A stretch of DNA of 64,000 nucleotides, taken from assembly GCA_024275565.1 (NCBI GenBank), contig JAJRYY010000009.1, forward strand, positions 6,756 through 70,755, in the 5' to 3' direction. Under the pieces are notes generated by a model. The model saw only the letters and a list, made by a program, of their open reading frames with translations, made no database searches and had not been told where the DNA came from. Below are positions 1-64,000 of the stretch, piece after piece (within the stretch, counting starts at the first letter, position 1; every line of letters begins with the position of its first letter). A program made the translations under genes and the position numbers. This stretch comes from Planctomycetota bacterium. Its GTDB lineage: Bacteria; Planctomycetota; Phycisphaerae; UBA1845.

Positions 1-301
1 ACGTCGCCCCGAATCGTAACGTGGTGCATGATCGTGCATTCGTCACCGATGACCACATCGCCACCGACATAGGACGTCGGAGCGATGTAGGTGTTTTTAC
101 CGAGCTGTACCCGCCCTTCCATAACGTACCTTTCCGCTGAAATATGATGATACGCGATAAATCGCTCGACCGCGAATGTGCCCCTCCTGTTGCGAAGCAC
201 GCCCTGCGCGGTTAGCCTTCCAGCCGCAGCAAACGATTGAGAGTTCTCCTCGAGTCCATAGCATGGCGACGAACCAATAGCATGACGAATCGCTTCAACG
301 C

Positions 302-2116
302 ATGATAAATCGCTTCCCAAGAGGACGACGGCTTCGCGTGTTGATGCTGCGCATTCTGGCCCGTGGCGGGTTCAAGGAGGAGTACTTCCTCATCACGCTC
401 GCACTGCTCATCGGGGCAGCCACAGGGCTTGGGGCGCACCTCTTTTTCGAACTGATCGAGTATGCAACGCACCTTGCATACGGCGCGAGCGATGGACTGT
501 TCGCCGGGCGACCCTACATGATTGTCGTCATGCCGGTCGTGGCAGCCCTGGCGGTCGGTGCCATGACATACCGCTTCGCCCGTGAGGCCAAGGGGCACGG
601 TGTCCCCGAAGTGATGGACGCGATATATCGCCAGGGTGGCGTTATCCGTGCCCGCGTCGCGATCGTCAAAGCAGTGGCGAGCGCCCTGACCATCGGGTCT
701 GGCGGGTCGGCTGGGACCGAAGGACCGATCGTGCAGATTGGGGCGGCGGTTGGTAGCGGATTTGGACAATTTCTCAATGTCGAGCGCCGCCAGATGGGGA
801 TCCTGGTGGCATGCGGGGTGGCGGGCGGAATCGCAGCCATCTTCAACGCACCGATCGCCGGGGTTCTGTTCGCACTTGAAATATTCCTGAAAGATTTCTC
901 GCTCCGGGCCTTCGCACCGGTCGTATTCGCAAGCGTCATCAGTTGCTCCATCACGCACGCGCTTCGCTTCGGCGGCGGGGATGTCGCCATTTTCCAGGTA
1001 TATCAGGACGCTCAATACAATTTCAGCGGTCTGGAGCTTCCCTATTTCCTCCTCCTCGGCGTTCTCTGTGCGATCGTCGCAGCCGTGTTCATTAAATCAC
1101 TCTACGCTGCCGAGGATCTCGCGGACCGTCTCACAATCCCCGATTACCTGAAACCAGCGATCGGCGCCTTTGGACTTGGTATTCTCGGACTCATCTTTCT
1201 ACTGACAACTGAGCCTGGCAGCCATCAAATGCCTTCGTTTTTTGGGAACGGGTATACACTGATTGAGACAGCCATCTCCCCGAAAGTATTCAACGAGGGC
1301 GTGGGATTACTCCTGCTGCTGCTCGTACTCAAGATATTGGCCACCTGCCTCACGCTCGGCAGCGGCGGATCGGGTGGTATTTTCGCACCTTCGCTGTTCA
1401 TGGGTGCGGTAACTGGCGGAGCGTTCGGACTCATCCTCTACCAGGTCGGACTGATCCCGCAAGACAGCATCACAGCCTACGCACTGGTAGGGATGGCTGC
1501 CGTGCTGGCTGGCACCACGCACGCTCCACTCACCGCCATTGTGATGCTCTACGAAATAACACGCGAACCCAAGGTCATCCTTCCGATCATGTTCGCAGCC
1601 ATCGTGGCTACTACCGTCGCCCAGAATCTCTGCCGCGACAGCATCTACACGTTGAAATTGCGACGCCGAGGTGTTCGCGTCGGGACGCTGGCAGACCTGA
1701 CGATTCTCAAGGGCATCTCAGCCCACCAGGTCGCCACCTCCCCCGCAGTCCTTGTCCACCCCGAAGACCCCCTGCAGAAGCTCATCGACCTTGCGACCGA
1801 AAATGAAACGGGGGATTTTGTCGTGGTCGACCCGGACGGTGCGTTCCAAGGCCTGGTCATCGCAGAGGACATCCGCACCGCCCTGTTGCAACCGGAGGCG
1901 GTCCCGTTGCTGCTGGTGGGCGAGCTGCTCCGTCAGGGGATCCCGATTATCGACCCCGATGAAACTCTCGACAATGTGATGGACGCGTTTGCGAAATCCA
2001 ATGTCCAGTCGCTCCCGGTCGGTATGGACAACAACTCCGACCACGTGAAATGCCTCATCACGCGTCAGGCAGTCATGACCCGATACCACCAGGAATTTGA
2101 AGTGCATTCCGACTGA
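302..2116 (+). CDS. ClC-family voltage-gated chloride channel / Cl-/H+ antiporter with C-terminal CBS domain pair
   Basis: 604-aa ORF with multiple TM helices. Contains ClC selectivity-filter-like motifs GSGGSAGTEGP and GSGGSGGIFAP. The C-terminal ~150 aa look like tandem CBS domains. The stop codon is TGA. Confidence 0.85.
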   Translation: MINRFPRGRRLRVLMLRILARGGFKEEYFLITLALLIGAATGLGAHLFFELIEYATHLAYGASDGLFAGRPYMIVVMPVVAALAVGAMTYRFAREAKGHGVPEVMDAIYRQGGVIRARVAIVKAVASALTIGSGGSAGTEGPIVQIGAAVGSGFGQFLNVERRQMGILVACGVAGGIAAIFNAPIAGVLFALEIFLKDFSLRAFAPVVFASVISCSITHALRFGGGDVAIFQVYQDAQYNFSGLELPYFLLLGVLCAIVAAVFIKSLYAAEDLADRLTIPDYLKPAIGAFGLGILGLIFLLTTEPGSHQMPSFFGNGYTLIETAISPKVFNEGVGLLLLLLVLKILATCLTLGSGGSGGIFAPSLFMGAVTGGAFGLILYQVGLIPQDSITAYALVGMAAVLAGTTHAPLTAIVMLYEITREPKVILPIMFAAIVATTVAQNLCRDSIYTLKLRRRGVRVGTLADLTILKGISAHQVATSPAVLVHPEDPLQKLIDLATENETGDFVVVDPDGAFQGLVIAEDIRTALLQPEAVPLLLVGELLRQGIPIIDPDETLDNVMDAFAKSNVQSLPVGMDNNSDHVKCLITRQAVMTRYHQEFEVHSD

Positions 2117-2245
2117 GAAGTAAAATCCGACTGAGAAGTAAAATCCGACTGAGAAGTACAATCCGACTGTGAAGTGCATTCCGACCGAGAAGCACATTCC
2201 GACTGAAAGTACAATCCGACAGAAAAGTGCAATCTGACCGACTGG
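2093..2245. repeat. 18-bp tandem repeat array (~8 units, consensus CCGACTGAGAAGTAAAAT, progressively degenerate)
   Basis: Direct reading: ccgactgagaagtaaaat x2, then ccgactgagaagtacaat, ccgactgtgaagtgcatt, ccgaccgagaagcacatt and further units. The array begins inside the last codons and stop of the ClC gene. It fills the convergent gap to frr. Confidence 0.8.
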
Positions 2246-2316
2246 AACCCATCCGGCCCGGACGGAGCAAACCGGGATCCGGGCGGAGCAAACACGGGAG
2301 GATGACGCTTCTTCTG

Positions 2317-2880
2317 CTACCCTTCGGAGACATCCTTCGTCTTGGCAGCGATGAGACTATCGATCTCTTTCTCGCAGGAATTGATCACCTTCTGGACAAC
2401 TTCCTTGGCGGTGTCTGCCTCATCTTCGCTGAATGCTCCGCTTTTCTTGTCGGCGTCGATCTTCTTGTTCATATCGCGGCGGATATTGCGGATGGCGATC
2501 TTTTGCGTTTCGCCCATTTTCTTGACCTGAGAGGCGATCTGCTGACGACGTTCACCGGAGAGCGGCGGTATCGGCAGGCGAATAATCTTACCATCCGACA
2601 TCGGGGTGATCCCGACATCTGATGACTGGAGACCACGCTCGATGTCCTTCACAGTCGACGGATCGAAGGGCTTGACCATGATCGTCTGCGGATCGGGGAC
2701 ACTGATGGCTGCCAGTTCCAGCAGTTGCATGGTGCTTCCGTACGATTGCACTTCGATTCGGACATGCTCTACCAGCCCAGGCGTCGCCTGACCGGTGCGG
2801 ACACCCTTAAGCTCGTCCTTCAGATATTCAACCGACTTGGACATGGCAGAACGGCATTCTTTTTCAATGGCAGAGGACAT
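2317..2880 (-). CDS. frr: ribosome recycling factor
   Basis: The 187-aa ORF aligns along its full length with the RRF family (MSSAIEKECRSAMSKSVEYLKDELKGVRTGQATPGLVEHVRIE...). It is the last gene of the conserved rpsB-tsf-pyrH-frr order. Confidence 0.9.
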   Translation of the reverse strand: MSSAIEKECRSAMSKSVEYLKDELKGVRTGQATPGLVEHVRIEVQSYGSTMQLLELAAISVPDPQTIMVKPFDPSTVKDIERGLQSSDVGITPMSDGKIIRLPIPPLSGERRQQIASQVKKMGETQKIAIRNIRRDMNKKIDADKKSGAFSEDEADTAKEVVQKVINSCEKEIDSLIAAKTKDVSEG

Positions 2881-2972
2881 CTATCGCAACCTTTCTACAG
2901 ACCCGCGAAATCCATCATTCCGCGAACCGGACTCCGTATTGTTCCATTTACCGCTGCTGTTCAGGCGAGATG

Positions 2973-3695
2973 CTAACCAGCGTCGACCAGCGTCCCAACC
3001 TCTTCACCCTGTGCAACTGCTCGCATGTTACCCGATTTTTTCAGATTGAAAACGATCACCGGAATACGATTCTGCTGACACATGACCATGGCAGACAGAT
3101 CCATCACCTGCAATCGGGCGTCGATCACCTGATCGTATCCTATGTGCTTGTGCAGAACTGCCTCCGGATCGGTCTCAGGGTCAGCCGTGTACACGCCATC
3201 AACCTTCGTCGCTTTCAACAGCACGTCCGCACCGATTTCCGACGCACGAAGCGCTGCACAACTATCCGTCGTCACGAACGGGTTGCCCGTACCAGCCGCA
3301 AAAATCACCACGCGACCTTTTTCCAGATGGCGGATCGCACGTCGTCGCACGAAGGGTTCGCACACGCGATCGATCGCAATCGCAGACTGAACACGCGTGG
3401 GAATTCCAAGCGATTCCAGAATCTCCTGAAGCGCCATCGCATTGATGACAGTGGCCAACATGCCCATATAATGGGCAGCCACCTCCTCGATTGCGATCCG
3501 CTTCGCAAGATCTCCGCCGCGAATGATGTTACCCCCGCCTATCACCAGACAAAGCTCAACACCCAGGTCCACAACGCCGCGTATTTCCTCGCCAATGCGA
3601 CGAAGCTCGTCGGCATCAATGCCATCTCCACCCGTGGCACAAAGACCTTCACCGCTGATTTTCAACACAATCCGCTTGTATTTCAGCTCAGCCAT
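2973..3695 (-). CDS. pyrH: uridylate (UMP) kinase
   Basis: 240 aa starting MAELKYKRIVLKISGEGL. Carries the amino-acid kinase fold motifs GGGNIIRG and AAGTGNPFVTTDS. The operon position is conserved. Confidence 0.9.
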   Translation of the reverse strand: MAELKYKRIVLKISGEGLCATGGDGIDADELRRIGEEIRGVVDLGVELCLVIGGGNIIRGGDLAKRIAIEEVAAHYMGMLATVINAMALQEILESLGIPTRVQSAIAIDRVCEPFVRRRAIRHLEKGRVVIFAAGTGNPFVTTDSCAALRASEIGADVLLKATKVDGVYTADPETDPEAVLHKHIGYDQVIDARLQVMDLSAMVMCQQNRIPVIVFNLKKSGNMRAVAQGEEVGTLVDAG

Positions 3696-3734
3696 CGCTG
3701 CTCAACCAATCCGTGCAATAGATCCATTCAAATA

Positions 3735-3760
3735 GATAAAAAAAAGGAGCCTTTCGGCTC
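3735..3760 (-). terminator. Rho-independent terminator-like hairpin plus U-tract downstream of tsf
   Basis: The plus strand reads aaaaaaaaGGAGCCtttcGGCTCC. On the minus strand this is a GGAGCC/GGCTCC stem followed by a T8 run, just 3' of the tsf stop. Confidence 0.5.
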
Positions 3761-3778
3761 CCTCTGGTTTCGACTTTA

Positions 3779-4615
3779 TTATCCGATCTTGCAGTAGATC
3801 ATGTGGGTGACCGCATTGACGCCCCCAGCCTTGAGGACGTCTTTGACCTTGGTCTTGGGCACTTTCACATGCTCCTGCTCGATGAGCGCTTTTTCAGCGT
3901 AGAATGCGTTGACCTTGCCCTCAACGATCATCTCGACGATGTTCGGCGGCTTGCCATCACCCTCGGCAATCTCCTTGGACAAAGACCGAACCTTCTCAAC
4001 ATCCTCAGCCGGGATACCATCCGGTGCGATCGCCATCGGGTTCGAAAAGGTCACATGATGACAAAGGTCCGTCCCGATCGAATCATCCGTCGGTGCAGCA
4101 TCCAACCCGACAAGCACACCCGTCTTACAATCGTGATGCACATAAGAACACACATACCCGGTCGTGATCTTCGTACACGCTGTCAGCTTGATATTCTCAC
4201 GAAGCAAACCAAAAACCTCTTCGATCTCACCCTGAAGCGTACGACCAGGATTCGACACAGAGTCCATCGCAAGGACCTCATCCAGCGAAGGAGACGCAGC
4301 ATCACTCAGACAGACGGTCTTGGCGATCGCATCCGCCATCGCGACATACTGATCCGTTTTGGCAACCGGTGCAGTCTCGCATCGAACATCAATAATCGAA
4401 CCCGTCTTTTTATCGTCCGAAATGTGAACAGCCACGGCACCCTCACCCGTCTCATTGCCGGAACGCTTCTCCATCTTGCCCTTATACTTTTTCTGCAAAA
4501 GGACCTTGGCTTCTTCCGCGTCGCCATTGGTCTCGGACAAAGCAGCCTTGCATTCCATCATCGGCAGGCCTGTCTCATCTCGCAGTGCTTTAACTTGTGC
4601 GGCCTTAATCGCCAT
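3779..4615 (-). CDS. tsf: translation elongation factor Ts
   Basis: 278 aa. The N-terminal UBA-like region MAIKAAQVKALRDETGLPMMECKAALSETNGDAEEAKVLL is the typical EF-Ts start. Confidence 0.9.
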   Translation of the reverse strand: MAIKAAQVKALRDETGLPMMECKAALSETNGDAEEAKVLLQKKYKGKMEKRSGNETGEGAVAVHISDDKKTGSIIDVRCETAPVAKTDQYVAMADAIAKTVCLSDAASPSLDEVLAMDSVSNPGRTLQGEIEEVFGLLRENIKLTACTKITTGYVCSYVHHDCKTGVLVGLDAAPTDDSIGTDLCHHVTFSNPMAIAPDGIPAEDVEKVRSLSKEIAEGDGKPPNIVEMIVEGKVNAFYAEKALIEQEHVKVPKTKVKDVLKAGGVNAVTHMIYCKIG

Positions 4616-5039
4616 GTCTTCAAATCTCCGTCAATCAGCGGGTCGCGTGTTCTGCCGCACCCGCTACCCGCATCGATCGCGGGCGTATTATCAGTTCGTG
4701 AATCAGTATCTTGAATACACCGGAAAAATAACAACAATCAATCGCAAAAACCCTGGCAGGAGAGCAACTCGACAGCAACGCGTCAGGGCTCATTCCTCAT
4801 CAGACGACACCCCAGCCACCGCAGCCATGCAGCGCGGGGAGAAACCCCGAAACGCACAGGAGTACATATCACGCACAGGAGAACGGTACTCACAGGAGCA
4901 CAAAACGCACAGCGCCACGAAACTCAGATCGCCGACATGGGGCGAAACCGGAAACACAACGCACATATCGTCTCGATACCCACGCATCCGCAACCGCCTT
5001 CAATCATGCACACCAGCCACCGGCCGGCAGTCAGATCTT

Positions 5040-6005
5040 TCAGCCACCAGCTTCTGGTGTCGCAGTTGCATCCGCAGCAGCCACATCCGTCGCAGTCACA
5101 GTGGCTGTCCCGTCTGATGCACCGCCTGGAGGAGAAGCGTCGACATGGGGCTTACCGGCAGAACCGCCCCCAGCACCATCATCCACACGAGCAGAAGCCC
5201 GCTCAGAACGACGACCAGTCTCCTTCTCAGCAGCAGCTTTCTCTTCAGCAGCGGTGGTCCGAGCACGCATGCCCTCCCGAACCGAAGCAACCATATGCTC
5301 AAGTATGGTCTCAATGGACCGCATCGCATCGTCATTGCCCGGAATCGGAATATCCGCGAAATCAGGATCAGAATCCGTGTCGATCAGGCAAACCGTCGGA
5401 ATGCCCATCGTCCGCGCTTCACGCACGGCGAGGTGCTCGCGCTGCACATCGATCACAACCAGCGCGCCAGGCAACTTCGACATCTCACGGATACCGGAAA
5501 GGTTACGCGCAATCTTGCGACGCTCGCGAGTGTTCCGTGATGCCTGCTTCTTGCCAAACTCACTCGCGCGACCGTCAGCCTCCAACGCCTCAAGCTCTGC
5601 AAGACGAGTCAGACGAGACCGAATCGTGCGGAAATTTGTCAACGTCCCGCCAAGCCAACGCTCCGAAACATAAGGCATGCCAATGCTCGTCGCATGATGC
5701 ACGACCGAATCCCGAGCCTGACGCTTCGTACCCACAAAGAGCACGTCGTCACCACGGGCAACAATCTGAGATATAAATTTCTTCGCGCGCAGAAGACCCT
5801 TCACTGTCTCGCGAATATCAATGATATGAATCAGGTTCCGCTTGGCGAATATATACTGACCCATCTTCGGATTCCAACGGCTTGCACGGTGACCGTAATG
5901 AATCCCGGCGTCAATCAGGCTGCGTACTAAGGGTGATGCCAACCTCGAATCTCCTGTCCTGTCTTTGCCTGCCTGTCCAGACCCTACACATCCACCACGC
6001 GGCAC
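5040..6005 (-). CDS. rpsB: 30S ribosomal protein S2 with ~70-aa Ala/Thr/Gly-rich C-terminal extension
   Basis: The core IDAGIHYGHRASRWNPKMGQYIFAKRNLIHIIDIRETV...WLGGTLTNF matches the S2 family. The true start may lie about 20 codons inside the ORF-track start. The C-terminal tail (5040-5250) is low-complexity. Confidence 0.85.
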   Translation of the reverse strand: MPRGGCVGSGQAGKDRTGDSRLASPLVRSLIDAGIHYGHRASRWNPKMGQYIFAKRNLIHIIDIRETVKGLLRAKKFISQIVARGDDVLFVGTKRQARDSVVHHATSIGMPYVSERWLGGTLTNFRTIRSRLTRLAELEALEADGRASEFGKKQASRNTRERRKIARNLSGIREMSKLPGALVVIDVQREHLAVREARTMGIPTVCLIDTDSDPDFADIPIPGNDDAMRSIETILEHMVASVREGMRARTTAAEEKAAAEKETGRRSERASARVDDGAGGGSAGKPHVDASPPGGASDGTATVTATDVAAADATATPEAGG

Positions 6006-6223
6006 AACCCCTTGATGAATCCCAGGAAATCTCTATCCGCGCGTGAACCATTGTCAATCCAACTCAGTCTCCTGACCCATAAGTACAGCAGTCGGAGAAC
6101 ACGGGACCAATCAAAGTAACAGGAATAAACGCAAAATCAACCCACAACACGAAGAATTCCAACCCATTTTCTACATGCTCCTCCCTTGCCCACGCCCCAC
6201 TCAACCGATTACAACGTCGCACA

Positions 6224-7396
6224 ATGTCCATCCAACATCACCATCAAACTGTCCATTCACCCCGGATTTTCATCTCCGCAGCAGAACCCAGCGGAGACCT
6301 TCACGCCGCTGCACTCATGCGCGAAATCAAAAAACGACGCCCAGACGCGATATTCGTCGGTGTCGCAGGTCCGAAAATGCAGCAGGAAGGCTGCTACCCC
6401 ATCGCTGATTTCACAAAAAACGCCGCCATGCTCACTGGAGCGCTGGGGTCCGTAAAACGAGCAGCCAACCTCCTGGCGGATATCACACACGAATTCGCAC
6501 ACAACGAGTACCACGCAGCCATTCTCATCGATTCACCCATGCTCAACCTCCCCATCGCCCTTCGCGCCAAATCAAGGGCAATCCCAGTCCTGTACTATGT
6601 CGCCCCACAGCTATGGGCGTGGGGCAGATACCGGATCCACAAGGTTAAAGCACGAATTGATCGCCTAGCTGTAATCCTGCCTTTCGAGGAGGAATTCTTC
6701 GCAAGTTATGGATTCGACGTAACTTACGTCGGCCACCCACTCATCGACTCGCTCATCCAGCACCAGATCGACTCCGACAAGGTCGCGAAGCTCAGAGATG
6801 GCGGCAACCCCGTAATCGCCATCCTGCCCGGATCGAGAATGCACGTCGTCCGGCAGGTGTTGCCAGGTCAGCTTGAATTAGCAGCCGCAATCCGGAACAC
6901 ATACCCCAACGCCAGAATCCGGATCAGTGTCGCCAGAGAAGATCTCGAGCCTGTTGTACGAAGCATGGTCCGAAAACATCAAAATCTAAGTACCACTTTA
7001 CATCGGGACGAAAACGCAGAACTGCTCACCGCATCCGACCTCGCTCTGGTCGCCTCCGGGACCGCCACGCTCGAAGTCGCCTATTACAACACCCCGATGA
7101 TTACGATGTACAACGGAGGAAAGCTCTTCTACCACCTCTTCGCACGATGGATGCTCGCCATCAAGCACCTTTCCCTCGTCAATATCCTCGCCGGGCGCGA
7201 AATCATCCCCGAATTCATGCCCTATTACGACTCCACAGCCCCCATCATCCGGACAGCCCTGGACCTGCTCAGCAACGAATCCCGCCGCGCGAGCATGAGA
7301 AGCGAACTCGCAAAAATCATCACCACCATCGAAAAACCGGGGGCATCTGCCCGAACAGCAGAAATGCTCCTCGACATGGTAGATTCAAACCATTGA
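6224..7396 (+). CDS. lpxB: lipid-A-disaccharide synthase
   Basis: 390 aa containing ISAAEPSGDLHAAALMREIKKRRPDAIFVGVAGPKMQ and a GT-B C-terminal half, as expected for the LpxB family. It is divergent from rpsB. Confidence 0.8.
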   Translation: MSIQHHHQTVHSPRIFISAAEPSGDLHAAALMREIKKRRPDAIFVGVAGPKMQQEGCYPIADFTKNAAMLTGALGSVKRAANLLADITHEFAHNEYHAAILIDSPMLNLPIALRAKSRAIPVLYYVAPQLWAWGRYRIHKVKARIDRLAVILPFEEEFFASYGFDVTYVGHPLIDSLIQHQIDSDKVAKLRDGGNPVIAILPGSRMHVVRQVLPGQLELAAAIRNTYPNARIRISVAREDLEPVVRSMVRKHQNLSTTLHRDENAELLTASDLALVASGTATLEVAYYNTPMITMYNGGKLFYHLFARWMLAIKHLSLVNILAGREIIPEFMPYYDSTAPIIRTALDLLSNESRRASMRSELAKIITTIEKPGASARTAEMLLDMVDSNH

Positions 7397-7703
7397 CGTC
7401 AATCCGTTTGAACCTCGCAAGCCCCTCAGAGATCCCTTCAGTGTGCTTCCAGTGAACCGCCAAAATATGAAGCATCGCTGCAATTCTCTGTTGCGATAGC
7501 ATCCGGTAGCTTGATATTGTCGATGAAGAAAGCGGAGGCAAGCGATGATGGAATTAAATTGTCTCTTTACAAAATAGTGTCCTAAGCGTTGGAAACTGAA
7601 TGGCGTGGTCGTTATCATGGTTTCGACAGACCCGGCCAAAATGTGATTCGGCTGGGTCCAAGTACATTGGTCTTCTTACTTATATTGATATGGGGAAAAG
7701 AAC

Positions 7704-10244
7704 ATGACGTGCAGATCGATACCGTCCCTTCTTCTCGTAGTCACCCTGCTGGGTCTCTATTCTGTGCCCGAGACGGACGCCGCCCAGGTGGTGCTACGGC
7801 CGTCGAAGGACAACACATTGTATGACGGCAACGGTGGCACTCGAAGCAATGGGGCAGGGCAACACGTTTTTTCGGGGAACAATAACAACCCCGCATTGCT
7901 TCCCCGACGGGCGGTGTTCTTCTTCGATGTGGCTGGCAATGTTCCTTCTGGAGCGACCATCAACAGCGTGGTACTCGAACTGAATGTCACGCGTGCCGGA
8001 TCGGGAACTCCGGCGATGAGTCTCCATCGCCTGAATACTGACTGGGGCGAATCTACGTCGCTTCCCAGCGGTGGTGCTGGTGGTGGAGGTGGAGGTGGAC
8101 CGGCTGCTACCGGTGATACGACATGGTTGCATACATTTTTCAACTCGTCGTTCTGGGCATCCCCTGGTGGTGATTTCAGCGGAGTGGTCAGCGGGAGTGC
8201 ATCAGTCGGCGGTGTCGGTTCATACACCTGGGGATCGACCGCGCAGATGGTGGCTGATGTTCAGGACTGGGTAGACAATCCCGCCGGTGAATTTGGGTGG
8301 ATTCTGATTGGTAACGAAGCAGTGACACAGTCTGCCAGGCGGTTTGCATCTCGCCAGAACAGCAATTCGAGTTTGCGGCCTTTGCTGACGATCGATTACA
8401 CAACTTCGGGGATCTCCGGTGCGTGCTGTGCAGGCGATGGAACTTGCACGAACCTCACGCCGCTCGCCTGCAGCAATAGCGGGGGAATCTATCAGGGCGA
8501 CAATGCACCCTGCTTTCCGAATCCCTGTGTTCCTGCCATTGGTGCGTGTTGCGAGAACAGTGGGGTATGCACGGACACAACGGATGCGGATTGCACGCTT
8601 CTGGGCGGCGTTTTTCAAGGCGTGGGCAATCTATGCTCCCCCGGCCTCTGCCCGGTGATCCTGGAACCCTACGTCGATGCTCTGCCGATTCCCGGCGTGT
8701 TGCAACCTGTCACGGGCACGTCTGGCGGGGTGGCTCATTATGTCGTCAACATGCTTGAGTTCGATCAGCAGCTTCATCGCGACCTGCCACCGACCCGGTT
8801 GTGGGGATATGAAGGTTTGTACCCCGGTCCTACGATCGAGGCGACGAGTGGTCAGCAGGTTACGGTGGAGTGGGTCAACGACCTCCGCGATGAGTTTGGG
8901 GTGTTGAGAACCGATCATCTGCTTCCAGTGAATCTCTGTGCGCATGGTCCGAATACCGAAGGCGACAATCCACGCACAGTGGTCCATCTTCACGGCGCTC
9001 ATGTTCAGGAGGAATACGATGGTTATCCTGAAAGCACCTTCCTGCCCGGCGAGAGTGATACTTACATCTACGAGAACAACCAGCTTCCTGCCACGTTGTG
9101 GTACCACGATCACGCGATCGGTATTACGCGACTGAACGTGCAACTCGGTCTTGCTGCATTCTACATCATTCGTGACGCGTTCGAGTTGAGTCTGGGTCTT
9201 CCGGATGGCGAGTTCGAGATTCCCATCGCGATTCAGGATCGCACGTTCAACCCCGATGGATCTCTCGTGTATCCCTTCGACCTGGGCGATTTCTTCTTTG
9301 GCGATACAATGGTGGTCAATGGAAAAGCCTGGCCATTCCTGAACGTCAAGCAGGGCAAATATCGCCTGCGATTGCTGAACGGTTGCAATGCCCGGACGCT
9401 GACGCTTGCGATGTCGTCGGGCGATCCTTTCGTGCGGATCGGTACGGACGGTGGATTGCTGCCCACACCGGTGACGGTGAGTGAAATCACGTTGTCACCG
9501 GCTGAGCGTGCGGATGTCATCATTGATTTCGCCGGGTTCGCACCGGGAACCGAAATCATCCTGACCAACAGCGCTCCTGCACCCTACCCCGGACTGGCTG
9601 GCGTCGGTGTGATTCCCGAAGTCATGAAGTTCATCGTGACGGCGGACCCTGGTGATACCGACCCGATCCCGACGAAACTGCGTCCGATGGAGGTGCTTCA
9701 GGAAGCAGACTCGGTCGTCACGCGTGATTTCGAGTTAAGCAAGGTGGCTGAACCCTGTGCCGGTGCAATGTGGACGATCAACGGTCTGATGTGGAACGAC
9801 ATCACCGAGTTCCCGGTTCTTGATACCACCGAGACGTGGCGGTTCATCAACAAGTCCGGCATGATGCACCCGATGCACATGCACCTTGTGATGTTCCAGG
9901 TACTGGACAGTCAGCCATTCATGATGGTTGGTGACGAGATTGTCACGACGGGTCCTCCCGTAGCACCCCCTCTGCATGAGCAGGGGTGGAAGGACACCGT
10001 GCGGGTCGATCCGTTTGAAATCGTGCGTGTGATCGCCCGGTTCGAGAGCTACACAGGGAAATATGCCTACCATTGCCACATCCTCGAACACGAGGACCAC
10101 GAGATGATGCGGCAGTTCCAGGTCGTTGCACCAGGTGATATTCCGACGATGTCTGAGTGGGGTATGCTGAACCTGGCCATCTGCCTGATGATCGCGGGAC
10201 AACTGATCTTCGCTCGACGAAGGCACAGTTCGATCGCGCGTTAA
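7704..10244 (+). CDS. secreted three-domain multicopper oxidase (CotA/bilirubin-oxidase-like) with N-terminal extension, two Cys-rich repeats and an IPTL-CTERM-like C-terminal sorting tail
   Basis: The four MCO copper-ligand motifs are present: HLHGAHV, WYHDHA, HPMHMH and HCHILEHEDHEMM. A signal peptide is predicted. Residues 230-320 carry two CxxC-rich modules (CCAGDGTCTNLTPLACSNSGG... and CCENSGVCTDTTDADCTLLGG...). The last 30 aa (IPTMSEWGMLNLAICLMIAGQLIFARRR) resemble the IPTL-CTERM motif followed by a TM segment and an Arg cluster. Confidence 0.8.
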   Translation: MTCRSIPSLLLVVTLLGLYSVPETDAAQVVLRPSKDNTLYDGNGGTRSNGAGQHVFSGNNNNPALLPRRAVFFFDVAGNVPSGATINSVVLELNVTRAGSGTPAMSLHRLNTDWGESTSLPSGGAGGGGGGGPAATGDTTWLHTFFNSSFWASPGGDFSGVVSGSASVGGVGSYTWGSTAQMVADVQDWVDNPAGEFGWILIGNEAVTQSARRFASRQNSNSSLRPLLTIDYTTSGISGACCAGDGTCTNLTPLACSNSGGIYQGDNAPCFPNPCVPAIGACCENSGVCTDTTDADCTLLGGVFQGVGNLCSPGLCPVILEPYVDALPIPGVLQPVTGTSGGVAHYVVNMLEFDQQLHRDLPPTRLWGYEGLYPGPTIEATSGQQVTVEWVNDLRDEFGVLRTDHLLPVNLCAHGPNTEGDNPRTVVHLHGAHVQEEYDGYPESTFLPGESDTYIYENNQLPATLWYHDHAIGITRLNVQLGLAAFYIIRDAFELSLGLPDGEFEIPIAIQDRTFNPDGSLVYPFDLGDFFFGDTMVVNGKAWPFLNVKQGKYRLRLLNGCNARTLTLAMSSGDPFVRIGTDGGLLPTPVTVSEITLSPAERADVIIDFAGFAPGTEIILTNSAPAPYPGLAGVGVIPEVMKFIVTADPGDTDPIPTKLRPMEVLQEADSVVTRDFELSKVAEPCAGAMWTINGLMWNDITEFPVLDTTETWRFINKSGMMHPMHMHLVMFQVLDSQPFMMVGDEIVTTGPPVAPPLHEQGWKDTVRVDPFEIVRVIARFESYTGKYAYHCHILEHEDHEMMRQFQVVAPGDIPTMSEWGMLNLAICLMIAGQLIFARRRHSSIAR

Positions 10245-10259
10245 GCAATGCATACTGCA

Positions 10260-10293
10260 CAGCGTTCATCATCCTGACGGGTGATGAACGCTG
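10260..10293. terminator. bidirectional terminator-like inverted repeat between convergent genes, followed by a 15-bp x2 direct repeat (10296-10330)
   Basis: cagcgttcatcatc ctgacg ggtgatgaacgctg forms a perfect 14-bp stem. No U-tract is present. Confidence 0.35.
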
Positions 10294-10331
10294 TGACTGT
10301 CTAACCTGTTTCCAACCTATTTCTTTCCAAC

Positions 10332-11159
10332 CTATTTCCCGGTAAAGCTGATCTGGAACTGACCAAAGTCTGCAAAATCGATATCGACATCACCGTCGAA
10401 ATCGAATGCACAGGTACAGTCTTCTCCAGCAGGACCTGGCCCCGTCATGCAATCGAGAATGGCGGCTGCATCGAGGAGGTCTACATCACCGTCGCCGTCG
10501 AAATCACCCGATGGACCGGTGCATCCTTGCGCACCATTCAATACGACCCGGTCGAGACCGAAGACGCCAGCGGTCATGGTCGGAGGTCCGAGCAAAATGG
10601 GCGGTGTGTCGTGGCGGAAGAATACCGCATTCACGCCCTGAAGCACCTCATCAAATGTGGCAGACGGGGGATCTTCAAACCCGATGTACACGAAGTCGTC
10701 TGCCAGGAGGTCGACCGTGAATTCGGTCCAGTCCGTCCCGACGGGCAGGATGACCCCTTTGATGGCAGAATAGCGTGCGCCCTGACCGAACTGCCCATCT
10801 GCAAGCCCGAGATGGATTTCGAGATCGATGGCACCGAGGTTCTTCAACCAGAATGTCATCGAGGTTGCACCGACCGCAGGATAATCGCCGAGGAATGCGC
10901 TGTGGAGTTTTTTGTCCCGGGCGTGAATTCCGAGCGGGCCGGGGAGATCCGGCGTGCGAGACATCTGCAGAAAACCGTCACCATCGCCACCAACACCGCC
11001 GGTACCAGGGTTGGTTGAAGGTGTCTGGGCGAACCAGCCATTCGCGTCGCCACCGGAAAAATCCTCAACGACGCCCGTTTCGGCAGCCATCGCTCCCGCC
11101 GCCATGCCCATTGCCACCGTCATACACGCGAATACACCCGCGCTCATTTTCTTTCGCAT
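10332..11159 (-). CDS. secreted hypothetical protein with C-terminal double Ca-loop (dockerin/EF-hand-like) module
   Basis: An N-terminal signal peptide is present. The C-terminus reads DFDGDGDVDLLDAAAILDCMTG...CAFDFDGDVDIDFADFGQFQISFTGK. Confidence 0.5.
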   Translation of the reverse strand: MRKKMSAGVFACMTVAMGMAAGAMAAETGVVEDFSGGDANGWFAQTPSTNPGTGGVGGDGDGFLQMSRTPDLPGPLGIHARDKKLHSAFLGDYPAVGATSMTFWLKNLGAIDLEIHLGLADGQFGQGARYSAIKGVILPVGTDWTEFTVDLLADDFVYIGFEDPPSATFDEVLQGVNAVFFRHDTPPILLGPPTMTAGVFGLDRVVLNGAQGCTGPSGDFDGDGDVDLLDAAAILDCMTGPGPAGEDCTCAFDFDGDVDIDFADFGQFQISFTGK

Positions 11160-11282
11160 CCCAAGCTCCTATCCTCATCCATTCCCGGTTCGCTACGCGA
11201 TACCCCAAACTCAGCCATATGTTGTAACATAAGCCGGGTCGCGTTTCTCGCCAACAAAATCGGATTTTATGTCGGAAATGCA

Positions 11283-11330
11283 AAAAAAAAACCGGCATGC
11301 GACCTTCTCGCACGCCGGTTTGACCACGAT
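11283..11330 (-). terminator. Rho-independent terminator downstream of aceA
   Basis: The plus strand reads aaaaaaaaaaCCGGCATGCGAccttctcGCACGCCGGttt. On the minus strand this is a GC-rich hairpin followed by T10. Confidence 0.55.
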
Positions 11331-11398
11331 TCTATTCAATTCTGCACGCTGGAACACGATCGCAATTCCTGCGGCAACTTATTTATTCAACAGATTCG

Positions 11399-12751
11399 TC
11401 AGGATCGACCGTTTCGACCCAGTTTGACAGGGGTTGCCTCGAACTGCTCCTCCTCGGTTGATCCTGCCAGTGCGGTCGTTTCAGCCGCCCCGCCAGTGAC
11501 GAGAGTCTGGATTTTGTCGAAATATCCGGTTCCGACGAACCGCTGGTGCTTGGTGGCCTGGTATCCGAAATCTCGGTCGCTGTCGAATTCATGCTCCTGA
11601 AGTGAAGCGTAGGCGGTCATGCCCTCGTCGCGGTATTTTCTAGCCAGCTCGAACATGCCGAGATTAAGACAATGGAAGCCCGCCAGAGTGATGAACTGGA
11701 ATTTGTATCCCATCGCGCCCAGCTCTCGCTGGAACTTTGCGATCGTTGCGTCGTCGAGCTGGGCCTTCCAGTTGAAGGAGGGGGAACAGTTGTAGGCCAA
11801 CAGCTTTCCGGGATATTCGGCGTGGACTGCCTCGGCGAATCGCTTTGCCTCGCCCAGGTCGGGATGGGCAGTTTCGCACCAGATCATGTCGCAATGTGGG
11901 GCGTATGCGAGGCCTCGGGCGATGGCAGCGTCCATCCCGCCATTGAACCGGAAGAAACCCTCGCTTGTGCGCTCACCAGTGATGAATGGCCGGTCCCGCT
12001 CGTCTGTGTCGCAGGTGAGAAGCTTGCAACCATTGGTGTCGGTGCGTGCGACAAGGACAGTTGGAACGCCGCAGACATCGGCCGCCATCCGTGCCGCAAT
12101 AAGTTTCTGGATGAACTGGTCAGTGGGGACCGCCACTTTTCCGCCCATATGACCGCACTTTTTAGCGGACGATAACTGATCCTCAAAATGCACGCCGGCG
12201 GCGCCAGCTTCGATCATGAGTTTCATAAGCTCGTATGCGTTGAGGTTGCCACCGAACCCTGCTTCCGCGTCTGCGACGATCGGTGCGAACCAGTACTTAC
12301 CCGTCGGATCGTCGCTCATCTGATCCACCTGGTCGGCGCGCATGAGCGCTGCGTTGACCCTTTTAACAACATTTGGGACGCTATCGGAGGGGTAGAGACT
12401 CATGTCGGGATACATTTGACCCGCAAGGTTCGCGTCGGCGGCTACCTGCCAGCCGGACATATAGATTGCTTTCAGTCCGGCCTGGACCATCTGAACAGCC
12501 TGATTTCCGGTCAATGCTCCGAGTGCGTGGACATAATCCTCGGTATGCATGAGGCTCCAGAGGCGTTCTGATCCGAGTGTTGCGAGTGTGTGCTCGATTT
12601 TGACGCTGCCGCGAAGCTGGATGACATCCTCAGCCGTGTAGGGTCGTACAACGCCTGCCCAGCGCGGATCCTTCTTCCAATAATCCTGCATCTGCTGAAC
12701 AATGACGTCGCGGTTACCGTTGATAATCATATTTTTCTCCTCCGGGTTCAA
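11399..12751 (-). CDS. aceA: isocitrate lyase
   Basis: 450 aa containing the ICL signature KKCGHMGGK and the ICL/PEP-mutase fold. Confidence 0.9.
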
Positions 12752-12826
12752 TATCCCAGTCTTGGCTTCCTGTTGTTTAGCTTTCTATATTTGTAGTTTC
12801 CCAGTTTCAGCGTCCCAGTTTCAGAT

Positions 12827-14494
12827 TCACTTGTTTTGCAGCTTCCCCAATAGTTCGTATGCGGGGAGCGTTAGAAAATCGACGAGCGTTTCGTCGGTTG
12901 AAATGCGATCGAAGATGTCTGCGGCTTCGACGAAAGCACCCGCAGCGAAACGCTCTTCTCCGACCCCTTCTCTGATATGTTTCAGCTCATCGCGGAGCAT
13001 TGATTTGAAGAGTTCTTTCGTGATGACAACGCCATCTGTCTGCGCAACAGTTCCATCTGCCCGCTTGACATATCCATCAGACAGCTTTGCACGGTGGCGG
13101 ATCCATTGCCATATCTGTGTGCGTGAGATTTCAGCAGTGGCAGCGTCTTCCATAAGATGATAGAGCGGTACGCAGCCATTCCCGCGTAACCAGCTTTCCA
13201 GATATTGGACGCCGACACTGATATTGTGTCGAAGTCCTTTCTCCGTAATATTCCCACGCGGAACTTCGAGCAGATCGTTCGCCGTAACCATGACATCCCC
13301 GCGTGGCCGATCGATCTGATTCGGGCCTGGCATTTTTTCGTTGAATATATCCATTGCAGTCGATACCAGTCCGGGGTGCGCCACCCACGTCCCATCATGC
13401 CCTTCTTCAACTTCGCGTAATTTGTCTGCACGGACTTTGGCGATGGCTGCTTCGTTTGCCTTCGGATCAGATTTTATCGGAATCTGTGCAGCCATACCGC
13501 CCATGGCATGGGCACCTCGGCGGTGACATGTTTGAATGACATACCGTACATAGTTCCGCATCAATGGAACGGACATCGATATCTGGTCACGGTCCGGTAA
13601 TACAAATCTGGAATTATTTCGGAATGTTTTAACAAAACTGAAAATATAATCCCAACGTCCGCAATTCAGACCGGCTGAGTGGTCCCGAAGCTCGTACAGA
13701 ATTTCATCCGCTTCAAAGCTGGCCAGCACATGCTCAATGAGCACGGTTGCCTTGATCGATCCACGCGGGATGCCCAGTTCGTCCTGAGCGGTCTTGAAGA
13801 GGTCGTTCCAGAGTCGTGCTTCGAGGTGGTTCTGCAATTTCGGAAGATAATAATAGGGTCCAGAACCGTTATTGAGCAGCGTCCTGGCGTTGTGGAAGAA
13901 GTACAGCGCAAAATCGAAAATGCTACCGGAAACGGGTTGATTATCGACCCTGAGATGTTCCTCAACCAGATGCCAACCTCGCGGGCGGATCATGAGCGTC
14001 GCAGGATGATCGAAGAGTTTGTATTGCTTCCCTTCGGAGTTTGTGAATGCGATGGTGCGATTGACTGCATCACGCATGTTTATCTGCCCCTGGACCATGT
14101 TGTCCCAGGTTGGCGAATTGGAATCCTCAAAGTCTGCCATGAAACATTGCACGCCACTGTTGAGGGCATTGATGACCATTTTTCGATCGGTGGGTCCGGT
14201 AATCTCCACGCGTCGATCGCGCAGGTCATTCGGTATGGGCGCTATTTTCCATTTCGATTCCCGGATCCCCTCAGTCATTTCCAGAAAACCGGGCATATGC
14301 CCGGCGTCAATATCGCATTGGCGATCGATACGCTTGTTCAGGAGGTCGATGCGTGTTGCGTTATGGGACCGGTGGAGCGTCGCAATGAACGCGAGCGCCT
14401 CTGGTGTAAGGATTTCTGCGTATTCGGGCGTCACCAGCCCATTTATGGATATACCGTCCGTTACAACTGTCGCAATGCGCGCAACCATACTCAC
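12827..14494 (-). CDS. aceB: malate synthase A
   Basis: The 555-aa ORF has family-wide similarity, for example [29 protein letters not shown]. It lies immediately upstream of aceA on the same strand, giving the aceBA operon. Confidence 0.9.
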
Positions 14495-14655
14495 CCCTTT
14501 TTTCCAAAGGAAATATCGTTATCGGTGCATGTTCAATCGAGAAGTATGCCAGGAAACGACTCCATACATACTGCATTATGGGTCGTATTACTTTTCCCCT
14601 TTCCATCTCGTACGTATCATTCGTAGCGATTGAAGAATAATTAGGCAAACTAATA

Positions 14656-15642
14656 GTGCCAATGTATAGTATTGATAGAATCTATTATGGAAATTGGGGG
14701 CAGAACATCGTGGCGAAGCAGGTCCATCGCGCCTACTACAAGCAGAATCGATTGCAACAATTACGCGGATTCTGCTACGCAGCCAAGGCGCTCAGCATCT
14801 CGAAGGCAGCTCAGAAGATGTTTCTGAGTCAACCGTCCGTGTCTCTGCAGATCCAGGCGTTGGAGCGCGAGCTGGGGGTCGTGCTGTTTGAACGGTATGG
14901 ACCGAAAATATCGCTCACCCCCGATGGGGAAGCGTTGCTCGTCCTGGCGACCCCACTCGTGGAGGGGATGGACAACCTCCCTGCGTCCTTTGCAGCCCGT
15001 CGCGAGGAGATCGGCGAAGGCAGACTCGATGTCGCCGCTGGCGAATCGACCATCCTCTACATTCTCCCGGAACTTGTTCACGCTTTCAGCAAGCGTTACC
15101 CACGCATCGAACTGAAGCTCCACAATGTCACAGGTCAGACCGGGTTGAAAATGCTGCGGGCGGGTGAAGTTGATTTCGCTGTCGGGTCCATGATCGATAC
15201 GCATGATGACATCGTGTTTGCTGCGATCTGGACGTACGCACCAATGCTCATCACGCCGATGGACTGTCCGCTGGCGGATCGAAAGCGCGTGAGCATGAAA
15301 GACATCGCCGCAGAACCGCTTATTCTCCCGCCGCGACAGCTCACGACCTACCGACTGATCGAAGCAGCGATGGAGCAGCGAGGCCTAAACTACCATGTGC
15401 GGGTGGAGGCTGGAGGCTGGGAGGTGATTAAGAAGTATGTTCAGATCGGGCTGGGCGTGTCGATAGTCCCGAGCTTCTGCCTGACCGGCGATGAACCCGT
15501 CAGGTCGATTTCCGTCAAGGGACACTTCCCGGAACGGACCTACGGCGTGGTGCTTCGGAAAGGGAGATTTCTATCGCCACAGGCAAAGGAGTTCATTCGA
15601 AACCTCTCACCCTTGACGCATGACCTCGCGGAAATCGCGTAA
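14656..15642 (+). CDS. LysR-family transcriptional regulator, divergent from aceBA
   Basis: The N-terminal HTH (LRGFCYAAKALSISKAAQKMFLSQPSVSLQIQALERELGVVLFER) is followed by a LysR substrate-binding domain. The real start is probably downstream of the ORF-track start. Confidence 0.8.
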   Translation: MPMYSIDRIYYGNWGQNIVAKQVHRAYYKQNRLQQLRGFCYAAKALSISKAAQKMFLSQPSVSLQIQALERELGVVLFERYGPKISLTPDGEALLVLATPLVEGMDNLPASFAARREEIGEGRLDVAAGESTILYILPELVHAFSKRYPRIELKLHNVTGQTGLKMLRAGEVDFAVGSMIDTHDDIVFAAIWTYAPMLITPMDCPLADRKRVSMKDIAAEPLILPPRQLTTYRLIEAAMEQRGLNYHVRVEAGGWEVIKKYVQIGLGVSIVPSFCLTGDEPVRSISVKGHFPERTYGVVLRKGRFLSPQAKEFIRNLSPLTHDLAEIA

Positions 15643-15692
15643 AACAGCAGACAACCCACCCACGCAGCATCCTGTATATTCTTGTGGTGTTG

Positions 15693-17663
15693 TTAGTTGC
15701 GAAGCTGGGCCAGGCGATTCACAAGCGACTGAACGGCGGGCCAATCATCCCGGGTCTCGATCGCATTGGCATAATTCGCGATGGCCGTCGCCCGATGGGC
15801 AGGGTCTTCAAGGATGGCGAGCAGTTCGTGCGCCGCAGCGGCCTGCGCGGGGACCGTCCAACTCGTACCCAGTTCGCGGGCAGATCGCTCAAAATCAGAG
15901 GCAGCGGACCGTGCTTCTTCCATGGCAGACTCCCTTGCTTCGTCGCGACGCTCGGCAAAGACAGATGGGTCCGCCTCGGACAATTGAAATGCCTCCTTCG
16001 CAAAGACAACAAGACTGTAGTCTGCAGATGCGTGGAGAAACCGTTTTGTATGCATGACAGCAAGAGCGACGCGGGCCTGGGCGAGTTCGTTGTTAATCTG
16101 ACCGGTTCGCCACTTGTCCTTTGTGAGGTTTTTCAGAGGTGAGGCGTCCTGCTGTGCAGGGCTTGCGAGCGAGAGTCGATCCTGAGCGGCTCGGGAGACA
16201 TCACCCACCGCTCGAGCAGCTGTGCGATAGGCAGACACAGCCGAGGCGATTTTGCGTGCTGCGCTGTCCATGGATGCGTCGGCGTCTGTCACCCTCTGTT
16301 CGAATTCTGCGAAGGTTGAGGCTGCTTCCGATTGAAGCGACTGAGACTCTGATCTGGCGTCGCCTGCGCGGCGGGCATACTCCTCAGCCAGCAGCTCAAA
16401 ACCCTTCACCGCCGCTTCGAGATCACTCGCCTGCCGCTCCAGCCCTTCCAGATCGAATGCCAGTGTCTCGCGTTCGTCTCGATAGTCCTTGATCCCACGC
16501 TCACGACGAATCTCGACATCGTCGTCCACAGGGACATATTCCCCGGTCACAAAGTCGCCCGAATCATCAATACGGGCACCCGCCAGATGACCATGCTCAA
16601 GGCGATGGGCTTCAGCAAGGGCTGTCCGATACCGGACAGAGGCAGCCTCAAATGCATCCCGGAACGTTTCAAATCCGTCGGGGTCCAGCAAGTCGACGCC
16701 CTCCTCACTGAGTCGGTCCATCTCCCCGCGCGCGGCGTCAGCCCGGTTCTTCGCGTCCTTACTCTGCAGGGTCAATCCCGATATGGCTGCGTCGAGCACC
16801 CGCAGGCGGTCGGCTGCATCTGTGATGTTCTGTCGCACAACCTCCACATCCGCCCGGAGTGTCTCAATCTTTTCGTGGATCCCACTGTCCTGAACCAGAT
16901 CACGCTGCGGGTCCACTTCCGCAATTCTCGCAGCCAACCGTACAAGACGACGACGATGTCCGTCAGCCATCGAACGGTCGAGATCAGCCTGCCGCTCGGC
17001 GGCTGTCGCCATTGCTACCACGATCGCACCTTTGAGTCGGTTGGCTTCTGCAGAAATACCATGCGCCTTCTCGAGGGTATGATCGCGTAACCCCTGGTCG
17101 ATTTCACGCAATGCCTCAGCCAAAATGCCCTTGTTCTGCTGAAACAGGCGGTCGCGGACGCGGATACCCTCACGGGCTGCGTTCGCCATCGACCCCGCAT
17201 TGCCGCCCAGTTTCGTCGAAGGCGTCAACGGCTGGTCTGCCACACCACCTGCGGTTTTGAATCGCTCCTCAAGCTCACGACGCGCGATGGCAGTGCGCCC
17301 CGAAAAACGATCCTTGAGCACCTCCTCAGCCTGCTCGATGAACTCGCGATGCTCCTCAAAAATCTCCTGCGCGTCATCCCCTTCGAGATTGACATCAACG
17401 TCGTATGCTGCAAGCTGCGACAGAATGCCGGATATACGCTCCTCGTTTGCACCATACTGCACCAGAAGTCGGCGAGCACGCTCGACACTCGCTGAAAGCT
17501 GAGCGGCGGCGGCATCGTCGGCGGGCGCGAGCAGCGGCGCCGCAAAATAGACACCGCCGACGATCAGAGGGACCAGTGCAGACATCAAGATTATGGAACC
17601 TGTTTTATTCACGTTGTATATCCTTGCAGCAACGTCCTTGTTCAAGGCAGCGCACGACATCAT
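15693..17663 (-). CDS. hypothetical membrane-anchored Ala/Glu/Arg-rich coiled-coil protein
   Basis: 656 aa with one N-terminal TM helix and a long alpha-helical, low-complexity region. No recognisable catalytic motif. Confidence 0.5.
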   Translation of the reverse strand: MMSCAALNKDVAARIYNVNKTGSIILMSALVPLIVGGVYFAAPLLAPADDAAAAQLSASVERARRLLVQYGANEERISGILSQLAAYDVDVNLEGDDAQEIFEEHREFIEQAEEVLKDRFSGRTAIARRELEERFKTAGGVADQPLTPSTKLGGNAGSMANAAREGIRVRDRLFQQNKGILAEALREIDQGLRDHTLEKAHGISAEANRLKGAIVVAMATAAERQADLDRSMADGHRRRLVRLAARIAEVDPQRDLVQDSGIHEKIETLRADVEVVRQNITDAADRLRVLDAAISGLTLQSKDAKNRADAARGEMDRLSEEGVDLLDPDGFETFRDAFEAASVRYRTALAEAHRLEHGHLAGARIDDSGDFVTGEYVPVDDDVEIRRERGIKDYRDERETLAFDLEGLERQASDLEAAVKGFELLAEEYARRAGDARSESQSLQSEAASTFAEFEQRVTDADASMDSAARKIASAVSAYRTAARAVGDVSRAAQDRLSLASPAQQDASPLKNLTKDKWRTGQINNELAQARVALAVMHTKRFLHASADYSLVVFAKEAFQLSEADPSVFAERRDEARESAMEEARSAASDFERSARELGTSWTVPAQAAAAHELLAILEDPAHRATAIANYANAIETRDDWPAVQSLVNRLAQLRN

Positions 17664-17801
17664 CTCCGACCAGAACGCTCCAGTCCGTCCGAATACCAGT
17701 CGCGGATACTAATCGACGCGGCGGAGATTGAAAGGGGCGGGTGGACAACTGATGCTAGAATTGACGCTGAAAAACGACGATTCCAACCCAAAATCCGGCA
17801 T

Positions 17802-18902
17802 TCAGCGGGGTCCTGTGTAGGCAGCACCGAATGACGCGAAATCTGAAAGGGTCGTCGCACCATCCCCGTCCGCATCGAACGGACGACAGTCTACCGATAC
17901 ATCGCCCCCCATGCACAACTGAAATATCGCAAAATCGCCGAAATCAATATCCCCGTCGTCATTCGCATCGCCATAAAGCGAAACGTCAGCCTGTTCCGCA
18001 ACATAGCCAGCCACCGACCGCAGCAGATCCTTCAGCATGTCGAAGTCAATGTAATCCGGGGAGACATCGATCGCGTCGTTTTGCGTATGGTAAAACCCGT
18101 TGCACAGATAACATCGCTCGATGACAACAAAAGCCGGTATCCCGACCGACTCGAACGACCAGTGATCCGAAAATGAAAAATTACCGAAATTCAAAAACGC
18201 CGACAGACCGTTTCCATAAGTGTCGATCGCCGTTGCGATACCATTTGCAGCAGCAGCGGACGCATTCTTGCTGTAAATATCCATCCCATAAGCACCGCTG
18301 TTATGCCCCACCATGTCAGTCGTCACAGCCAGCACGATATTCGCATCGGCGTGATCCGCAACAAACGCAACACTGCCCCGCTTGCCCTGCTCCTCACGAT
18401 CGAAGCAGACGAATTTGATCGTGCGCGCACTCCGCATCCCGGAAAACAACCGGGCCGTCTCCATAACCACAGCCGACCCCGATCCATTATCATCTGCTCC
18501 AGGATTGTTGGCCGAATCAAAATGTGCACCCACGACAATGATCTCGTCGGGATGCTCGTAGCCCGTCAGCGTCGCAACAACGTTGTGGTAGGTCGTCCCG
18601 TTATATTGGAAGGGGTCAAGCTCCGCATCGAAACCATACAGCATGAAATCCGCCAGAATATTGTCGCGGGCGAGGTCGTGCTCAGGACCAAATCCACGGT
18701 TGTCACCAAGGCGCGTATACAGCAGATCCTCCATGCAGTGTCGGTAATGACCAATATCGACCCGATCGGCAATCACTCCGGGAGGAGCTCCGGCATTGGC
18801 AGAAGTTGTGATGACCGAAAGAACGCAATGGGATGACACGATAAGAACTGAAAGACCCTGTCGATTACGGCCCTGTCGATTAATGCTCTGTCGAAAATTC
18901 AT
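17802..18902 (-). CDS. M28-family zinc aminopeptidase with C-terminal double Ca-loop module
   Basis: The M28 metal-binding block AHFDSANNPGADDNGSGSAVVMETARLFSG is present. A signal peptide starts at the internal Met (MNFRQ...). The C-terminus reads DANDDGDIDFGDFAIFQLCMGG...CRPFDADGDGATTLSDFASFGAAYTG. Confidence 0.75.
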   Translation of the reverse strand: MNFRQSINRQGRNRQGLSVLIVSSHCVLSVITTSANAGAPPGVIADRVDIGHYRHCMEDLLYTRLGDNRGFGPEHDLARDNILADFMLYGFDAELDPFQYNGTTYHNVVATLTGYEHPDEIIVVGAHFDSANNPGADDNGSGSAVVMETARLFSGMRSARTIKFVCFDREEQGKRGSVAFVADHADANIVLAVTTDMVGHNSGAYGMDIYSKNASAAAANGIATAIDTYGNGLSAFLNFGNFSFSDHWSFESVGIPAFVVIERCYLCNGFYHTQNDAIDVSPDYIDFDMLKDLLRSVAGYVAEQADVSLYGDANDDGDIDFGDFAIFQLCMGGDVSVDCRPFDADGDGATTLSDFASFGAAYTGPR

Positions 18903-19198
18903 GATATTGCTCGCACAGATGTACCTCGACCCGGCAGTTTTAGACTGCACTTTCAGGCTGCACCGGATCATTGATCCACACGTCCATGATACCACGCCTC
19001 CAACACCTCCTTCAAGCACAATCGGCCCGAAAATACGCCTTCCCCTGACTTAATCCAGATCGCGCCGATCCATCGGAATTTCGGTCGTTCCGCCCTGATG
19101 CTGATTGGGTCCGATCTTGTCCCATCGCGCTCTGAGACTGAAGCGGATTGACATTCGTAACCGGATGACCCATCCTTGATCCATGTAGCCAAGCCGCA

Positions 19199-19360
19199 GG
19201 GTGCCACTGGCGGCTTGCCCGCCAGTGCTTACGCAGGGTGCCGGGCCGTGTGGCCCACCTCTTCAGAGGTGGGGGAGCCGAAGATCAACCGAACATCCCC
19301 CAAGACCGCGTAAATCAATAGCAAAGCGCCGCGTGCCACTGGCGGCTTGTTCACCAGTGC
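19199..19360. repeat. cluster of REP-like palindromic elements (two copies of GGTGCCACTGGCGG-CTTGY-CCGCCAGTGC plus a second hairpin motif)
   Basis: Copy 1 at 19199-19229 is an inverted repeat CACTGGCGG/CCGCCAGTG. A second hairpin CACCTCTTCAGAGGTG-GGGGAGCCGAAGA lies at 19251-19295. A degenerate copy of the first element is at 19333-19360. Related copies occur at 27424-27462, 40485-40675 and 63840-63869. Confidence 0.6.
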
Positions 19361-19386
19361 TTTTCCAACAGCGAAGCATAAACACA

Positions 19387-20229
19387 TCACCCCCCAAACA
19401 CCCCCTGAAACCCCGCAAAATCAACAAGATCAACATCGCCATCACCATCCATATCCGCCCACCGACACCCCGGCCCAGCGTCGATACTGATCCCGCTGTT
19501 CCTGCTGCACTCTTCAAAGTACCGCCAGTCCCGAAGCCCAACCCCATCCGCACTATCGAAATCCCCACTGCCGTCCACAGCAATATCCCCATAACGAATG
19601 CAATCCCACCGGTTGAAGGCAGGCATTTGCCAAGACTTACCACGCCAAGTAATTCGGGGACCGTTGGATGGAAATGCGCCTTCAGCTATACCATTCGTAA
19701 CCAACTCTCCATCAATGTACCACCAGAAAAGATTGATCGGCCCGTTAACCAGTTCAAGACGATGAACATGCGGGACACCGGCCTCAAAATCAGCGAACAC
19801 AATTGGAAGCAGGTTGTCACGATTCAACTTTGCTCGATCGCGGGCGACAAAAAAAGTGTACCTGATCCCAAACGAGTTTCCGACAGCCATTGCGGTCGGA
19901 GCACCAGCTACAATTTCGGATGCATCTCCGTTCGCTTCGACCTTCCACTCCAGGAAAAAGGAAGGCCCCCCAACGAAATCGTCAAGTGTACGGCGATAAG
20001 AATCGTGTCCCCCTTGTTCTTTGCCAGGGCATTCAACCATATCAAGCTGCTGGATGTACTGTCCATCCTCAACCCAGAGAATGGGTACGCAAAATTGTTG
20101 CAACAACCCCCAACCCCCCGCAACAGGAAAGGAATCACATTCCCAGGTGAACACCTCCCCGCGCGCAATCGCCGCCGAAATCAGCACACATCCTGCCATC
20201 ACTGCCTTGCTTACCATTGCTCTCAACAT
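19387..20229 (-). CDS. secreted hypothetical protein with C-terminal Ca-loop module
   Basis: 280 aa with a signal peptide. It ends ...CRWADMDGDGDVDLVDFAGFQGVFGG. Confidence 0.5.
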   Translation of the reverse strand: MLRAMVSKAVMAGCVLISAAIARGEVFTWECDSFPVAGGWGLLQQFCVPILWVEDGQYIQQLDMVECPGKEQGGHDSYRRTLDDFVGGPSFFLEWKVEANGDASEIVAGAPTAMAVGNSFGIRYTFFVARDRAKLNRDNLLPIVFADFEAGVPHVHRLELVNGPINLFWWYIDGELVTNGIAEGAFPSNGPRITWRGKSWQMPAFNRWDCIRYGDIAVDGSGDFDSADGVGLRDWRYFEECSRNSGISIDAGPGCRWADMDGDGDVDLVDFAGFQGVFGG

Positions 20230-20409
20230 ACCATCTCACACCTGCACATCGATTCACACCAACACACGTTCCAACCAGCACTATAGAAAATCCAGCACCG
20301 TAAAAGATACCCAATGACATCAGATTCCCACGATCAGCCGCCAACAAACACCGGCAACCACTGGCTAACAAAGAGCTTACGAATATCTTACTTTTTCCTA
20401 ACTTTTTAC

Positions 20410-20438
20410 TGGACAACTCCTGCTGCATGGTGTATACT
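20410..20438 (+). promoter_or_regulatory. sigma-70-like promoter (TGGACA-17 bp-TATACT) ~490 bp upstream of the FG-GAP gene
   Basis: Near-consensus -35 and -10 hexamers with exactly 17-bp spacing inside a 630-bp AT-richer intergenic region. Confidence 0.4.
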
Positions 20439-20779
20439 AAATAATGACGGAATGGGGGTGGGTAATAGCACATGGGGACAAGTACATGGGGACCAAAGAT
20501 AAAGGGGGGGCAACCAGATGAGGGGATACCTGAAAGCTGCAACACCACAAAACTGCAATATCATCGCCAGCTCTGGGATGTACACGCCCATAATTCCGCG
20601 ACACCCACCCGACACTGCGACACCCGTCCGACACAGGGAGGCTTGATTTCCACAATTGCGACACCTTCAACCACAGGAGCAGTACCCAACTACCATCAGG
20701 AGCAGCACCCATATGAAGCAGGAATTGACGGATTGCGGTGGCGAGCGAATAAGCAGCCCCGGGTAGTTTCGCACACGGC

Positions 20780-20870
20780 AAGTCATTATGATCGGTGACT
20801 ATGTTCGTATAAGTCATGTTCGCGCAAGTCATGTTCGCATAAGTCATATTCGTACAAGTCATGTTCGAAA
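20780..20870. repeat. 15-bp tandem direct repeats (AAGTCATGTTCGNNN x4 near-perfect, plus 2 degenerate copies) in the leader of the FG-GAP gene
   Basis: Read directly: aagtcatgttcgcgc / aagtcatgttcgcat / aagtcatattcgtac / aagtcatgttcgaaa. Confidence 0.7.
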
Positions 20871-20924
20871 AGTCAGGCACGGAGAAACCATGTCCGGGGA
20901 AGTCAATCCCCGGCAGACGGGCTT

Positions 20925-22670
20925 TTGAGTCAAAAAGTCAAGCGGCAAGGAGCGACGATGTCTTCAGTTTATCGGAATATGTACGTTTTTGTGTGTATGG
21001 TGTCGATGTTGAGCGGGGCGGGTTCCGCCATGGGGCAGCAGTTCGTTGAGAGTACGAATGCACGCCTGCCAGCCGCTTCCCCACTGGAATACTCCGAGCA
21101 GGTGGACATGGCCGACATCGATGGCGATGGCGATATGGACATGCTCTTCGCCAACGGCCGCGGGTTCAGCAGCCCACAACAGCAGCAGCGCAACCGCCTC
21201 TATATCAACGATGGCAACGGATTCTTCGTCGATGAAACGTCGCTGCGCTTACCGACCACCCTTCTGGGATACACGCGGGACGTCGAATTCGGCGATGTGG
21301 ACGGCGATGGCGATATGGACCTCCTCATCGTCAACACGTTCAACACGCAATCCTGGTTGTTGATCAACGACGGATCTGGCTTCTTCACCCACGACTCCGC
21401 CGCACTGCCGACCTCCAGTTTCAGCGGTTCAGACGGCGATTTCGGCGATGTGGACAACGATGGCGATCTGGACATCATCTTCACGAACTCCGGAACATCA
21501 GCCTTCGGAACCGGCATTGACAAGCTGTACATCAACGATGGAACGGGGTTGTTTTCGGACGAAACCGGTACGAGGCTTCCGGGCGTGGGCGTCGCGCAGA
21601 GCATTGATTGCGATTTTGCGGATATCGACGGCGACCTCGATCTGGACCTGATTATGGGACATCGCGACGGTCGATCTCAGCTTTGGCGAAACGACGGAGC
21701 CGGTTTCTATACCGACATCACCCTCAGCAACCTCCCCAACGATGGCAGCGGAACATATTCAGTGGACCCGGGCGATATCGATGGCGATGGCGATCTGGAC
21801 CTGATGGTCGTTCGCGGCAGTACGGATCGGGCATTCCGCAACGATGGTACGGGTGATTTTTTCAATGTGACTGCGGCTGTCCTGCCGAGCAACCCATTTC
21901 AGGATGACAACGACGGCGACTTTTTCGACCTCGATAACGATGGCGACCTCGACTACATCATCGCCCGCCTCGGCAGCGGTGGCGAGCGGGTGTATGTCAA
22001 CAACAACGGCGTCCTGCAACTGACCCCGGGCATGATTACAGTGATATCGGACTCAACGCTGGACGTGGAAATCGGCGACCTCAACAACGATGGTCGCCTG
22101 GATGTTGTGACCGCCCAGGGCGAATCCGGAAGCTTCAGAAACCGCATCTACATGAGCAGTGGCCCCATCGACACGCTCGCACCCGTGACAGCCCAACTGG
22201 ACGATCTAGCGGATACGGACGATTCGACTGGTCCCTATGTGGTGCGGGCAGCGATCCGCGACGGGATGACGGGCGATAACAATTTCCACGATCGCGGCAT
22301 CCAACTGCTTTACAGCGTTGGAAACGGATCGCCCCAGACCGTCCCGATGGTCTGGTCCGGCGGCGACCTCTATCGCGGCGAAATTCCAGGACTGGCCGCT
22401 GGTTCCATGGTCGCCTACTCCGTCATGGCCATGGACTGGGCTGGCAACCTTGGCATTTCCTCTGAGATGACATTCGCGGTCACGGGCGGAATCCTCGGCG
22501 ATGGCGACGGCGACGGCGATGTCGATTTGAGTGATCTGGGCAGCTATTTCGACTGCGTCGGCACCTCACTGGTGGGGGGCGACAGTTGTGCTTCGTTCGA
22601 TTTCGACGGCAACCAGAACGTGGATTTCGCCGATTTTGGATCCCTCCAGCAAGCCTTCACCGGCAGTTAG
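20925..22670 (+). CDS. secreted FG-GAP/VCBS-repeat beta-propeller protein with C-terminal Ca-loop module
   Basis: Seven repeats of the form DIDGDGDMDMLFAN / GDVDGDGDMDLLIVN / GDVDNDGDLDIIFTN and so on. The C-terminus reads GDGDGDGDVDLSDLGSYFDCVG...CASFDFDGNQNVDFADFGSLQQAFTGS. Confidence 0.75.
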   Translation: MSQKVKRQGATMSSVYRNMYVFVCMVSMLSGAGSAMGQQFVESTNARLPAASPLEYSEQVDMADIDGDGDMDMLFANGRGFSSPQQQQRNRLYINDGNGFFVDETSLRLPTTLLGYTRDVEFGDVDGDGDMDLLIVNTFNTQSWLLINDGSGFFTHDSAALPTSSFSGSDGDFGDVDNDGDLDIIFTNSGTSAFGTGIDKLYINDGTGLFSDETGTRLPGVGVAQSIDCDFADIDGDLDLDLIMGHRDGRSQLWRNDGAGFYTDITLSNLPNDGSGTYSVDPGDIDGDGDLDLMVVRGSTDRAFRNDGTGDFFNVTAAVLPSNPFQDDNDGDFFDLDNDGDLDYIIARLGSGGERVYVNNNGVLQLTPGMITVISDSTLDVEIGDLNNDGRLDVVTAQGESGSFRNRIYMSSGPIDTLAPVTAQLDDLADTDDSTGPYVVRAAIRDGMTGDNNFHDRGIQLLYSVGNGSPQTVPMVWSGGDLYRGEIPGLAAGSMVAYSVMAMDWAGNLGISSEMTFAVTGGILGDGDGDGDVDLSDLGSYFDCVGTSLVGGDSCASFDFDGNQNVDFADFGSLQQAFTGS

Positions 22671-22844
22671 TGGCGTGTTCGCCAGAATGCTCGAGCAGCA
22701 TGCGTACGGAATCATCAGCCACTGCATTGGTTTTCATCCCGGCGATCTCCTTGTACAAACAGTCCGCACCGATCATAGTAAGCGGCGGTCAAGCGCTACA
22801 ACATCAGACACCATTGCTACAACATCGGACACCATAACCAAACA

Positions 22845-24389
22845 ATGCACCTATACATCATCGCAGCCTACGCCCTACTCATCTGGTGGTCCCAGGAACG
22901 TCCGTTCCAACCCCCTGTTGACAATACCTCGTGGACCTTTGTCATCATCGCAGGCCAGGTCGCCGCGCTGTGGGTTCTCGCACGGATGCTGATGAAGCTC
23001 ACCCTTAGAAGGCTTGACTCCAGCCAACGGGACCCTGCCTGGGTACAACACGCCAACCACCGTCATATCCTGGTCCTCAGGGCGATCGTCCTGGCTGGTT
23101 TCGCTGTAGACCTCACGCTCACTAACTGGATCGACATCGTCACCAACATCCCCCTGCCCTTTTTTGTACCCGGACTCACCGGCCTGTTCACCATCACCCC
23201 GTTCCTGATCGGAACCATCCTCGTCCTGACCGCCTCTTACCCGGTAGACCGCGCCATTCGGCTTCGTGTGGCTGACACAGCTCCCTGGGAAACGCATGAC
23301 CCCGTCTGGAGCCTCAAAACATACCTCGAATTCCACATCCGCCACTCACTGCTCACCGTCGTCATCCCCACAACACTCATCCTAATCTGCTATGATCTCG
23401 CGACCCATTTTGAAAAAACGCTCGTCCAGTGGTTTCGCATCCCCTACGCCACCGACCTGCTCCTCGGCGCGTCTGCCTGCGGCGTTTTCCTCATCGCACC
23501 GTGGATCCTGAAGCACGTCTGGCCGACCGAACCCCTCCCCGATGGACCGCTTCGCCGGGAACTCGAACTCATGTGCAAACGGGTCAACCTGAACTGCCGC
23601 GACATCCTCGTCTGGAAGAGCGGCGGGATGACCGTCAATGCGGCGGTCATGGGATTGCTGCCACAAATCAGATATGTCATGCTATCGGACGGACTGCTTA
23701 GCTCCATGCCAGACAAACAGGTCGAAGCAGTGTTTGGCCACGAAGCAGGACACGTCAAACACCGACACATCCAGTTCTTCCTCTTATTCGCATTCGCCAG
23801 CATGTTGATCGCCGCCGGTTTCGTGGAGATTCTGTATCGTCACGCGCGACAACCGGATGCCTGGGTGCGCCTGTCCCTTGCAGAAATCCAGGCTATGGGT
23901 TTCGCATTCATCATGGCGATCTGGGCGGGAGCGTTCGGTTTTATCAGCCGGCGATTCGAGCGTCAGGCAGACCTCTTCGGAGCACGTTGCGTCACGCCGG
24001 TATCGAACAATGAGTGCAAAGTCCCGTGCGGAATCCACGCGGACGACGATGCAAACAACCATGAAATCAGTGCGGAAAAGGAAACATCCCGCCCTCAGTC
24101 TGATCCAATGGGGGGTCTCTGTGCTACCGGGGCGGGAATCTTCAACGATGCCCTCCACCGCGTCGCTCAACTCAATGGCATTCCACTCGATGAACCAAGC
24201 TGGCGGCATTCATCCCTCGCAAACCGCATCGATTCGCTCACCCGACTCGCATCCGACCCCAACAGCCTCACCAGATTTGAGAAGGTCATCCGACACATCA
24301 AGCAGGCGATCCTCATCGTCTGCGTTGTCGGAACCGCAATATCCCTCTACTATATCCGTATTGACTACCTGAACGCCGCGTCCAATTAG
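22845..24389 (+). CDS. integral-membrane M48-family (HtpX/Ste24-like) zinc metalloprotease
   Basis: An HExxH motif sits in FGHEAGHVKHRH, a second His/Glu region follows downstream, and there are 6 or more TM helices. Confidence 0.75.
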   Translation: MHLYIIAAYALLIWWSQERPFQPPVDNTSWTFVIIAGQVAALWVLARMLMKLTLRRLDSSQRDPAWVQHANHRHILVLRAIVLAGFAVDLTLTNWIDIVTNIPLPFFVPGLTGLFTITPFLIGTILVLTASYPVDRAIRLRVADTAPWETHDPVWSLKTYLEFHIRHSLLTVVIPTTLILICYDLATHFEKTLVQWFRIPYATDLLLGASACGVFLIAPWILKHVWPTEPLPDGPLRRELELMCKRVNLNCRDILVWKSGGMTVNAAVMGLLPQIRYVMLSDGLLSSMPDKQVEAVFGHEAGHVKHRHIQFFLLFAFASMLIAAGFVEILYRHARQPDAWVRLSLAEIQAMGFAFIMAIWAGAFGFISRRFERQADLFGARCVTPVSNNECKVPCGIHADDDANNHEISAEKETSRPQSDPMGGLCATGAGIFNDALHRVAQLNGIPLDEPSWRHSSLANRIDSLTRLASDPNSLTRFEKVIRHIKQAILIVCVVGTAISLYYIRIDYLNAASN

Positions 24390-24413
24390 GCGATAAACCG
24401 CGATAGACACATC

Positions 24414-25307
24414 ATGAAAGGAACGCCCTTGAGCGCGCGGAGTATTGACGGAATCGCAATCGCACGAAGCATCAAAGCACAGACCTCCCAGCGCGTACGC
24501 GAACTCGGAGAACAAGGTCACATCGTCCAGCTAGACGCCGTCATGGTCGGAGACCCATCAGCCGGAGCGATTTATGCCCGATCCCAGCAGTCTCAATGTG
24601 GCCAGGTTGGCATCAAATATCGACTCCACACCCTTGCTCCGGAAGCCACGCAGGAGGACCTCCGGGCGGAACTCCACCGACTCAATACCGACCCGACCGT
24701 CACCGGTATTCTGCTGAACCTCCCGCTGCCGAGCGGTATCGACACGCCAGTTGCCCAATACGAAATCGACCCGTACAAGGATGTCGAAGGCGTCAATCCG
24801 GCGAATATCGGTCTGCTTTTCTACGACAACCCGATCATCGCACCCTGCACCGCATTGGCTGTCATGGAAATCCTCCGCTCAGTGGACTGCTGCCCCAGAG
24901 GAATGAACGCCGTCGTGGTTGGGCAGGGCGCCATCGCCGGACGCCCGATCGCCCTGTTCCTGCAGCACGAACTCGCCACCGTCACCACCTGCCAGATCGA
25001 AACACGCGACATCGCCGAACACACGAGACAGGCAGACATCCTCATCGTCGCCGTCGGAAAGCCAGACCTGATCCGGGCGGAGCATGTCAAGGAAGGTGCG
25101 GTTGTCATCGATGTGGGCATCAACCGCGTCAAGGAAAACGGGACCACGAAAACCGTCGGCGACGTCCGCTACGAGGAGGTGTCTGAGGTCGCTTCTGCCA
25201 TCACACCCGTCCCCGGAGGCGTCGGACCCGTCACCGTCGCCATGCTCCTCCGCAGCGCCTCAGACGCTGCCTTCAACCAGCTGGGTCCAAGACGTATCAA
25301 TCCCTGA
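24414..25307 (+). CDS. folD: bifunctional methylenetetrahydrofolate dehydrogenase/cyclohydrolase
   Basis: 297 aa. The NAD(P) Rossmann motif GxGxxG (VVVGQGAIAGRP) and the conserved C-terminal PVPGGVGPVTVAMLL are present. Confidence 0.9.
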   Translation: MKGTPLSARSIDGIAIARSIKAQTSQRVRELGEQGHIVQLDAVMVGDPSAGAIYARSQQSQCGQVGIKYRLHTLAPEATQEDLRAELHRLNTDPTVTGILLNLPLPSGIDTPVAQYEIDPYKDVEGVNPANIGLLFYDNPIIAPCTALAVMEILRSVDCCPRGMNAVVVGQGAIAGRPIALFLQHELATVTTCQIETRDIAEHTRQADILIVAVGKPDLIRAEHVKEGAVVIDVGINRVKENGTTKTVGDVRYEEVSEVASAITPVPGGVGPVTVAMLLRSASDAAFNQLGPRRINP

Positions 25308-25342
25308 AGCCCCTCCGCCCCTACAACAGTACAAATTGGCTG

Positions 25343-25371
25343 TTGACATCACATCCTGTTTGCAATATATT
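25343..25371 (+). promoter_or_regulatory. sigma-70-like promoter (TTGACA-17 bp-TATATT) for the Fur-family gene
   Basis: Consensus -35, a 17-bp spacer, and an AT-rich -10 lying 40 bp upstream of the start codon. Confidence 0.4.
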
Positions 25372-25414
25372 ACCATTTAGCATGGATACGCAACACACCA
25401 ACCACCAGTAAGCC

Positions 25415-25921
25415 TTGCAACGGTTTGAAGAATTCTGCCGCGAGCAGGGGCTTCCTATGACCGTCCAGCGCCGGACCGTTCTCGAGGACGTGCTTGGACG
25501 CTGTGACCACCCCACCGCGGATCAGATATACGATGGGGTTCAGAATCGCATTCCAGGCGTCTCGCGGACGACGGTATACCGGGTACTCGACCTGCTGGTC
25601 CGTCTCAGTCTCATCACCAAGATCTGCCATCCCGGTGCGATTGCGCGGTTCGATGGGAATACGGACCATCACCATCATCTCATATGCCTGCACTGCGAAA
25701 AGGTCATCGATCTGGAGGACAAGCGACTCAGCACGCTCAAGCTTCCGGACGTCGATCATCTTGGCTTTGAGATCACCGACTTCCATGTGCAACTCCGTGG
25801 AGTCTGTCTCGATTGTCGCAAGGAGGAGCAGGTGACCACCACCTTAGAACCAGGCGCGGATGGAACGCATCTGGCGTCAGAATCCAGGAATCCGAACAGA
25901 AAAACCAAGGCATCAAAGTAA
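25415..25921 (+). CDS. Fur-family metalloregulator (Fur/PerR/Zur-like)
   Basis: An N-terminal winged helix (TVQRRTVLEDVLG...) is followed by an HHHH metal site and two CxxC pairs (CLHC...CLDC). Confidence 0.8.
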   Translation: MQRFEEFCREQGLPMTVQRRTVLEDVLGRCDHPTADQIYDGVQNRIPGVSRTTVYRVLDLLVRLSLITKICHPGAIARFDGNTDHHHHLICLHCEKVIDLEDKRLSTLKLPDVDHLGFEITDFHVQLRGVCLDCRKEEQVTTTLEPGADGTHLASESRNPNRKTKASK

Positions 25922-25935
25922 GGGAGACAAATCCG

Positions 25936-27348
25936 ATGAATCACGACCCTCAACGACATCGTTTGCACACGACCACCACCATTGCTGCGACATTGATAGC
26001 AATTGCGGCTGGTTTACCTCTATCGCCGGCTGTGGCTGCCCCACCCAACAGTTACGCACCCGTCGTCGCCAGGGAAGATTTCCAGACGACGATGACGCGC
26101 ATGAAAGCAGACAAAGCCAGAGTGATGAAAAAGCAGGCGAACCTGCTGGCTGAACGGTACGATCTGGACGACCATTCTGCAGGTAATCACAAAATGTCCA
26201 TGGGCAAAAAGATCCAATCGGGCGTACGGGTCAAGCTTCAGCCGGGTATGACCTGGACTAAGCTTGCAAACATGACACCCGCCGAAATTCGCAGCTCGGG
26301 ACTATTCCCAAAGGGTTTTCTGCCGCTGCCCCACCCCAATCACCCCGAAGGTGGCATGGTCTTCCCGCAATACCACATCGACGAAATCAAGAAGCAGGAA
26401 GCACGCGACTTAACGCGTTTCGACCTTGACTACGATCTGCCCACCCACTTCCTGCCCGATTACCCGCCTGCGATCTACCTCACGACCAGGCCGGACCTCG
26501 GCGACGTCTCCCAGGGCAAAGTCGTCACCATCGACAACTACTATGAACTCTTCAACGGCATCTTGAACCCCAAGCAGATTGAGGGCATGCGACTTCTGGT
26601 GACGCCCTTCCCGCAGCAGCAGTTCAACCAGACCAGCGACCGCCGCTCGGAACGACCCCACCGTGGCGTCACCTGCTTCGACTGCCATGTGAACGGTCAC
26701 ACCAACGCAGCCACACACCTCGTCGGCGACATCCGACCGCAGGAATTCCGACACGGTCTCGACACGCCGCCGCTCCGTGGCGTGTACATCCAACGACTCT
26801 TCGGTTCGCAGCGAGCATTGAAAACCGTAGAAGACTTCACCGAATTTGAGCAGCGGGCAGCCTATTTCGATGGCGACCATGTCATCGCTGCCAAGAAGGG
26901 TGTCAATGTCCTCGAGCGCGGCAGCCAGGTCCACTTCATGGCTGAGATGGAGTCGATTCTCGATTTCCCGCCAGCGCCAAAACTGGACATCTTCGGCAAG
27001 CTGATTCCGAGCTTGGCCACCGAATCCGAAATGAGAGGACAAGCCGTATTCTTTGGCAAGGGACGCTGCTCAGAATGCCATCCTGCACCGTTCTACACCG
27101 ACAACCTCATGCACAACCTTAAGACGGAGCGATTCTTCAAACCGCACATGATCCATGGCAGAATGGCGTCAGCCGACGGACCCATCAAGACCTTCCCACT
27201 CCGCGGCATCAAGGATTCACCGCCCTACCTGCACGATCGTCGCCTGCTCACGCTTGAGGACACGGTCGAGTTCTTCAATCTGGTGACGGGCGTGAATTTG
27301 AACACGCAGGAAAGATCAGACCTGGTAGCCTTCCTGCTAGCACTGTAG
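25936..27348 (+). CDS. di-haem cytochrome c peroxidase (CCP/MauG) family protein, secreted
   Basis: A signal peptide is present. Two CxxCH haem-binding motifs are found (CFDCH and CSECH). A good RBS (AAGGGAG) sits 8 bp upstream. The gene starts 14 bp after the Fur-family stop. Confidence 0.65.
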   Translation: MNHDPQRHRLHTTTTIAATLIAIAAGLPLSPAVAAPPNSYAPVVAREDFQTTMTRMKADKARVMKKQANLLAERYDLDDHSAGNHKMSMGKKIQSGVRVKLQPGMTWTKLANMTPAEIRSSGLFPKGFLPLPHPNHPEGGMVFPQYHIDEIKKQEARDLTRFDLDYDLPTHFLPDYPPAIYLTTRPDLGDVSQGKVVTIDNYYELFNGILNPKQIEGMRLLVTPFPQQQFNQTSDRRSERPHRGVTCFDCHVNGHTNAATHLVGDIRPQEFRHGLDTPPLRGVYIQRLFGSQRALKTVEDFTEFEQRAAYFDGDHVIAAKKGVNVLERGSQVHFMAEMESILDFPPAPKLDIFGKLIPSLATESEMRGQAVFFGKGRCSECHPAPFYTDNLMHNLKTERFFKPHMIHGRMASADGPIKTFPLRGIKDSPPYLHDRRLLTLEDTVEFFNLVTGVNLNTQERSDLVAFLLAL

Positions 27349-27385
27349 CACCCACACTGTAGCACTCGCACTGTAGCACCCGTTG
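27338..27385. repeat. short tandem repeat (GCACTGTAGCAC x3) beginning in the stop codon of the peroxidase gene
   Basis: Read directly: ctgctagcactgtagcacccacactgtagcactcgcactgtagcacc. Confidence 0.6.
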
Positions 27386-27423
27386 CATCAACGCGGCGAA
27401 GGACGCCAACTTCCAGTCAATCC

Positions 27424-27462
27424 GAGGGTGCCACTGACGAACTGTCCGCCGGTGGCACCCTT
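27424..27462. repeat. REP-family hairpin (GGGTGCCAC...GTGGCACCC), possible terminator for convergent genes
   Basis: A perfect 9-bp stem. It shares the GGGTGCCACTG core with the other REP copies. Confidence 0.4.
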
Positions 27463-27612
27463 TCTTTAGATACCATACAATGACACGGAACATGCAGCAG
27501 AAAAGGATCAGCGTCGTGAATGAACCATCACTCTACGACCGTCTCGGTGGCTGTGAGGGCAGAATATATCGATGGTGGTTCAGGGCGTGGGAATCGAGGG
27601 GACAAAGAGCGA

Positions 27613-29076
27613 TCAGGCAATCAATGAATACACTGTAATCGAGACAGCAGCGATCATAGCCGCCGCCGCAAGCCACGCGAGAATCCGACGAAAATCGTAT
27701 TCTACCCAGGTGAAAACCTGATCCAGTTTATCAAGTCCCGTAACGAGCGCCTCAGCCACCAGGAGCAATCCATTGCGGGCAGGCGACCAGATGCGATCGT
27801 AAAATGGAATACAGACACGTTCGCGAATCGGCAGCCAGGCATGCCTGAGGGCGATCGCACGCATTCTCGCCACATGGGTGCCAAACGAGATGGATGGATT
27901 GGATGACTTGGATGGATTGGATGACGAATCGCCTTTTGGCTTCCCGGGTGCTGTTTCAGTCTCTTTTGAAACGTCCGACGCCTCGGGGGGAGCGGGCGAA
28001 TCATCCGTAAAGTCCGGGATCGGATCAGTCTCTGAGACGAACCGTGCAGCCTCCAGATCTGTTAAATCAGGCTGCGGTGAATTCAAGGACTCCTTCGAGA
28101 TATCGCCCGTCTCTTCGACAAGATCGGACGGTCTCACTGCATTGTCAGGAACCACGGCCTCTGATTCAGCGACATCCGATTCAGCGACATCGAAGTCAGC
28201 AGACTCGGATTCAGCGACGTGAGATTCAGCAGCCTCGGATTCCGCAGCCTCGGATTCAGCAGCGTGGGCTTCAACGACATCATTGTCATTGAACGAACCC
28301 GGACGCGCCCCGCCATCAGAGATCACGTCATCGGTCGAGGCAGCGTTCTCTTCTGCGACCAGTGAACTTGCGGCGTCGATTTCCTCCGCAATCCCATAGT
28401 CAGTCTCATCTGTCATCTCAGCGATGAGGTCTTCGACGTGTACCAGTTCGGCTTCCAGTTGCTCGTGCGAGACGCGTTCAGGATGCTCGGAAGAGGGGAG
28501 ATCGGCGCTTCCAGATGCAGGCAGTTCGGAATATTCCCCGGTCGATCCGGGTGACAGGGGATCTGCCCCGTCGGATGCACCCGACGCCTCATCGTCGATC
28601 CCGGTTGCAGCCGGCTTGAGGATACCGACTTCCCGACCGAGTTCGTGGGACAGGTCGGTGGCTTCGTCCAGCACACGGTCAACCTCTGTTCCCACCAGCC
28701 CAGACGGGTCCAACCCGGTCGGATCAAACCCGGTCGGATCAAGCACAGACGGGTCAAGCCCAGTCGGATCAAGCCCGGTCGGATCAAACCCAGCCGAGTC
28801 CAGCCCAGCCGAGTCCAGCCCAGCCGAGTCCAGCCCGGTCGGGTCCAGTCCAGACGGGTCAAGCCCTGGCGGATTAGGGCTGACAGGATCAGGCGTCGGA
28901 AAATCAGGTGCAGACGAATCAGGCTCAGCCGGTTCATGCCCAGGCGTATTGGATCCAGCCGCTCCGGGTTCAGGCGGATCGGGTTCGGGTGGGCTGGGTT
29001 CGGTTTGTTCAGGGGGGTCGGGCATAGAAATCAGGTCTCGCGGTATCCGGAGTATCATCGGAGGATACTGCCGCAA
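27613..29076 (-). CDS. tail-anchored acidic repeat protein (hypothetical)
   Basis: 487 aa. About 13 tandem (P/S/T/A)GLD peptide repeats and AESE repeats are encoded by DNA-level tandem repeats (28680-28870). There is a single C-terminal TM helix and a conserved ~90-aa C-terminal region. Confidence 0.5.
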   Translation of the reverse strand: MRQYPPMILRIPRDLISMPDPPEQTEPSPPEPDPPEPGAAGSNTPGHEPAEPDSSAPDFPTPDPVSPNPPGLDPSGLDPTGLDSAGLDSAGLDSAGFDPTGLDPTGLDPSVLDPTGFDPTGLDPSGLVGTEVDRVLDEATDLSHELGREVGILKPAATGIDDEASGASDGADPLSPGSTGEYSELPASGSADLPSSEHPERVSHEQLEAELVHVEDLIAEMTDETDYGIAEEIDAASSLVAEENAASTDDVISDGGARPGSFNDNDVVEAHAAESEAAESEAAESHVAESESADFDVAESDVAESEAVVPDNAVRPSDLVEETGDISKESLNSPQPDLTDLEAARFVSETDPIPDFTDDSPAPPEASDVSKETETAPGKPKGDSSSNPSKSSNPSISFGTHVARMRAIALRHAWLPIRERVCIPFYDRIWSPARNGLLLVAEALVTGLDKLDQVFTWVEYDFRRILAWLAAAAMIAAVSITVYSLIA

Positions 29077-29143
29077 TCTCCAGAGCGACTGAGAATTGCC
29101 ATCCTGTATTGTGAATTACCGACCAGCAGCGATAATCCCAGCC

Positions 29144-29878
29144 ATGCGCATCCCACGGGTACACCATCCAGAATTGCAGATCGCCAGGAATGACCGTCTC
29201 CAGTTGTCGCTGGCTGAGGCGCAGCACGTCCGTGCAGTATTACGCTGCGGCGTTGGGGACGCGGTCCGTGTGTTTGACGGTGACGGCGGGGTGGCCGACG
29301 GGCAGATCGCCGAAATCAGCCGGCGGGACGTCTTCGTAGAAGTTGGCCGCATAACAAAATGGGCGTTTCCGAGCGAACTGAAGGTGACGCTGGCGGTGGC
29401 TGCTCCGAAAGGGCCTCGGCAGAGTGTACTGGTCGAAAAATGCACAGAACTGGGCGTCTGGGGCATATGGCCGGTGGTCTTCGAGCGCAGCGTCGTGAAA
29501 CCGGGGTCGGGTGTGATCGAGAAATGGCGGCGGACTGCCATCGAATCCTGCAAGCAGTGCGGGCGTGACTGGACGCCGAGGATCGCTGAAACAGTGGATT
29601 TCGAGTCGGCTGCGTCGAAATTCGGTGAATTCTCGCAAGTATTTGTTGCACATAAGGATACTGCATTTTCAATGCTTTCAGAACTTTCTGCATCAGAAGA
29701 TGGGGTCCACGGCAACATTCTGGTCTGGATTGGTCCGGAGGGTGGGATGACCGATAACGAACTGGGGATGTTGCAGGAGGCTGGTGGCGTTGGCGTTCGG
29801 CTTGGGGCGCATGTTTTGCGCATCGAGACCGCTGCCATCGCAACTGCTTCGATTTTGTGTTCCGGGCGAGTAAAGTGA
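29144..29878 (+). CDS. rsmE: 16S rRNA (uracil1498-N3)-methyltransferase
   Basis: MRIPRVHHPELQ...LSLAEAQHVRAVLR is the typical RsmE N-terminal PUA-like start. A SPOUT C-terminal domain follows. Confidence 0.8.
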   Translation: MRIPRVHHPELQIARNDRLQLSLAEAQHVRAVLRCGVGDAVRVFDGDGGVADGQIAEISRRDVFVEVGRITKWAFPSELKVTLAVAAPKGPRQSVLVEKCTELGVWGIWPVVFERSVVKPGSGVIEKWRRTAIESCKQCGRDWTPRIAETVDFESAASKFGEFSQVFVAHKDTAFSMLSELSASEDGVHGNILVWIGPEGGMTDNELGMLQEAGGVGVRLGAHVLRIETAAIATASILCSGRVK

Positions 29879-29990
29879 GAATTTAGTGGCGTACGCGTTC
29901 CATGGGGGTTTCGTCGGGCGATCGGCGCGGGTATGAGATGTGGCATAGTGTTGGTAATGCATGATCAGGTTGCAGACTTAGGGTGGAGCG

Positions 29991-30902
29991 ATGATGGCAT
30001 TTTTGCGGTTGATGCGTCCGGCGCAGTGGATCAAGAATCTGGCGGTGCTGGCTGGTCCTGCGTTTGCGATGCAGTTTGGCGAGGACGCGGTCTGGAACAC
30101 GCTGTTGATTTTTGTAGCGTTTTGTCTGATCTCGAGTGCAAGCTACGCGATCAATGATGTGATGGATCGTGAGGCTGACGCGTTGCATCCCAAGAAGAAG
30201 ACGCGTCCGATTGCGTGTGGGGATGTGTCGCCGGGGGCTGCGATCGTTCAGGCGATCCTGCTGGTGGTGGCTGGCGTGGGGTTGAGTGCGAAGATGCTGC
30301 CACTCGGATGTACGGTCATTCTGGTGGCGTATTTTGTGGTGATATTGTCTTACTCGCTGGCGTTGAAACGCCGGATGATTCTGGATGTGATTTTGATCGC
30401 GGTGGGGTTTGTGCTTCGGGCGACAGCCGGTGCGGAGGCGGTCGAGGTTGTGGTGTCGCCGTGGCTGATCGTTTGTACTTTTACGATTTGCTTGTTCATG
30501 GGGTTCGGTAAGCGGCGATGCGAGATTGCTCAGTTTGGGTCGCTGGAGGAAGCCAGCGAGCATCGGCTGACGTTGCTTCGGTATACGCCGGAGTTTTTGA
30601 ATCATCTGATCAGCGTGTCAGCCGGGATCGCGATCATGACGTTTTTGCTCTACACGATGGATCGCAACCCGGAGTATGCACCGCCGTTTCGGAAGGACCA
30701 TCTGCTGTACACGATGCCGCTGGTGGTCTATGGGGTGTTTCGGTTTGCCATGCTGGTGCAGAGCGGGAATCGCCAGGGGCCTATGGATATCATCGTGCGG
30801 GATAAGCCGTTTATCGGGACGATCGTGATCTGGGGCCTGCTGGCGGTTGCGATTATGACGGAGAAGTACTGGCTGGCAGCGGTCGGGTTCGGGGCTGGGT
30901 GA
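29991..30902 (+). CDS. UbiA-family prenyltransferase (decaprenyl-phosphate phosphoribosyltransferase-like)
   Basis: The NDVMDREAD aspartate-rich motif is present and the protein is multi-TM. The segment 30575-30690 is duplicated in degenerate form at 32767-32885. Confidence 0.7.
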   Translation: MMAFLRLMRPAQWIKNLAVLAGPAFAMQFGEDAVWNTLLIFVAFCLISSASYAINDVMDREADALHPKKKTRPIACGDVSPGAAIVQAILLVVAGVGLSAKMLPLGCTVILVAYFVVILSYSLALKRRMILDVILIAVGFVLRATAGAEAVEVVVSPWLIVCTFTICLFMGFGKRRCEIAQFGSLEEASEHRLTLLRYTPEFLNHLISVSAGIAIMTFLLYTMDRNPEYAPPFRKDHLLYTMPLVVYGVFRFAMLVQSGNRQGPMDIIVRDKPFIGTIVIWGLLAVAIMTEKYWLAAVGFGAG

Positions 30903-31042
30903 TTGTGGATAAAGTTAGGGGATTATTACATGGTTGAAGGAAAAAATAACTGCGTCCCCCGTTTCAAGTCACCCGTATTACACCCTACTCAATCCAATCG
31001 CCGCAGACGGATGAAGAGTTACATTAGATCCAACCTATGGAG

Positions 31043-31684
31043 TCAAATGAACTTATCGAGTTCATCGGGATTCTTCAGAAACGTCTTGATCAACTCACCG
31101 CGCTTTAGCAACCAATCTGAATGCCCGAGGTCTTTCCGCATCGCCCGTAGTAGGTCATCCATTGCAACCAGGATATTCAAATCACTATTTTCTGACGCTA
31201 CACGAAACTTGCCGTATGCCTGAATGACATCACGCGACCCCCATATGACAAGATCAGTGACGAATTCCTGGTAGAAAGACACCAGTTCCGTGTTTTCTGC
31301 GATAGCGTTGCCCGAGTTGTCATTCTTGTACTTAATCATCACGTCCATGACTTTCTTGATGAACCTGACGTAAAGCTGGATTTTCTGCGGACGATGCGAT
31401 TCCGAAATCTCGCGCGTTTTAGATCGCTGCTGGGAAATAATGACAGCACCGAATCCGACAATAGACGTTGCGGCGCCAGCGATAATCGCAGCAACGACTT
31501 CGGACTCCACCGATGACAACCATCTCAGAACGACAAGCCCGCCCATCCGTATCCCAACAAGAATGCCCATTACGATCGCGATTGCGGATAAGGTAGGAAG
31601 AGCCGCGTAAACTCGACTCATCCTATTATTCGAATTCGTTCCTATGTCGGCAAGCACTTCGTCGCCTGGGTTGAGCTTGATCAT
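31043..31684 (-). CDS. hypothetical 2-TM membrane protein encoded in a low-GC islet
   Basis: 213 aa. Local GC is roughly 45% against ~60% in the surroundings. No recognisable motif. Confidence 0.45.
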   Translation of the reverse strand: MIKLNPGDEVLADIGTNSNNRMSRVYAALPTLSAIAIVMGILVGIRMGGLVVLRWLSSVESEVVAAIIAGAATSIVGFGAVIISQQRSKTREISESHRPQKIQLYVRFIKKVMDVMIKYKNDNSGNAIAENTELVSFYQEFVTDLVIWGSRDVIQAYGKFRVASENSDLNILVAMDDLLRAMRKDLGHSDWLLKRGELIKTFLKNPDELDKFI

Positions 31685-32115
31685 CGGTTGAGCTCGCTAT
31701 TCAGTTTCATCGAGGCGCTGTTGAATCGCATCCGGGTATTGAAACGGGGACGTAGCTAGCTAAGACGCTCCCCATCATATGGGCATGTCCATTGCGACCG
31801 TATGCCAACGCGATGCTTGTTCTGGACATGCGTTGTTGCCTTCTGCCGTTGAATTGATGGCCCAGTATATATTGTTGCCTAACAGAAGTCAAATATGGGA
31901 TTGGCATGGCTGTGCGAGATGGTTGTGATGTTGAGGTCGGTTTTTTGCCTGTATATTGGAGATTTTGGTGGTTTGGGGGACGGGTGACGCGTTGGGTTTG
32001 TCGATGTCGGGCAATGCCCGACCTACCTTCCGGCGGGTGAAACCCGCCCTGCAGGGGTTTCATGAGCTATTTCCGGTCTTAACGTCCGAATAATGGAACA
32101 CGGTTTGACTAGAAC

Positions 32116-32138
32116 GACTTAGTCGTGTAGACTAAGTC
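32116..32138. promoter_or_regulatory. perfect 9-bp inverted repeat (GACTTAGTC-gtgta-GACTAAGTC) overlapping the antitoxin start; putative TA operator
   Basis: The palindrome lies 2 bp upstream of the ATG at 32140. Confidence 0.4.
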
Positions 32139-32139
32139 T

Positions 32140-32385
32140 ATGGGGATGGTAAACATCCACTGAAGCAGCAAGACGCACCTCTCGAAATTGCTGGAGCGGA
32201 TTGCGCGCGGTGAAGAGATTATCATCGCCAAGGCAGGCAAGCCCATTGCACGATTGATCCCCTATACTGATCGCCACGCACCGCGCGTTGGCGCTCAGTG
32301 GAAAGGTCTTGTCCGCATCCATGAAGATTTCGACGAACCCCTGCCTCCAGAGATGAATGCAGGATTCATGGGTGAAGGCCCGTGA
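32140..32385 (+). pseudogene. Phd/YefM-family antitoxin gene interrupted by an in-frame TGA at codon 8
   Basis: MGMVNIH*SSKTHLSKLLERIARGEEIIIAKAGKPIARLIPY...DFDEPLPPEMNAGFMGEG matches the Phd-type antitoxin family apart from the stop at 32161-32163. Confidence 0.6.
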
Positions 32386-32764
32386 GTGGTTACCTGCTGG
32401 ATACGCACGTCATTTTGTGGTGGCTGGATGAGATCCCACCCAATTGTCTTCTGAGGCTTGCGAGGCGATTTCAGACGCGGATAATGATGTGTTTGTGAGC
32501 GCTGCCGTCGCCTGGGAGATGGCGATCAAGAAATCCATCGGGCGCCTCGACATTCCCGGCAATCTACCAGACGTGCTCAGTTCTGACATCATTAAGGTGC
32601 TAGACATCAACATCCATCACGCCCTGGCTGTGGGTGATTTGCCGATCCTCCTCCAGGATCCCTTCGACCGCATTCAGATCGTTCAGGCCAATCTGGAAAA
32701 TCTGATCCTGATTACCCACGACAAAAGAGTTCAGCAATACGACGTGAAATGGTGGGCCACCTGA
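32382..32764 (+). pseudogene. VapC-like PIN-domain toxin gene with a frameshift near 32420-32445
   Basis: Frame 0 reads VSGYLLDTHVILWWLDEIPP..., which is the PIN N-terminus. The remainder (LSSEACEAISDADNDVFVSAAVAWEMAIKKSIGRLDI...) continues in another frame (32444-32764). Confidence 0.6.
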
Positions 32765-32766
32765 TC

Positions 32767-32885
32767 AGGTTACGGTATACGCCGGTGTTTTTGAATCATC
32801 TGATCAGCGTGTCAGCCGGGATCGCGCGATCATGACGTTTTTGCTCCACACGATGGATCGCAACCCTGAGTATGCCCCGCGACCT
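32767..32885 (+). repeat. degenerate ~115-bp duplicate of an internal 3' segment of the UbiA-family gene (30575-30690)
   Basis: cggtatacgccggtgtttttgaatcatctgatcagcgtgtcagccgggatcgcg...acgatggatcgcaaccctgagtatgcc matches the original with about 8 differences. Confidence 0.7.
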
Positions 32886-33099
32886 GCCCCCATTTTATGT
32901 ACTGAAAAACATCCTGATGATCTGCCAACCGGAGTTGGTGAATCACCTGTTTACACGGGGCGTAACGACCTCGAGCCGAGCAATGACGGGTCTTGAAATT
33001 CCACCGCCCAGCCCCAACGCCTACCTGTCGATTTGACGAATATCAGCCGTCCAGAGAGGCTGCCGCCGATTTCTTCTTTGCCAGGCTGGATATGCCCGG

Positions 33100-33139
33100 C
33101 GGCGTCCATCTCTGCAGAGCGGCGTCCATCTCTGCAGAG
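33100..33139. promoter_or_regulatory. perfect 20-bp tandem duplication, each unit containing the palindrome CTCTGCAGAG, ~250 bp upstream of the G8 protein gene
   Basis: cggcgtccatctctgcagag occurs twice, back to back. Confidence 0.35.
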
Positions 33140-33391
33140 ATGTGCGATGCCATCCAGCAACACTTCAAGCAGCCTTGAGTTACTCCAAACAGCCTTGAAT
33201 TCGTACCGGATTATGCTAAAGTAGTGCTTCAGATTTCATCTGATGGGGAAAACCTGCCCCAGAACGCACGTTGTCGCATTTCGAATTTGTCAACGCTCAG
33301 GTTTCGCGAGCGGCGGGGTGATTGTTCATCTCAGAAGCATTGGTCGCAGGTGAAAAGCAAAATTTACTCAGACAGGAAAGGAGTCCTACTT

Positions 33392-36300
33392 ATGCACAGG
33401 ACGCTCTGTGGAACCGTTGTAATGTTGGCTGCCATACTCACCGGTGACGTGCTACTCGCACAATTCCAGGCCGGTCCGGTTTTACCAATCCTCGGCCCCA
33501 TCAGGCAGGGAGGTTTTGAATGGCCTGATCAGGGTAACGATTTTGCGTACACGCCGGGAGGATCGTTTTGGGCATTCACTGGCGGAACCGGACTGGCCGG
33601 CAACGGCAGTGGGTTCACACGTTTCAATCCCCCCGCACCCCAGGGAGACCAGGTCTGCTTCATACAGAATGCTTCGAACAGCACAGTGAGTCAGAAATTC
33701 ATATACCCCGCTGGCCGATACAGATTCAGGGTCAAAGCTGCCCAGCGCCTGCGAGGCAACGGAAATCTTGACCAGCAAACTATCAGCTTGCGGATCGATG
33801 GCACGGAAATACTCAGCATCACCCCGCCCGATGAAAACTACACCCAGTACATCACCGATTATATTCTGCTGGACAGCTCGTCCCACGTGCTCACGTTTGT
33901 CGGCATGCAGAACGGTGGAAACTCCGCTTTTATCGACCAGGCGCAGGTTCAGTCCCTCAACGCAACCGCAGACAACTGGTCGGACCCAGGCACATGGCAG
34001 AATGGGGTCGTACCCGGTCCAACCGTGGATGCCACGATTCCCCTCGGCCAGACGGTTCTGCTGGATACTGACGCAAATGTCAAATCACTGACGGTCTTGG
34101 GATCGCTGTATTGCAAAGACGACGACGTATCCATCACAGCAAACTTCATCAATGTCTCAGGCTGGTTCGAATGTGGATCGGAAACAAGTCCACATCTTCA
34201 AAATATGACCATGACACTCAACGCGCCCCACAATCACCCTCCATGCACTCCGCCTGAAACTCCGAACTGTGAACAGACCACCTGCGATACCCGATGCGAT
34301 GGAACCTTTGAACCGTCGACGAAACACCTCATGGCCATACAAGGTGGAACCATCGAACTCCACGGCGAACCGCGTCTCAGCTGGACACAGATAAGCGCCA
34401 CAGCAGCCGTCGGTGACACATCGATTACCGTCATTGACCCGGTCGACTGGCGCATCGGTGATCAGATTGTCATTGCACCCACTTCAGAGAATACCAACGA
34501 AGGAGAAGAAGTCACCATTACCAACGTCAGCAACAACGGGCTGACCATAGATTTCACCCCAGGACTGCAATTCGAACATTACGGAGAACAGACCACATAC
34601 AACAACGGGGTGACTTCCTGGGTTCTCGATGAACGCGCGGAAGTGGGCCTGCTGACACGCAACATCGTGCTGAAGGCTGCCGAAGGAACAACTTCAGACG
34701 GTTACGGTGCACACATGATGACCATGAATGGTGCATTCTCCCGTGTCTCGGGCGTTGAGTTTTATCAGGTAGGCCAGGCAGGTCATCTCGCCCGATACCC
34801 CTTCCACTGGCACCTCGCAGGCGATGCCACCGGACAATACATCAGAAACTGCTCAATTCACAACAGTTACCACCGATGCGTCACCCTTCATGGAACCAAC
34901 AACGCGGACATATCGGACAACGTATGTTACGATATCCTGGGACATGCCTACTTCATCGAAAATGGCACTGAAGTCGACAACACATTCGATCACAACCTGG
35001 GAATCCTGACCAGAAAGGTACCGAAAGTAGATGCGGTACTCGAATCCGATTATCGCAATGGCTCTGCATCCAATGGTCCAGCCACCTTCTGGATTCGTCA
35101 CCCGGACAACATCTACACGAACAATGCAGCCGCCGGTTCTGAGGGTTCGGGCTACTGGTACGGCATGCTTCAGGGCGATGACTCACTATTTGCCCAGTTC
35201 GGGAAGTTTGAAAACAACCGTGTCCACTCATCTCGGCAGGGGTATACAGCCTGCAGCAACCCAAGCGGTCCACACGGAATGAATCCACCAACACCGGCGG
35301 TTCTCCAGGGACTCACCGTCTCCAACTGCAAACAGGGGGTTTGGCCATGTGCAGCCAGCCAGACAGCAGAAAAGTCGATCTTCAAGAACATGATCGTCGC
35401 AAACTGCGAGAATGGATTTCAGGCACCCAATCCGGTCGCTCTGGAAGACTCGCTGTTTGTCGGGTATTCGAACAATGCCCCGCAGGCAGCCGAACTCGGT
35501 AGCAACTCAAACTGGCGAGGCGTTCAGGTATACGATCAGGGGTTCCTTTTCACCAATATACACTTTGAAAACTACGATCGCCCGTTCATGACGGCCTTCT
35601 TCCCAGGCGGAGGGGCCCACAAACATGCAAATAACCGCGCCATAGGCCTGACATTCAACAATGCCCCCAATGTATTCCTTGACCCAAACAACTTCTGGAA
35701 GATCGGCAACGTCCCCGGATGGTGGGGAGACGTGATACACGATCTCGACGGAAGTCTGGTAGGCGATGACTGGGCCTTCGTGGCAGGCCATCCCGTCATG
35801 TTCGATCGAACATGCACTCAGCCAACCAACATGAACACCGACGGATACGCATGCCCCTATCGCTATGCCCATTTCCGAAGCGAACACTTCGCCTCCATCG
35901 ATCCGATCACCGTGATTCGGTCCGACGGCTATAGCAACACAAGTGGTCATATCAATGCCCGTTTCATCACGGAAATCATCATGGATGACTCTTACTTCTA
36001 CACATACCGCTACTCCACAGGGCTGAAGTTCAAAAAGCTTCAAGTCTCACTGCGGAACGCCTTCGGCGGCGACAACGCGGTGTACGAGTTCCTGGACGTC
36101 CCGTCGACCTTCAGCATTCCAACCAGCGGTTGGCAGCAGGCTTCTTCAGTGGACGATCTCATGACAGGCGCGGGACACCGATATGTCTGGCGAGACCATT
36201 CGCTGTTCCTTAAGATGCAAGCCAGCGGTGATGACTGGCATGCGACCGACATAGTCGACATTTGCCTGAGAGACGTCAATTGTGCACTAACGCATGAGGT

Positions 36301-37369
36301 AGGAACGCCACCTGTGGTAACGATCACCGCCCCACCGGACGGCGCTCGCTACCCCGTGGGTGCAGGCGTCATCGTACGAGCCAACATCACCGACCCATCT
36401 GGCAGCGCTCCCATTGTGTCTGCCCAGCTCTACCTGAACACCACCCTGATCGGTTCGGACATCGACTCACCCTACCTGTGGCGGCTGCTAAACATCCCGC
36501 AAGGCGACCACGTTCTCAAGGTCGTGGCGATCAATGCAAACGGCGACACATTTACACAGGTCCAGCAGATGTTCGGAGGCGATGTGCATCCACGCATCGA
36601 AATCACGTCCCACACGGACAACATGACCGTCAATGCAGACACGCCCATCACGATCGACTACGACCTCGCCAACTGGGGCGCCGCAGGTGAACATCTGCAC
36701 TGGTACATCAACAATGAATACCAGGGCGACTTCACGCCGGGAACGCAGCTGATGATTCCAGTAAATGGATTGTCGCAAGGCGTCCAGGAACTGAAAATTG
36801 CACTGGCAGCCGCCGACGAAACCGTACTCGCCATCAATGACACTGTTCGGCTTTACGCCATGAAAAACTACCTCATCGCCGACTATGAAACCGGCGTCGA
36901 TACGCGTACTTCTTTCACGGCTGACGATACGAACATAGGTCAGTTGTCAAAGATCAAGTTCGCATGGGGCACGCAGGAACCGGAGGCTAGTTATGCCGAT
37001 GGTCAGGACGACATCAACTACTTCGATGTCTACGACAATCAGGACGGCACGTTCGGGTTCGCAACATACCGACTCAATCTCGACCCGCAGCAGGACTGGT
37101 CGTCATTCATCAGCCTCGAGATAAGATCCAGCAGCAACCTCGATTTCGAGTGCTTCGTCGTGGATGCAACACAGGGTTCGACCAGCCTGGGTTTCCGAAC
37201 CACCGCCGGCTCCATCACAACGCTGGATCTGGAATTGCTTCCATCCACGCTCATCGACGAGGTTATCGCAATAGAGCTTCGTTTCGACGAGTCAACCATC
37301 GCCCCGGATACGTTCCATCGCCTGCATCTGGAGCATATTCGCCTGATAGAAGATCCAACTATCCCATAA
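33392..37369 (+). CDS. giant secreted G8-domain / right-handed beta-helix (PbH1) protein, putative glycan lyase/hydrolase
   Basis: A signal peptide follows a strong SD. A G8-like N-terminal domain is present (NWSDPGTWQNGVVPG...VLLDTDANVKSLTVLGSLYC). Pectate-lyase-like beta-helix repeats follow (NCSIHNSYHRCVTLHGTNNADISDNVCYDILGHAYFIENG). The C-terminal region is Ig-like. Confidence 0.7.
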   Translation: MHRTLCGTVVMLAAILTGDVLLAQFQAGPVLPILGPIRQGGFEWPDQGNDFAYTPGGSFWAFTGGTGLAGNGSGFTRFNPPAPQGDQVCFIQNASNSTVSQKFIYPAGRYRFRVKAAQRLRGNGNLDQQTISLRIDGTEILSITPPDENYTQYITDYILLDSSSHVLTFVGMQNGGNSAFIDQAQVQSLNATADNWSDPGTWQNGVVPGPTVDATIPLGQTVLLDTDANVKSLTVLGSLYCKDDDVSITANFINVSGWFECGSETSPHLQNMTMTLNAPHNHPPCTPPETPNCEQTTCDTRCDGTFEPSTKHLMAIQGGTIELHGEPRLSWTQISATAAVGDTSITVIDPVDWRIGDQIVIAPTSENTNEGEEVTITNVSNNGLTIDFTPGLQFEHYGEQTTYNNGVTSWVLDERAEVGLLTRNIVLKAAEGTTSDGYGAHMMTMNGAFSRVSGVEFYQVGQAGHLARYPFHWHLAGDATGQYIRNCSIHNSYHRCVTLHGTNNADISDNVCYDILGHAYFIENGTEVDNTFDHNLGILTRKVPKVDAVLESDYRNGSASNGPATFWIRHPDNIYTNNAAAGSEGSGYWYGMLQGDDSLFAQFGKFENNRVHSSRQGYTACSNPSGPHGMNPPTPAVLQGLTVSNCKQGVWPCAASQTAEKSIFKNMIVANCENGFQAPNPVALEDSLFVGYSNNAPQAAELGSNSNWRGVQVYDQGFLFTNIHFENYDRPFMTAFFPGGGAHKHANNRAIGLTFNNAPNVFLDPNNFWKIGNVPGWWGDVIHDLDGSLVGDDWAFVAGHPVMFDRTCTQPTNMNTDGYACPYRYAHFRSEHFASIDPITVIRSDGYSNTSGHINARFITEIIMDDSYFYTYRYSTGLKFKKLQVSLRNAFGGDNAVYEFLDVPSTFSIPTSGWQQASSVDDLMTGAGHRYVWRDHSLFLKMQASGDDWHATDIVDICLRDVNCALTHEVGTPPVVTITAPPDGARYPVGAGVIVRANITDPSGSAPIVSAQLYLNTTLIGSDIDSPYLWRLLNIPQGDHVLKVVAINANGDTFTQVQQMFGGDVHPRIEITSHTDNMTVNADTPITIDYDLANWGAAGEHLHWYINNEYQGDFTPGTQLMIPVNGLSQGVQELKIALAAADETVLAINDTVRLYAMKNYLIADYETGVDTRTSFTADDTNIGQLSKIKFAWGTQEPEASYADGQDDINYFDVYDNQDGTFGFATYRLNLDPQQDWSSFISLEIRSSSNLDFECFVVDATQGSTSLGFRTTAGSITTLDLELLPSTLIDEVIAIELRFDESTIAPDTFHRLHLEHIRLIEDPTIP

Positions 37370-37521
37370 GCACCAGGGGCAGTATTTCCAAAAAAAATGA
37401 GAAAGCCGGCTCGCGATCAAACATCGCGAGCCGGCTTCTTCTCTATAAAAAAACGTAACCGGACCCCACATCCCAGCGACAGGACATCCATCCAGATACG
37501 CAACGAGCGCCGAATCGATAA

Positions 37522-38679
37522 TCACGAATCATCGCCGCAGGCGCTACCAACCAGCCCGCGAATCTGCTCAGAAAGATCACCACCTCCAAACACAAACGTC
37601 GAGCGCGTCCCGGAAAGAATCTCACCAAGCTGCTCAAACTCCTTCATCCGCGCAAGCGTAGGATTCTCAGCAAGCAACTTCGCAGTATTCGCCTGACTCC
37701 GTGCAGCAGCCGTCTCCTCACGACGCCGGATAAGGTTCGCCTGAGCAGACTTCTCAGCCTCAATCACCTGGTTCAGAATCGTCTTCATCTCACCAGGCAG
37801 TATGATGTCCTTAAGCCCAACGCTCTTGATGGCAACACCAAATCCCTGAGCGCGAGATGCAAGCGCATTCCGAACCTCACCACTGACCGACTCCTTATCA
37901 GCAAGCAACGTATCCAGCGTCCGCGTACCAACAGCAGCCCGCAAAACAAGCTGTGCTTCACGGTACAACGCCTGACCATGGTCAGTCACAACGGTCACCG
38001 CCTTCACAGAATCAACAACCTGATACGCAACCAGAAGATTCACACGCAACGTAACCTTGTCCTTGGTCATGATCTCTTGGCCCGCAACATCCGCAACCTG
38101 CTCACGGCGATCAACAACGCTCCACCTCACACGTCCAACCGTGTTCCAGAAAACATGCCGGCCCTTACGAAGCGTCTCAACAATCGCACCATCCTTAAAC
38201 AACAACGCATCCTCATAATCGGAAACATCCACACTGATCAACCACTTGGACCCAACATCGAAAGCCATCACAGCATCCAGCTTCGCATGATCAAAACGCG
38301 GAACATCCGTATCGAACACCTCAACCTCAATCTTATAAGGCTCATTCCAGAACGCATGACGACCAGGCCCAACGATGTACGCAAGGCGACCATCCTTCCA
38401 GACCAGAGCACGCTCATGGTCAGCAAGCTCGACAATCTTCAGAGCATCACGCATCGCCGCATCCTGAAGCAACACGTCCAACAGCGGATGCTCGAACCGG
38501 GTCAACAGCGTACTCACAACGCCGATCCGATGACGCGTACGACTCCACAGAGAGCTCCACAGACGGTACTTACCCGGTTCCAGCAGCCGGACGAAATCGC
38601 CATACTCAAACAACAAACCCTTCTCATAAGACTTAATCCGCGTCAATCCAAACATACTCACGACACCTCCTTTCAACAT
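37522..38679 (-). CDS. SPFH/band-7 (stomatin/flotillin-like) domain protein with N-terminal repeated region
   Basis: The C-terminal ~170 aa match the SPFH family (LKDIILPGEMKTILNQVIEAEKSAQANLIRRREETAAARSQ). Confidence 0.8.
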   Translation of the reverse strand: MLKGGVVSMFGLTRIKSYEKGLLFEYGDFVRLLEPGKYRLWSSLWSRTRHRIGVVSTLLTRFEHPLLDVLLQDAAMRDALKIVELADHERALVWKDGRLAYIVGPGRHAFWNEPYKIEVEVFDTDVPRFDHAKLDAVMAFDVGSKWLISVDVSDYEDALLFKDGAIVETLRKGRHVFWNTVGRVRWSVVDRREQVADVAGQEIMTKDKVTLRVNLLVAYQVVDSVKAVTVVTDHGQALYREAQLVLRAAVGTRTLDTLLADKESVSGEVRNALASRAQGFGVAIKSVGLKDIILPGEMKTILNQVIEAEKSAQANLIRRREETAAARSQANTAKLLAENPTLARMKEFEQLGEILSGTRSTFVFGGGDLSEQIRGLVGSACGDDS

Positions 38680-39025
38680 ACATCCCGCACGAACTTCCGA
38701 CCTATATCAACCGTCCAACAATGAACGCAAAATCTAAAATCGCAGGTTGAAGGGTGACCCTCACGATCTGTCCCGAGTTCGCAACGGAGTCGAGTTTAAG
38801 ACGCACCAGCAACCACCTCGACCTTATACTTCCGGAAGGTGTCTCGATACCCGGTTACAGGGCGTCGATGGTGCTGGCACGTCGGTATCCACCCGACTTC
38901 AAAGATACTTACACGGCGCCAACGATGTACCATGCAATCGAAACCGCATGACGCACCACCGATGGCTGACAAAATCGCTAAATCACTCCCAAAACCTGCT
39001 TTTCAAAGCGACTTTTCAGCCGCTC

Positions 39026-39095
39026 AAGAGGGGCGGGATTCGAACCCGCTACCGCACGGTTAAACCGTGTGCTCTTACCAGATGAGCTACCCAGG
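39026..39095 (-). tRNA. tRNA-like gene (possible tRNA pseudogene) with canonical D- and T-arms but non-pairing acceptor stem
   Basis: The reverse complement reads ...TAGCTCATCTGGTAAGAGC-A-CACGGTTTAACCGTGCG-GTA-GCGGGTTCGAATCCCGC-CCCTCTTG. The T-loop is TTCGAAT. The anticodon region contains TTTAA, giving either a UUA or UAA anticodon depending on how the loop is drawn. Confidence 0.45.
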
Positions 39096-39178
39096 TGGTC
39101 TGGACAGGAATCGAACCTGCTTCACTGTAAGGTGACAGCCCTTAACAGGCTGCGCTCGACCATCGAGCATCCAGAACC
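39096..39178 (-). tRNA. class-II-like tRNA (15-nt variable arm), anticodon loop TGTTAAG, isotype unresolved
   Basis: The reverse complement reads GGTTCTGG-AT-GCTCGATGGTCGAGC-G-CAGCC-TGTTAAG-GGCTG-TCACCTTACAGTGAA-GCAGGTTCGATTCCTGT-CCAGACC-A. The acceptor stem pairs only with one bulge or mismatch. Confidence 0.55.
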
Positions 39179-39383
39179 GATATTGTTTCCGATGCCGTTC
39201 ACGGTACACGCCACAGATAAATCCAGCACACAAATCCACCGGACCCAAAACGCGCCGCCGGCACAACATCGGTTTGACCCAATCTATACACCTTCCACAT
39301 CTATACATCTTCCACGCAACCCGCACATCGCGGATGTCAATGGACCTGTAACCCGTCAGAGTCACACGATAGTCACACGATAA

Positions 39384-40400
39384 TTACGCGATAGATATAA
39401 CGATGGCGCGACTGTCCTCACGTTCCGTTTCGATCTCAACGTCAAGAAACTTACCAATCAGATCAACATGCGTTTCAGAATGACGAGACAATCCCGTAGA
39501 CCGAAACGTTCCAGACCCCGCGATCGCCATCGGCAGCAACAACTGATCCGTCAGATACTCTCCAACCGGAGCAGATGACCGAAGATAACGCTGACACTGC
39601 TGAACCGCATGGGAAGCGACAGCCTCAGCAGCTCGACCAACCTCACCGAAACCCGTAAAAACTTCCGTCACGTTCTCATACCCAAGCTCGATCGTCACAA
39701 TATTTCCAGGACCCACAGGGCGATCGATCTCAACAACTTCCGCTTCACCCTCATCCCAACCGAGACGCTTCCGCATGACGCGAACTTCCCGATCAGCGAT
39801 CTTCCGATCAAGACTCGATACAACCGCCCGCCCACATCGCCGCACCAGATCGCCACGCTCCACAATGCTGATCCCACCGAAAGATTCAGCAGGTGTCACA
39901 TCCACAACCATACGTCCCCCACCCGCCGGATAGAACCCATACCTCTCAAGGGTCACCGATACCTTCGGACCCATCCGATTCACAAGCGGAAGGTACGACC
40001 GCTCAAGAAAGTCAAACGGAGGTGCATACGGATTATGCGTCCCGCCCTCAAGCACGATCCGACTCGGCGCTTTCGCAAGTGCAAGCGGAAGCAAAATCGT
40101 CTGCAGCACAAGCGTCGTACTACCCGCCGTCCCAATACTGAACGTATAATCACCACCCACAGCCACACCCGGAACAAACACCAGCTCGGTCGAACCCATC
40201 TCATCGCCCTCGACCTTACACCGCCCAATCTCAGCAGCAGCACGGACAGCCGTAAGGTGTTGTCGCAGCAGTCCGGGCTTCCTCCGCTTCGCACGAATAT
40301 TCTCAATTCGAAACGCCCTACCCGTAACGATCGACAGCGCAAGGGACGATCGCAATATCTGCCCCCCGCCTTCACAAAATGAACCATCAACCGTCAACAT
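39384..40400 (-). CDS. rtcA: RNA 3'-terminal phosphate cyclase
   Basis: MLTVDGSFCEGGGQILRSSLALSIVTGRAFRIENIRAKRRKPGL is the RtcA N-terminal signature. Confidence 0.85.
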   Translation of the reverse strand: MLTVDGSFCEGGGQILRSSLALSIVTGRAFRIENIRAKRRKPGLLRQHLTAVRAAAEIGRCKVEGDEMGSTELVFVPGVAVGGDYTFSIGTAGSTTLVLQTILLPLALAKAPSRIVLEGGTHNPYAPPFDFLERSYLPLVNRMGPKVSVTLERYGFYPAGGGRMVVDVTPAESFGGISIVERGDLVRRCGRAVVSSLDRKIADREVRVMRKRLGWDEGEAEVVEIDRPVGPGNIVTIELGYENVTEVFTGFGEVGRAAEAVASHAVQQCQRYLRSSAPVGEYLTDQLLLPMAIAGSGTFRSTGLSRHSETHVDLIGKFLDVEIETEREDSRAIVISIA

Positions 40401-40484
40401 CACAACAACCTCCTGGAAAGAACAATTCATCGACAGGGCGACCATGTCTTCCTAACAACAGGGCGCCCATATCTTCTTCAACAG

Positions 40485-40675
40485 TGTGGCCCATGTCTTC
40501 AGACATGGGGGAGCCGAAGACCACCCGCACAGCAACCCAAACTCTAGCCAAGCCTCAGGGTCCACTGTACGGACCACCATCACAACATAAAACGGGTCCC
40601 ACCGGCGACTCGTCCGCCAGCGTGCTTCATCACAGCATAAAACGGGTGCCACTGGCGGCTTGTCCGCCAGTGTCT
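40485..40675. repeat. REP-like element cluster in the rtcB-rtcA intergenic spacer
   Basis: Contains a CATGTCTTCAGACATG-GGGGAGCCGAAGA hairpin, a GGTCCACTGTACGGACC palindrome, and two copies of GGGT(G/C)CCAC(T/C)GGCG...CCGCCAG(T/C)G. Confidence 0.6.
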
Positions 40676-40730
40676 ATAACAAACACAACCATCGCATCCC
40701 ACACAGCACCCCAGACACACCACAACCACC

Positions 40731-42242
40731 TCAATCATCCGCCGCAGAAGCATCCTTAATCACAAAACGCGCCTTCAACCGTGCAACCTCAGAAGCCAGC
40801 CCGGCAAGCTTCACAGAACGAAGCACCTCATCAAAATCCTTATAGACAGCCGGGGCTTCATCCATCGGATAATTCCGGCAATTCGTCATAATATCGCACG
40901 TCTCGAACGACGCATTGATCGACTTCTGATCCAGCGACCGGATCGCGGCTTTGCGACCCATCACGCGTCCGGCACCATGATTCACACTGTAACAACTAAT
41001 CTCCGCACCCTTATCCGCCACCATGACAGCCGACCCCCGCTGCGGATCACCCGGCAGCAAAATAGGATGCCCGCTCTTGGCAAACGGCGTATCCTTCAAC
41101 GCATAATGACCACCAGGAAACGCCCGGGTCGCACCCTTACGCATCACCCAGGAAGGTCGGTTATTCACAATCTCCTTCCGCGCAATATTATGACTGATGA
41201 GGTAAACCAGCTCACCAGACACACCCGGAATGACCTCCTGAAAAGCCTCCAGCACAAGCGCGTTAATCAGCAGATGATTCACAGTCGCAAAATTCGCTCC
41301 CATGGACATATCATCGATATAAGCATTCGCCTCAGGCGTCCCAAGCGGTGCATAACACAAATGCCTGTCATTCCCAGGATACTCTATACCCCACCGGTCA
41401 AACTTCCGCTGCAACGCCTGAAACTGTCCCATAGCAAGGTTGTGACCAAATCCACGCGATCCACAGTGCGAGAGAAACGCGACATGCTTATCCCGCAGCC
41501 CGAAGGTCTCAGCACAGTGCTTCGCCCGGCTGTCATCACCAACCTCCACCACCTCACACTCGCCAAAATGATTACCGCCACCATACGACCCAAGCTGCGT
41601 AACCTTCTCCCTGAACTTCGGAAACGCCCCGGAGTGCAGTAGCCAGTCGAGTCGAGCACCCAGCGCATCCCGGGTTTCATCGTGTCCCAGGTGGAAAGAG
41701 TCCTCACAACGCGTCGCCCACCGTGCAGGGACACCCATCGCCTCACAAACCCCCTGCGACGCACCTTCGATCGCAACGCGTCTCCCCAGCGGCTCGCCCA
41801 CATGCCTCGATTTTCGGACGCTGCGCTGGCCCCGCCCCGCTCCCGTAGGCGTCCGCTCACAAATCGCCTCAATCACCGCCCGCCGGGTACGACGATCCAG
41901 AACCTCATTTTCAGGCAAATCAAGCTGCAATAAGCTCATGGAACACTTGATATCCACGCCTACGGGACCGGGGTAGATGTGGGAGGCGGAGGCCATCACG
42001 CAGCCAATGGGGGCGCCATACCCGATATGGGCATCGGGGTTCAGTACCACTTCATCCACGCCGGGGGCGAGGCGGGCATTGACCACCTGCTGCAAAGTGG
42101 CGTCATCAAACGTATCAAGGATAGCCTCGGTCCCAATAACCGTTATTGGCTTCACCTTACCGTCAGCCACCGGCAAAATAGACGTTGCCGCACCCGTACT
42201 CACCAGTCTGTTCGTATGCTTCGCCATCAGAATACTCCTCAC
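40731..42242 (-). CDS. rtcB: RNA-splicing ligase RtcB
   Basis: 503 aa with the RtcB His/Cys metal-site motifs and the VNHGAGR block. Confidence 0.9.
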   Translation of the reverse strand: MRSILMAKHTNRLVSTGAATSILPVADGKVKPITVIGTEAILDTFDDATLQQVVNARLAPGVDEVVLNPDAHIGYGAPIGCVMASASHIYPGPVGVDIKCSMSLLQLDLPENEVLDRRTRRAVIEAICERTPTGAGRGQRSVRKSRHVGEPLGRRVAIEGASQGVCEAMGVPARWATRCEDSFHLGHDETRDALGARLDWLLHSGAFPKFREKVTQLGSYGGGNHFGECEVVEVGDDSRAKHCAETFGLRDKHVAFLSHCGSRGFGHNLAMGQFQALQRKFDRWGIEYPGNDRHLCYAPLGTPEANAYIDDMSMGANFATVNHLLINALVLEAFQEVIPGVSGELVYLISHNIARKEIVNNRPSWVMRKGATRAFPGGHYALKDTPFAKSGHPILLPGDPQRGSAVMVADKGAEISCYSVNHGAGRVMGRKAAIRSLDQKSINASFETCDIMTNCRNYPMDEAPAVYKDFDEVLRSVKLAGLASEVARLKARFVIKDASAADD

Positions 42243-42265
42243 GTTCCATGTGTACTGATAACCAT

Positions 42266-42282
42266 AAGCACCCTGCGTGCCA
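42266..42282 (-). promoter_or_regulatory. sigma-54 (-24/-12) promoter for rtcBA
   Basis: The minus strand reads TGGCACGcaggGTGCT, with a perfect -24 TGGCACG and correct spacing to a GC at -12. It lies 25-40 bp upstream of the rtcB start and next to the divergent rtcR. Confidence 0.5.
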
Positions 42283-42378
42283 GTTAGTCAAGTGTTGATT
42301 TATGGTGAAAAACGCCTGTGTGGTGCTGCGGATTTCCGAAAAGTTGATAAATCTGGATAGTTTTTTATAATCCTCGCT

Positions 42379-43986
42379 ATGTTGAACGTCGCAATCGGAA
42401 TGCTGGGCATGATGCGGGATCGCGGGGATGGACCGGATCGGTGGTCGCAATGGCGCCCTACTGTGTCTTTGTGTCAGCACGAGGATCTGTTGATCAGCCG
42501 TCTCGAACTGCTCGTCGAGACAGGATCGATGGATCTGGCGAATCGGGTGGCAGCCGACGTTCGCTCGGTATCCCCCGAGACCGAAGTTCGCCTCCATATG
42601 ATCGAATTTGGCGATCCATGGGACTTCGAGAATGTCTACAGCGTCCTGCACGGGTTTGCCCTGGATTACCAGTTTGACACCGATCAGGAGCGGTATCTGA
42701 TTCATGTGACCACGGGTACCCATGTCGCTCAAATCTGCACCTACCTGCTGACGGAATCCCGGCATCTTCCCGGGCGGTTGATTCAGACGGCGCCTCCGAA
42801 GCGGCGTAGTTCTGGGCAGGCTGGCCGGTATACGATTATTGATCTGGATTTGTCGAAATACGATCGAATCGCGCAGCGTTTTGAAAGCGAGCAGCGCGAA
42901 GGATCTGAATTCCTGAAGGCTGGGATTCAGACGCGTAATGTTGCTTTTAATCGCATGATTGACGAGATCGAATATGTGGCGATCCACTCGCGGGCGCCGA
43001 TCCTGCTGACGGGTCCGACGGGGGCGGGGAAGTCGAGTCTCGCCCGTCGTATCTTTGATCTGCGGAAGTTGCGGAACAACGTTGCGGGTCGTTTTGTGGA
43101 GGTCAACTGTGCGACCTTGCGTGGTGACGGAGCGATGTCTGCTCTTTTTGGTCATACGCGTGGATCGTTCACGGGGGCTGCTCAGGATCGGGCTGGATTG
43201 CTGAAGGAAGCCCACCTTGGGATTCTGTTTCTTGATGAGGTTGGCGAGCTGGGTCTGGATGAACAGGCGATGCTCTTGCGGGCTGTCGAAGAGCATCGTT
43301 TTCTTCCGCTTGGATCGGACAAGGAGGTCAGCAGTGATTTTCAGCTGATCTGCGGTACGAATCGCGACCTCGGGGCTGATGTCCGGTCGGGTCGATTTCG
43401 CAACGATCTGTTGTCCCGGATCAACCTCTGGGCATTTGAACTGCCGGGGTTGGCGCAGCGGCGTGAGGATATTGAACCGAACGTTCATTTTTCTCTTGAG
43501 CAGGTCACGGTTGCGACGGGCCATCGTTTTCGGTTCAACAAGGAGGCATTGGATATGTTTCTGCGGTTTGCGGAATGTCCGGATACCCCCTGGACCGGGA
43601 ATTTTCGAGACCTCGACGCTGCCATAGCCCGGATGGCGACCTTGGCGCCGTCCGGGAGGATTACGGAGGAGGCGGTGGATCGTGAGATTGATCGCCTCAA
43701 GCGGTCGTGGCGTGATTCTGGAACGTCTGCTTCGGTCGATGGTACGCATGTTCTGGAAGCCCTGCTGGGAGACAGGCTGGACGACCTTGACGAATTCGAC
43801 AGGGTTCAACTCGAGCGTGTGGTGCTGGTCTGTATGGAGTCGCGGTCCTTGTCGGTGGCTGGCCGTCGTTTGTTCGCTGCCTCAAGGCGTAAGCGGAAGG
43901 CGCCGAACGATGCGGATCGCCTTCGGAAGTATTTGTCGCGGTATCGACTGGACTGGTCCATGGTGAAAGACGCTCTTCCCGGGTGA
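42379..43986 (+). CDS. rtcR: sigma-54-dependent transcriptional activator RtcR (CARF-AAA+-HTH)
   Basis: Walker A LLTGPTGAGKSSLARRIF and the GAFTGA-like region are present. There is an N-terminal CARF-like domain and a C-terminal HTH. Confidence 0.85.
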   Translation: MLNVAIGMLGMMRDRGDGPDRWSQWRPTVSLCQHEDLLISRLELLVETGSMDLANRVAADVRSVSPETEVRLHMIEFGDPWDFENVYSVLHGFALDYQFDTDQERYLIHVTTGTHVAQICTYLLTESRHLPGRLIQTAPPKRRSSGQAGRYTIIDLDLSKYDRIAQRFESEQREGSEFLKAGIQTRNVAFNRMIDEIEYVAIHSRAPILLTGPTGAGKSSLARRIFDLRKLRNNVAGRFVEVNCATLRGDGAMSALFGHTRGSFTGAAQDRAGLLKEAHLGILFLDEVGELGLDEQAMLLRAVEEHRFLPLGSDKEVSSDFQLICGTNRDLGADVRSGRFRNDLLSRINLWAFELPGLAQRREDIEPNVHFSLEQVTVATGHRFRFNKEALDMFLRFAECPDTPWTGNFRDLDAAIARMATLAPSGRITEEAVDREIDRLKRSWRDSGTSASVDGTHVLEALLGDRLDDLDEFDRVQLERVVLVCMESRSLSVAGRRLFAASRRKRKAPNDADRLRKYLSRYRLDWSMVKDALPG

Positions 43987-43989
43987 GTT

Positions 43990-44175
43990 GAGAAATGGTC
44001 CGTACAGTGGGCCCTGCGTCGCGGGACAGGAGATGGTCCGCACAGCGGACCCTGCATCACGGTGGTCCATGTGTCGTGGGATTCGTAATGGTCTGTACAG
44101 TGGACCCTGCGTCACGGTGGACCCTGCGTCACTTTGGAACGGCCACAGTCGGGGGCGGCTGTGCTACATATGCCC
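43990..44175. repeat. three tandem ~55-bp repeats each containing the hairpin palindrome GGTCCGTACAGTGGACC
   Basis: atggtccgtacagtgggccctgcgtc..., atggtccgcacagcggaccctgcatc... and atggtctgtacagtggaccctgcgtc... The same palindrome occurs once at 40566-40590. Confidence 0.6.
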
Positions 44176-44201
44176 TCGCATTCACATCTTCGGCAAAGCT
44201 G

Positions 44202-45515
44202 TCAGGGGCAGCCTGCGCCCATTCCCGTGAAGACTGATTGAAATGCGCTGTAATCGTCGAGGTCGACATCGCTGTCGGCATCGGCGTCAAAACATGCACA
44301 CTCTGGGGGCAATGCAGCACCGGTCGTGTCAAAACAGGCCTGGAACAAGGCGAAATCGGAGATATCGACATCACAATCGGCATCGATATCCTGCGGTGGA
44401 TCGTTACAACCCGATTCGCAATCGTCGGCTATACCGTTGGAGTTGTCGTCTGCACAATCTGTTTCAAACCCGGCCCATGCGCTGTTGGGGATGATGCTGC
44501 AATCCGCATCGGTCAATATAAGACAGTTTCCATTGCTGAGGCAACACGCGCCTTGGGGTTGTGGGCAGATCACGTCATCACAGACACTGTCATTCCCCTG
44601 AAATACACCGCCCGCAGCTTCACATACATCCGGCGGAACCTCCTCCACACACTGACCTGCCGGCATGCAACACGCACCGGCTGCGAAGCACTCTATCGCA
44701 TCGCAGGTCGTCCCCACACCCTGTCGAAATCCTTTGGCGGCGATGCAGTTTTCCGCCGTCAGATCGAGACAACCACCGGAGAGAAAACAGCACGCCTCCA
44801 TGGGGTCCGGGCAGTCTATGATACCGCAATCTGTGTTGTTGCCCTGGTAGACCCCGCCAAGCCCGACACACAAACCGCTCGAAACACCATCCTGACACTC
44901 GCCGGTCGGAAGACAGCACCCCCCCATCGGAGCAGCACAATCGACCACCGCACGAATCGCTACATCGCCCTGAAGAAAAGTGCAAAAATTGATCCACCCC
45001 CCCTGAAACGGAGCGAACAACGCATTGCGCCCGCCTTGGCAACCATCTGTATCTCGCAGGATGCTGGGTGTTCCAGCCAGGATGTTCGTCGCATTCCCGA
45101 ACTCCAGCGACACAACAAACACTTCACCCTCACTGACGGAGATTGCAAATGGCGTCCCTGCCTTGTCGATGCTGCGGAACTCGTTGAGGCTTCCCGGTGT
45201 GAGGACCGGACCTTCGAGCTGCAACAGGACCGCTCCTGGGTCGGGAAATGCGCCCTGCGCATAGACCCACATGTTCTCCTCTAATGTGGGGATGGCTGCT
45301 GCGTCTGCTGAAAACCATAAAATCTGGAGTGCAACGATATCCCCATCACAGGGAGAGGTCAGCCAGGCAGCGACCTGCTCACTGGCATCGAAATCGCCGA
45401 CAAGCACCGCCTGCCCGAAATCCACGATCGAATCGTTCAGGACGACCTGCTCCTGTGCGTGGGCCAGTGCAGCAGACATCGCCAACACAAGAAACCCGTT
45501 GAATGTGTTTCTCAT
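44202..45515 (-). CDS. secreted Cys-rich repeat protein with C-terminal double Ca-loop module
   Basis: A signal peptide is present. There are four or more repeats of the form ACC(L/F)xxGxCxxxxxxxCxxxGGVYQGNxxxCxxxxCP, as also seen in the MCO N-terminus. The C-terminus reads DIDADCDVDISDFALFQACFD...CACFDADADSDVDLDDYSAFQSVFTG. Confidence 0.6.
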   Translation of the reverse strand: MRNTFNGFLVLAMSAALAHAQEQVVLNDSIVDFGQAVLVGDFDASEQVAAWLTSPCDGDIVALQILWFSADAAAIPTLEENMWVYAQGAFPDPGAVLLQLEGPVLTPGSLNEFRSIDKAGTPFAISVSEGEVFVVSLEFGNATNILAGTPSILRDTDGCQGGRNALFAPFQGGWINFCTFLQGDVAIRAVVDCAAPMGGCCLPTGECQDGVSSGLCVGLGGVYQGNNTDCGIIDCPDPMEACCFLSGGCLDLTAENCIAAKGFRQGVGTTCDAIECFAAGACCMPAGQCVEEVPPDVCEAAGGVFQGNDSVCDDVICPQPQGACCLSNGNCLILTDADCSIIPNSAWAGFETDCADDNSNGIADDCESGCNDPPQDIDADCDVDISDFALFQACFDTTGAALPPECACFDADADSDVDLDDYSAFQSVFTGMGAGCP

Positions 45516-45923
45516 GATATCAACTCGTTGAACCATAGATCGACTGCATAGCATCATCTTTTTATCGGACCTCGTTACAGCAAACTCACTTGATCGCACA
45601 CACATGCACCTGTCGCACGTTCATGCACCTGTCGCATGTCGCGGACAACGCGAGACGCACCAGGTTATTCTTGCAAAGCACATGACGATTTTCAATGCGA
45701 TAATGAGATAAAGGTGCGAACTCGCCAGTTTCGCACGCTGGAAGTGTCATCAATTGAAGAATTTGCACCCTTTGACGGTGCGAAATCCGCCTTTCATCGC
45801 CGGAAGCAATGTGCCGGCTGGGTCGTTTGCTTCAGTGGATGGTATCGCACGCTCTGGTGTAGCATCACGCTCTGGTGTGCATCTTGCTCTGGTGTGGGAT
45901 TTTGCTCTGGTGTGCATCTTGCT

Positions 45924-48900
45924 TTATGGAGCGGTATCGCCCCGGCGTACATCCTGCATCGCTCTTTGGATGAGAGGTCGATAATGTGTGCCGACACCTT
46001 CCTTGATGAGGTTTTCCGCTCCTTCCAGCAATGATTTTGCTTTGTCGAGGTCGCCTGAGCGTCGGTAGGCTTCTGCGAGGTGGTAAATGGCGGGGACGTA
46101 TTGCCGTTCCTTTTCGAGCAGCTTTGTGAGGAGTGCGATGGCTTCCGGATATTCTCCGAGCTTGACGTGCGTCCATGCGAGCGTGTCCTTGACGGTTGGA
46201 TGCCCATGGACCTGGGCTGCGCGCTGTGCGTAGGCGAGTGCGTCGCGCGGTCGATCCATTTTATCGCTCAGGAGGAATGCGAGGTTGTTGAGTCCTATAA
46301 TGTTGGTGTCGCTTATTTCCAGCAGGGCTTCATAGGTTTGCCTCGCGTTCTCGTAGTCTTCCTGCCGCTCATAGACGTTGCCAAGTCTGGCAAGGATGTA
46401 GATTTTCTCGGCATCGATGTTCGATGTTTCGATGATGCCCTGCATCAATGCTATTGCTTCTGAATCCTGCTCAAAATGTGCGCGGAGAATGGCGAGGATG
46501 TGGCGTTGTGCCCGCTCGAGCGTCGGGTCATCCAGTTTTTCGCTGAACAAGCCGACGGATTCTTCCTTGTCACACGAGCGAATGACGGCGACTCCGATTT
46601 CTTCCAGTGGACGTAATGTGCCGAACCCGGAATCTCGGAACGCCTTCAGGAACAATGGTACTGCCAATTCGAGCTGCCCGGTGTGTGCCAGCAGTTCGGC
46701 GTATCTTGCCTGAATGATCGTGTTAATTTTATCCTCAGGGACGACCTCCTTGTAGTATGTCAGCCCGCGATCGTATTGCTTCAGGGTGATGTATGCGCCA
46801 AGGAGGGATGCGACCTGGTCGGAATCGTATCCACTTAGTTTGGCTGCCTTCTCGTAGTCGACTATCGCGCTGGCTGCATCGCCGACCTTCATCTTCAACT
46901 CGCCGCGCTGGGTCACCCAGTAGGGATTGTCCTTGTAGCGATTTGCCATGGACGTCACTATGCGAATTGCGTCTGTATATCTGTCATGTACCTGATACAT
47001 GGCGACGAGATGTTTCGCCACCTTGATGGCTGACGGATCGTCGCGCAGAATTGATTCGAGCCCCTGGAACGCGAGTTCAAGATTGTGGACGAGTGCATAC
47101 CCATCCGCCAACAGCAGACGTGACTCGTAGTTCTGGAATTTCGGATCGACGCTTCTGATGCGTTCGAGCTCACGGATCGCGATAGGCCAACGCCCCTGTG
47201 AACCGTACAAGCGCGCTCGCTGCAAGGTTGCGTTGAGATCGTCTGGATGCCTGTCGAGATAGCGCGAGAGGTGTTCGATGGCGTCATCGACGCGGCCTGA
47301 GACGATTGAGACTGCGCTGTTGAGCAACATCACGTTCGGATCTTCCGGGTAACGCCGCTCAAAATCCTCGACGGCCTGCTGTGCGAGTTCCTTCTGGTGT
47401 GTTCGGAAAAACAGGTCGATTTTTCGACGCCGGAATTGAATGGCGATCTGTGTGGATTTCTGATCTGCGAGGTTGATTGCCCGATCGTACCATTCCAAAG
47501 CCGCTTCGAAGTCGCGTGCGTCAGTTTTAAAGGTGGCGAATGCAGCACACACTTCCAGGAATTCACCATGCGAGGCTGCGCGTTGCAGTGCGGCTTCTGC
47601 CCGTTTCATGTCGCCCTGCACATGCCAATGTTCTGCGAGAAGAAGCTCTGCTTTTGCTTTGGATTCCGGATCGGTCGCTTTTTTCGCATACCCCTGCAAG
47701 ACCTCGAGGGCGCGATCGGTCTCACCAATGGAGCGGAAGAATTTTGCGGCGATCAGGATCGTGTTGATGCGTGTGTCGGGTATTTTGAGGGCGTCATCGA
47801 AACATGCGACGGCATTTGGAATCTGCTTGGTGCGGATGTAGAGGTCCGCCAGCGCGATGAGATTTTCAACATTGGATGGCTGACTTGCCCGAATACGCTC
47901 TCGTCTCTGGATGCCCTCCACAGGCGTGGATTTTTCGCGAAGCGTCAGCAACTGAGACTGGACCCACGAATCGTTGGGGATCAGTTTGTCGCAATATTGA
48001 AGCCGCCGCACCAGCTCTTGCGGATTTCCCTGGACCGATGCGATGATCGCCAGCCCCTTTTGCGCCGCGCCGAGGTTTGGATTGGCTTCTACTGCCCTTG
48101 TAAAGTAGGTGCTTGCCTCGATGATGCGCGGCGGGGTGACAGACATTTGCGACTGCGCCATCAAGGTGAGCACATCGGCATTGGTGGGCTGCTTCTCCAA
48201 CGCCAGCTTGAACGATGAAATCGCCCCCTCATGGTCGCCCAGGACCTGGTACACACGGCCGCGATACGAGAGGCCGTCCGCCCCGTCGATGTTTTCCTTC
48301 ACGGCGGCTTGAACAATGGATTCCATCTCTTCTTCGTCGCGGGCTTCGGCGGCGGCGGCGAAACGTCGGTCCAGGATTTCGCGGAGGAATTTCTGCCGTA
48401 TCCCCTGATTTACGTTTGATTCGGGGGCGAGAAGTGCCGTTTGTGCAAGCTTGAGTGCAGCGACGTATGCGTCACGATTGCCATGCTGCAATTCAAGCTT
48501 GGCGATGCGGAAATTCCGTTCAAAATCGCTGGGAATCTCTTCGATCACCTTCATCTGGGCGTCATATCGCACCTCAGGAGCCATGTCTGGATCAGACACA
48601 GTCTCAAGCATCTTGAGGACCACGCTGTCTGGAGATTCTGCCATCCCACGGCGCACCAAAGTCAGCGCCTTGTCGTTCTGTTTCGCCTCATTGAGAATCT
48701 GCACCGCAAGCCGCAGGCAGGTGATGTTGGCTGGTTCATTTTGCAGCAGAGACTCGAGTATGGGCATTGCATCTGCCCCCTTGCCTGCGTCGTATAGCGC
48801 CTTGGCTTCCCGGTACAGATCGACCGGGGCTTCACGGAAGTAACTGTCGCGAATCGCGTTTGCAAGCTCCACCTGTCCGCGCCGCTGCAACGCCGTCATC

Positions 48901-50429
48901 TTCACGCGCAGTGCTTCTCGATTCTCCGGACTGCGTCGCAGGGCTTCGTCGACGGCTTGCAACGCCATCATGTCTTTGTTTGTCTCCAGCAAGATCTGTC
49001 CGTACAGCACCCAGCAGGAGGCGTCGGCTGTGTCATCGCCAATCGCATCGGCGATGGCTGACTCCGCGGCGCCTGGGCTTCCGCTTCGCAACAGGAGCTG
49101 TGCGAGCAAGCGACTGTTCTGCCAGTTTGGCTTTCCAAATTGCTTCCTCGCGTGCTCAAGAAGCGTGATCGCCTCGCGCTCGCGCCCCTGCCCGACTCGA
49201 ATCTTGCCCATCGTGTGCAGACCTGGACCCTGATCCGGAAATTCACCCGATGCCAGCACTGCAAAACCCTCAGCACGATCGAGAACCTCTGTGTACTCCT
49301 CCGAACCGGGATCGACTGTGGCTGCGTGTGCGAGACATTCTTCGGCGGCTTTTATCATGGTCAGATAAAGTGCGAACTTGCGCTGGAAGGTTTTGAATCC
49401 TTCGCGTCTGATGCCGAGATCGATGCGACTCTGACAGATTTTTACTGCTTCAAGATGATCGCCCTGGTATCCCGAAAGCTCGGCCAGGAGCATGTATGGC
49501 ATGAACCCCCTGTCGTAGATGGCGATGCTTTCTTCCAGCAGCTTCCTGGCGTTGTTGTAGTACTGCTCTGCTTCTTTCGCCAGGGCAGGGTCTCGTACAA
49601 CCTTGTACCAGCGAGCCACCCAGTACTGGGCAAACTGAGATTTGACATTGCCCGCGATTTCAGGATCGTCCCCGGAAAATTGCTCCGCTGCACGGAAATA
49701 TTTCAATGCGTCTTCGTGCTTGTTGTTGGCAGAAAGATACCGGGCAAACGTGTAACGCACACGCGCAGCCTCCTCGCCAGGCGTCTGGTGAACTTCGATC
49801 AGGCGTTTCAGTATGTTTTCTGCTTCCTCGGTGCGACCTTCAAGATGGATGATGCTCGCCATCGACAGCGCATACTTGACTACGTTTGGAGCAACCCGGA
49901 CCGCTCGGCGAATGTAGTCAATCCCCTCCCGACGATTTCCGCCGTCCTTCTCTGACAGACGCAACAATGCCGTCCCCAGACTGTAAAGCCCGAGCGGATT
50001 CTCCTGGTCGACTGCGAGCAATTCCTCGGATGCTTTTTTGACGCGTAACCAGCCTGCCGGCGTGCTGTGCATTTCCACCAGCTGGTTGGCTTTCTCGATG
50101 CCTTTTTCATGCGCCTCGACCAGGGAAGGGTCCTGATTGATCGCCTTCACCCAGAGCTCCCATGCCCCCTCGTCGTCGCCCTTCTCGTCGAGCATCTTTC
50201 CGGCTTCGACATAATACTTCGCGTCTCCGGAAACATTGGCTGCACGCATGTAAAAACTCTTGGCTTGCAACCAGTCGTTCTCGCTGGCACATTTCTTCGC
50301 CAGCTCAACATAGTGCGTTGGATCTGTCTGTCTCAGCGACAGAACCATGATCACGCCCACCGCTGTCATCACCACAAATCCTGCAAACGTCAGAGCACCG
50401 ACGAGTGGCTTGTTTATTTTCCTGGCCAT
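45924..50429 (-). CDS. membrane-anchored giant TPR-repeat protein (1501 aa)
   Basis: An N-terminal TM helix is followed by more than 30 TPR-like helical repeats. Confidence 0.75.
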   Translation of the reverse strand: MARKINKPLVGALTFAGFVVMTAVGVIMVLSLRQTDPTHYVELAKKCASENDWLQAKSFYMRAANVSGDAKYYVEAGKMLDEKGDDEGAWELWVKAINQDPSLVEAHEKGIEKANQLVEMHSTPAGWLRVKKASEELLAVDQENPLGLYSLGTALLRLSEKDGGNRREGIDYIRRAVRVAPNVVKYALSMASIIHLEGRTEEAENILKRLIEVHQTPGEEAARVRYTFARYLSANNKHEDALKYFRAAEQFSGDDPEIAGNVKSQFAQYWVARWYKVVRDPALAKEAEQYYNNARKLLEESIAIYDRGFMPYMLLAELSGYQGDHLEAVKICQSRIDLGIRREGFKTFQRKFALYLTMIKAAEECLAHAATVDPGSEEYTEVLDRAEGFAVLASGEFPDQGPGLHTMGKIRVGQGREREAITLLEHARKQFGKPNWQNSRLLAQLLLRSGSPGAAESAIADAIGDDTADASCWVLYGQILLETNKDMMALQAVDEALRRSPENREALRVKMTALQRRGQVELANAIRDSYFREAPVDLYREAKALYDAGKGADAMPILESLLQNEPANITCLRLAVQILNEAKQNDKALTLVRRGMAESPDSVVLKMLETVSDPDMAPEVRYDAQMKVIEEIPSDFERNFRIAKLELQHGNRDAYVAALKLAQTALLAPESNVNQGIRQKFLREILDRRFAAAAEARDEEEMESIVQAAVKENIDGADGLSYRGRVYQVLGDHEGAISSFKLALEKQPTNADVLTLMAQSQMSVTPPRIIEASTYFTRAVEANPNLGAAQKGLAIIASVQGNPQELVRRLQYCDKLIPNDSWVQSQLLTLREKSTPVEGIQRRERIRASQPSNVENLIALADLYIRTKQIPNAVACFDDALKIPDTRINTILIAAKFFRSIGETDRALEVLQGYAKKATDPESKAKAELLLAEHWHVQGDMKRAEAALQRAASHGEFLEVCAAFATFKTDARDFEAALEWYDRAINLADQKSTQIAIQFRRRKIDLFFRTHQKELAQQAVEDFERRYPEDPNVMLLNSAVSIVSGRVDDAIEHLSRYLDRHPDDLNATLQRARLYGSQGRWPIAIRELERIRSVDPKFQNYESRLLLADGYALVHNLELAFQGLESILRDDPSAIKVAKHLVAMYQVHDRYTDAIRIVTSMANRYKDNPYWVTQRGELKMKVGDAASAIVDYEKAAKLSGYDSDQVASLLGAYITLKQYDRGLTYYKEVVPEDKINTIIQARYAELLAHTGQLELAVPLFLKAFRDSGFGTLRPLEEIGVAVIRSCDKEESVGLFSEKLDDPTLERAQRHILAILRAHFEQDSEAIALMQGIIETSNIDAEKIYILARLGNVYERQEDYENARQTYEALLEISDTNIIGLNNLAFLLSDKMDRPRDALAYAQRAAQVHGHPTVKDTLAWTHVKLGEYPEAIALLTKLLEKERQYVPAIYHLAEAYRRSGDLDKAKSLLEGAENLIKEGVGTHYRPLIQRAMQDVRRGDTAP

Positions 50430-50555
50430 AATGCGAGATCACTCCGTACGGGTCATGCTTGCAGATCAAAAGTGCACACCAGTTAGACGCTTCCTACCAA
50501 AAAACGCACCAAGCTTCCTGCTCAGTCTTACTGCTCAGTCTTTCTGTCCATCTTC

Positions 50556-51350
50556 CTACAAAGCTTCCTGATCGTCTTCCAGTTCGGCTTCCTGTTCAGC
50601 TTCCAGTTCAGCTTCCTTGATCGCCTTCCAGTCAGGCCAATGTTCTTCAATCAGCAAGGGCAGGATGCGCGACAATATCTCGCGTGTCTCCTCGATCGCC
50701 TCTTCACGCGTTGGGAATGTCACCGTCCCGACGGTCACCTCAACCTTGCTATAGTATGCCTGACTGTCGTATGGGTTCGTAATCGCGCGAATGATCTCGC
50801 CTCGTCTGGCTGCAAATTTTCCATTCGCGTGGAACGTATAGATCACGGTCATGCTTGCGCTGTTGAAAATGCCCGTTTTCACGAACGTAAGAACGCGAAC
50901 CGTCACTTCCTTATCACCCTTCAGCGTGGGGATGGTCAGCGTGACGTAATCCTGCGAATCTGCCTCATAACCAGAAGCTGCCAGGCAAATATCGGGCGTG
51001 TGCAGATGCCGCTCGGTATTTCCGGGGTAGTAGGTCACCGACACCCGCGCGTAACGGCGCGGATCGTCGGGAGAATCGAGTTTCGTATTTTCCAGTACCC
51101 AGTTGATGTACTGATCCGTGCCAAGGGTCTCGACCACCGAAGATTCGAGCTGGTGAGATTTCACAAGATGGTATTTTCCAAGACGCCGCTCATCGAGTTG
51201 AGAGAGGGGTTTCCGAAGCTGAGCAGCCACCTTTTCCGTCGATACCCGGACGAGGCGTGCAAGGGGTTGCAATCCCAGGGCTGTAACACCCAGCAACATC
51301 GTGCAGATGAGAAACGGTTTGTTAAAAAAAGGAGGTGCCTGCTGACTCAT
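50556..51350 (-). CDS. hypothetical membrane-anchored protein with acidic C-terminal tail
   Basis: 264 aa with an N-terminal TM helix and a C-terminal tail EAELEAEQEAELEDDQEAL. It lies directly upstream of the TPR giant on the same strand. Confidence 0.45.
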   Translation of the reverse strand: MSQQAPPFFNKPFLICTMLLGVTALGLQPLARLVRVSTEKVAAQLRKPLSQLDERRLGKYHLVKSHQLESSVVETLGTDQYINWVLENTKLDSPDDPRRYARVSVTYYPGNTERHLHTPDICLAASGYEADSQDYVTLTIPTLKGDKEVTVRVLTFVKTGIFNSASMTVIYTFHANGKFAARRGEIIRAITNPYDSQAYYSKVEVTVGTVTFPTREEAIEETREILSRILPLLIEEHWPDWKAIKEAELEAEQEAELEDDQEAL

Positions 51351-51644
51351 TTCATCAATCGCTGTAAACTGTTTATCGACAATGCTTTAGAAGATTCGTA
51401 CGCATTCGAAGCACTTCCGGGGCATAGGATTATCGGGCCTTGCTTAAAGGTTACTCCGCCACCGAATACCGGTCAATTGTCCCGGGCATCGCTACCACCG
51501 GGAGACCGGATACTGGTCAATCGGAAGACCACCCTCGTCAATCCATGCTGGAGTCTCGTCAATCCGTGCTCGAGTATTGCGAATCCTGCCATGTCGGGCA
51601 GTGAGACGTCCGGGGCTGCACTCAACCGCTCCCCCATCTTCCAT

Positions 51645-51730
51645 GATTCCCCTGTGCTCCCCGCACTCCCTGTGCTCCCCGCACTCCCTGTACCCCCTGC
51701 ACTCGCTGTACTCCCTACCCTCCCTGTACG
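51645..51730. repeat. 18-bp tandem repeats (CCGCACTCCCTGTGCTCC x2 plus 2-3 degenerate units) upstream of the acetyltransferase gene
   Basis: Read directly from the sequence. Confidence 0.6.
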
Positions 51731-51814
51731 AATTGGCGACGATTGGTGTTCAGAGACGCTTTGCAATGTCCGATAAACCAAAATGACAATATCGCAGACT
51801 ATCGGGAGCGACTC

Positions 51815-52513
51815 ATGAAATCGATCATCGTAGGGTGCGGCGGGCATGGTCGTGTGGTACTGGATATCCTCCGGGCCGCCGAGATTCATGAGGTTGTGGG
51901 TTTCCTCGATTCCAATGCTGATATGAGTGGTCGGCGGATCGATGGGCTTGAGGTGCTTGGTGATTTGTCTGCCCTGGGGCGTGTTCGACATGACCTTGAG
52001 GTCGAGGGAGCAATCATCGCGATCGGCGACAACGGCGTTCGCCGCCATTATGCTGATATTTGCGAACGTACAGGCCTGAAGCTGGTCAACGCGATCCACC
52101 CGTCTGCGAATGTGGCTGCCAATGCTATTATCGGACGTAACGTCGTCATCGCAGCCGGCGCCCTCGTCTGCGCTCACTGCCAGATCGGCGATTCGGTCAT
52201 CCTCAACACCGGCAGCATCGTCGACCACGAAACCATGATCGGGACAGCCACGCATGTCTGCCCTGGCGCAAGACTTGCCGGTCGAGTCTCAGTCGAATCG
52301 GGTGCTTTTGTGGGCATCGGTGCGACGGTCATTCAAAGCGTGCGGATTGGTTGCGATGCGATTATCGGAGCTGGTGCCGTCGTGACTGACAACGTCGCAC
52401 CGCTGACGACCATGGTCGGCGTGCCAGCCCGCGAAATCAAACGGACCTGCGACGACGAATGGTCGACCTGGCTGGTGCCGGAATCTCTCCGCCGAACAGC
52501 ACCCGTTTCATAA
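51815..52513 (+). CDS. NeuD/PglD-family sugar N/O-acetyltransferase (left-handed beta-helix)
   Basis: MKSIIVGCGGHGRVVLDIL is the NeuD-type N-terminal Rossmann-like start. The C-terminal half carries hexapeptide repeats. Confidence 0.7.
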   Translation: MKSIIVGCGGHGRVVLDILRAAEIHEVVGFLDSNADMSGRRIDGLEVLGDLSALGRVRHDLEVEGAIIAIGDNGVRRHYADICERTGLKLVNAIHPSANVAANAIIGRNVVIAAGALVCAHCQIGDSVILNTGSIVDHETMIGTATHVCPGARLAGRVSVESGAFVGIGATVIQSVRIGCDAIIGAGAVVTDNVAPLTTMVGVPAREIKRTCDDEWSTWLVPESLRRTAPVS

Positions 52514-52527
52514 CCCCGCGATCGAAT

Positions 52528-52610
52528 CTGATCACGACCTGCAACGAGAAACTGATCACGGACTGCAACGAGTAACTGGTCACGGCCTGCAACGATAAAC
52601 TGGTCATCAC
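52528..52610. repeat. 24-bp tandem repeat x3.5 (CTGATCACGGACTGCAACGAGTAA) filling the convergent gap between the acetyltransferase and S8 protease genes
   Basis: Read directly from the sequence. Confidence 0.65.
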
Positions 52611-52612
52611 CC

Positions 52613-55435
52613 TTATGGGCGCGGTGACATGGATTGCCCGCTCCAGGACTGCGTTGCATTGCCGGTCCCGGAGAGTTCCTGACGGATGCGGAGCAGGTCG
52701 AGCGCCTGAATGACCCCGTTCCTGTCCATGTCGATGTAGTCAAGATCCTCGCCTTCTGGATTCTGGAATACCCCATTGAACATCTGACGGAAACGTAGCA
52801 GATCCAACGCCTGAACCACGCCGGACTGATCTATATCGCATGGCAGGAAACCAATGTCGATGCGATCCGGTTCATTCACGCCAGGCCCCTGATCGCCGCT
52901 GGAAGCAATCGGGTTGCCAGCAAGATCCTCGACGTCTGCTACGATGGTGGTCCAGAAACCTGCTGGAACCGGGCCAGACAATTCGACCTGTACCAGCGTA
53001 TTGTCTGCACTCAATATGCTGATCACCGATGGGTAGGATGGAGCGTCACCCATGAGTGTGAAGGCGCTGGTTGATAATGTTGCGTCTTCAGCCCCTGCGT
53101 CTCGTACCTGTTCTGAGAACAATATTGACAGTGTATCCACGCCCATATCGAACGCCTCACCATCGGAGCTTTCCATGCGAGAATCGACATATCCGCTATG
53201 CGGGAAGGTCGTGGTGCCGGCGTCGTGGACAATCTCCGGCGAGACAGTGTCCATGTCTTCACATACGAACACTTTCACGATGAAATCGTCGATGGCTGCT
53301 TCCGTCAGCGATACGGTCAGCACATCCGCCACCGAGAAACGAACCCGCATGCTGGCTGTCGGGGTCACAAAATCAGAGACATTGAACGACACGACTTCCC
53401 AGCCGCCATCACCGCCGGGTCCGACCGTTTCCAGATTGAACCAGTTCACGCCTCCGTCATTGGAAATTTCGACTTCGAGCGTATCGTTGTCGTTGTTGTT
53501 ATCGAACCATCGAGCGTACTCAATTGTCCCCTCCATGCCCTCCAGATCAAAAATCGGCGACGTCAGAATTACCGGCCCGCCATCGACATCGCAAGTGCCC
53601 GCCTGACCAGCACAATTCCCCGTCACGAAGCAGATCGTACCATCCTCAGAATAGTCGTCTTCCGGCTGAGCGGTGGTACCAATAGGATCCTCGCGAACCC
53701 ACTGCCCCGTCGTGTTCACCCCCTCGAAGGTTGATTCCCATCCGCCATCAAGCTCGAAATCATCTTCAAATCGAATCTCCAACGCGCCGACCTCCGCAAA
53801 GTATGTTTCGTCTGGCGCATTGAACGGACTGGTGACCACCGACTCCTCTGTCGAGGTCGCTGTAAAATAGAATTCCGGAACAGAATCACAGGTAGCCGCA
53901 GGCAGCGTTGCCTCATACTCATTGCCACCCAACGCCAGCATGGCAACCTGATCGAACGCTCCTCCGTCAAAACGATATACCAGCATGGGACTGCCAGGAT
54001 CAAGCTCTTCCGATCCCATGCTGATTTGCACGCGTATCGTGGTCGTTTCTCCGGGAACGATGGAACCCGGCAGTCCGTCGGGGAAGGCGTATCGCAGTGG
54101 TTGAATGGTCGCGAGTACAGCATCCAGTGTCGCTTTTGCATCGATGCGCCCTGCACCGAACATATTGTCAAAACCAGGATCGCCGAGATCCACAGCATTG
54201 TTTCTGAGGAACTGCCTGACCTCCTCCACCTGGATGTTCGGATTTAACGAGTACATCAATCCGACCAGCCCTGCGACGTGCGGCGTCGCCATCGATGTAC
54301 CGGTCTCATAGTTGTAATCTGCCGGCCCCCCGATCCATGTCGAAAAGACTGCTATCCCCGGGGCACAGACATCCATCCACGGACCTCGGTTTGAGGCTGT
54401 GTAATAAATGTCATTCTCGCCCGTGGCGGATACCGCGATGGTTTGAGGATAGGCGGCTGGAAAATAGGAGATGTTGCTACCATCGTTGCCAGCGGCTGCT
54501 ACGACCGTGACATCGTTGTCCCATGCATACTGAACGGCGGTCTGCAGGATACCCGCCCCACCACCACCGCCACCACTATAATTGACGATGTGTGCTCCAT
54601 TGTCCGTCGCGTAGGTAATCGCCTCTGCAATCGCTTCCCATGTCCCGGAAAGTCCGTTGAATACCTGCAGGGGCATGATCGTACAGTTGCTCATGCCCGC
54701 AATTCCTGCAGCATTGTTGATCTGGGCACCTGCAATGCCGGCCACATGCGTACCATGTCCGGAGGTCGGTGACGGATCGTTGTCCGAATTCATAAAATCC
54801 CAACCGATCGTGTCATCAATGAATCCGTTGCCGTCGTTGTCCAACCCGTCCGGCGGGTCGTCCACATTGACCCATAATCCACTCTGAAACTCTACATGGT
54901 CGAGTCGAAGCCCACTGTCTGCTATCGCAATGATAATCGCCGGATCACCCGTGGTGATGTCCCACGCTTCTTCAGCACGGATAATCATGGGTCCGTATTG
55001 CTCGGCCTCAAAAAAAGGATCGTTCGGTGTAAAGGCTGCACGGGTGATATAATTCGGGACGGCGTATGTGACGCCAGACAGCTTCGAGATTCGCTCAACC
55101 GCCTGCGCAACATCACTGCCGGGAGCGAGGTGAACCACCCGGACCATAGCCAGCGGATGGACCTGCTTGGGCTTGTTTTTCGCGTGCGGTGCGTGACGAA
55201 GCTCGTGCCAGCGCTCAGCGTCTGGTACGCACGCCTGAATACACTTCATCTCCCGTTCGCCGGGAACGTTCCGATAACCCACGATCAGCTGATCGGGTAC
55301 ATATGCCAGATCGATCTCTTTGACCGCAACAGGTTCTTTCGTCCTGGTAATGCCAAAGTCGTCGCCCACGCCCCATACAGCGTGATTATCCCCCGCCATT
55401 CCAATGAACAGGATCAAGCCAACAAGTCGCTTCAT
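52613..55435 (-). CDS. secreted subtilisin-like (S8) serine protease with C-terminal type-I dockerin
   Basis: The catalytic triad blocks are present: IADSG (Asp), GHGTHVAG (His) and GTSMATPHVAG (Ser). The C-terminal dockerin duplicate reads DIDQSGVVQALDLLRFRQ...DMDRNGVIQALDLLRIRQ. Confidence 0.85.
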   Translation of the reverse strand: MKRLVGLILFIGMAGDNHAVWGVGDDFGITRTKEPVAVKEIDLAYVPDQLIVGYRNVPGEREMKCIQACVPDAERWHELRHAPHAKNKPKQVHPLAMVRVVHLAPGSDVAQAVERISKLSGVTYAVPNYITRAAFTPNDPFFEAEQYGPMIIRAEEAWDITTGDPAIIIAIADSGLRLDHVEFQSGLWVNVDDPPDGLDNDGNGFIDDTIGWDFMNSDNDPSPTSGHGTHVAGIAGAQINNAAGIAGMSNCTIMPLQVFNGLSGTWEAIAEAITYATDNGAHIVNYSGGGGGGAGILQTAVQYAWDNDVTVVAAAGNDGSNISYFPAAYPQTIAVSATGENDIYYTASNRGPWMDVCAPGIAVFSTWIGGPADYNYETGTSMATPHVAGLVGLMYSLNPNIQVEEVRQFLRNNAVDLGDPGFDNMFGAGRIDAKATLDAVLATIQPLRYAFPDGLPGSIVPGETTTIRVQISMGSEELDPGSPMLVYRFDGGAFDQVAMLALGGNEYEATLPAATCDSVPEFYFTATSTEESVVTSPFNAPDETYFAEVGALEIRFEDDFELDGGWESTFEGVNTTGQWVREDPIGTTAQPEDDYSEDGTICFVTGNCAGQAGTCDVDGGPVILTSPIFDLEGMEGTIEYARWFDNNNDNDTLEVEISNDGGVNWFNLETVGPGGDGGWEVVSFNVSDFVTPTASMRVRFSVADVLTVSLTEAAIDDFIVKVFVCEDMDTVSPEIVHDAGTTTFPHSGYVDSRMESSDGEAFDMGVDTLSILFSEQVRDAGAEDATLSTSAFTLMGDAPSYPSVISILSADNTLVQVELSGPVPAGFWTTIVADVEDLAGNPIASSGDQGPGVNEPDRIDIGFLPCDIDQSGVVQALDLLRFRQMFNGVFQNPEGEDLDYIDMDRNGVIQALDLLRIRQELSGTGNATQSWSGQSMSPRP

Positions 55436-55712
55436 ATTCCGCTTCTCCGCCCTGCGCTATCAGTTCCCAACACGACACCCCGCGATTGTAACGCATTGTA
55501 GGCACGTTACGAAGCGTTGTGAGAATGGATTGGTGGAAACAGGACCAGCAGGGATTCCTGCATGACTTTATCGGTCCGGACTCACACTTGAATCTGTGGC
55601 GGAATGATATTGAAAATGCACTCCGGTCGGACCGATACGGAGCGTATAGAGTACGTCAATCGAGCGTACGACACACGGAAATTTCCACCGCCAACACCAT
55701 GGGGAGCACGGC

Positions 55713-56696
55713 ATGACCATGACAACACGTCCATCAGGAGACCCTGCGGTGATCGATAAAATACTGCGCGACGTCAAGCTGCCATCGCTTCCAGATGCCG
55801 CCATCCGTATGCTGGAACTTTGCCGCGACCCCGGCGTCAGTGCCCAGGAAATCGTACGCGTTATCGAGCTAGACCCATCGCTGTCCGCACGCCTGCTGAA
55901 GGTCGCAAACAGCTCCTTCTTCGGACAAAGTGGCAAAATCGAGACCCTGACGCGTGCAGCCATCCTCCTTGGCAACGACTATCTGAAAGCGGTGGGACTC
56001 GGGTTCTTTCTCACGCAGACCTGGAAAGATGTGCAGCCTGACGGGTTCGATTTCCGGGAATTCTGGCGGGACAGCATCCTCCGGGCATGCCTGGCACGTC
56101 AGATCGCATCTAAAATCGATTATCACCCCAGGGAACAGGTCTTCCTGGCTGGCATGCTCGCGGACATTGGTTCCCTGGTGATGGGGGTGACCTTCGAAGG
56201 TGACTATGCGACGACCATGGGGCGTTTCGTCGGGGCGGATAACGACCGCAAGGATTACGAGCAGAAGCACTTCGGCGTCAACCATGTCGATCTGGGAAAA
56301 GCGATCGCCCAGAAATGGTCATTCCCCGAATCGATCGTGTGTGCAATCGCACGCCACCAGGACACGCCCCCCATGCGTGCAGACCGCGATCGCACCATTG
56401 TGCTGTGGCAGATTACGCACTTCTGCCTGACGGTTCCATTTGCTCAGGATCGGCAGACCGCCCAGGTGTGTTCCCAGTTGCGACAGTTGGCCATCATCTC
56501 ACTCGGACTCTCTTTCGAATCTCTGAGCGAACTTTTCTCCGAAACCGTTGAGCAATTCAATGTACTTGCGTCCGTTTTCTCCAACCTGCTCCCAGCAGAT
56601 GTGAACGTGTCGGACATGATGAATACTGCGACCGAGATGCTGCGCGAGGTGGATCAGCAGGCGACACAGCAGCTTGCACAAATCGAGTCCGAATAA
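55713..56696 (+). CDS. HDOD-domain signalling protein
   Basis: The region LPSLPDAAIRMLELCRDPGVSAQEIVRVIELDPSLSARLLKVANSSFFG matches the HDOD family. Confidence 0.8.
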   Translation: MTMTTRPSGDPAVIDKILRDVKLPSLPDAAIRMLELCRDPGVSAQEIVRVIELDPSLSARLLKVANSSFFGQSGKIETLTRAAILLGNDYLKAVGLGFFLTQTWKDVQPDGFDFREFWRDSILRACLARQIASKIDYHPREQVFLAGMLADIGSLVMGVTFEGDYATTMGRFVGADNDRKDYEQKHFGVNHVDLGKAIAQKWSFPESIVCAIARHQDTPPMRADRDRTIVLWQITHFCLTVPFAQDRQTAQVCSQLRQLAIISLGLSFESLSELFSETVEQFNVLASVFSNLLPADVNVSDMMNTATEMLREVDQQATQQLAQIESE

Positions 56697-56996
56697 TTAA
56701 GAGCAGAATCAGACGATGCGAACAGCATGTCAACGGCGAGGTGCAGCCCGACGTATTTTCATCGTAACCTTACCGCGACCCTTCCGCGCTGCTCGGACGT
56801 CCGAGAACCCTTTGAGGCTACAGACGTCCGAGAACACGCTGAGGCTACATTTGCAGCAAAAACACCGTTATCGGGTGCAGATTCCACTTGACTTCACCTC
56901 CTTTCGGTCACAACAATCCGATGCCTCCGGGAGTGGGCAATGGGGTGGCGATGGGTCACGATCTTCTCGTGCAGGAGATGAGTCGGCTCGTGAGGG

Positions 56997-58112
56997 ATGT
57001 CTGGGCGCGTATCGTGGGGGAGCAAAAAGGTGAGGGAACCGGAACTAACAGCAGTTGTGCTGGCGGGCGTACATGACTGGGGTGCGTGTGCGTTGAATCA
57101 GGCGGTGATTCGTCCGCTTGCACCCATCGCGAATATGCCGGTCGTTGGCTATGTGTTGCGTGCACTGGTGACAGCCCGGGTGCGTCGAGCGATACTGTGT
57201 ACCAACGGTCATGGTGATGCTTTCCGTGAGGCGATCGGGGATGGGAGCGCATTTGGCCTCGAACTCAGCATACGCGACGATGACATGCCAAGAGGACCAG
57301 CGGGTTGTTTGAAAGACGCTTATGCTGACCTTGAGGGCGACTGCCTCGTCATGGAATCAAGCCTCATACCACACTTCGACATACAGCAGCTTGTCGCAGA
57401 CCATCGCTCTACGGGGGCAGCTGTCACGATCGCCTCTCAAAAAACTCAAAAAGCGGGCATGGACCATTATTCACCTGTCGGTGTCTACGTCTTTTCGCCT
57501 GAAGTGGTCGAAGAAATCTCATCCACAGGATTCGTTGATATCAAGGAAAACGTGCTTCCCAGGCTTCACCATGAAGGCAAGCGCGTGGATGTTCATGTCG
57601 TCGATGGGCCAACGCCACATCTTCAAGGTATTGCAAGTTATTTTTCGTTGAATGAATGGGCAGTGAAAATGGCAGCCCGGGGTGCTTTCGATCTGGATGA
57701 ACACTATCTGGACGGGGAAACACTGGTGCATATTCACGCCGAAGTCGATCCAACCGCTCGGATGATGGGTCCGGTTGTCATCGGACCAGGAGCCCGCATA
57801 CGGGCTGGAGCAATCATCGTCGGTCCGACCTCGGTCGGTCAGGATAGCATCGTCGGGCAGAACTGCGTCATATCACGGTCTGCATTATGGGACAACACGA
57901 CCATCGGAAATGACGCCCAGGTTGACAGATGCGTCGTCGGGAAAACTGCACGCGTGGAGGAAAGTGTGCAGATGTTCAACAGTGTCTGCGTTCCATTACA
58001 GCCAAAAAGAAGCAGGTTTCTACCGAAAACACGCATCTCACATCCGAAAAACGATCCGTCACCGACACAGGGTGAAACCGAGGATGCAGTACGCAGGCAA
58101 CTGATGACGTAG
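56997..58112 (+). CDS. sugar-phosphate nucleotidyltransferase-like protein with C-terminal left-handed beta-helix
   Basis: An N-terminal NTP-transferase fold (AVVLAGVHDWGACALNQAVIRPLAPIANMPVVGYVL) is followed by hexapeptide repeats. Confidence 0.7.
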   Translation: MSGRVSWGSKKVREPELTAVVLAGVHDWGACALNQAVIRPLAPIANMPVVGYVLRALVTARVRRAILCTNGHGDAFREAIGDGSAFGLELSIRDDDMPRGPAGCLKDAYADLEGDCLVMESSLIPHFDIQQLVADHRSTGAAVTIASQKTQKAGMDHYSPVGVYVFSPEVVEEISSTGFVDIKENVLPRLHHEGKRVDVHVVDGPTPHLQGIASYFSLNEWAVKMAARGAFDLDEHYLDGETLVHIHAEVDPTARMMGPVVIGPGARIRAGAIIVGPTSVGQDSIVGQNCVISRSALWDNTTIGNDAQVDRCVVGKTARVEESVQMFNSVCVPLQPKRSRFLPKTRISHPKNDPSPTQGETEDAVRRQLMT

Positions 58113-58322
58113 AAACCGTCACATCGAAAAAGATCGTGCCAGTCGGGTCGGAAACGCACGATCGGGCGAGAACCAGGCCAATGCGTCTGGAACATTGCTG
58201 ATCTGAACGCTTTGGGAGAGGCGGTTCGGATGTCTTGCAACAGAGTGATTCATTCGCGTATCTGATGGAATGGCTGGTAAACGCCATGGTGTTCCTTCAA
58301 ATACGCAGGGAGAGAGAAGCTG

Positions 58323-59042
58323 ATGTCAAACGTACCGAAACAACATAAAACAGGTCTTCTGGCTGCCATCCTCTGCGTCGCAACTGTGACCGGACTGGCC
58401 AGCCCGACGATGGGCGAAACACTCACATATTCGCAATCCTTCAAACCTCGGAAGCCAGGCTGGTCTTCGACGTTTAGAGCACCACAATTCGACCCCACAT
58501 TGGGAACGCTCGAATCGGTGGTGATTTCACTGACGGGTCGTACGGAGGGCGTAGCTGCCTTTGAAAATCTGGGAGAGAGTCCGGCGGATGTCCAGATTCG
58601 CTACACCGCCGAGTTCCAGCTCGTCCAGGATTCATCACCCATCCTTGTCGCATCTCCGACCCTGGAACTGTCCGATGTGGTGTCAGCTTTCGACGGTGTT
58701 CTAAACTACACAGGTGATTCCGGACGTACTTATAAGGACATCGCCGCTGATGCAACATCCGATACAACCTTCATCCTCGGACGCGACGATCTTACCAGTT
58801 ATATAGGAACCGGACTGCTGTCCATACGCCTGCTGACAGGAGGGTTTATCGGCCAACCCCAGTCCAGCGGTGCTCTGAACGCATCAGACGACCTTGAATT
58901 GTACATTAACCAGAGGTTGTCGGCGACGGTGGATCTGACCTATGAGTACACAGCCGTACCAGAACCTGGTCTGGCGACACTGGTAGGTCTTGGCGGAGGC
59001 GTGTTGCTACGCAGACGTCGCCGGGCGATGAAAGCCTCATGA
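58323..59042 (+). CDS. PEP-CTERM-anchored secreted protein
   Basis: A signal peptide is present. The C-terminus reads TAVPEPGLATLVGLGGGVLLRRRRRA, which is PEP followed by a TM helix and an Arg cluster. Confidence 0.75.
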   Translation: MSNVPKQHKTGLLAAILCVATVTGLASPTMGETLTYSQSFKPRKPGWSSTFRAPQFDPTLGTLESVVISLTGRTEGVAAFENLGESPADVQIRYTAEFQLVQDSSPILVASPTLELSDVVSAFDGVLNYTGDSGRTYKDIAADATSDTTFILGRDDLTSYIGTGLLSIRLLTGGFIGQPQSSGALNASDDLELYINQRLSATVDLTYEYTAVPEPGLATLVGLGGGVLLRRRRRAMKAS

Positions 59043-59105
59043 CGCGACCGGCAACCCTGTCAAGACGGAAGCAATGCACCAACACGCGTACAGCAGGGGG
59101 ATCTG

Positions 59106-60860
59106 ATGGCGACTCAGGGGATCATTTGCGACTTCCGGATACGGCGATCGGAGACTGGTAGTCCCCACTCGCTTCTGACCATGCCACTGGGCATCGATCA
59201 CATGATCGACACTGTATTATCAGCACTGACCAACTGCGGATGCGACCATGTCCTGATCGTACCCGCTTTCAAACCCTGTCACGAATACCTCTCAAGGATC
59301 GCAGAACTGGCGGACCACACCCCGGTGACCGTCGTAGACCCTGACGAACGCACCGGGATCCTCACAGACGGCGAATCGTCCGACAGCCTGGTCTTTCTCG
59401 ACCCACGTTATTGGCCTGCAGGTGGATTCGAGCTCAACCCAATCCTGAAAATGCATCGCGAATATTTCGGACCCGTGTTCGGAGTACATCTCAGCCCGGA
59501 GGCTGGTGACCAGTCAGAGCGGGTCCTCATGGACGCCTCAGGGAACGTCCGAAAAATCCAGCGCGCATTCGACAAAACTCTCTGGTCGAACGCAGATGCA
59601 ACCACCGTACCATTCTGCGTCATCCCGCACGGACTGATTATGCATGGCCCGACCTTCCCACTGAGCAAAATGCGACAACAACTTGCACAGCATGGGGCAC
59701 CGATCCGCGACATCCCCATGAATTCACGAACACGCGACCTCAGCAGACAATCCGATTTAATCGCATTCTGCAGCGACCGGGCAGCCAACCCGACCGAGCG
59801 GGACCTCGCAATCGCACCTCCAGGACCGGACCAGCCCCACGCCCTCGTCGCCAGAGAAGCAACCGTCGCAGACACTGCCCGACTCATCGGCCATGTGATG
59901 GTGCTTCCAGATGCCCTTGTGGGCGAAAATGCGATCATTATTGGACCGACTGTCATCGGACAGGGTGCTACAATTGGTTCTGATGTCACCGTGTCGCAAT
60001 CGGTCGTACTGGATCGAACCGTTGTACCTTGTGGCGTCCAGATTCACCATCAGATATTCGCAGGCGACATCGATACAGACAACGCCCATGATACGATCGA
60101 AGACGCACCACGACTTGCCCAACCGGTAGAGGGTGAGTTTGAAGTTGTCGGGTCGGATCCGGGACACGTTGCGAGTGGGCAGAAACGACTGCAAAGATCT
60201 CTCGTCGTCAAGCGGATCATGGATATCACCGTCTCACTGACTGGGTTGATCGTTCTAACACCACTGATGCTGCTGACAGTCATCCTGATAAAACTGACTT
60301 CCACCGGACCGGTATTTTTCATTCACCGTCGTGAAGGCCGCGACGGTCGGGAGTTCGGCTGCGCCAAATTTCGTACCATGCGTACAGACGCACACGCCAT
60401 GCAGCGCGAACTGGCACAGCAAAACGAAGCAGATGGTCCTCAATTCGTCATTAAGAAAGACCCACGGGTCACGCCACTCGGCAGAATTCTGAGAAAGAGC
60501 AACATCGACGAATTACCCCAGCTATTCAACGTACTCATGGGCGATATGAGCCTCGTCGGACCCCGACCGTCGCCCTTCCGAGAGAACCAGGTCTGCCTGC
60601 CATGGCGTAAAGCAAGACTGTCTGTACCACCGGGCATCACCGGACTCTGGCAAGTCTGCCGCCACAGTCGCGAGGAAGGCGATTTCCACCAGTGGATCTA
60701 TTTCGATACAGCTTACGTCCGACACATGTCTGCCTGGCTGGATGTGAAAATCATCTTCTACACCTTCGTGACCCTGGGAGGGAGAAGACCGGTCGCAATG
60801 GAACGCATCGTCGGTCAGGATGCAGAAATCAGACAGGCATCGATGGCAGCGGGCACCTGA
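59106..60860 (+). CDS. fusion protein: divergent nucleotidyltransferase-like/hexapeptide N-terminal module plus C-terminal polyprenyl-phosphate sugar phosphotransferase (WbaP/EpsB-type priming transferase)
   Basis: The C-terminal 200 aa carry the bacterial sugar-transferase signature ([10 protein letters not shown]...PGITGLWQV) behind one TM helix. The N-terminal 350 aa are paralogous to the ORF at 56997-58112. Confidence 0.75.
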
Positions 60861-60950
60861 GGCCTGAAGGTAAGAATAAGCACGCTGACGAAGGGTGCAA
60901 AACCAGGTCAACGCAAAACCAGGTCAACACGCTCAGGGCAGAATACATTC

Positions 60951-61307
60951 TCAATCGTCAAAGAGAAACTTCGCGCCAACCTTAAATGAACCAACGCTCT
61001 GCGTGCTGTGTTGTATGCGGATCGGTATCCACAGATCCTCTTCATCATCAATACAGCGGATCTCCACGATGCTTCGCGGCGGAATCTCCAGCTTGCAGAC
61101 AAACCCCACACCACTGCTGGACACATTGGTACCTCGGGCGACGACGACCCGCCCGTCGCATTTCAGCTCCAACGCCGCCGACCAGGGATAGAACCGTGGC
61201 TCGTCCCTTTTGCCCAGATATGGGGTGGTCTCAGCATCCAGAAAATCGCCCAGCCACTCAATGACCTTCTCTCTCGTCTGACTCTCTGTTGCTAGCATCG
61301 CCCGCAT
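60951..61307 (-). CDS. stand-alone PilZ-domain (c-di-GMP-binding) protein
   Basis: An R..PR motif and N-V-S-S-S-G-V-G motif are spaced about 30 aa apart. Confidence 0.6.
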   Translation of the reverse strand: MRAMLATESQTREKVIEWLGDFLDAETTPYLGKRDEPRFYPWSAALELKCDGRVVVARGTNVSSSGVGFVCKLEIPPRSIVEIRCIDDEEDLWIPIRIQHSTQSVGSFKVGAKFLFDD

Positions 61308-61325
61308 ATCTCCATCAAAATCTGA

Positions 61326-62513
61326 TTATGGCTTTCTACCGAACAACTTCCCGAGCAACCCGCTACCCGCCACCCCAATGCCGGCTTTTAACATGGCGTA
61401 TTCGGGAGCAATTTTCAATGCCATCTCCTGAATGGCCGTTCGCGCCTTGCTCGTGGGAGCATCAGCACCAATCGGATGACCAAGATCGAGTGATGCAGAA
61501 ACATACTGGTAATCGTTGGGTATCACTGCGAACACAGGCCGACGGAAGTGCTGCTCGACATCCTTGATTGAGATGCGATCAAATTCGGCATTCCAGCGAT
61601 TCAACACAATATGCACACGGTCGTCATCAGCGCCCATGCTGATAAGCGAATGATAGATACGCGAAGCATTCCGAATGAACGGGACACCAAGCTGAGTTAC
61701 GATGAGGATATGATCGGCCCGACCAATGCAGACCGCACTCAGGAAATTAAAGGAGCGCGGGAGATCCACGACGATATTGTTATAATGTCGCCCGAGCAAT
61801 CCAAACATCTGCTCAACGCCGTCCAGCGACACGTCACGGGCATCTTCAACATTATCAGGACGCGCCACAATAGAAACACCACACGGCAGACGTTCCAGAA
61901 CAGCTGACACAGAAGTTTCGTCCAGTTCAATACCTTCATGACAGATATCTGCAATCGAGTATCTGGGATTCACATCGAAGGAGCAGGCAACATCCCCAAA
62001 CTCAAGGTTCATATCAACCAGCGCAACGTCTTCGCCCGACAGACACTGCAACTCCATCGCGAGGTTGCAGGCCAGCATCGTCGCTCCAGCACCACCCGAA
62101 GAACCGACAACGCAGATCGTCCGCGAACCGACCAATGGCTTGGCCACTATCGGCTTCATCCGATAAATGGCATTGTTGAGATCCTCAGCCTCAACAGGCC
62201 AACACACATACTGACTGCACCCGGAACGCATGGCTCCGATAATGAACAGAGATTCGGTCCTGCTGCTGACCCCCAGCACGCCACATTCCGGAATCAGGCG
62301 AGCACACTTTTCTACCACCTTCATCCCGCCGGGGCAGTCCAGATTCACCGCGATGACGTCGACTGTCCCTTCAGCAAGACATAGCTGAAGCGCGTCCCAC
62401 CCATCGAAGACCCGCTCAACGGTAACCTGCTCACAAGCATCGAACGGTTCACGGAACGCAGACTCTCTCGATACAGTGTCGTCATATAAGGCTATGCGCA
62501 ATTTGCTATTCAT
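61326..62513 (-). CDS. CpaE/TadZ-like protein: N-terminal pseudo-receiver plus MinD/ParA-type ATPase
   Basis: A deviant Walker A (VVGSSGGAGATMLACNLA) is present. The N-terminal domain is REC-like (LRIALYDD...VDVIAVNLD). The gene forms an operon with the downstream PilZ gene. Confidence 0.7.
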   Translation of the reverse strand: MNSKLRIALYDDTVSRESAFREPFDACEQVTVERVFDGWDALQLCLAEGTVDVIAVNLDCPGGMKVVEKCARLIPECGVLGVSSRTESLFIIGAMRSGCSQYVCWPVEAEDLNNAIYRMKPIVAKPLVGSRTICVVGSSGGAGATMLACNLAMELQCLSGEDVALVDMNLEFGDVACSFDVNPRYSIADICHEGIELDETSVSAVLERLPCGVSIVARPDNVEDARDVSLDGVEQMFGLLGRHYNNIVVDLPRSFNFLSAVCIGRADHILIVTQLGVPFIRNASRIYHSLISMGADDDRVHIVLNRWNAEFDRISIKDVEQHFRRPVFAVIPNDYQYVSASLDLGHPIGADAPTSKARTAIQEMALKIAPEYAMLKAGIGVAGSGLLGKLFGRKP

Positions 62514-62876
62514 ATAAGTCCCCGCCCTTGCGGTACACACAGAAAATGCCCGCTCGACCCGTAAGTCCTCACATCTCAACCCATAAGCATCGTCCATTCA
62601 GAGTCCGTTGTTTGGACGGAACTCGACTTGGGGTACTTATTCTGAATGGCGCATACCCTATCGGACCTGCTGGCAGGGTTATCGGTCACGACGGACATAA
62701 TGTGAACCATCAGACGACGTCAACCGATGGACTGACTAGCATCTTGGACACAATCGTTGAATGTCAAATCGACGATCAGCCACGTCGTTTTGCCCAACGC
62801 CGGATTCCTCGCTATACTGACACGACAAAGCGTCGCAAAGGGCGACGCATTCCTACCCAGGGAGCGTGTCACAATC

Positions 62877-63683
62877 ATGAACGTCTTACAAGGCAGCATG
62901 AACGTCTTACAAGGCAGGCAGGCCATGGTCTGCGGAAGCACGCAGGGTATCGGGCGAGCGTGCGCGATGGAAATCGCAAAACTCGGAGCATCCGTCACCC
63001 TCGTCGCCAGAAACGAAGCGACACTCCAGCAGGTCTGCGACGAACTACCCTCCGAGGAAGGACAGAATCACGCCATCCTATGTGCAGATTTCTCCGACAT
63101 CTCAAGCCTGACCGACAGTCTGCACGCCATGGTCACAGAACGCGGAACCTACCATGTACTCGTCAACAACACTGGCGGACCGACCAGCGGCCCCATCATT
63201 GAGGCTGACCTCGAAGCGTTCGCACAGGGGTTTTCTAACCACGTCCTCTGCAACCACACCCTGCTGAAAGCACTCCTGCCGGGCATGAAGGAAGAAGCCT
63301 TCGGACGCATCGTCAACATCATCTCAACCTCAGTCCTCATGCCGATCAAAGGGCTCGGCGTCTCCAACACGATCAGGGCTGCCGTGGCGAACTGGGCGAA
63401 GACAGTCGCAAGCGAGGTCGCATCCTTCGGAATCACCGTCAACAACGTACTCCCCGGATTCACCGATACCGCACGATTGACGCACCTCTTTGAAGCCAAG
63501 GCGAATCGTACCGGCCAGACCGTCGAACAGATCCGTGAGGCAGCCATCGCGATGATACCCGCCGGTCGATTGGCGCACCCTTCCGAAATAGCAGCCGTCG
63601 TAGGCTTCCTCACCTCCCCCGCCGCAAGCTACATCAGCGGCGTAAACATCCCGGTAGACGGAGCAAGAATGGCCGCCCAGTAA
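62877..63683 (+). CDS. short-chain dehydrogenase/reductase (SDR)
   Basis: The TGxxxGIG cofactor motif (CGSTQGIGRA) is present, along with the catalytic Tyr-Lys region. The start carries a 21-bp in-frame tandem duplication. Confidence 0.8.
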   Translation: MNVLQGSMNVLQGRQAMVCGSTQGIGRACAMEIAKLGASVTLVARNEATLQQVCDELPSEEGQNHAILCADFSDISSLTDSLHAMVTERGTYHVLVNNTGGPTSGPIIEADLEAFAQGFSNHVLCNHTLLKALLPGMKEEAFGRIVNIISTSVLMPIKGLGVSNTIRAAVANWAKTVASEVASFGITVNNVLPGFTDTARLTHLFEAKANRTGQTVEQIREAAIAMIPAGRLAHPSEIAAVVGFLTSPAASYISGVNIPVDGARMAAQ

Positions 63684-63839
63684 CACGCAGCCAGCCGCCC
63701 CAAAAATGTAGCCCAGCCGCCCCCGGCTGGGGAAGCATAGCGAGACACCAAACGTAGGGCAGGTCGTTCTTTCGTCTCAAGACGAAAGGTTGACCTGCCT
63801 CCACCATGTGCATCCGCCCGGTAACAAAGCCACAACACC

Positions 63840-63869
63840 GGGTGCCACTGGCGGCTTGCCCGCCAGTGC
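63840..63869. repeat. REP-family palindromic element copy
   Basis: ggtgccactggcggcttgcccgccagtgcc is identical to the copy at 19199-19229. Confidence 0.5.
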
Positions 63870-64000
63870 CATATGACTGCACAGGGATATGAAATGACAG
63901 GGGGAATGGACATGCCAACACCACAGGTTTACGCAGGGTCCGCTGTGAGTTTGGGAATTTTTTATCCGACTTCCTCCAAACCGTGTGGTCCACCTCTTCA

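Follow-up and report, generated by a model that had tools for sequence, protein, structure and literature searches.

Gene content of the locus

The region studied here lies in a 64-kb window (the whole stretch of DNA that was analyzed) of a Phycisphaerae-type (Planctomycetota) bacterium and comprises three open reading frames, all on the forward strand and at the coordinates originally predicted: 56997 to 58112, 58323 to 59042, and 59106 to 60860. These genes, the domains of the third, and the neighboring features are as follows.

45924 to 50429, reverse strand: PrsT-like TPR gene (HMM search)
50556 to 51350, reverse strand: EpsI-family gene (HMM search)
55713 to 56696, forward strand: HDOD-domain signaling protein (HDOD, 176 bits)
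56796 to 56849, forward strand: tandem duplication of a 27-nt unit (two matches, none expected by chance)
56997 to 58112, forward strand: free NDP-sugar-pyrophosphorylase-like protein (alpha/beta domain plus LbH), predicted noncatalytic (Pfam, NCBIfam, hhalign, AlphaFold)
58323 to 59042, forward strand: secreted choice-of-anchor-E protein with a PEP-CTERM tail, putative exosortase substrate (NF033208, signal peptide)
59106 to 60140, forward strand: N-terminal cytoplasmic module of the fused protein, diverged nucleotidyltransferase-like, predicted noncatalytic (hhalign, AlphaFold, Foldseek)
60141 to 60860, forward strand: monotopic phosphoglycosyl transferase (PGT) catalytic domain, predicted active (Bac_transf, phmmer, motifs)
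60951 to 61307, reverse strand: PilZ-domain protein (PilZ, 28.4 bits; cutoff, 22.5)
61326 to 62597, reverse strand: receiver-like domain plus MinD/BcsQ/TadZ-like P-loop ATPase (profile and homology searches, synteny)

Gaps of 210 nt and 63 nt separate the PEP-CTERM gene from the free-paralog gene before it and the fused PGT gene after it, respectively. The original prediction had recognized a WbaP/EPS-type PGT, NDP-sugar-pyrophosphorylase-like proteins with LbH, and a PEP-CTERM protein, and all three domain calls hold. The 27-bp direct repeat it described is real but was placed a few bases off (56786 to 56845); two tandem copies of 27 nt each, 89% identical, occupy positions 56796 to 56849, within the 300-nt leader that separates the HDOD gene from the free-paralog gene. 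This repeat is not conserved in relatives, with no similar sequence in 87 related loci, and it has no match in Rfam.

A predicted active PGT domain

The C-terminal part of the fused protein matched Pfam Bac_transf (PF02397) with 211.2 bits, against a cutoff of 27, over residues 369 to 556. A phmmer search matched it to WbaP (8t53; E = 2.4e-38) and also to PglC. The D468-E469 dyad, P486-R487-P488, and KFRTM are invariant in 61 homologs, and the dyad and the PRP align to the corresponding WbaP motifs. The AlphaFold model places a re-entrant membrane helix at residues 352 to 398 with a Thr/Ser-Pro break, where “LTPL” fits the family consensus “LSPLLL” and P386 is at least 90% conserved. The sole hydrophobic stretch of the protein spans residues 366 to 408, with no transmembrane segment before residue 366. 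Judged by its motifs, the PGT domain is intact and predicted to be active.

The profiles originally proposed for checking these assignments gave mixed results. NTP_transferase was found in the free protein, whereas the N-terminal module of the fused protein had no Pfam match, and both sugar transferase families scored below their cutoffs (TIGR03025, 262.3 versus 295.55; TIGR03013, 168.7 versus 393.35) because the C-terminal half alone matches. TIGR03023 (212 versus 411) and TIGR03022 (207 versus 403) were also below cutoff. TIGR03025, TIGR03023, and TIGR03022 align only from about model position 250 to the end, and TIGR03013 aligns only in its C-terminal half.

Two diverged nucleotidyltransferase-like modules

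The free paralog (371 aa) matched Pfam NTP_transferase at residues 35 to 151 (37.6 bits; cutoff, 21.2) and Hexapep/LbH at residues 250 to 329. Its true start is probably the GTG at 57030, because homologs begin about five residues ahead of “AVVLAG.” Its family aligns to canonical NDP-sugar synthases with 100% probability (hhalign; E = 9e-48), and the top Foldseek matches of its AlphaFold model (pLDDT, 89.7) are tlr0611, VTC1, GMPPA/B, and eIF2B.

The fused protein (584 aa) consists, ahead of the PGT, of an alpha/beta domain (residues ~1 to 235), an LbH domain (~240 to 320; profile match at 249 to 321, about five coils at ~246 to 314), and a disordered linker (325 to 354). NTP_transferase has no match in its residues 1 to 245, and BLASTP between the free protein and the fused module is significant over the LbH only (E = 3e-10). 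Paralogy of the two modules, as had been claimed, is upheld by profile-profile comparison of their families (hhalign; 99.7% probability, E = 1.5e-26), in an alignment of 271 columns that spans both the alpha/beta domain and the LbH. The fused-module family also aligns to the canonical enzymes (99.1% probability, E = 3.9e-19). The AlphaFold model of the fused protein (pLDDT, 81.3), in which the interdomain geometry is poorly defined (pTM, 0.55), resembles NDP-sugar pyrophosphorylases with LbH tails, and the module matches GMPP-type structures in Foldseek at E = 1e-15. Top matches of both modules are VTC1-KJC2, GMPPA/GMPPB, tlr0611, ST0452, and eIF2B (E values of 1e-20 to 1e-11). The N-terminal module of the fused protein thus belongs to the nucleotidyltransferase superfamily through remote homology only.

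Residues required of the canonical enzymes are largely replaced. In the hhalign comparison, the free family has AGVHxWG for GGxGTRL, xR for PK, ExT/S for GD, and R for WxD, and the sugar-phosphate-binding EKP segment is deleted. Expressed as the percentage of sequences with a given letter (n = 44 members for the free family), the signature Gly of canonical enzymes (96%) is Val in the free family (75%). The signature Arg (96%) is Gly in the free family (70%) and variable in the fused module, and the Lys (96%) is Arg (90%) in the former and absent from the latter. The Mg-binding Asp (100%) has become Thr or Ser in the free family and Arg (75%) in the fused module; the free family has lost the Glu-Lys pair (100% each) by deletion, and the fused module varies at these positions; and the second Asp (100%) is Arg (77%) in the free family. 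The fused module lacks the G-rich loop, with “IxD” after strand 1, and has variable residues or alignment gaps in place of the signature Arg and Lys. Since its alignment to canonical enzymes is remote (~12 to 19% identity), some assignments are uncertain, among them the change of EK to QR and the Asp that 77% of sequences have at the second Mg site.

With canonical residues lost family-wide, both modules are predicted to be noncatalytic. The original prediction had asked whether the N-terminal module retains its catalytic residues, and the signature residues are not retained; the idea that the fusion could channel an activated sugar runs against this loss in both modules. Each module nonetheless keeps its own set of invariant residues (P27, E138, G146, R153, and D202 in the fused module), which argues for selection on some function. 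The free family retains a base-binding loop (PRGPAG), a G-x-Y motif, and an E/K-containing motif, and its signature Lys is exchanged for Arg, so noncanonical chemistry is possible there. The motif “LAGVHxWG...RPLLPV” was found in 66 free paralogs (locus copies), and two canonical RmlA-like genes occur in loci that carry such motif-bearing paralogs.

Distribution and genomic context of the pair

The fusion had been described as an unusual architecture, but it turned out to be common: at least 80 full-length loci occur among 589 tblastn-confirmed relatives in species-representative genomes; the window's own genome is not among the best 80 of these 589. The N-terminal module forms 307 clusters at 50% identity, in which nearly all proteins are 560 to 650 aa long, and it almost never occurs unfused. 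This fusion is the standard form of the PGT across a whole lineage. In 62 of the 65 loci with at least 4.5 kb of upstream DNA, the fused gene is preceded by a free paralog of the same orientation. At loci L004 and L031, the fused PGT is present but the reachable DNA holds no free paralog. The two modules constitute a conserved accessory pair, apparently undescribed, for the EPS-initiating enzyme of Phycisphaerae-type bacteria.

The usual gene order is NusG-like, free paralog, Wzz/tyrosine kinase, fused PGT, export protein, exosortase, and EpsI. For the majority of relatives, the pair is part of an exosortase/Wzx-Wzy-type EPS operon; genes for Wzz/BY-kinase, Poly_export, exosortase, EpsI, a flippase, and a NusG-like protein accompany it, which agrees with the originally proposed linkage to exosortase/EPS systems; in related genomes the exosortase adjoins the type-1 copy of the pair.

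In the tree of the fused protein and in that of the free paralog, the window's clade is made up of the same six loci, and thus the pair was inherited together. Members of this clade lack export and exosortase neighbors, Wzz and Wza being gone from the neighborhood, and their neighbors are instead HDOD, PilZ, and MinD/BcsQ-like ATPase genes. The pair is therefore found in two types of context, the exosortase/EPS operon and the signaling neighborhood of the window's clade. The HDOD gene upstream of the pair is conserved, with synteny in L003, L083, and L084. The PilZ protein, whose gene is convergent to the pair, has RxxxR and NxSxxG motifs, both of which are kept by its orthologs in L002, L083, and L084; in these three loci the HDOD, PilZ, and receiver-MinD/BcsQ ATPase context is syntenic, and L003, L004, and L086 lack the PilZ pair. 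This neighborhood suggests a c-di-GMP input to the unit in the window's clade.

A PEP-CTERM gene inserted between the pair

The protein encoded at 58323 to 59042 (239 aa) matched NF033208 (choice_anch_E) with 92.9 bits, against a cutoff of 23.8, residues 34 to 209 covering model positions 1 to 172 of 172. It has a signal peptide at residues 10 to 32 and ends in VPEP-GLATLVGLGGGVLL-RRRRR, that is, a PEP motif, a hydrophobic helix, and a basic cluster; the TIGR02595 PEP_CTERM profile scored 15.9, marginally under its cutoff of 16. This is the only PEP-CTERM-like tail in the window. The original prediction held that exosortase, chain-length, and export genes are absent from the window. HMM searches of the 64 kb indeed found none of the three, but the window does hold other exosortase-system genes: an orphan EpsI and a PrsT-like TPR gene, 6 to 13 kb upstream.

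Of 87 loci, just two have a PEP-CTERM gene between the pair: that of the window and L083, the closest relative (64% identical). L083 has two such genes at that position, 41% and 32% identical to that of the window. The gene is a lineage-specific insertion and not a conserved part of the pair. We speculate that it was acquired between the two halves in the window's lineage, so that an exosortase cargo may be coexpressed with the machinery that initiates the polysaccharide. The alternative, to which we give somewhat less than an even chance, is that its position is incidental: the gene would have been inserted recently, would be regulated separately, and would have no functional connection with the PGT pair. 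This rarity, the occurrence of homologs elsewhere in unrelated contexts and never between the pair, and the 210-nt gap that follows the free-paralog gene are all consistent with chance placement. Against it, the gene was retained across 36% sequence divergence and duplicated in L083, it is on the same strand and just 63 nt upstream of the PGT gene, and the association of PEP-CTERM proteins with EPS is well established (PMC1569441).

Relation to known systems and proposed role of the modules

The fused PGT has the catalytic core, DE dyad, PRP motif, and re-entrant helix of the Bi-, Lg-, and Sm-PGTs of the PglC/WbaP superfamily (PF02397). Like Lg-PGTs, it carries a cytoplasmic accessory domain with a nucleotide-binding fold N-terminal to the core and, like Bi-PGTs, a soluble domain fused to it. 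It is not an Lg-PGT (WbaP/WcaJ type) because it lacks the four-helix membrane bundle and the PF13727 DUF, and it is not a true Bi-PGT because the fused domain is predicted to be noncatalytic; neither class has an adjoining free paralog of the accessory module, unlike the fused PGT here. Initiating PGTs of exosortase-linked EPS loci (the XrtA/PEP-CTERM EPS sugar transferases, TIGR03013 EpsB_2 and TIGR03025 EPS_sugtrans) have the same role but a different N-terminal architecture, and the copy in the window lies outside such an operon.

The top structural matches, GMPPA/GMPPB, VTC1-KONJAC, and eIF2B gamma/epsilon, share the two-domain fold and likewise consist of paralogous partners of which at least one is a noncatalytic regulator or structural subunit; noncatalytic GMPPA binds GDP-mannose and regulates GMPPB (PMC11228364). 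Here, in contrast to GMPPA/GMPPB-type pairs, both partners are predicted to be dead and one is covalently joined to a membrane enzyme of another family. Control of the first committed EPS step by a small cytoplasmic partner is a concept known from Myxococcus, in which EpsW activates EpsZ (PMC12802240), and from the kinase control of CapM. The partner in those cases is a response regulator or a kinase, whereas here it would be a pyrophosphorylase-like pseudoenzyme, as deduced from sequence.

We postulate that the PGT moves sugar-1-phosphate from an NDP-sugar to polyprenyl phosphate, starting a lipid-linked polysaccharide. Neither module would make the NDP-sugar, and synthesis or channeling of activated sugar is unlikely, since the residues for nucleotidyl transfer are lost in both. 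The free and fused pseudoenzymes may instead associate in a cytoplasmic platform for regulation and oligomerization that gates the PGT, with the beta-helix domains as the probable site of contact, like those of GMPPA/GMPPB and eIF2B gamma/epsilon. Its job would be that of the nucleotide-sensing DUF of WbaP, which senses uridine nucleotides and dimerizes the enzyme (PMC10942596). Heteromer formation and the regulatory role are proposed by analogy with these systems. The window's copy would be a second, diverged copy of the unit that departed from an exosortase/Wzx-Wzy-type EPS operon, came to lie among c-di-GMP-type signaling genes (HDOD, PilZ, and the MinD/BcsQ-like ATPase), and gained the PEP-CTERM gene. 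As a whole, a relocated regulatory pseudoenzyme pair gating the PGT is the explanation that we favor, with moderate confidence. [quoted passage not shown] If that version is true, it would represent a previously unrecognized, lineage-wide control of the first committed EPS step in Phycisphaerae and, apparently, some Acidobacteriota and Gemmatimonadota.

Regulation or scaffolding is a likelier role for the modules than sugar channeling. As a pure scaffold, they would replace the four-helix bundle and DUF with no part in sensing or regulation, for example, by docking the PGT in a Wzz/BY-kinase-Wza assembly. The loss of ligand-contacting residues fits such a role, as does the Wzz/BY-kinase gene inserted between the free-paralog and fused PGT genes in 37 of 62 loci, and the DUF of WbaP, too, serves dimerization (PMC10942596). 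We consider pure scaffolding unlikely, given that both modules have invariant charged and aromatic clusters in the former active-site region, beyond what a passive scaffold needs, and that the window's clade keeps the pair after losing Wzz and Wza from its neighborhood.

Bifunctional channeling, in which the N-terminal module, either by itself or together with the free paralog, makes NDP-sugar from sugar-1-phosphate and NTP and passes it to the PGT, is in our judgment quite improbable. The modules have the fold of NDP-sugar pyrophosphorylases and belong to their superfamily, the free protein is publicly annotated as [quoted passage not shown] monoPGTs made bifunctional by a fused catalytic domain form a recognized class (PMC10942596, PMC10186338), and in the free family, which keeps its base-binding loop, the Arg that replaces Lys could still contact phosphate. 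However, the GxGTR loop is missing from both modules, the Mg-binding Asp is swapped (Thr/Ser or Arg), the EKP segment is deleted or unconserved, and several relatives encode a separate canonical RmlA-type enzyme in the same locus.

A role of the LbH as a sugar N- or O-acetyltransferase acting on the NDP-sugar substrate of the PGT, in the manner of Neisseria PglB or the C-terminal domain of GlmU, is very improbable: hexapeptide repeats are present, JGI names some homologs “glycosyltransferase/acetyltransferase-like,” and a NeuD/PglD-family acetyltransferase gene 7 kb upstream shows that acetylated amino sugars are made here, but the LbH is short (about five coils), best matches the noncatalytic eIF2B/GMPPB type (NeuD, LpxD, and CysE models reach 15 to 27 bits only), comes after a nucleotidyltransferase-like domain, which is precisely the arrangement of GMPPB and eIF2B, and leads into a disordered linker, not an acyl-CoA-binding cap.

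Domain composition of the three genes

All three open reading frames (ORFs) lie on the forward strand, with coordinates exactly as originally predicted:

56997-58112, +: free paralog (371 aa), NDP-sugar-pyrophosphorylase-like with a left-handed beta-helix (LbH); Pfam NTP_transferase, 37.6 bits (cutoff, 21.2), with matches to hexapeptide/LbH families
58323-59042, +: PEP-CTERM gene (239 aa); choice-of-anchor-E, 92.9 bits against 23.8; signal peptide
59106-60860, +: fused phosphoglycosyl transferase (PGT; 584 aa); Bac_transf, 211 bits, residues 369-556; LbH, residues 249-321

The best NCBIfam matches of the free paralog were mannose-1-phosphate guanylyltransferase and RmlA-long, all far under their equivalog cutoffs. 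Homologues begin about 5 residues ahead of a conserved AVVLAG, which makes GTG at 57030 the probable real start of the free paralog. The PEP-CTERM protein ends in VPEP, a hydrophobic helix, and RRRRR, and scored 15.9 against the PEP-CTERM model (cutoff, 16). The Bac_transf match and the structural likeness of the modeled C-terminal part to PglC bear out the prediction that the fusion ends in a bacterial sugar transferase domain. The catalytic half also matched TIGR03025 and TIGR03013, although both scores were below cutoff and neither match was full length. The predicted NTP-transferase likeness was recovered by Pfam in the free paralog but not in residues 1 to 245 of the fusion.

Homology of the modules and loss of catalytic residues

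BLASTP aligned the free paralog and the fusion across the LbH alone (E = 3e-10). Profiles were compared for 61 full-length fusion homologues (A1), 44 free-protein homologues (A2), and 25 canonical NDP-sugar synthases (A3):

A1 versus A2: 99.7% probability, E = 1.5e-26, 271 columns spanning both the alpha/beta domain and the LbH
A2 versus A3: 100% probability, E = 9e-48
A1 versus A3: 99.1% probability, E = 3.9e-19

AlphaFold models of the fusion (pLDDT, 81.3) and the free protein (pLDDT, 89.7) both had LbH-tailed pyrophosphorylases as their top PDB matches (VTC1-KJC2, GMPPA/GMPPB, tlr0611, ST0452, eIF2B gamma/epsilon, AGPase, and GlmU). Together, the profile comparisons and model matches show that the two modules are homologous, in keeping with the predicted paralogy; the fused module is the more diverged of the two.

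In the PGT domain, the DE dyad, PRP, and KFRTM are all invariant, and the re-entrant helix carries a Ser/Thr-Pro break; given this helix, the N-terminal module of the fusion must be cytoplasmic. The catalytic residues of the nucleotidyltransferase-like modules are retained in neither the free nor the fused family.

Nucleotidyl-transfer residues (letter and percentage of sequences) in the canonical (A3), free (A2), and fused (A1) families
Signature Gly: A3, G96; A2, V75; A1, variable
Signature Arg: A3, R96; A2, G70; A1, variable
PK Lys: A3, K96; A2, R90; A1, missing
Mg-binding Asp: A3, D100; A2, T/S; A1, R75
E-K of EKP: A3, E100 and K100; A2, deleted, along with about 21 residues; A1, not conserved
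Second Asp: A3, D100; A2, R77; A1, D in 77%

Each module has invariant residues of its own, which indicates that both are under selection. The free family's own motif is LAGVHxWG...RPLLPV, and in two of the same loci it is found alongside canonical RmlA-type genes with LAGGLGTRL...NKHLLPV.

Distribution of the fusion

The original prediction regarded the fusion as an unusual architecture, a description that the searches do not support. In a word-indexed protein search, at least 120 clusters of 570 to 630 aa covered 85 to 100% of the query, all Phycisphaerae or Phycisphaerales where names were given. A scan of species-representative genomes yielded 589 confirmed relatives. The best 80 of these span essentially the whole query where the contig permits (six start at residues 81 to 108, several of them at a contig end) and are mostly from Phycisphaerae/Planctomycetota MAGs. 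One coherent clade is labeled Gemmatimonadaceae/Acidobacteriota/Vicinamibacteria, reflecting either lateral spread or mis-binning. The related loci L058, L062, L066, L068, L070, L072, and L074, in MAGs with these labels, form a single tree clade and carry the free-paralog/fused-PGT pair, some with exosortase/EpsI directly upstream.

When the first 350 residues served as the query of an exhaustive search, 307 clusters at 50% identity came back. Almost all are 560 to 650 aa long and match at their own N termini, so the module is practically never free-standing. Literature searches on PGTs with pyrophosphorylases or pseudoenzymes and on exosortases in Phycisphaerae found no description of the fusion. 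As far as we could find, this is an undescribed, conserved monotopic PGT variant that carries a pseudo-pyrophosphorylase as its accessory module and has a paralog encoded in trans, an arrangement conserved in hundreds of genomes from uncultured Phycisphaerae and allied bacteria. Public annotation of the family is likely to be systematically wrong: current entries carry [quoted passage not shown] for the free protein and “glycosyltransferase/acetyltransferase-like” for the fusion.

Gene neighborhoods

We annotated 87 loci using phmmer, jackhmmer, and HMMs made from the window and locus L001. Of the 65 loci having at least 4.5 kb of upstream sequence, 62 carry the free paralog there in the same orientation as the PGT, and 37 of the 62 have a Wzz/BY-kinase gene between the two. 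Poly_export follows the PGT in 30/72 loci, 22 loci have a NusG-like gene ahead of the pair, and exosortase or EpsI occurs within 10 kb in 15. One closed Phycisphaerales chromosome has the full order: NusG-like, free paralog, Wzz/kinase, fused PGT, Poly_export, exosortase, EpsI, flippase. An adjacent free paralog is absent at two loci; a 348-aa ORF upstream in L004, tested as a cryptic free paralog, is not one. Canonical RmlA-like nucleotidyltransferases with GGLGTRL and K intact are encoded slightly downstream of the fused PGT in L010 (13836-14825) and L065 (11407-12432), so that real NDP-sugar synthesis is separately supplied there; about 10 loci have similar ORFs of about 270 to 340 aa downstream of the PGT.

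The window's clade comprises seven loci (the window, L083, L084, L003, L086, L002, and L004), none of which has operon-type neighbors such as Wzz/kinase or Poly_export. They have some or all of an upstream HDOD gene and convergent downstream genes for PilZ and a receiver-MinD/BcsQ/TadZ-like ATPase, and HD-GYP-type (HD_5) genes adjoin the cluster in L002 and L083. The window has the following:

55713-56696, +: HDOD-domain protein, directly upstream of the pair; kept in L003, L083, and L084
60951-62597, -: PilZ protein (118 aa) and receiver-like plus MinD/BcsQ/TadZ-like ATPase (423 aa), convergent with the fused PGT

The RxxxR and NxSxxG motifs of the PilZ protein are intact. The convergent position of the PilZ/MinD-like pair and its synteny in L002, L083, and L084 suggest that this copy of the fused PGT may be under c-di-GMP or positional control. 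This second type of context may link polysaccharide initiation to c-di-GMP or spatial control in planctomycetes. The free paralog and the fused PGT diversified together, since the free-paralog tree sets apart the same six loci as the window's clade. On contig CAYRHJ010000038.1, L004 is of the window type and L030 of the operon type, so the window type is an extra copy rather than a replacement. The L004 copy has no adjacent free paralog and lies about 8 kb from two PEP-CTERM genes; L030 is of the full Wzz/Poly_export type. Two fused-PGT copies per genome also occur as L005/L041, L016/L050, L019/L044, L026/L077, and L054/L069.

Of the 87 loci, just two have a PEP-CTERM-type gene between the members of the pair: the window and L083, a relative 64% identical, in which two choice-of-anchor-E genes occupy this position. 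The PEP-CTERM protein has few homologues (9), and those elsewhere stand in unrelated contexts; the gene is a lineage-specific insertion. It has been kept 63 nt ahead of the PGT gene and on the same strand, which fits the well-known PEP-CTERM/EPS association (PMC1569441) and is no proof of coupling. The window copy is a second copy in a signaling-gene context, with a lineage-specific PEP-CTERM insertion.

Proposed role

Control of the first, undecaprenyl-phosphate-consuming polysaccharide step in bacteria is an active question. Recent answers for initiating PGTs are the nucleotide-sensing DUF of WbaP, which binds uridine nucleotides, mediates dimerization, and has a proposed allosteric role (PMC10942596), and a response regulator on EpsZ, which is activated by EpsW (PMC12802240). 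The closest structural relatives of both modules described here are GMPPA/GMPPB, VTC1-KONJAC, and eIF2B gamma/epsilon. In all three, pyrophosphorylase-like paralogs pair up, and one or both of them are non-catalytic; GMPPA, for instance, regulates GMPPB and is a binder of GDP-mannose (PMC11228364). Because these relatives pair with non-catalytic partners and PGT regulation has precedent in WbaP and EpsW, we infer by analogy that the free and fused modules would form a heteromeric, non-catalytic platform gating or organizing the PGT, although the two loci without an adjacent free paralog count against it. A PGT-borne degenerate pyrophosphorylase module together with a trans-encoded paralog would be a third solution, structurally unrelated to the others and easily testable.

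Alternative hypotheses are that the modules are a purely structural scaffold, that the LbH acts as an acyltransferase, or that the fusion is an active bifunctional enzyme. The originally proposed channeling of an activated sugar would require nucleotidyl transfer, and the losses seen in the sequences argue against it. Overall, the original observation was confirmed, and its interpretation was partly supported.

Leader and surrounding genes

The direct repeat predicted before the first gene is real, although its coordinates were slightly shifted: a tandem 27-nt duplication in perfect register, unique in the window, occupies 56796-56849 in the free-paralog leader. BLASTN of the 300-nt leader including this repeat against the 87 related loci showed no conservation, and an Rfam scan of 56600-61400 (E ≤ 1) had zero matches. 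Sigma-70 promoter and terminator sites were no commoner than in shuffled sequence, and no sigma-54 -24/-12 sites were found upstream of the three genes. Base composition is uniform over 44 to 64 kb and thus gives no sign of a genomic island there.

As predicted, no exosortase, Wzz (chain-length), or Poly_export (export) gene was found within the 64 kb. An EpsI gene lying 6 to 13 kb upstream and a nearby sugar N-acetyltransferase gene are divergently oriented:

50556-51350, -: orphan EpsI/DUF3485 exosortase-associated gene, 33.1 bits against 26.1
51743-52513, +: NeuD/PglB/VioB-family sugar N-acetyltransferase (NeuD/PglD), TIGR03570, 208.6 bits (cutoff, 160.8)

The NeuD/PglD gene hints that acetamido sugars may be made nearby. 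A 1,501-aa TPR protein adjoins EpsI (both within 45924-51350, -); among families it scores highest against PrsT of the XrtA/PEP-CTERM system, short of the cutoff (263.6 versus 312.2), and no exosortase gene lies beside these two genes. A 260-aa ORF upstream of EpsI (51473-52255, -) was considered as an exosortase and rejected: it lacks TM segments, matches no family, and overlaps the well-supported NeuD/PglD gene on the opposite strand.

A 940-aa subtilisin-family (S8) peptidase (52613-55435, -) has a fervidolysin-like prodomain and, at its C terminus, a dockerin domain, with a shorter orthologue at the same position in L084. An RNA-repair cluster (39384-43986) encodes the sigma-54 activator RtcR (42379-43986, +; NF038308, 775 bits), RtcB ligase (40731-42242, -), and RtcA cyclase (39384-40445, -). 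A 1,381-aa protein (33224-37369, +) combines G8, CEMIP beta-helix, and bacterial Ig domains; G8 paired with CEMIP is most familiar from animal hyaluronan-binding proteins.

Follow-up and report, generated by a model that had tools for sequence, protein, structure and literature searches.

A TadZ-architecture ATPase with a degenerate catalytic site and a stand-alone PilZ protein form a candidate c-di-GMP output module in a Phycisphaerae genome

MinD/ParA-type scaffolds that place envelope machines, such as TadZ, BcsQ and FlhG/FleN, are already well known, and so are PilZ receptors. FleN acts together with FleQ, itself a c-di-GMP receptor, and PilZ adaptors reportedly act on the pilus ATPase PilB in Xanthomonas and Pseudomonas and, in the case of YcgR/FlgZ, on the flagellar motor. 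The c-di-GMP-binding motifs of PilZ domains are RxxxR and [D/N]xSxxG. TadZ adjoins tadA and carries a Walker-A-like K/RGGxGxS/T sequence (bioRxiv 10.64898/2026.07.08.737194). The P-loop of BcsQ is deviant; the protein hydrolyses ATP weakly, dimerises stably as an ATP-bound sandwich and, within the Bcs complex, makes direct contact with the BcsA PilZ domain (PMC7840130). In the literature searched, we found no description of a TadZ-architecture family that has neither a pilus context nor the catalytic residues and that is tied to stand-alone PilZ proteins and HD-GYP proteins.

The window, by which we mean the whole stretch of 64,000 nucleotides analysed in this study, derives from an uncultured planctomycete of the class Phycisphaerae. 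The open reading frames on its minus strand include a tight two-gene operon that consists of an ATPase gene and a PilZ gene, and the features of this pair are as follows.

61326..62513, minus strand: gene of the TadZ-architecture protein, 395 aa, which combines a receiver-like domain with a MinD/ParA fold
62139..62513, minus strand: atypical receiver domain, residues 1-125 (family alignment, structural model and CheY alignment)
61404..62123, minus strand: MinD/ParA (SIMIBI) fold domain, residues 131-370 (profile against the PDB, and Foldseek)
62079..62105, minus strand: degenerate P-loop, G137-S-S-G-G-A-G-A-T145, read directly from the sequence
61329..61373, minus strand: C-terminal tail, residues 381-395, ending GLLGKLFGRKP (family alignment)
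61308..61325, minus strand: intergenic spacer, 18 nt, with a GGAG ribosome-binding site
60951..61307, minus strand: gene of the stand-alone PilZ protein, 118 aa (Pfam PilZ and motifs)
61194..61208, minus strand: predicted c-di-GMP-binding motif RxxxR, R34-D-E-P-R38
61110..61127, minus strand: predicted c-di-GMP-binding motif [D/N]xSxxG, N61-V-S-S-S-G66

Both genes lie where the sequence-only reading had placed them, in a minus-strand operon with its end coordinate at 62513. The ATPase ORF in full spans 61326-62597 and encodes 423 aa, the same length as the public gene call P0001, whose start (62597) lies 28 codons before the ATG that we chose. We put the start at the ATG at 62513 (MNSKLRIALYDD), which gives a protein of 395 aa and is the position where all homologues begin in the alignment. 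The ATPase stop codon TAA occupies 61326-61328 and the PilZ ATG is located at 61307; the PilZ gene is indeed adjacent, and the gap is 18 nt rather than the 19 bp previously given. The GGAG of the spacer is found four bases 5′ of the PilZ ATG. Because no terminator was detected in the 18-nt spacer, by a promoter/terminator scan that did no better than on shuffled sequence, the two genes look co-transcribed. In nine genomes of the window's clade, the spacer measures 16-60 nt, and PilZ identity across these genomes is just 42-63%. Upstream of the ATPase gene is a divergent SDR gene, a position that is occupied in relatives by SDR or HD-GYP genes.

The description of the ATPase as a CpaE/TadZ-like protein combining a receiver and a ParA-type domain is borne out. 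The receiver-like domain is real despite a Pfam Response_reg score of 19.6 bits, under the cut-off of 30.2: the family profile matches CheY and the N-terminal domains of CpaE (4DN6) and TadZ (4LDA) at E ~1e-8, and the AlphaFold model (pLDDT 84) contains a five-strand beta/alpha N-domain, with strand beta3 at residues 53-57. According to the CheY alignment, the pocket carries N57 for CheY D57, S83 for T87 and W105 for K109, and the acceptor position, within VAVNLD, is N, H or S in all 80 relatives aligned. We consider the domain to be an atypical receiver with a degenerate pocket, predicted to be non-phosphorylatable. For the second domain, the best PDB matches are 3EA0, TadZ 3FKQ, MinD, FlhG, FleN and BcsQ, with profile E-values of 2e-33 for 3EA0 and 4e-22 for archaeal MinD. 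The target-normalised TM-scores obtained with Foldseek are 0.87 for 3EA0 and 0.82 for MinD, and MinD and FlhG/FleN share the fold at scores of ~0.75-0.82. In the structure search, only TadZ 3FKQ could be aligned across the two domains together. For the ATPase domain by itself, the solved protein nearest in both profile and fold is 3EA0, a 'ParA family ATPase' of Chlorobium tepidum from structural genomics, which also has no Walker A lysine (P-loop KGGDGGS); however, it keeps the signature lysine, and its solved chain of 245 residues comprises the ATPase domain only. Among Pfam families, the best match is CBP_BcsQ (34.3 bits, cut-off 21.3), accompanied by CbiA (27.7 bits, cut-off 25.4). The NCBIfam models of named subfamilies score under their cut-offs, namely cellulose_yhjQ, the BcsQ model (30.4 vs 157.85), minD_arch (67.9 vs 201.75) and minD_bact (58.5 vs 212.9). 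A BY-kinase of the Wzc or PEP-CTERM tyrosine autokinase type was rejected on the basis of TIGR03018 (19.6 vs 230.65), the missing Walker lysine and a tail without a Tyr cluster. All 330 homologues (45-60% identity) belong to Phycisphaerae/Planctomycetota, and the family is represented on the complete chromosomes CP070718.1, CP070691.1, CP054190.1 and OY776568.1. Invariant residues at the surface of the scaffold are R253, N282, R285, N305-R306 and P332-N-D-Y335.

Residues K11, K16 and D40 of MinD are replaced in the window ATPase by S138, A144 and N169, the last of which is aligned with the water-activating Asp of MinD in the profile alignment ('VDlNle' vs 'VDADIT'). The substitutions extend through the family: none of the 80 tabulated sequences has Lys or Arg at the signature (K11) position or at the Walker A (K16) position, and both are occupied by small residues, for the most part Ser, Ala or Thr. 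At the signature position, all 80 have S, A, T, G or H, and the GGxGxT part is kept. In contrast, MinD and FlhG retain K11, K16 and D40, cycle through ATP hydrolysis and have no receiver domain. With three residues needed for MinD hydrolysis substituted, the ATPase is, as judged from its residues, catalytically degenerate. Because these residues are lost, the protein is unlikely to run an active ParA-type cycle of positioning and is more likely a static ATP-bound scaffold; the loss of the lysines could also abolish nucleotide binding entirely, beyond hydrolysis alone. Of the 'c-di-GMP-responsive ParA-type positioning or activation module' proposed in the sequence-only reading, the active positioning is thus the less likely part, and the link to c-di-GMP is backed by the comparative genomics described below. 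The protein ends in a tail that resembles the tail of E. coli MinD (KGFLKRLFGG), and the putatively basic-amphipathic character of this tail recalls the membrane-targeting sequence of MinD and FlhG/FleN generally. The motif G-[LF]-[LF]-x-[KR]-[LIF]-[WLF]-x-[RK] closes nearly all of the 80 relatives (tail GL[LF]xK[LI][FW]xR). The hydrophobic moment did not separate real C-terminal tails from shuffled ones, and the low pLDDT of the tail in the AlphaFold model predicts that it is unstructured when alone. By the resemblance of the tail motif, the scaffold is probably membrane-binding.

The small ORF is a PilZ protein, as had been claimed from its R..PR and NVSSSG motifs. It scores 28.4 bits against Pfam PilZ (PF07238; cut-off 22.5), the same family is present in the precomputed Pfam annotation of P0121 and P0122, and both motifs are intact and lie 22 residues apart, which is the normal spacing. 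The structural model has low confidence (pLDDT 57) and shows a helix at residues 8-20, a flexible RxxxR loop and a six-strand beta-barrel at residues 46-116. Among the PilZ partners of the ATPase family, which form one subfamily with its own signature (W93, HxTQTxGxxKxG), neither R34 nor R38 varies across the 12-13 sequences aligned. The [D/N]xSxxG motif is canonical in the window protein and in those of loci L001, L087, L089 and L090, and it is degenerate in L006 (SLSTEG), L016 (NLNQHG), L008 (NLTSHG), L075 and L081. Because of this degeneracy in several partners, c-di-GMP binding may not be universal in the subfamily.

On balance, and with slightly better than even confidence, we read the pair as a c-di-GMP output module in which a MinD/ParA-type scaffold of TadZ architecture, acting outside the Tad system, would be joined to a dedicated stand-alone PilZ receptor. 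In this proposal, the scaffold would bind ATP as a structural cofactor and dimerise stably as a sandwich at the inner membrane, similar to BcsQ and TadZ, and the receiver-like domain would be a protein-protein or localisation module. The c-di-GMP-loaded PilZ protein would dock on the scaffold as the PilZ domain of BcsA does on BcsQ, and the docked protein would switch which client the scaffold recruits or activates. By analogy, BcsQ is the closest working counterpart. Like the window ATPase, it lacks the cis lysine in a deviant P-loop and carries another residue in place of the water-activating Asp, and it works with a PilZ domain in a c-di-GMP-controlled envelope machine; the comparison with BcsQ made in the sequence-only reading is apt in view of the contact between BcsQ and the BcsA PilZ domain (PMC7840130). 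However, BcsQ is built without a receiver domain and partners with BcsR, BcsE and BcsA, whereas the PilZ protein of the window is free-standing, and the Pfam sweep of the window found no bcs genes (BcsA or BcsB domains). The pair may also resemble the PilZ adaptor pairs, in which the PilZ protein, small and stand-alone, serves as the adaptor of a larger partner that binds nucleotides or acts as a motor, although the partner in the window is a MinD/ParA-fold scaffold instead of a hexameric secretion ATPase or a stator. No flagellar genes are found near the window pair, and neither minC nor minE is among the Pfam matches of the window ORFs and the relatives' neighbours.

The genes on the other side of the PilZ gene, described beforehand as an HDOD protein and EPS genes, were found as such with Pfam and NCBIfam.

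55713-56696, plus strand: HDOD protein (Pfam HDOD, E 6e-52)
56997-58112, plus strand: NTP-transferase/LbH protein (Pfam NTP_transferase and LbH)
58323..59042, plus strand: PEP-CTERM protein with a choice-of-anchor E domain (NCBIfam NF033208, 92.9 bits), located between the NTP-transferase and phosphoglycosyl transferase genes
59106..60860, plus strand: phosphoglycosyl transferase (Bac_transf) with an N-terminal nucleotidyltransferase-like/LbH domain, convergent with the PilZ gene (Pfam Bac_transf, E 1e-62; NCBIfam EPS_sugtrans, 262 bits)

These neighbours suggest an alternative in which the pair is a dedicated regulator of the adjoining polysaccharide/PEP-CTERM glycan pathway. On a c-di-GMP signal, the scaffold and the PilZ protein would position or activate the LbH-phosphoglycosyl transferase, the part that BcsQ plays for cellulose synthase. 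In its favour, the block is kept, with the transferase in the same convergent position, in eight genomes (those of the window and of L001, L006, L008, L016, L085, L087 and L090) despite protein identities of 45-64%; the HDOD and NTP-transferase/LbH genes are kept in L006, L008, L016 and L087, and one or two PEP-CTERM copies occupy the equivalent position in L008, L087 and L090. Moreover, PEP-CTERM/exosortase-type genes, which encode a PrsT-like TPR protein and a DUF3485 protein, occur nearby, and the best Pfam match of the ATPase is to BcsQ. However, all eight genomes fall within one clade of the tree, and the arrangement is possibly inherited synteny; the EPS genes are convergent and are not co-transcribed with the PilZ-ATPase pair; and outside this clade the genes around the ATPase family are entirely different and include no glycan genes. 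Because glycan genes are absent beside the ATPase outside one clade, the core function of the family is not EPS-specific, and we consider a dedicated glycan regulator unlikely. The neighbourhoods of relatives vary, and most family members have no EPS neighbours. The role 'for polysaccharide synthesis' that had been suggested for the pair is therefore plausible and not established, because conservation of the full block (HDOD, NTP-transferase, PEP-CTERM and the transferase convergent with the PilZ-ATPase pair) is confined to the clade of the window, about nine genomes. Within our proposal of an output module, the likeliest client in this clade would be the adjacent envelope-glycan pathway, consisting of the HDOD, NTP-transferase/LbH and PEP-CTERM proteins and the phosphoglycosyl transferase with its cytoplasmic LbH domain, a suggestion that we make tentatively and hold at well below an even chance.

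A second alternative is that the ATPase is an ordinary tadZ/cpaE product parted from a Tad pilus locus elsewhere in the genome, with the PilZ protein adding c-di-GMP control of pilus placement. The ATPase has the TadZ architecture, with an N-terminal atypical receiver and a C-terminal MinD/ParA fold; its sole full-length structural match is 3FKQ, its N-domain matches those of CpaE and TadZ, and the canonical Walker A lysine is missing from it as from TadZ (GxGx[ST] replaces GK[ST]). In addition, automated annotation labels the relatives 'CpaE', and the tad search of the source genome spans the 64-kb window only. Nevertheless, the larger ORFs of the window contain no T2SSE, T2SSF, secretin, Flp, TadE or A24 peptidase according to the Pfam sweep, and no tad genes are present among the 143 immediate neighbours of the relatives (74 upstream and 69 downstream). 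The earlier observation that the window has no other tad genes is borne out and holds likewise beside ~80 relatives; no tad cluster adjoins the pair, and the SDR and HD-GYP genes mentioned above are found upstream instead. T2SSE-like genes were located within 10 kb of the ATPase in 5 of ~78 loci, none of them in the cpaE-cpaF order. The only one examined, in L012, was rejected as a tad remnant and belongs to the PilT/PilU family, not to CpaF. Paralogues with 35% identity (L078-L081) were likewise rejected as true CpaE proteins of a tad locus; they adjoin HD-GYP(-PilZ), MoxR/VWA and similar genes. The deep paralogues that co-occur in one MAG (L076 with L078, and L057 with L080) are also outside tad loci. 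In total, none of ~80 loci is a tad locus, and the genes that recur beside the ATPase are those for PilZ and HD-GYP proteins rather than tadA/cpaF or other pilus genes. Furthermore, the K/R of K/RGGxGxS/T is missing in all 80 sequences and is Ser in the window ATPase (SSGGAGAT), the catalytic Asp is Asn, and the family has a MinD-like C-terminal tail, which to our knowledge is not a feature of TadZ. A displaced tadZ is, in our opinion, quite improbable. Because two defining features of TadZ, the signature K/R and the adjacency to tadA, are missing, the ATPase is not an ordinary cpaE product and the name cpaE should be avoided.

The proposed output module draws its c-di-GMP link from the family as a whole. 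Neighbour genes were called from position-specific GC content within codons. The genes that recur most often beside the scaffold family across Phycisphaerae encode PilZ proteins of the one subfamily and HD-GYP-type phosphodiesterases. Among the 74 upstream neighbours, PilZ is the commonest Pfam family (7/74), and HD_5 accounts for 5/74. In 142 control genes, located 3-10 kb from the ATPase in the same loci, both families are outside the 25 commonest listed. An HMM of the PilZ subfamily found partners in 15 loci, and every match was within 1.1 kb of the ATPase. HD-GYP genes lie divergently upstream of the ATPase in ~12 genomes, all of them with the GYP motif except for the truncated copy in L080. 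The PilZ and HD-GYP neighbours occur in varied orders, orientations and fusions, including HD-GYP-PilZ fusions, and in a neighbour-joining tree PilZ adjacency is found in at least four separate clades with differing gene orders. Because the PilZ and HD-GYP genes recur in differing arrangements over separate branches of the tree, their association argues for a functional link to c-di-GMP. Approximately three-quarters of the family loci have no adjoining c-di-GMP gene, and three or four near relatives of the window locus (L003, L004, L007 and probably L002) have no adjacent PilZ gene. A housekeeping scaffold independent of c-di-GMP, for example one with a MinD-like role in division or polarity beside which PilZ genes were inherited by chance in some lineages, would suit those loci (~75%), the housekeeping genes among the other neighbours (tRNA synthetases, TruD and GAPDH) and the MinD-like tail and fold, but is very improbable against the recurrence of PilZ/HD-GYP adjacency in at least four clades with differing orders, orientations and fusions, the position of PilZ/HD_5 outside the commonest families of the control genes from the same loci, and the membership of the PilZ partners in one subfamily with its own signature.

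Beyond the single pair, the scaffold family, the PilZ subfamily and the HD-GYP enzymes might together represent an unrecognised c-di-GMP effector system throughout Phycisphaerae. A hydrolysis-dead, membrane-bound TadZ/MinD-like dimer would then serve as a spatial landmark, either at sites of envelope glycan/PEP-CTERM export or in polarity or division, and would be switched via a free-standing PilZ adaptor; we regard this extension as doubtful. If the coupling is real, it would provide a concrete and testable c-di-GMP output for the poorly studied and mostly uncultured Phycisphaerae, and it would be the second case, after BcsQ-BcsA, of a SIMIBI pseudo-ATPase that is read by a PilZ domain. It would also show that the automatic label 'pilus assembly protein CpaE' on several hundred database proteins is probably misleading.

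An apparent 'conserved neighbour' produced by longest-ORF calling proved to be spurious: in high-GC genomes, the ATPase gene contains an ORF on its antisense strand. A word-indexed protein search with the PilZ protein, both as a single sequence and as a 13-sequence profile, recovered only the protein itself and one relative, and a metagenome scan with a narrower PilZ alignment recovered two loci. On the metagenome contig L086, a member of the partner PilZ subfamily is encoded, but the ATPase is not. The subfamily comprises ~105 representative clusters among 1.84 billion proteins; no ATPase-PilZ fusion protein is present among the 105 representatives, and the fusions that do occur join PilZ to HD-GYP, histidine-kinase or TPR domains.

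The gene pair proposed in the sequence-only reading, a CpaE/TadZ-like ATPase followed by a small PilZ protein, is real, with two minus-strand ORFs, domain matches and both PilZ motifs, and the neighbours it named, an HDOD protein and polysaccharide genes, are present as stated.

55713-56696, plus strand, HDOD protein
56997-58112, plus strand, NTP-transferase/LbH protein
58323-59042, plus strand, PEP-CTERM choice-of-anchor-E protein
59106-60860, plus strand, phosphoglycosyl transferase with an N-terminal LbH domain, convergent with PilZ
60951-61307, minus strand, PilZ ORF, 118 aa, ATG at 61307
18 nt, minus strand, ATPase-PilZ spacer, containing GGAG
61326-61328, minus strand, ATPase stop codon, TAA
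61326-62597, minus strand, ATPase ORF, 423 aa, two-domain product
62757-63683, divergent, upstream of the ATPase, short-chain dehydrogenase

The two genes are adjacent as claimed, and the spacer, previously given as 19 bp, measures 18 nt, which is a trivial correction. The ATG at 62513 (MNSKLRIALYDD...) corresponds to the first residue of every homologue, so the true ATPase product is most likely a protein of 395 aa. A purine-rich GGGGA lies before this ATG, and the public gene call (P0001, 423 aa) likely starts 28 codons too early (62514-62597). The ATPase matches the Pfam family CBP_BcsQ (34.3 bits vs. a cut-off of 21.3), with further matches to CbiA and AAA_31 and a Response_reg match below threshold (19.6 vs. 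30.2). Its best NCBIfam models, namely, MinD models, Ssd (an actinobacterial CpaE homologue) and BcsQ, all score far under their curated cut-offs. The PilZ similarity of the small ORF is borne out by a score above the Pfam cut-off (28.4 vs. 22.5 bits), and the protein carries R34-D-E-P-R38 and N61-V-S-S-S-G66 with 22 residues between them. Motifs of these types are the two canonical c-di-GMP-binding motifs of PilZ domains.

In the window's own clade, the ATPase and PilZ genes are separated by a spacer of 16-60 nt in nine genomes (the window, L001, L006, L008, L016, L085, L087, L089 and L090), among which PilZ identity is only 42-63%. A convergent LbH-phosphoglycosyl transferase is present in eight of the nine, most also have PEP-CTERM proteins and an NTP-transferase/LbH protein, and four have an HDOD protein. 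Five of the nine also have one or two divergent HD-GYP genes upstream. The dehydrogenase sits just past the HD-GYP pair in L089 and L090, which suggests that the HD-GYP genes have been lost from the window and, likewise, from L006 and L016. No PilZ gene adjoins the ATPase gene in three or four near relatives (L003, L004, L007 and probably L002), and, conversely, the metagenome contig L086 encodes the PilZ but not the ATPase. The L086 protein (3187-3531) is of the same subfamily at 42% identity and is flanked by a large FAD/4Fe-4S membrane protein and by a convergent gene encoding a protein with a PEP-CTERM-like C-terminal tail. The polysaccharide tie suggested from the sequence alone is seen as synteny within this clade but not across the ATPase family as a whole, which is not tied to glycan-initiation genes. 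A dedicated EPS regulator is a possible reading whose support is synteny inside one clade.

At least 330 homologues of the ATPase were found at 45-60% identity, every one of them from a metagenome-assembled genome of Phycisphaerae or Planctomycetota. A scan of species-representative genomes gave 80 loci, each with flanks of up to 10 kb per side. In the family alignment, small residues (mostly Ser, Ala and Thr) occupy the MinD lysine positions of the P-loop, and none of the 80 sequences has Lys or Arg at either position. The nearly invariant N169 aligns in the profile alignment with the second Asp of archaeal MinD 'VDAD', which is the water-activating residue. Thus, all three MinD hydrolysis residues (K11, K16 and D40) are replaced. 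Moreover, the receiver phospho-acceptor Asp position is N, H or S, the CheY K109 position is Trp or another non-basic residue, and a C-terminal tail of the type GLLGKLFGRK is conserved. The nearest relative with a solved structure is 3EA0, a Chlorobium 'ParA family ATPase' that is uncharacterised and has the P-loop KGGDGGS (profile E 2e-33, target-normalised TM-score 0.87). The only solved structure that aligns over both domains is the TadZ of Eubacterium rectale (3FKQ); MinD, FlhG, FleN, Soj and BcsQ are the next structural or profile matches.

This architecture is TadZ-like, and some family members have been automatically named 'pilus assembly protein CpaE'. However, the defining features of TadZ given in recent literature include a K/RGGxGxS/T motif and a position beside tadA (bioRxiv 10.64898/2026.07.08.737194), and the ATPase family has neither. 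The absence of tad genes from the window was confirmed by a Pfam sweep of the larger ORFs of the 64-kb window, which found no T2SSE, T2SSF, secretin, Flp, TadE or prepilin peptidase. Nor does the operon adjoin a flanking tad cluster: its two neighbours, one divergent and the other convergent, rule out its being the edge of a tad operon, and Pfam found no tad family among the nearest genes of its relatives (74 upstream and 69 downstream loci). T2SSE-like genes occur within 10 kb of the ATPase in only five loci, and the one directly adjacent, in L012, encodes a PilT/PilU-family ATPase with no further pilus genes nearby. This L012 gene (7341-8654, 437 aa) directly precedes the ATPase gene in the same orientation, with a stand-alone receiver protein encoded downstream. 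Our strongest result is that the ATPase is not an ordinary CpaE and that its gene is not a pilus gene. An orphan tadZ of this architecture serving a pilus locus elsewhere in the genome is disfavoured by the P-loop motif, the C-terminal tail, the neighbours and the non-tad paralogues.

Gene order around the ATPase family is highly variable. When the nearest upstream (74 loci) and downstream (69 loci) genes were compared with Pfam, PilZ was the commonest upstream family (7 of 74), HD_5, an HD-GYP-type domain, accounted for five of the 74, and PilZ ranked third downstream (3 of 69 at Pfam thresholds). A profile HMM made from the partner sequences found PilZ proteins in 15 loci, with every match within 1.1 kb of the ATPase. 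As a control, 142 random genes 3-10 kb from the ATPase were taken from the same loci; neither PilZ nor HD_5 was among the 25 commonest families listed, which extend down to two members, so each had at most two matches. The PilZ partners belong to one subfamily, characterised by an N-terminal helix, by RxxxR and a Trp that are both invariant, and by the signature HxTQTxGxxKxG, and occur in five arrangements around the ATPase.

1, small PilZ downstream, same strand (window's clade)
2, small PilZ downstream, convergent (L075, L081)
3, tandem-PilZ protein of ~320 aa upstream, same strand (L019, L046, L054)
4, tandem-PilZ protein of the ~320-aa type upstream, divergent (L058, L064)
5, HD-GYP-PilZ fusion upstream, divergent, beside deep paralogues (L078, L079)

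In a neighbour-joining tree, the five arrangements are spread over at least four separate clades, the deepest branches among them. Approximately 12 genomes have HD-GYP genes upstream of the ATPase in divergent orientation, and every HD-GYP neighbour except the truncated L080 copy has the GYP motif. One partner family in many layouts indicates a functional link and not an inherited chance adjacency, and the same recurrence disfavours a MinD-like housekeeping role with an unrelated PilZ neighbour. The fusion proteins (L078 8086-9543; L079 8088-9506) carry a C-terminal PilZ domain of the partner subfamily, and the database protein P0210 is built as PilZ-PilZ-transmembrane-HD-GYP. Such coupling of a receptor to a phosphodiesterase that acts on its ligand suggests that c-di-GMP is subject to local feedback.

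We consider a c-di-GMP output module, composed of a scaffold and an adaptor, to be the best reading of the ATPase-PilZ pair. The observations behind it are the operon, the domain architecture, the lost catalytic and phospho-acceptor residues, the conserved tail, the intact motifs of the window PilZ and the recurrent PilZ and HD-GYP neighbours. In BcsQ the P-loop is deviant and the water-activating Asp is substituted; the protein forms a stable ATP-bound sandwich dimer with weak hydrolysis and, in the assembled Bcs complex, contacts the synthase mostly through the BcsA PilZ domain (PMC7840130). By analogy, the Phycisphaerae scaffold probably dimerises with ATP as a structural cofactor. It is probably held on the membrane by its C-terminal tail and read by c-di-GMP-loaded PilZ. 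The receiver-like domain would act in interaction or localisation, a role already proposed in the case of TadZ. The weakest step is the client, for which the adjacent glycan-initiation genes would be the obvious candidates in the window's clade. BcsQ with the BcsA PilZ domain is the nearest likeness in working, TadZ is the nearest in appearance, and MinD and FlhG share the fold and have a tail of similar motif; by their defining features, the scaffold belongs to none of BcsQ, TadZ or MinD/FlhG. Our literature search on CpaE/TadZ, PilZ, Phycisphaerae and Planctomycetes found no CpaE/TadZ-PilZ pair of this sort described, and the evidence for a new c-di-GMP effector pair is suggestive but not proof.

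Several other features of the window were observed. The N-terminal ~360 aa of the phosphoglycosyl transferase (59106-60860) form a cytoplasmic domain that contains a left-handed beta-helix and is paralogous to the NTP-transferase/LbH protein (56997-58112; 37% identity across the LbH region); this fusion is unusual for a Bac_transf enzyme and is kept in related loci. The Pfam sweep of the other large ORFs found housekeeping genes, rtcR-rtcB-rtcA, glyoxylate-shunt genes, a PrsT-like giant TPR protein and a DUF3485 protein. The last two belong to a PEP-CTERM/exosortase-type context at 45924-51350, around which no exosortase gene was recognised: the 1501-aa TPR protein resembles PrsT (TIGR02917, 263 bits, under the 312 cut-off), the DUF3485 protein weakly matches part of exosortase XrtD, and a PglD-like acetyltransferase and an S8 protease with a dockerin domain are nearby. 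Short tandem repeats (2-8 copies of a 12-45 bp unit that differs from one region to the next) occur in most intergenic regions, for example, at 2099-2238, 20801-20875, 28157-28874, 45851-45923, 50562-50632, 51650-51729, 52524-52606, 56796-56849, 60897-60928 and 62876-62917, and one of them, a perfect 16-bp x2 repeat, lies between the stop codons of the convergent transferase and PilZ genes. This looks like a genome-wide habit and not a locus-specific feature. The repeat at 62876-62917 is a perfect 21-bp tandem duplication of the first codons of the dehydrogenase (MNVLQGS / MNVLQGR), which therefore has two candidate in-frame starts. Unrelated to the ATPase-PilZ operon are an rtcR/rtcB/rtcA RNA-repair locus (39384-43986) and isocitrate lyase and malate synthase genes beside a LysR regulator (11399-15642).
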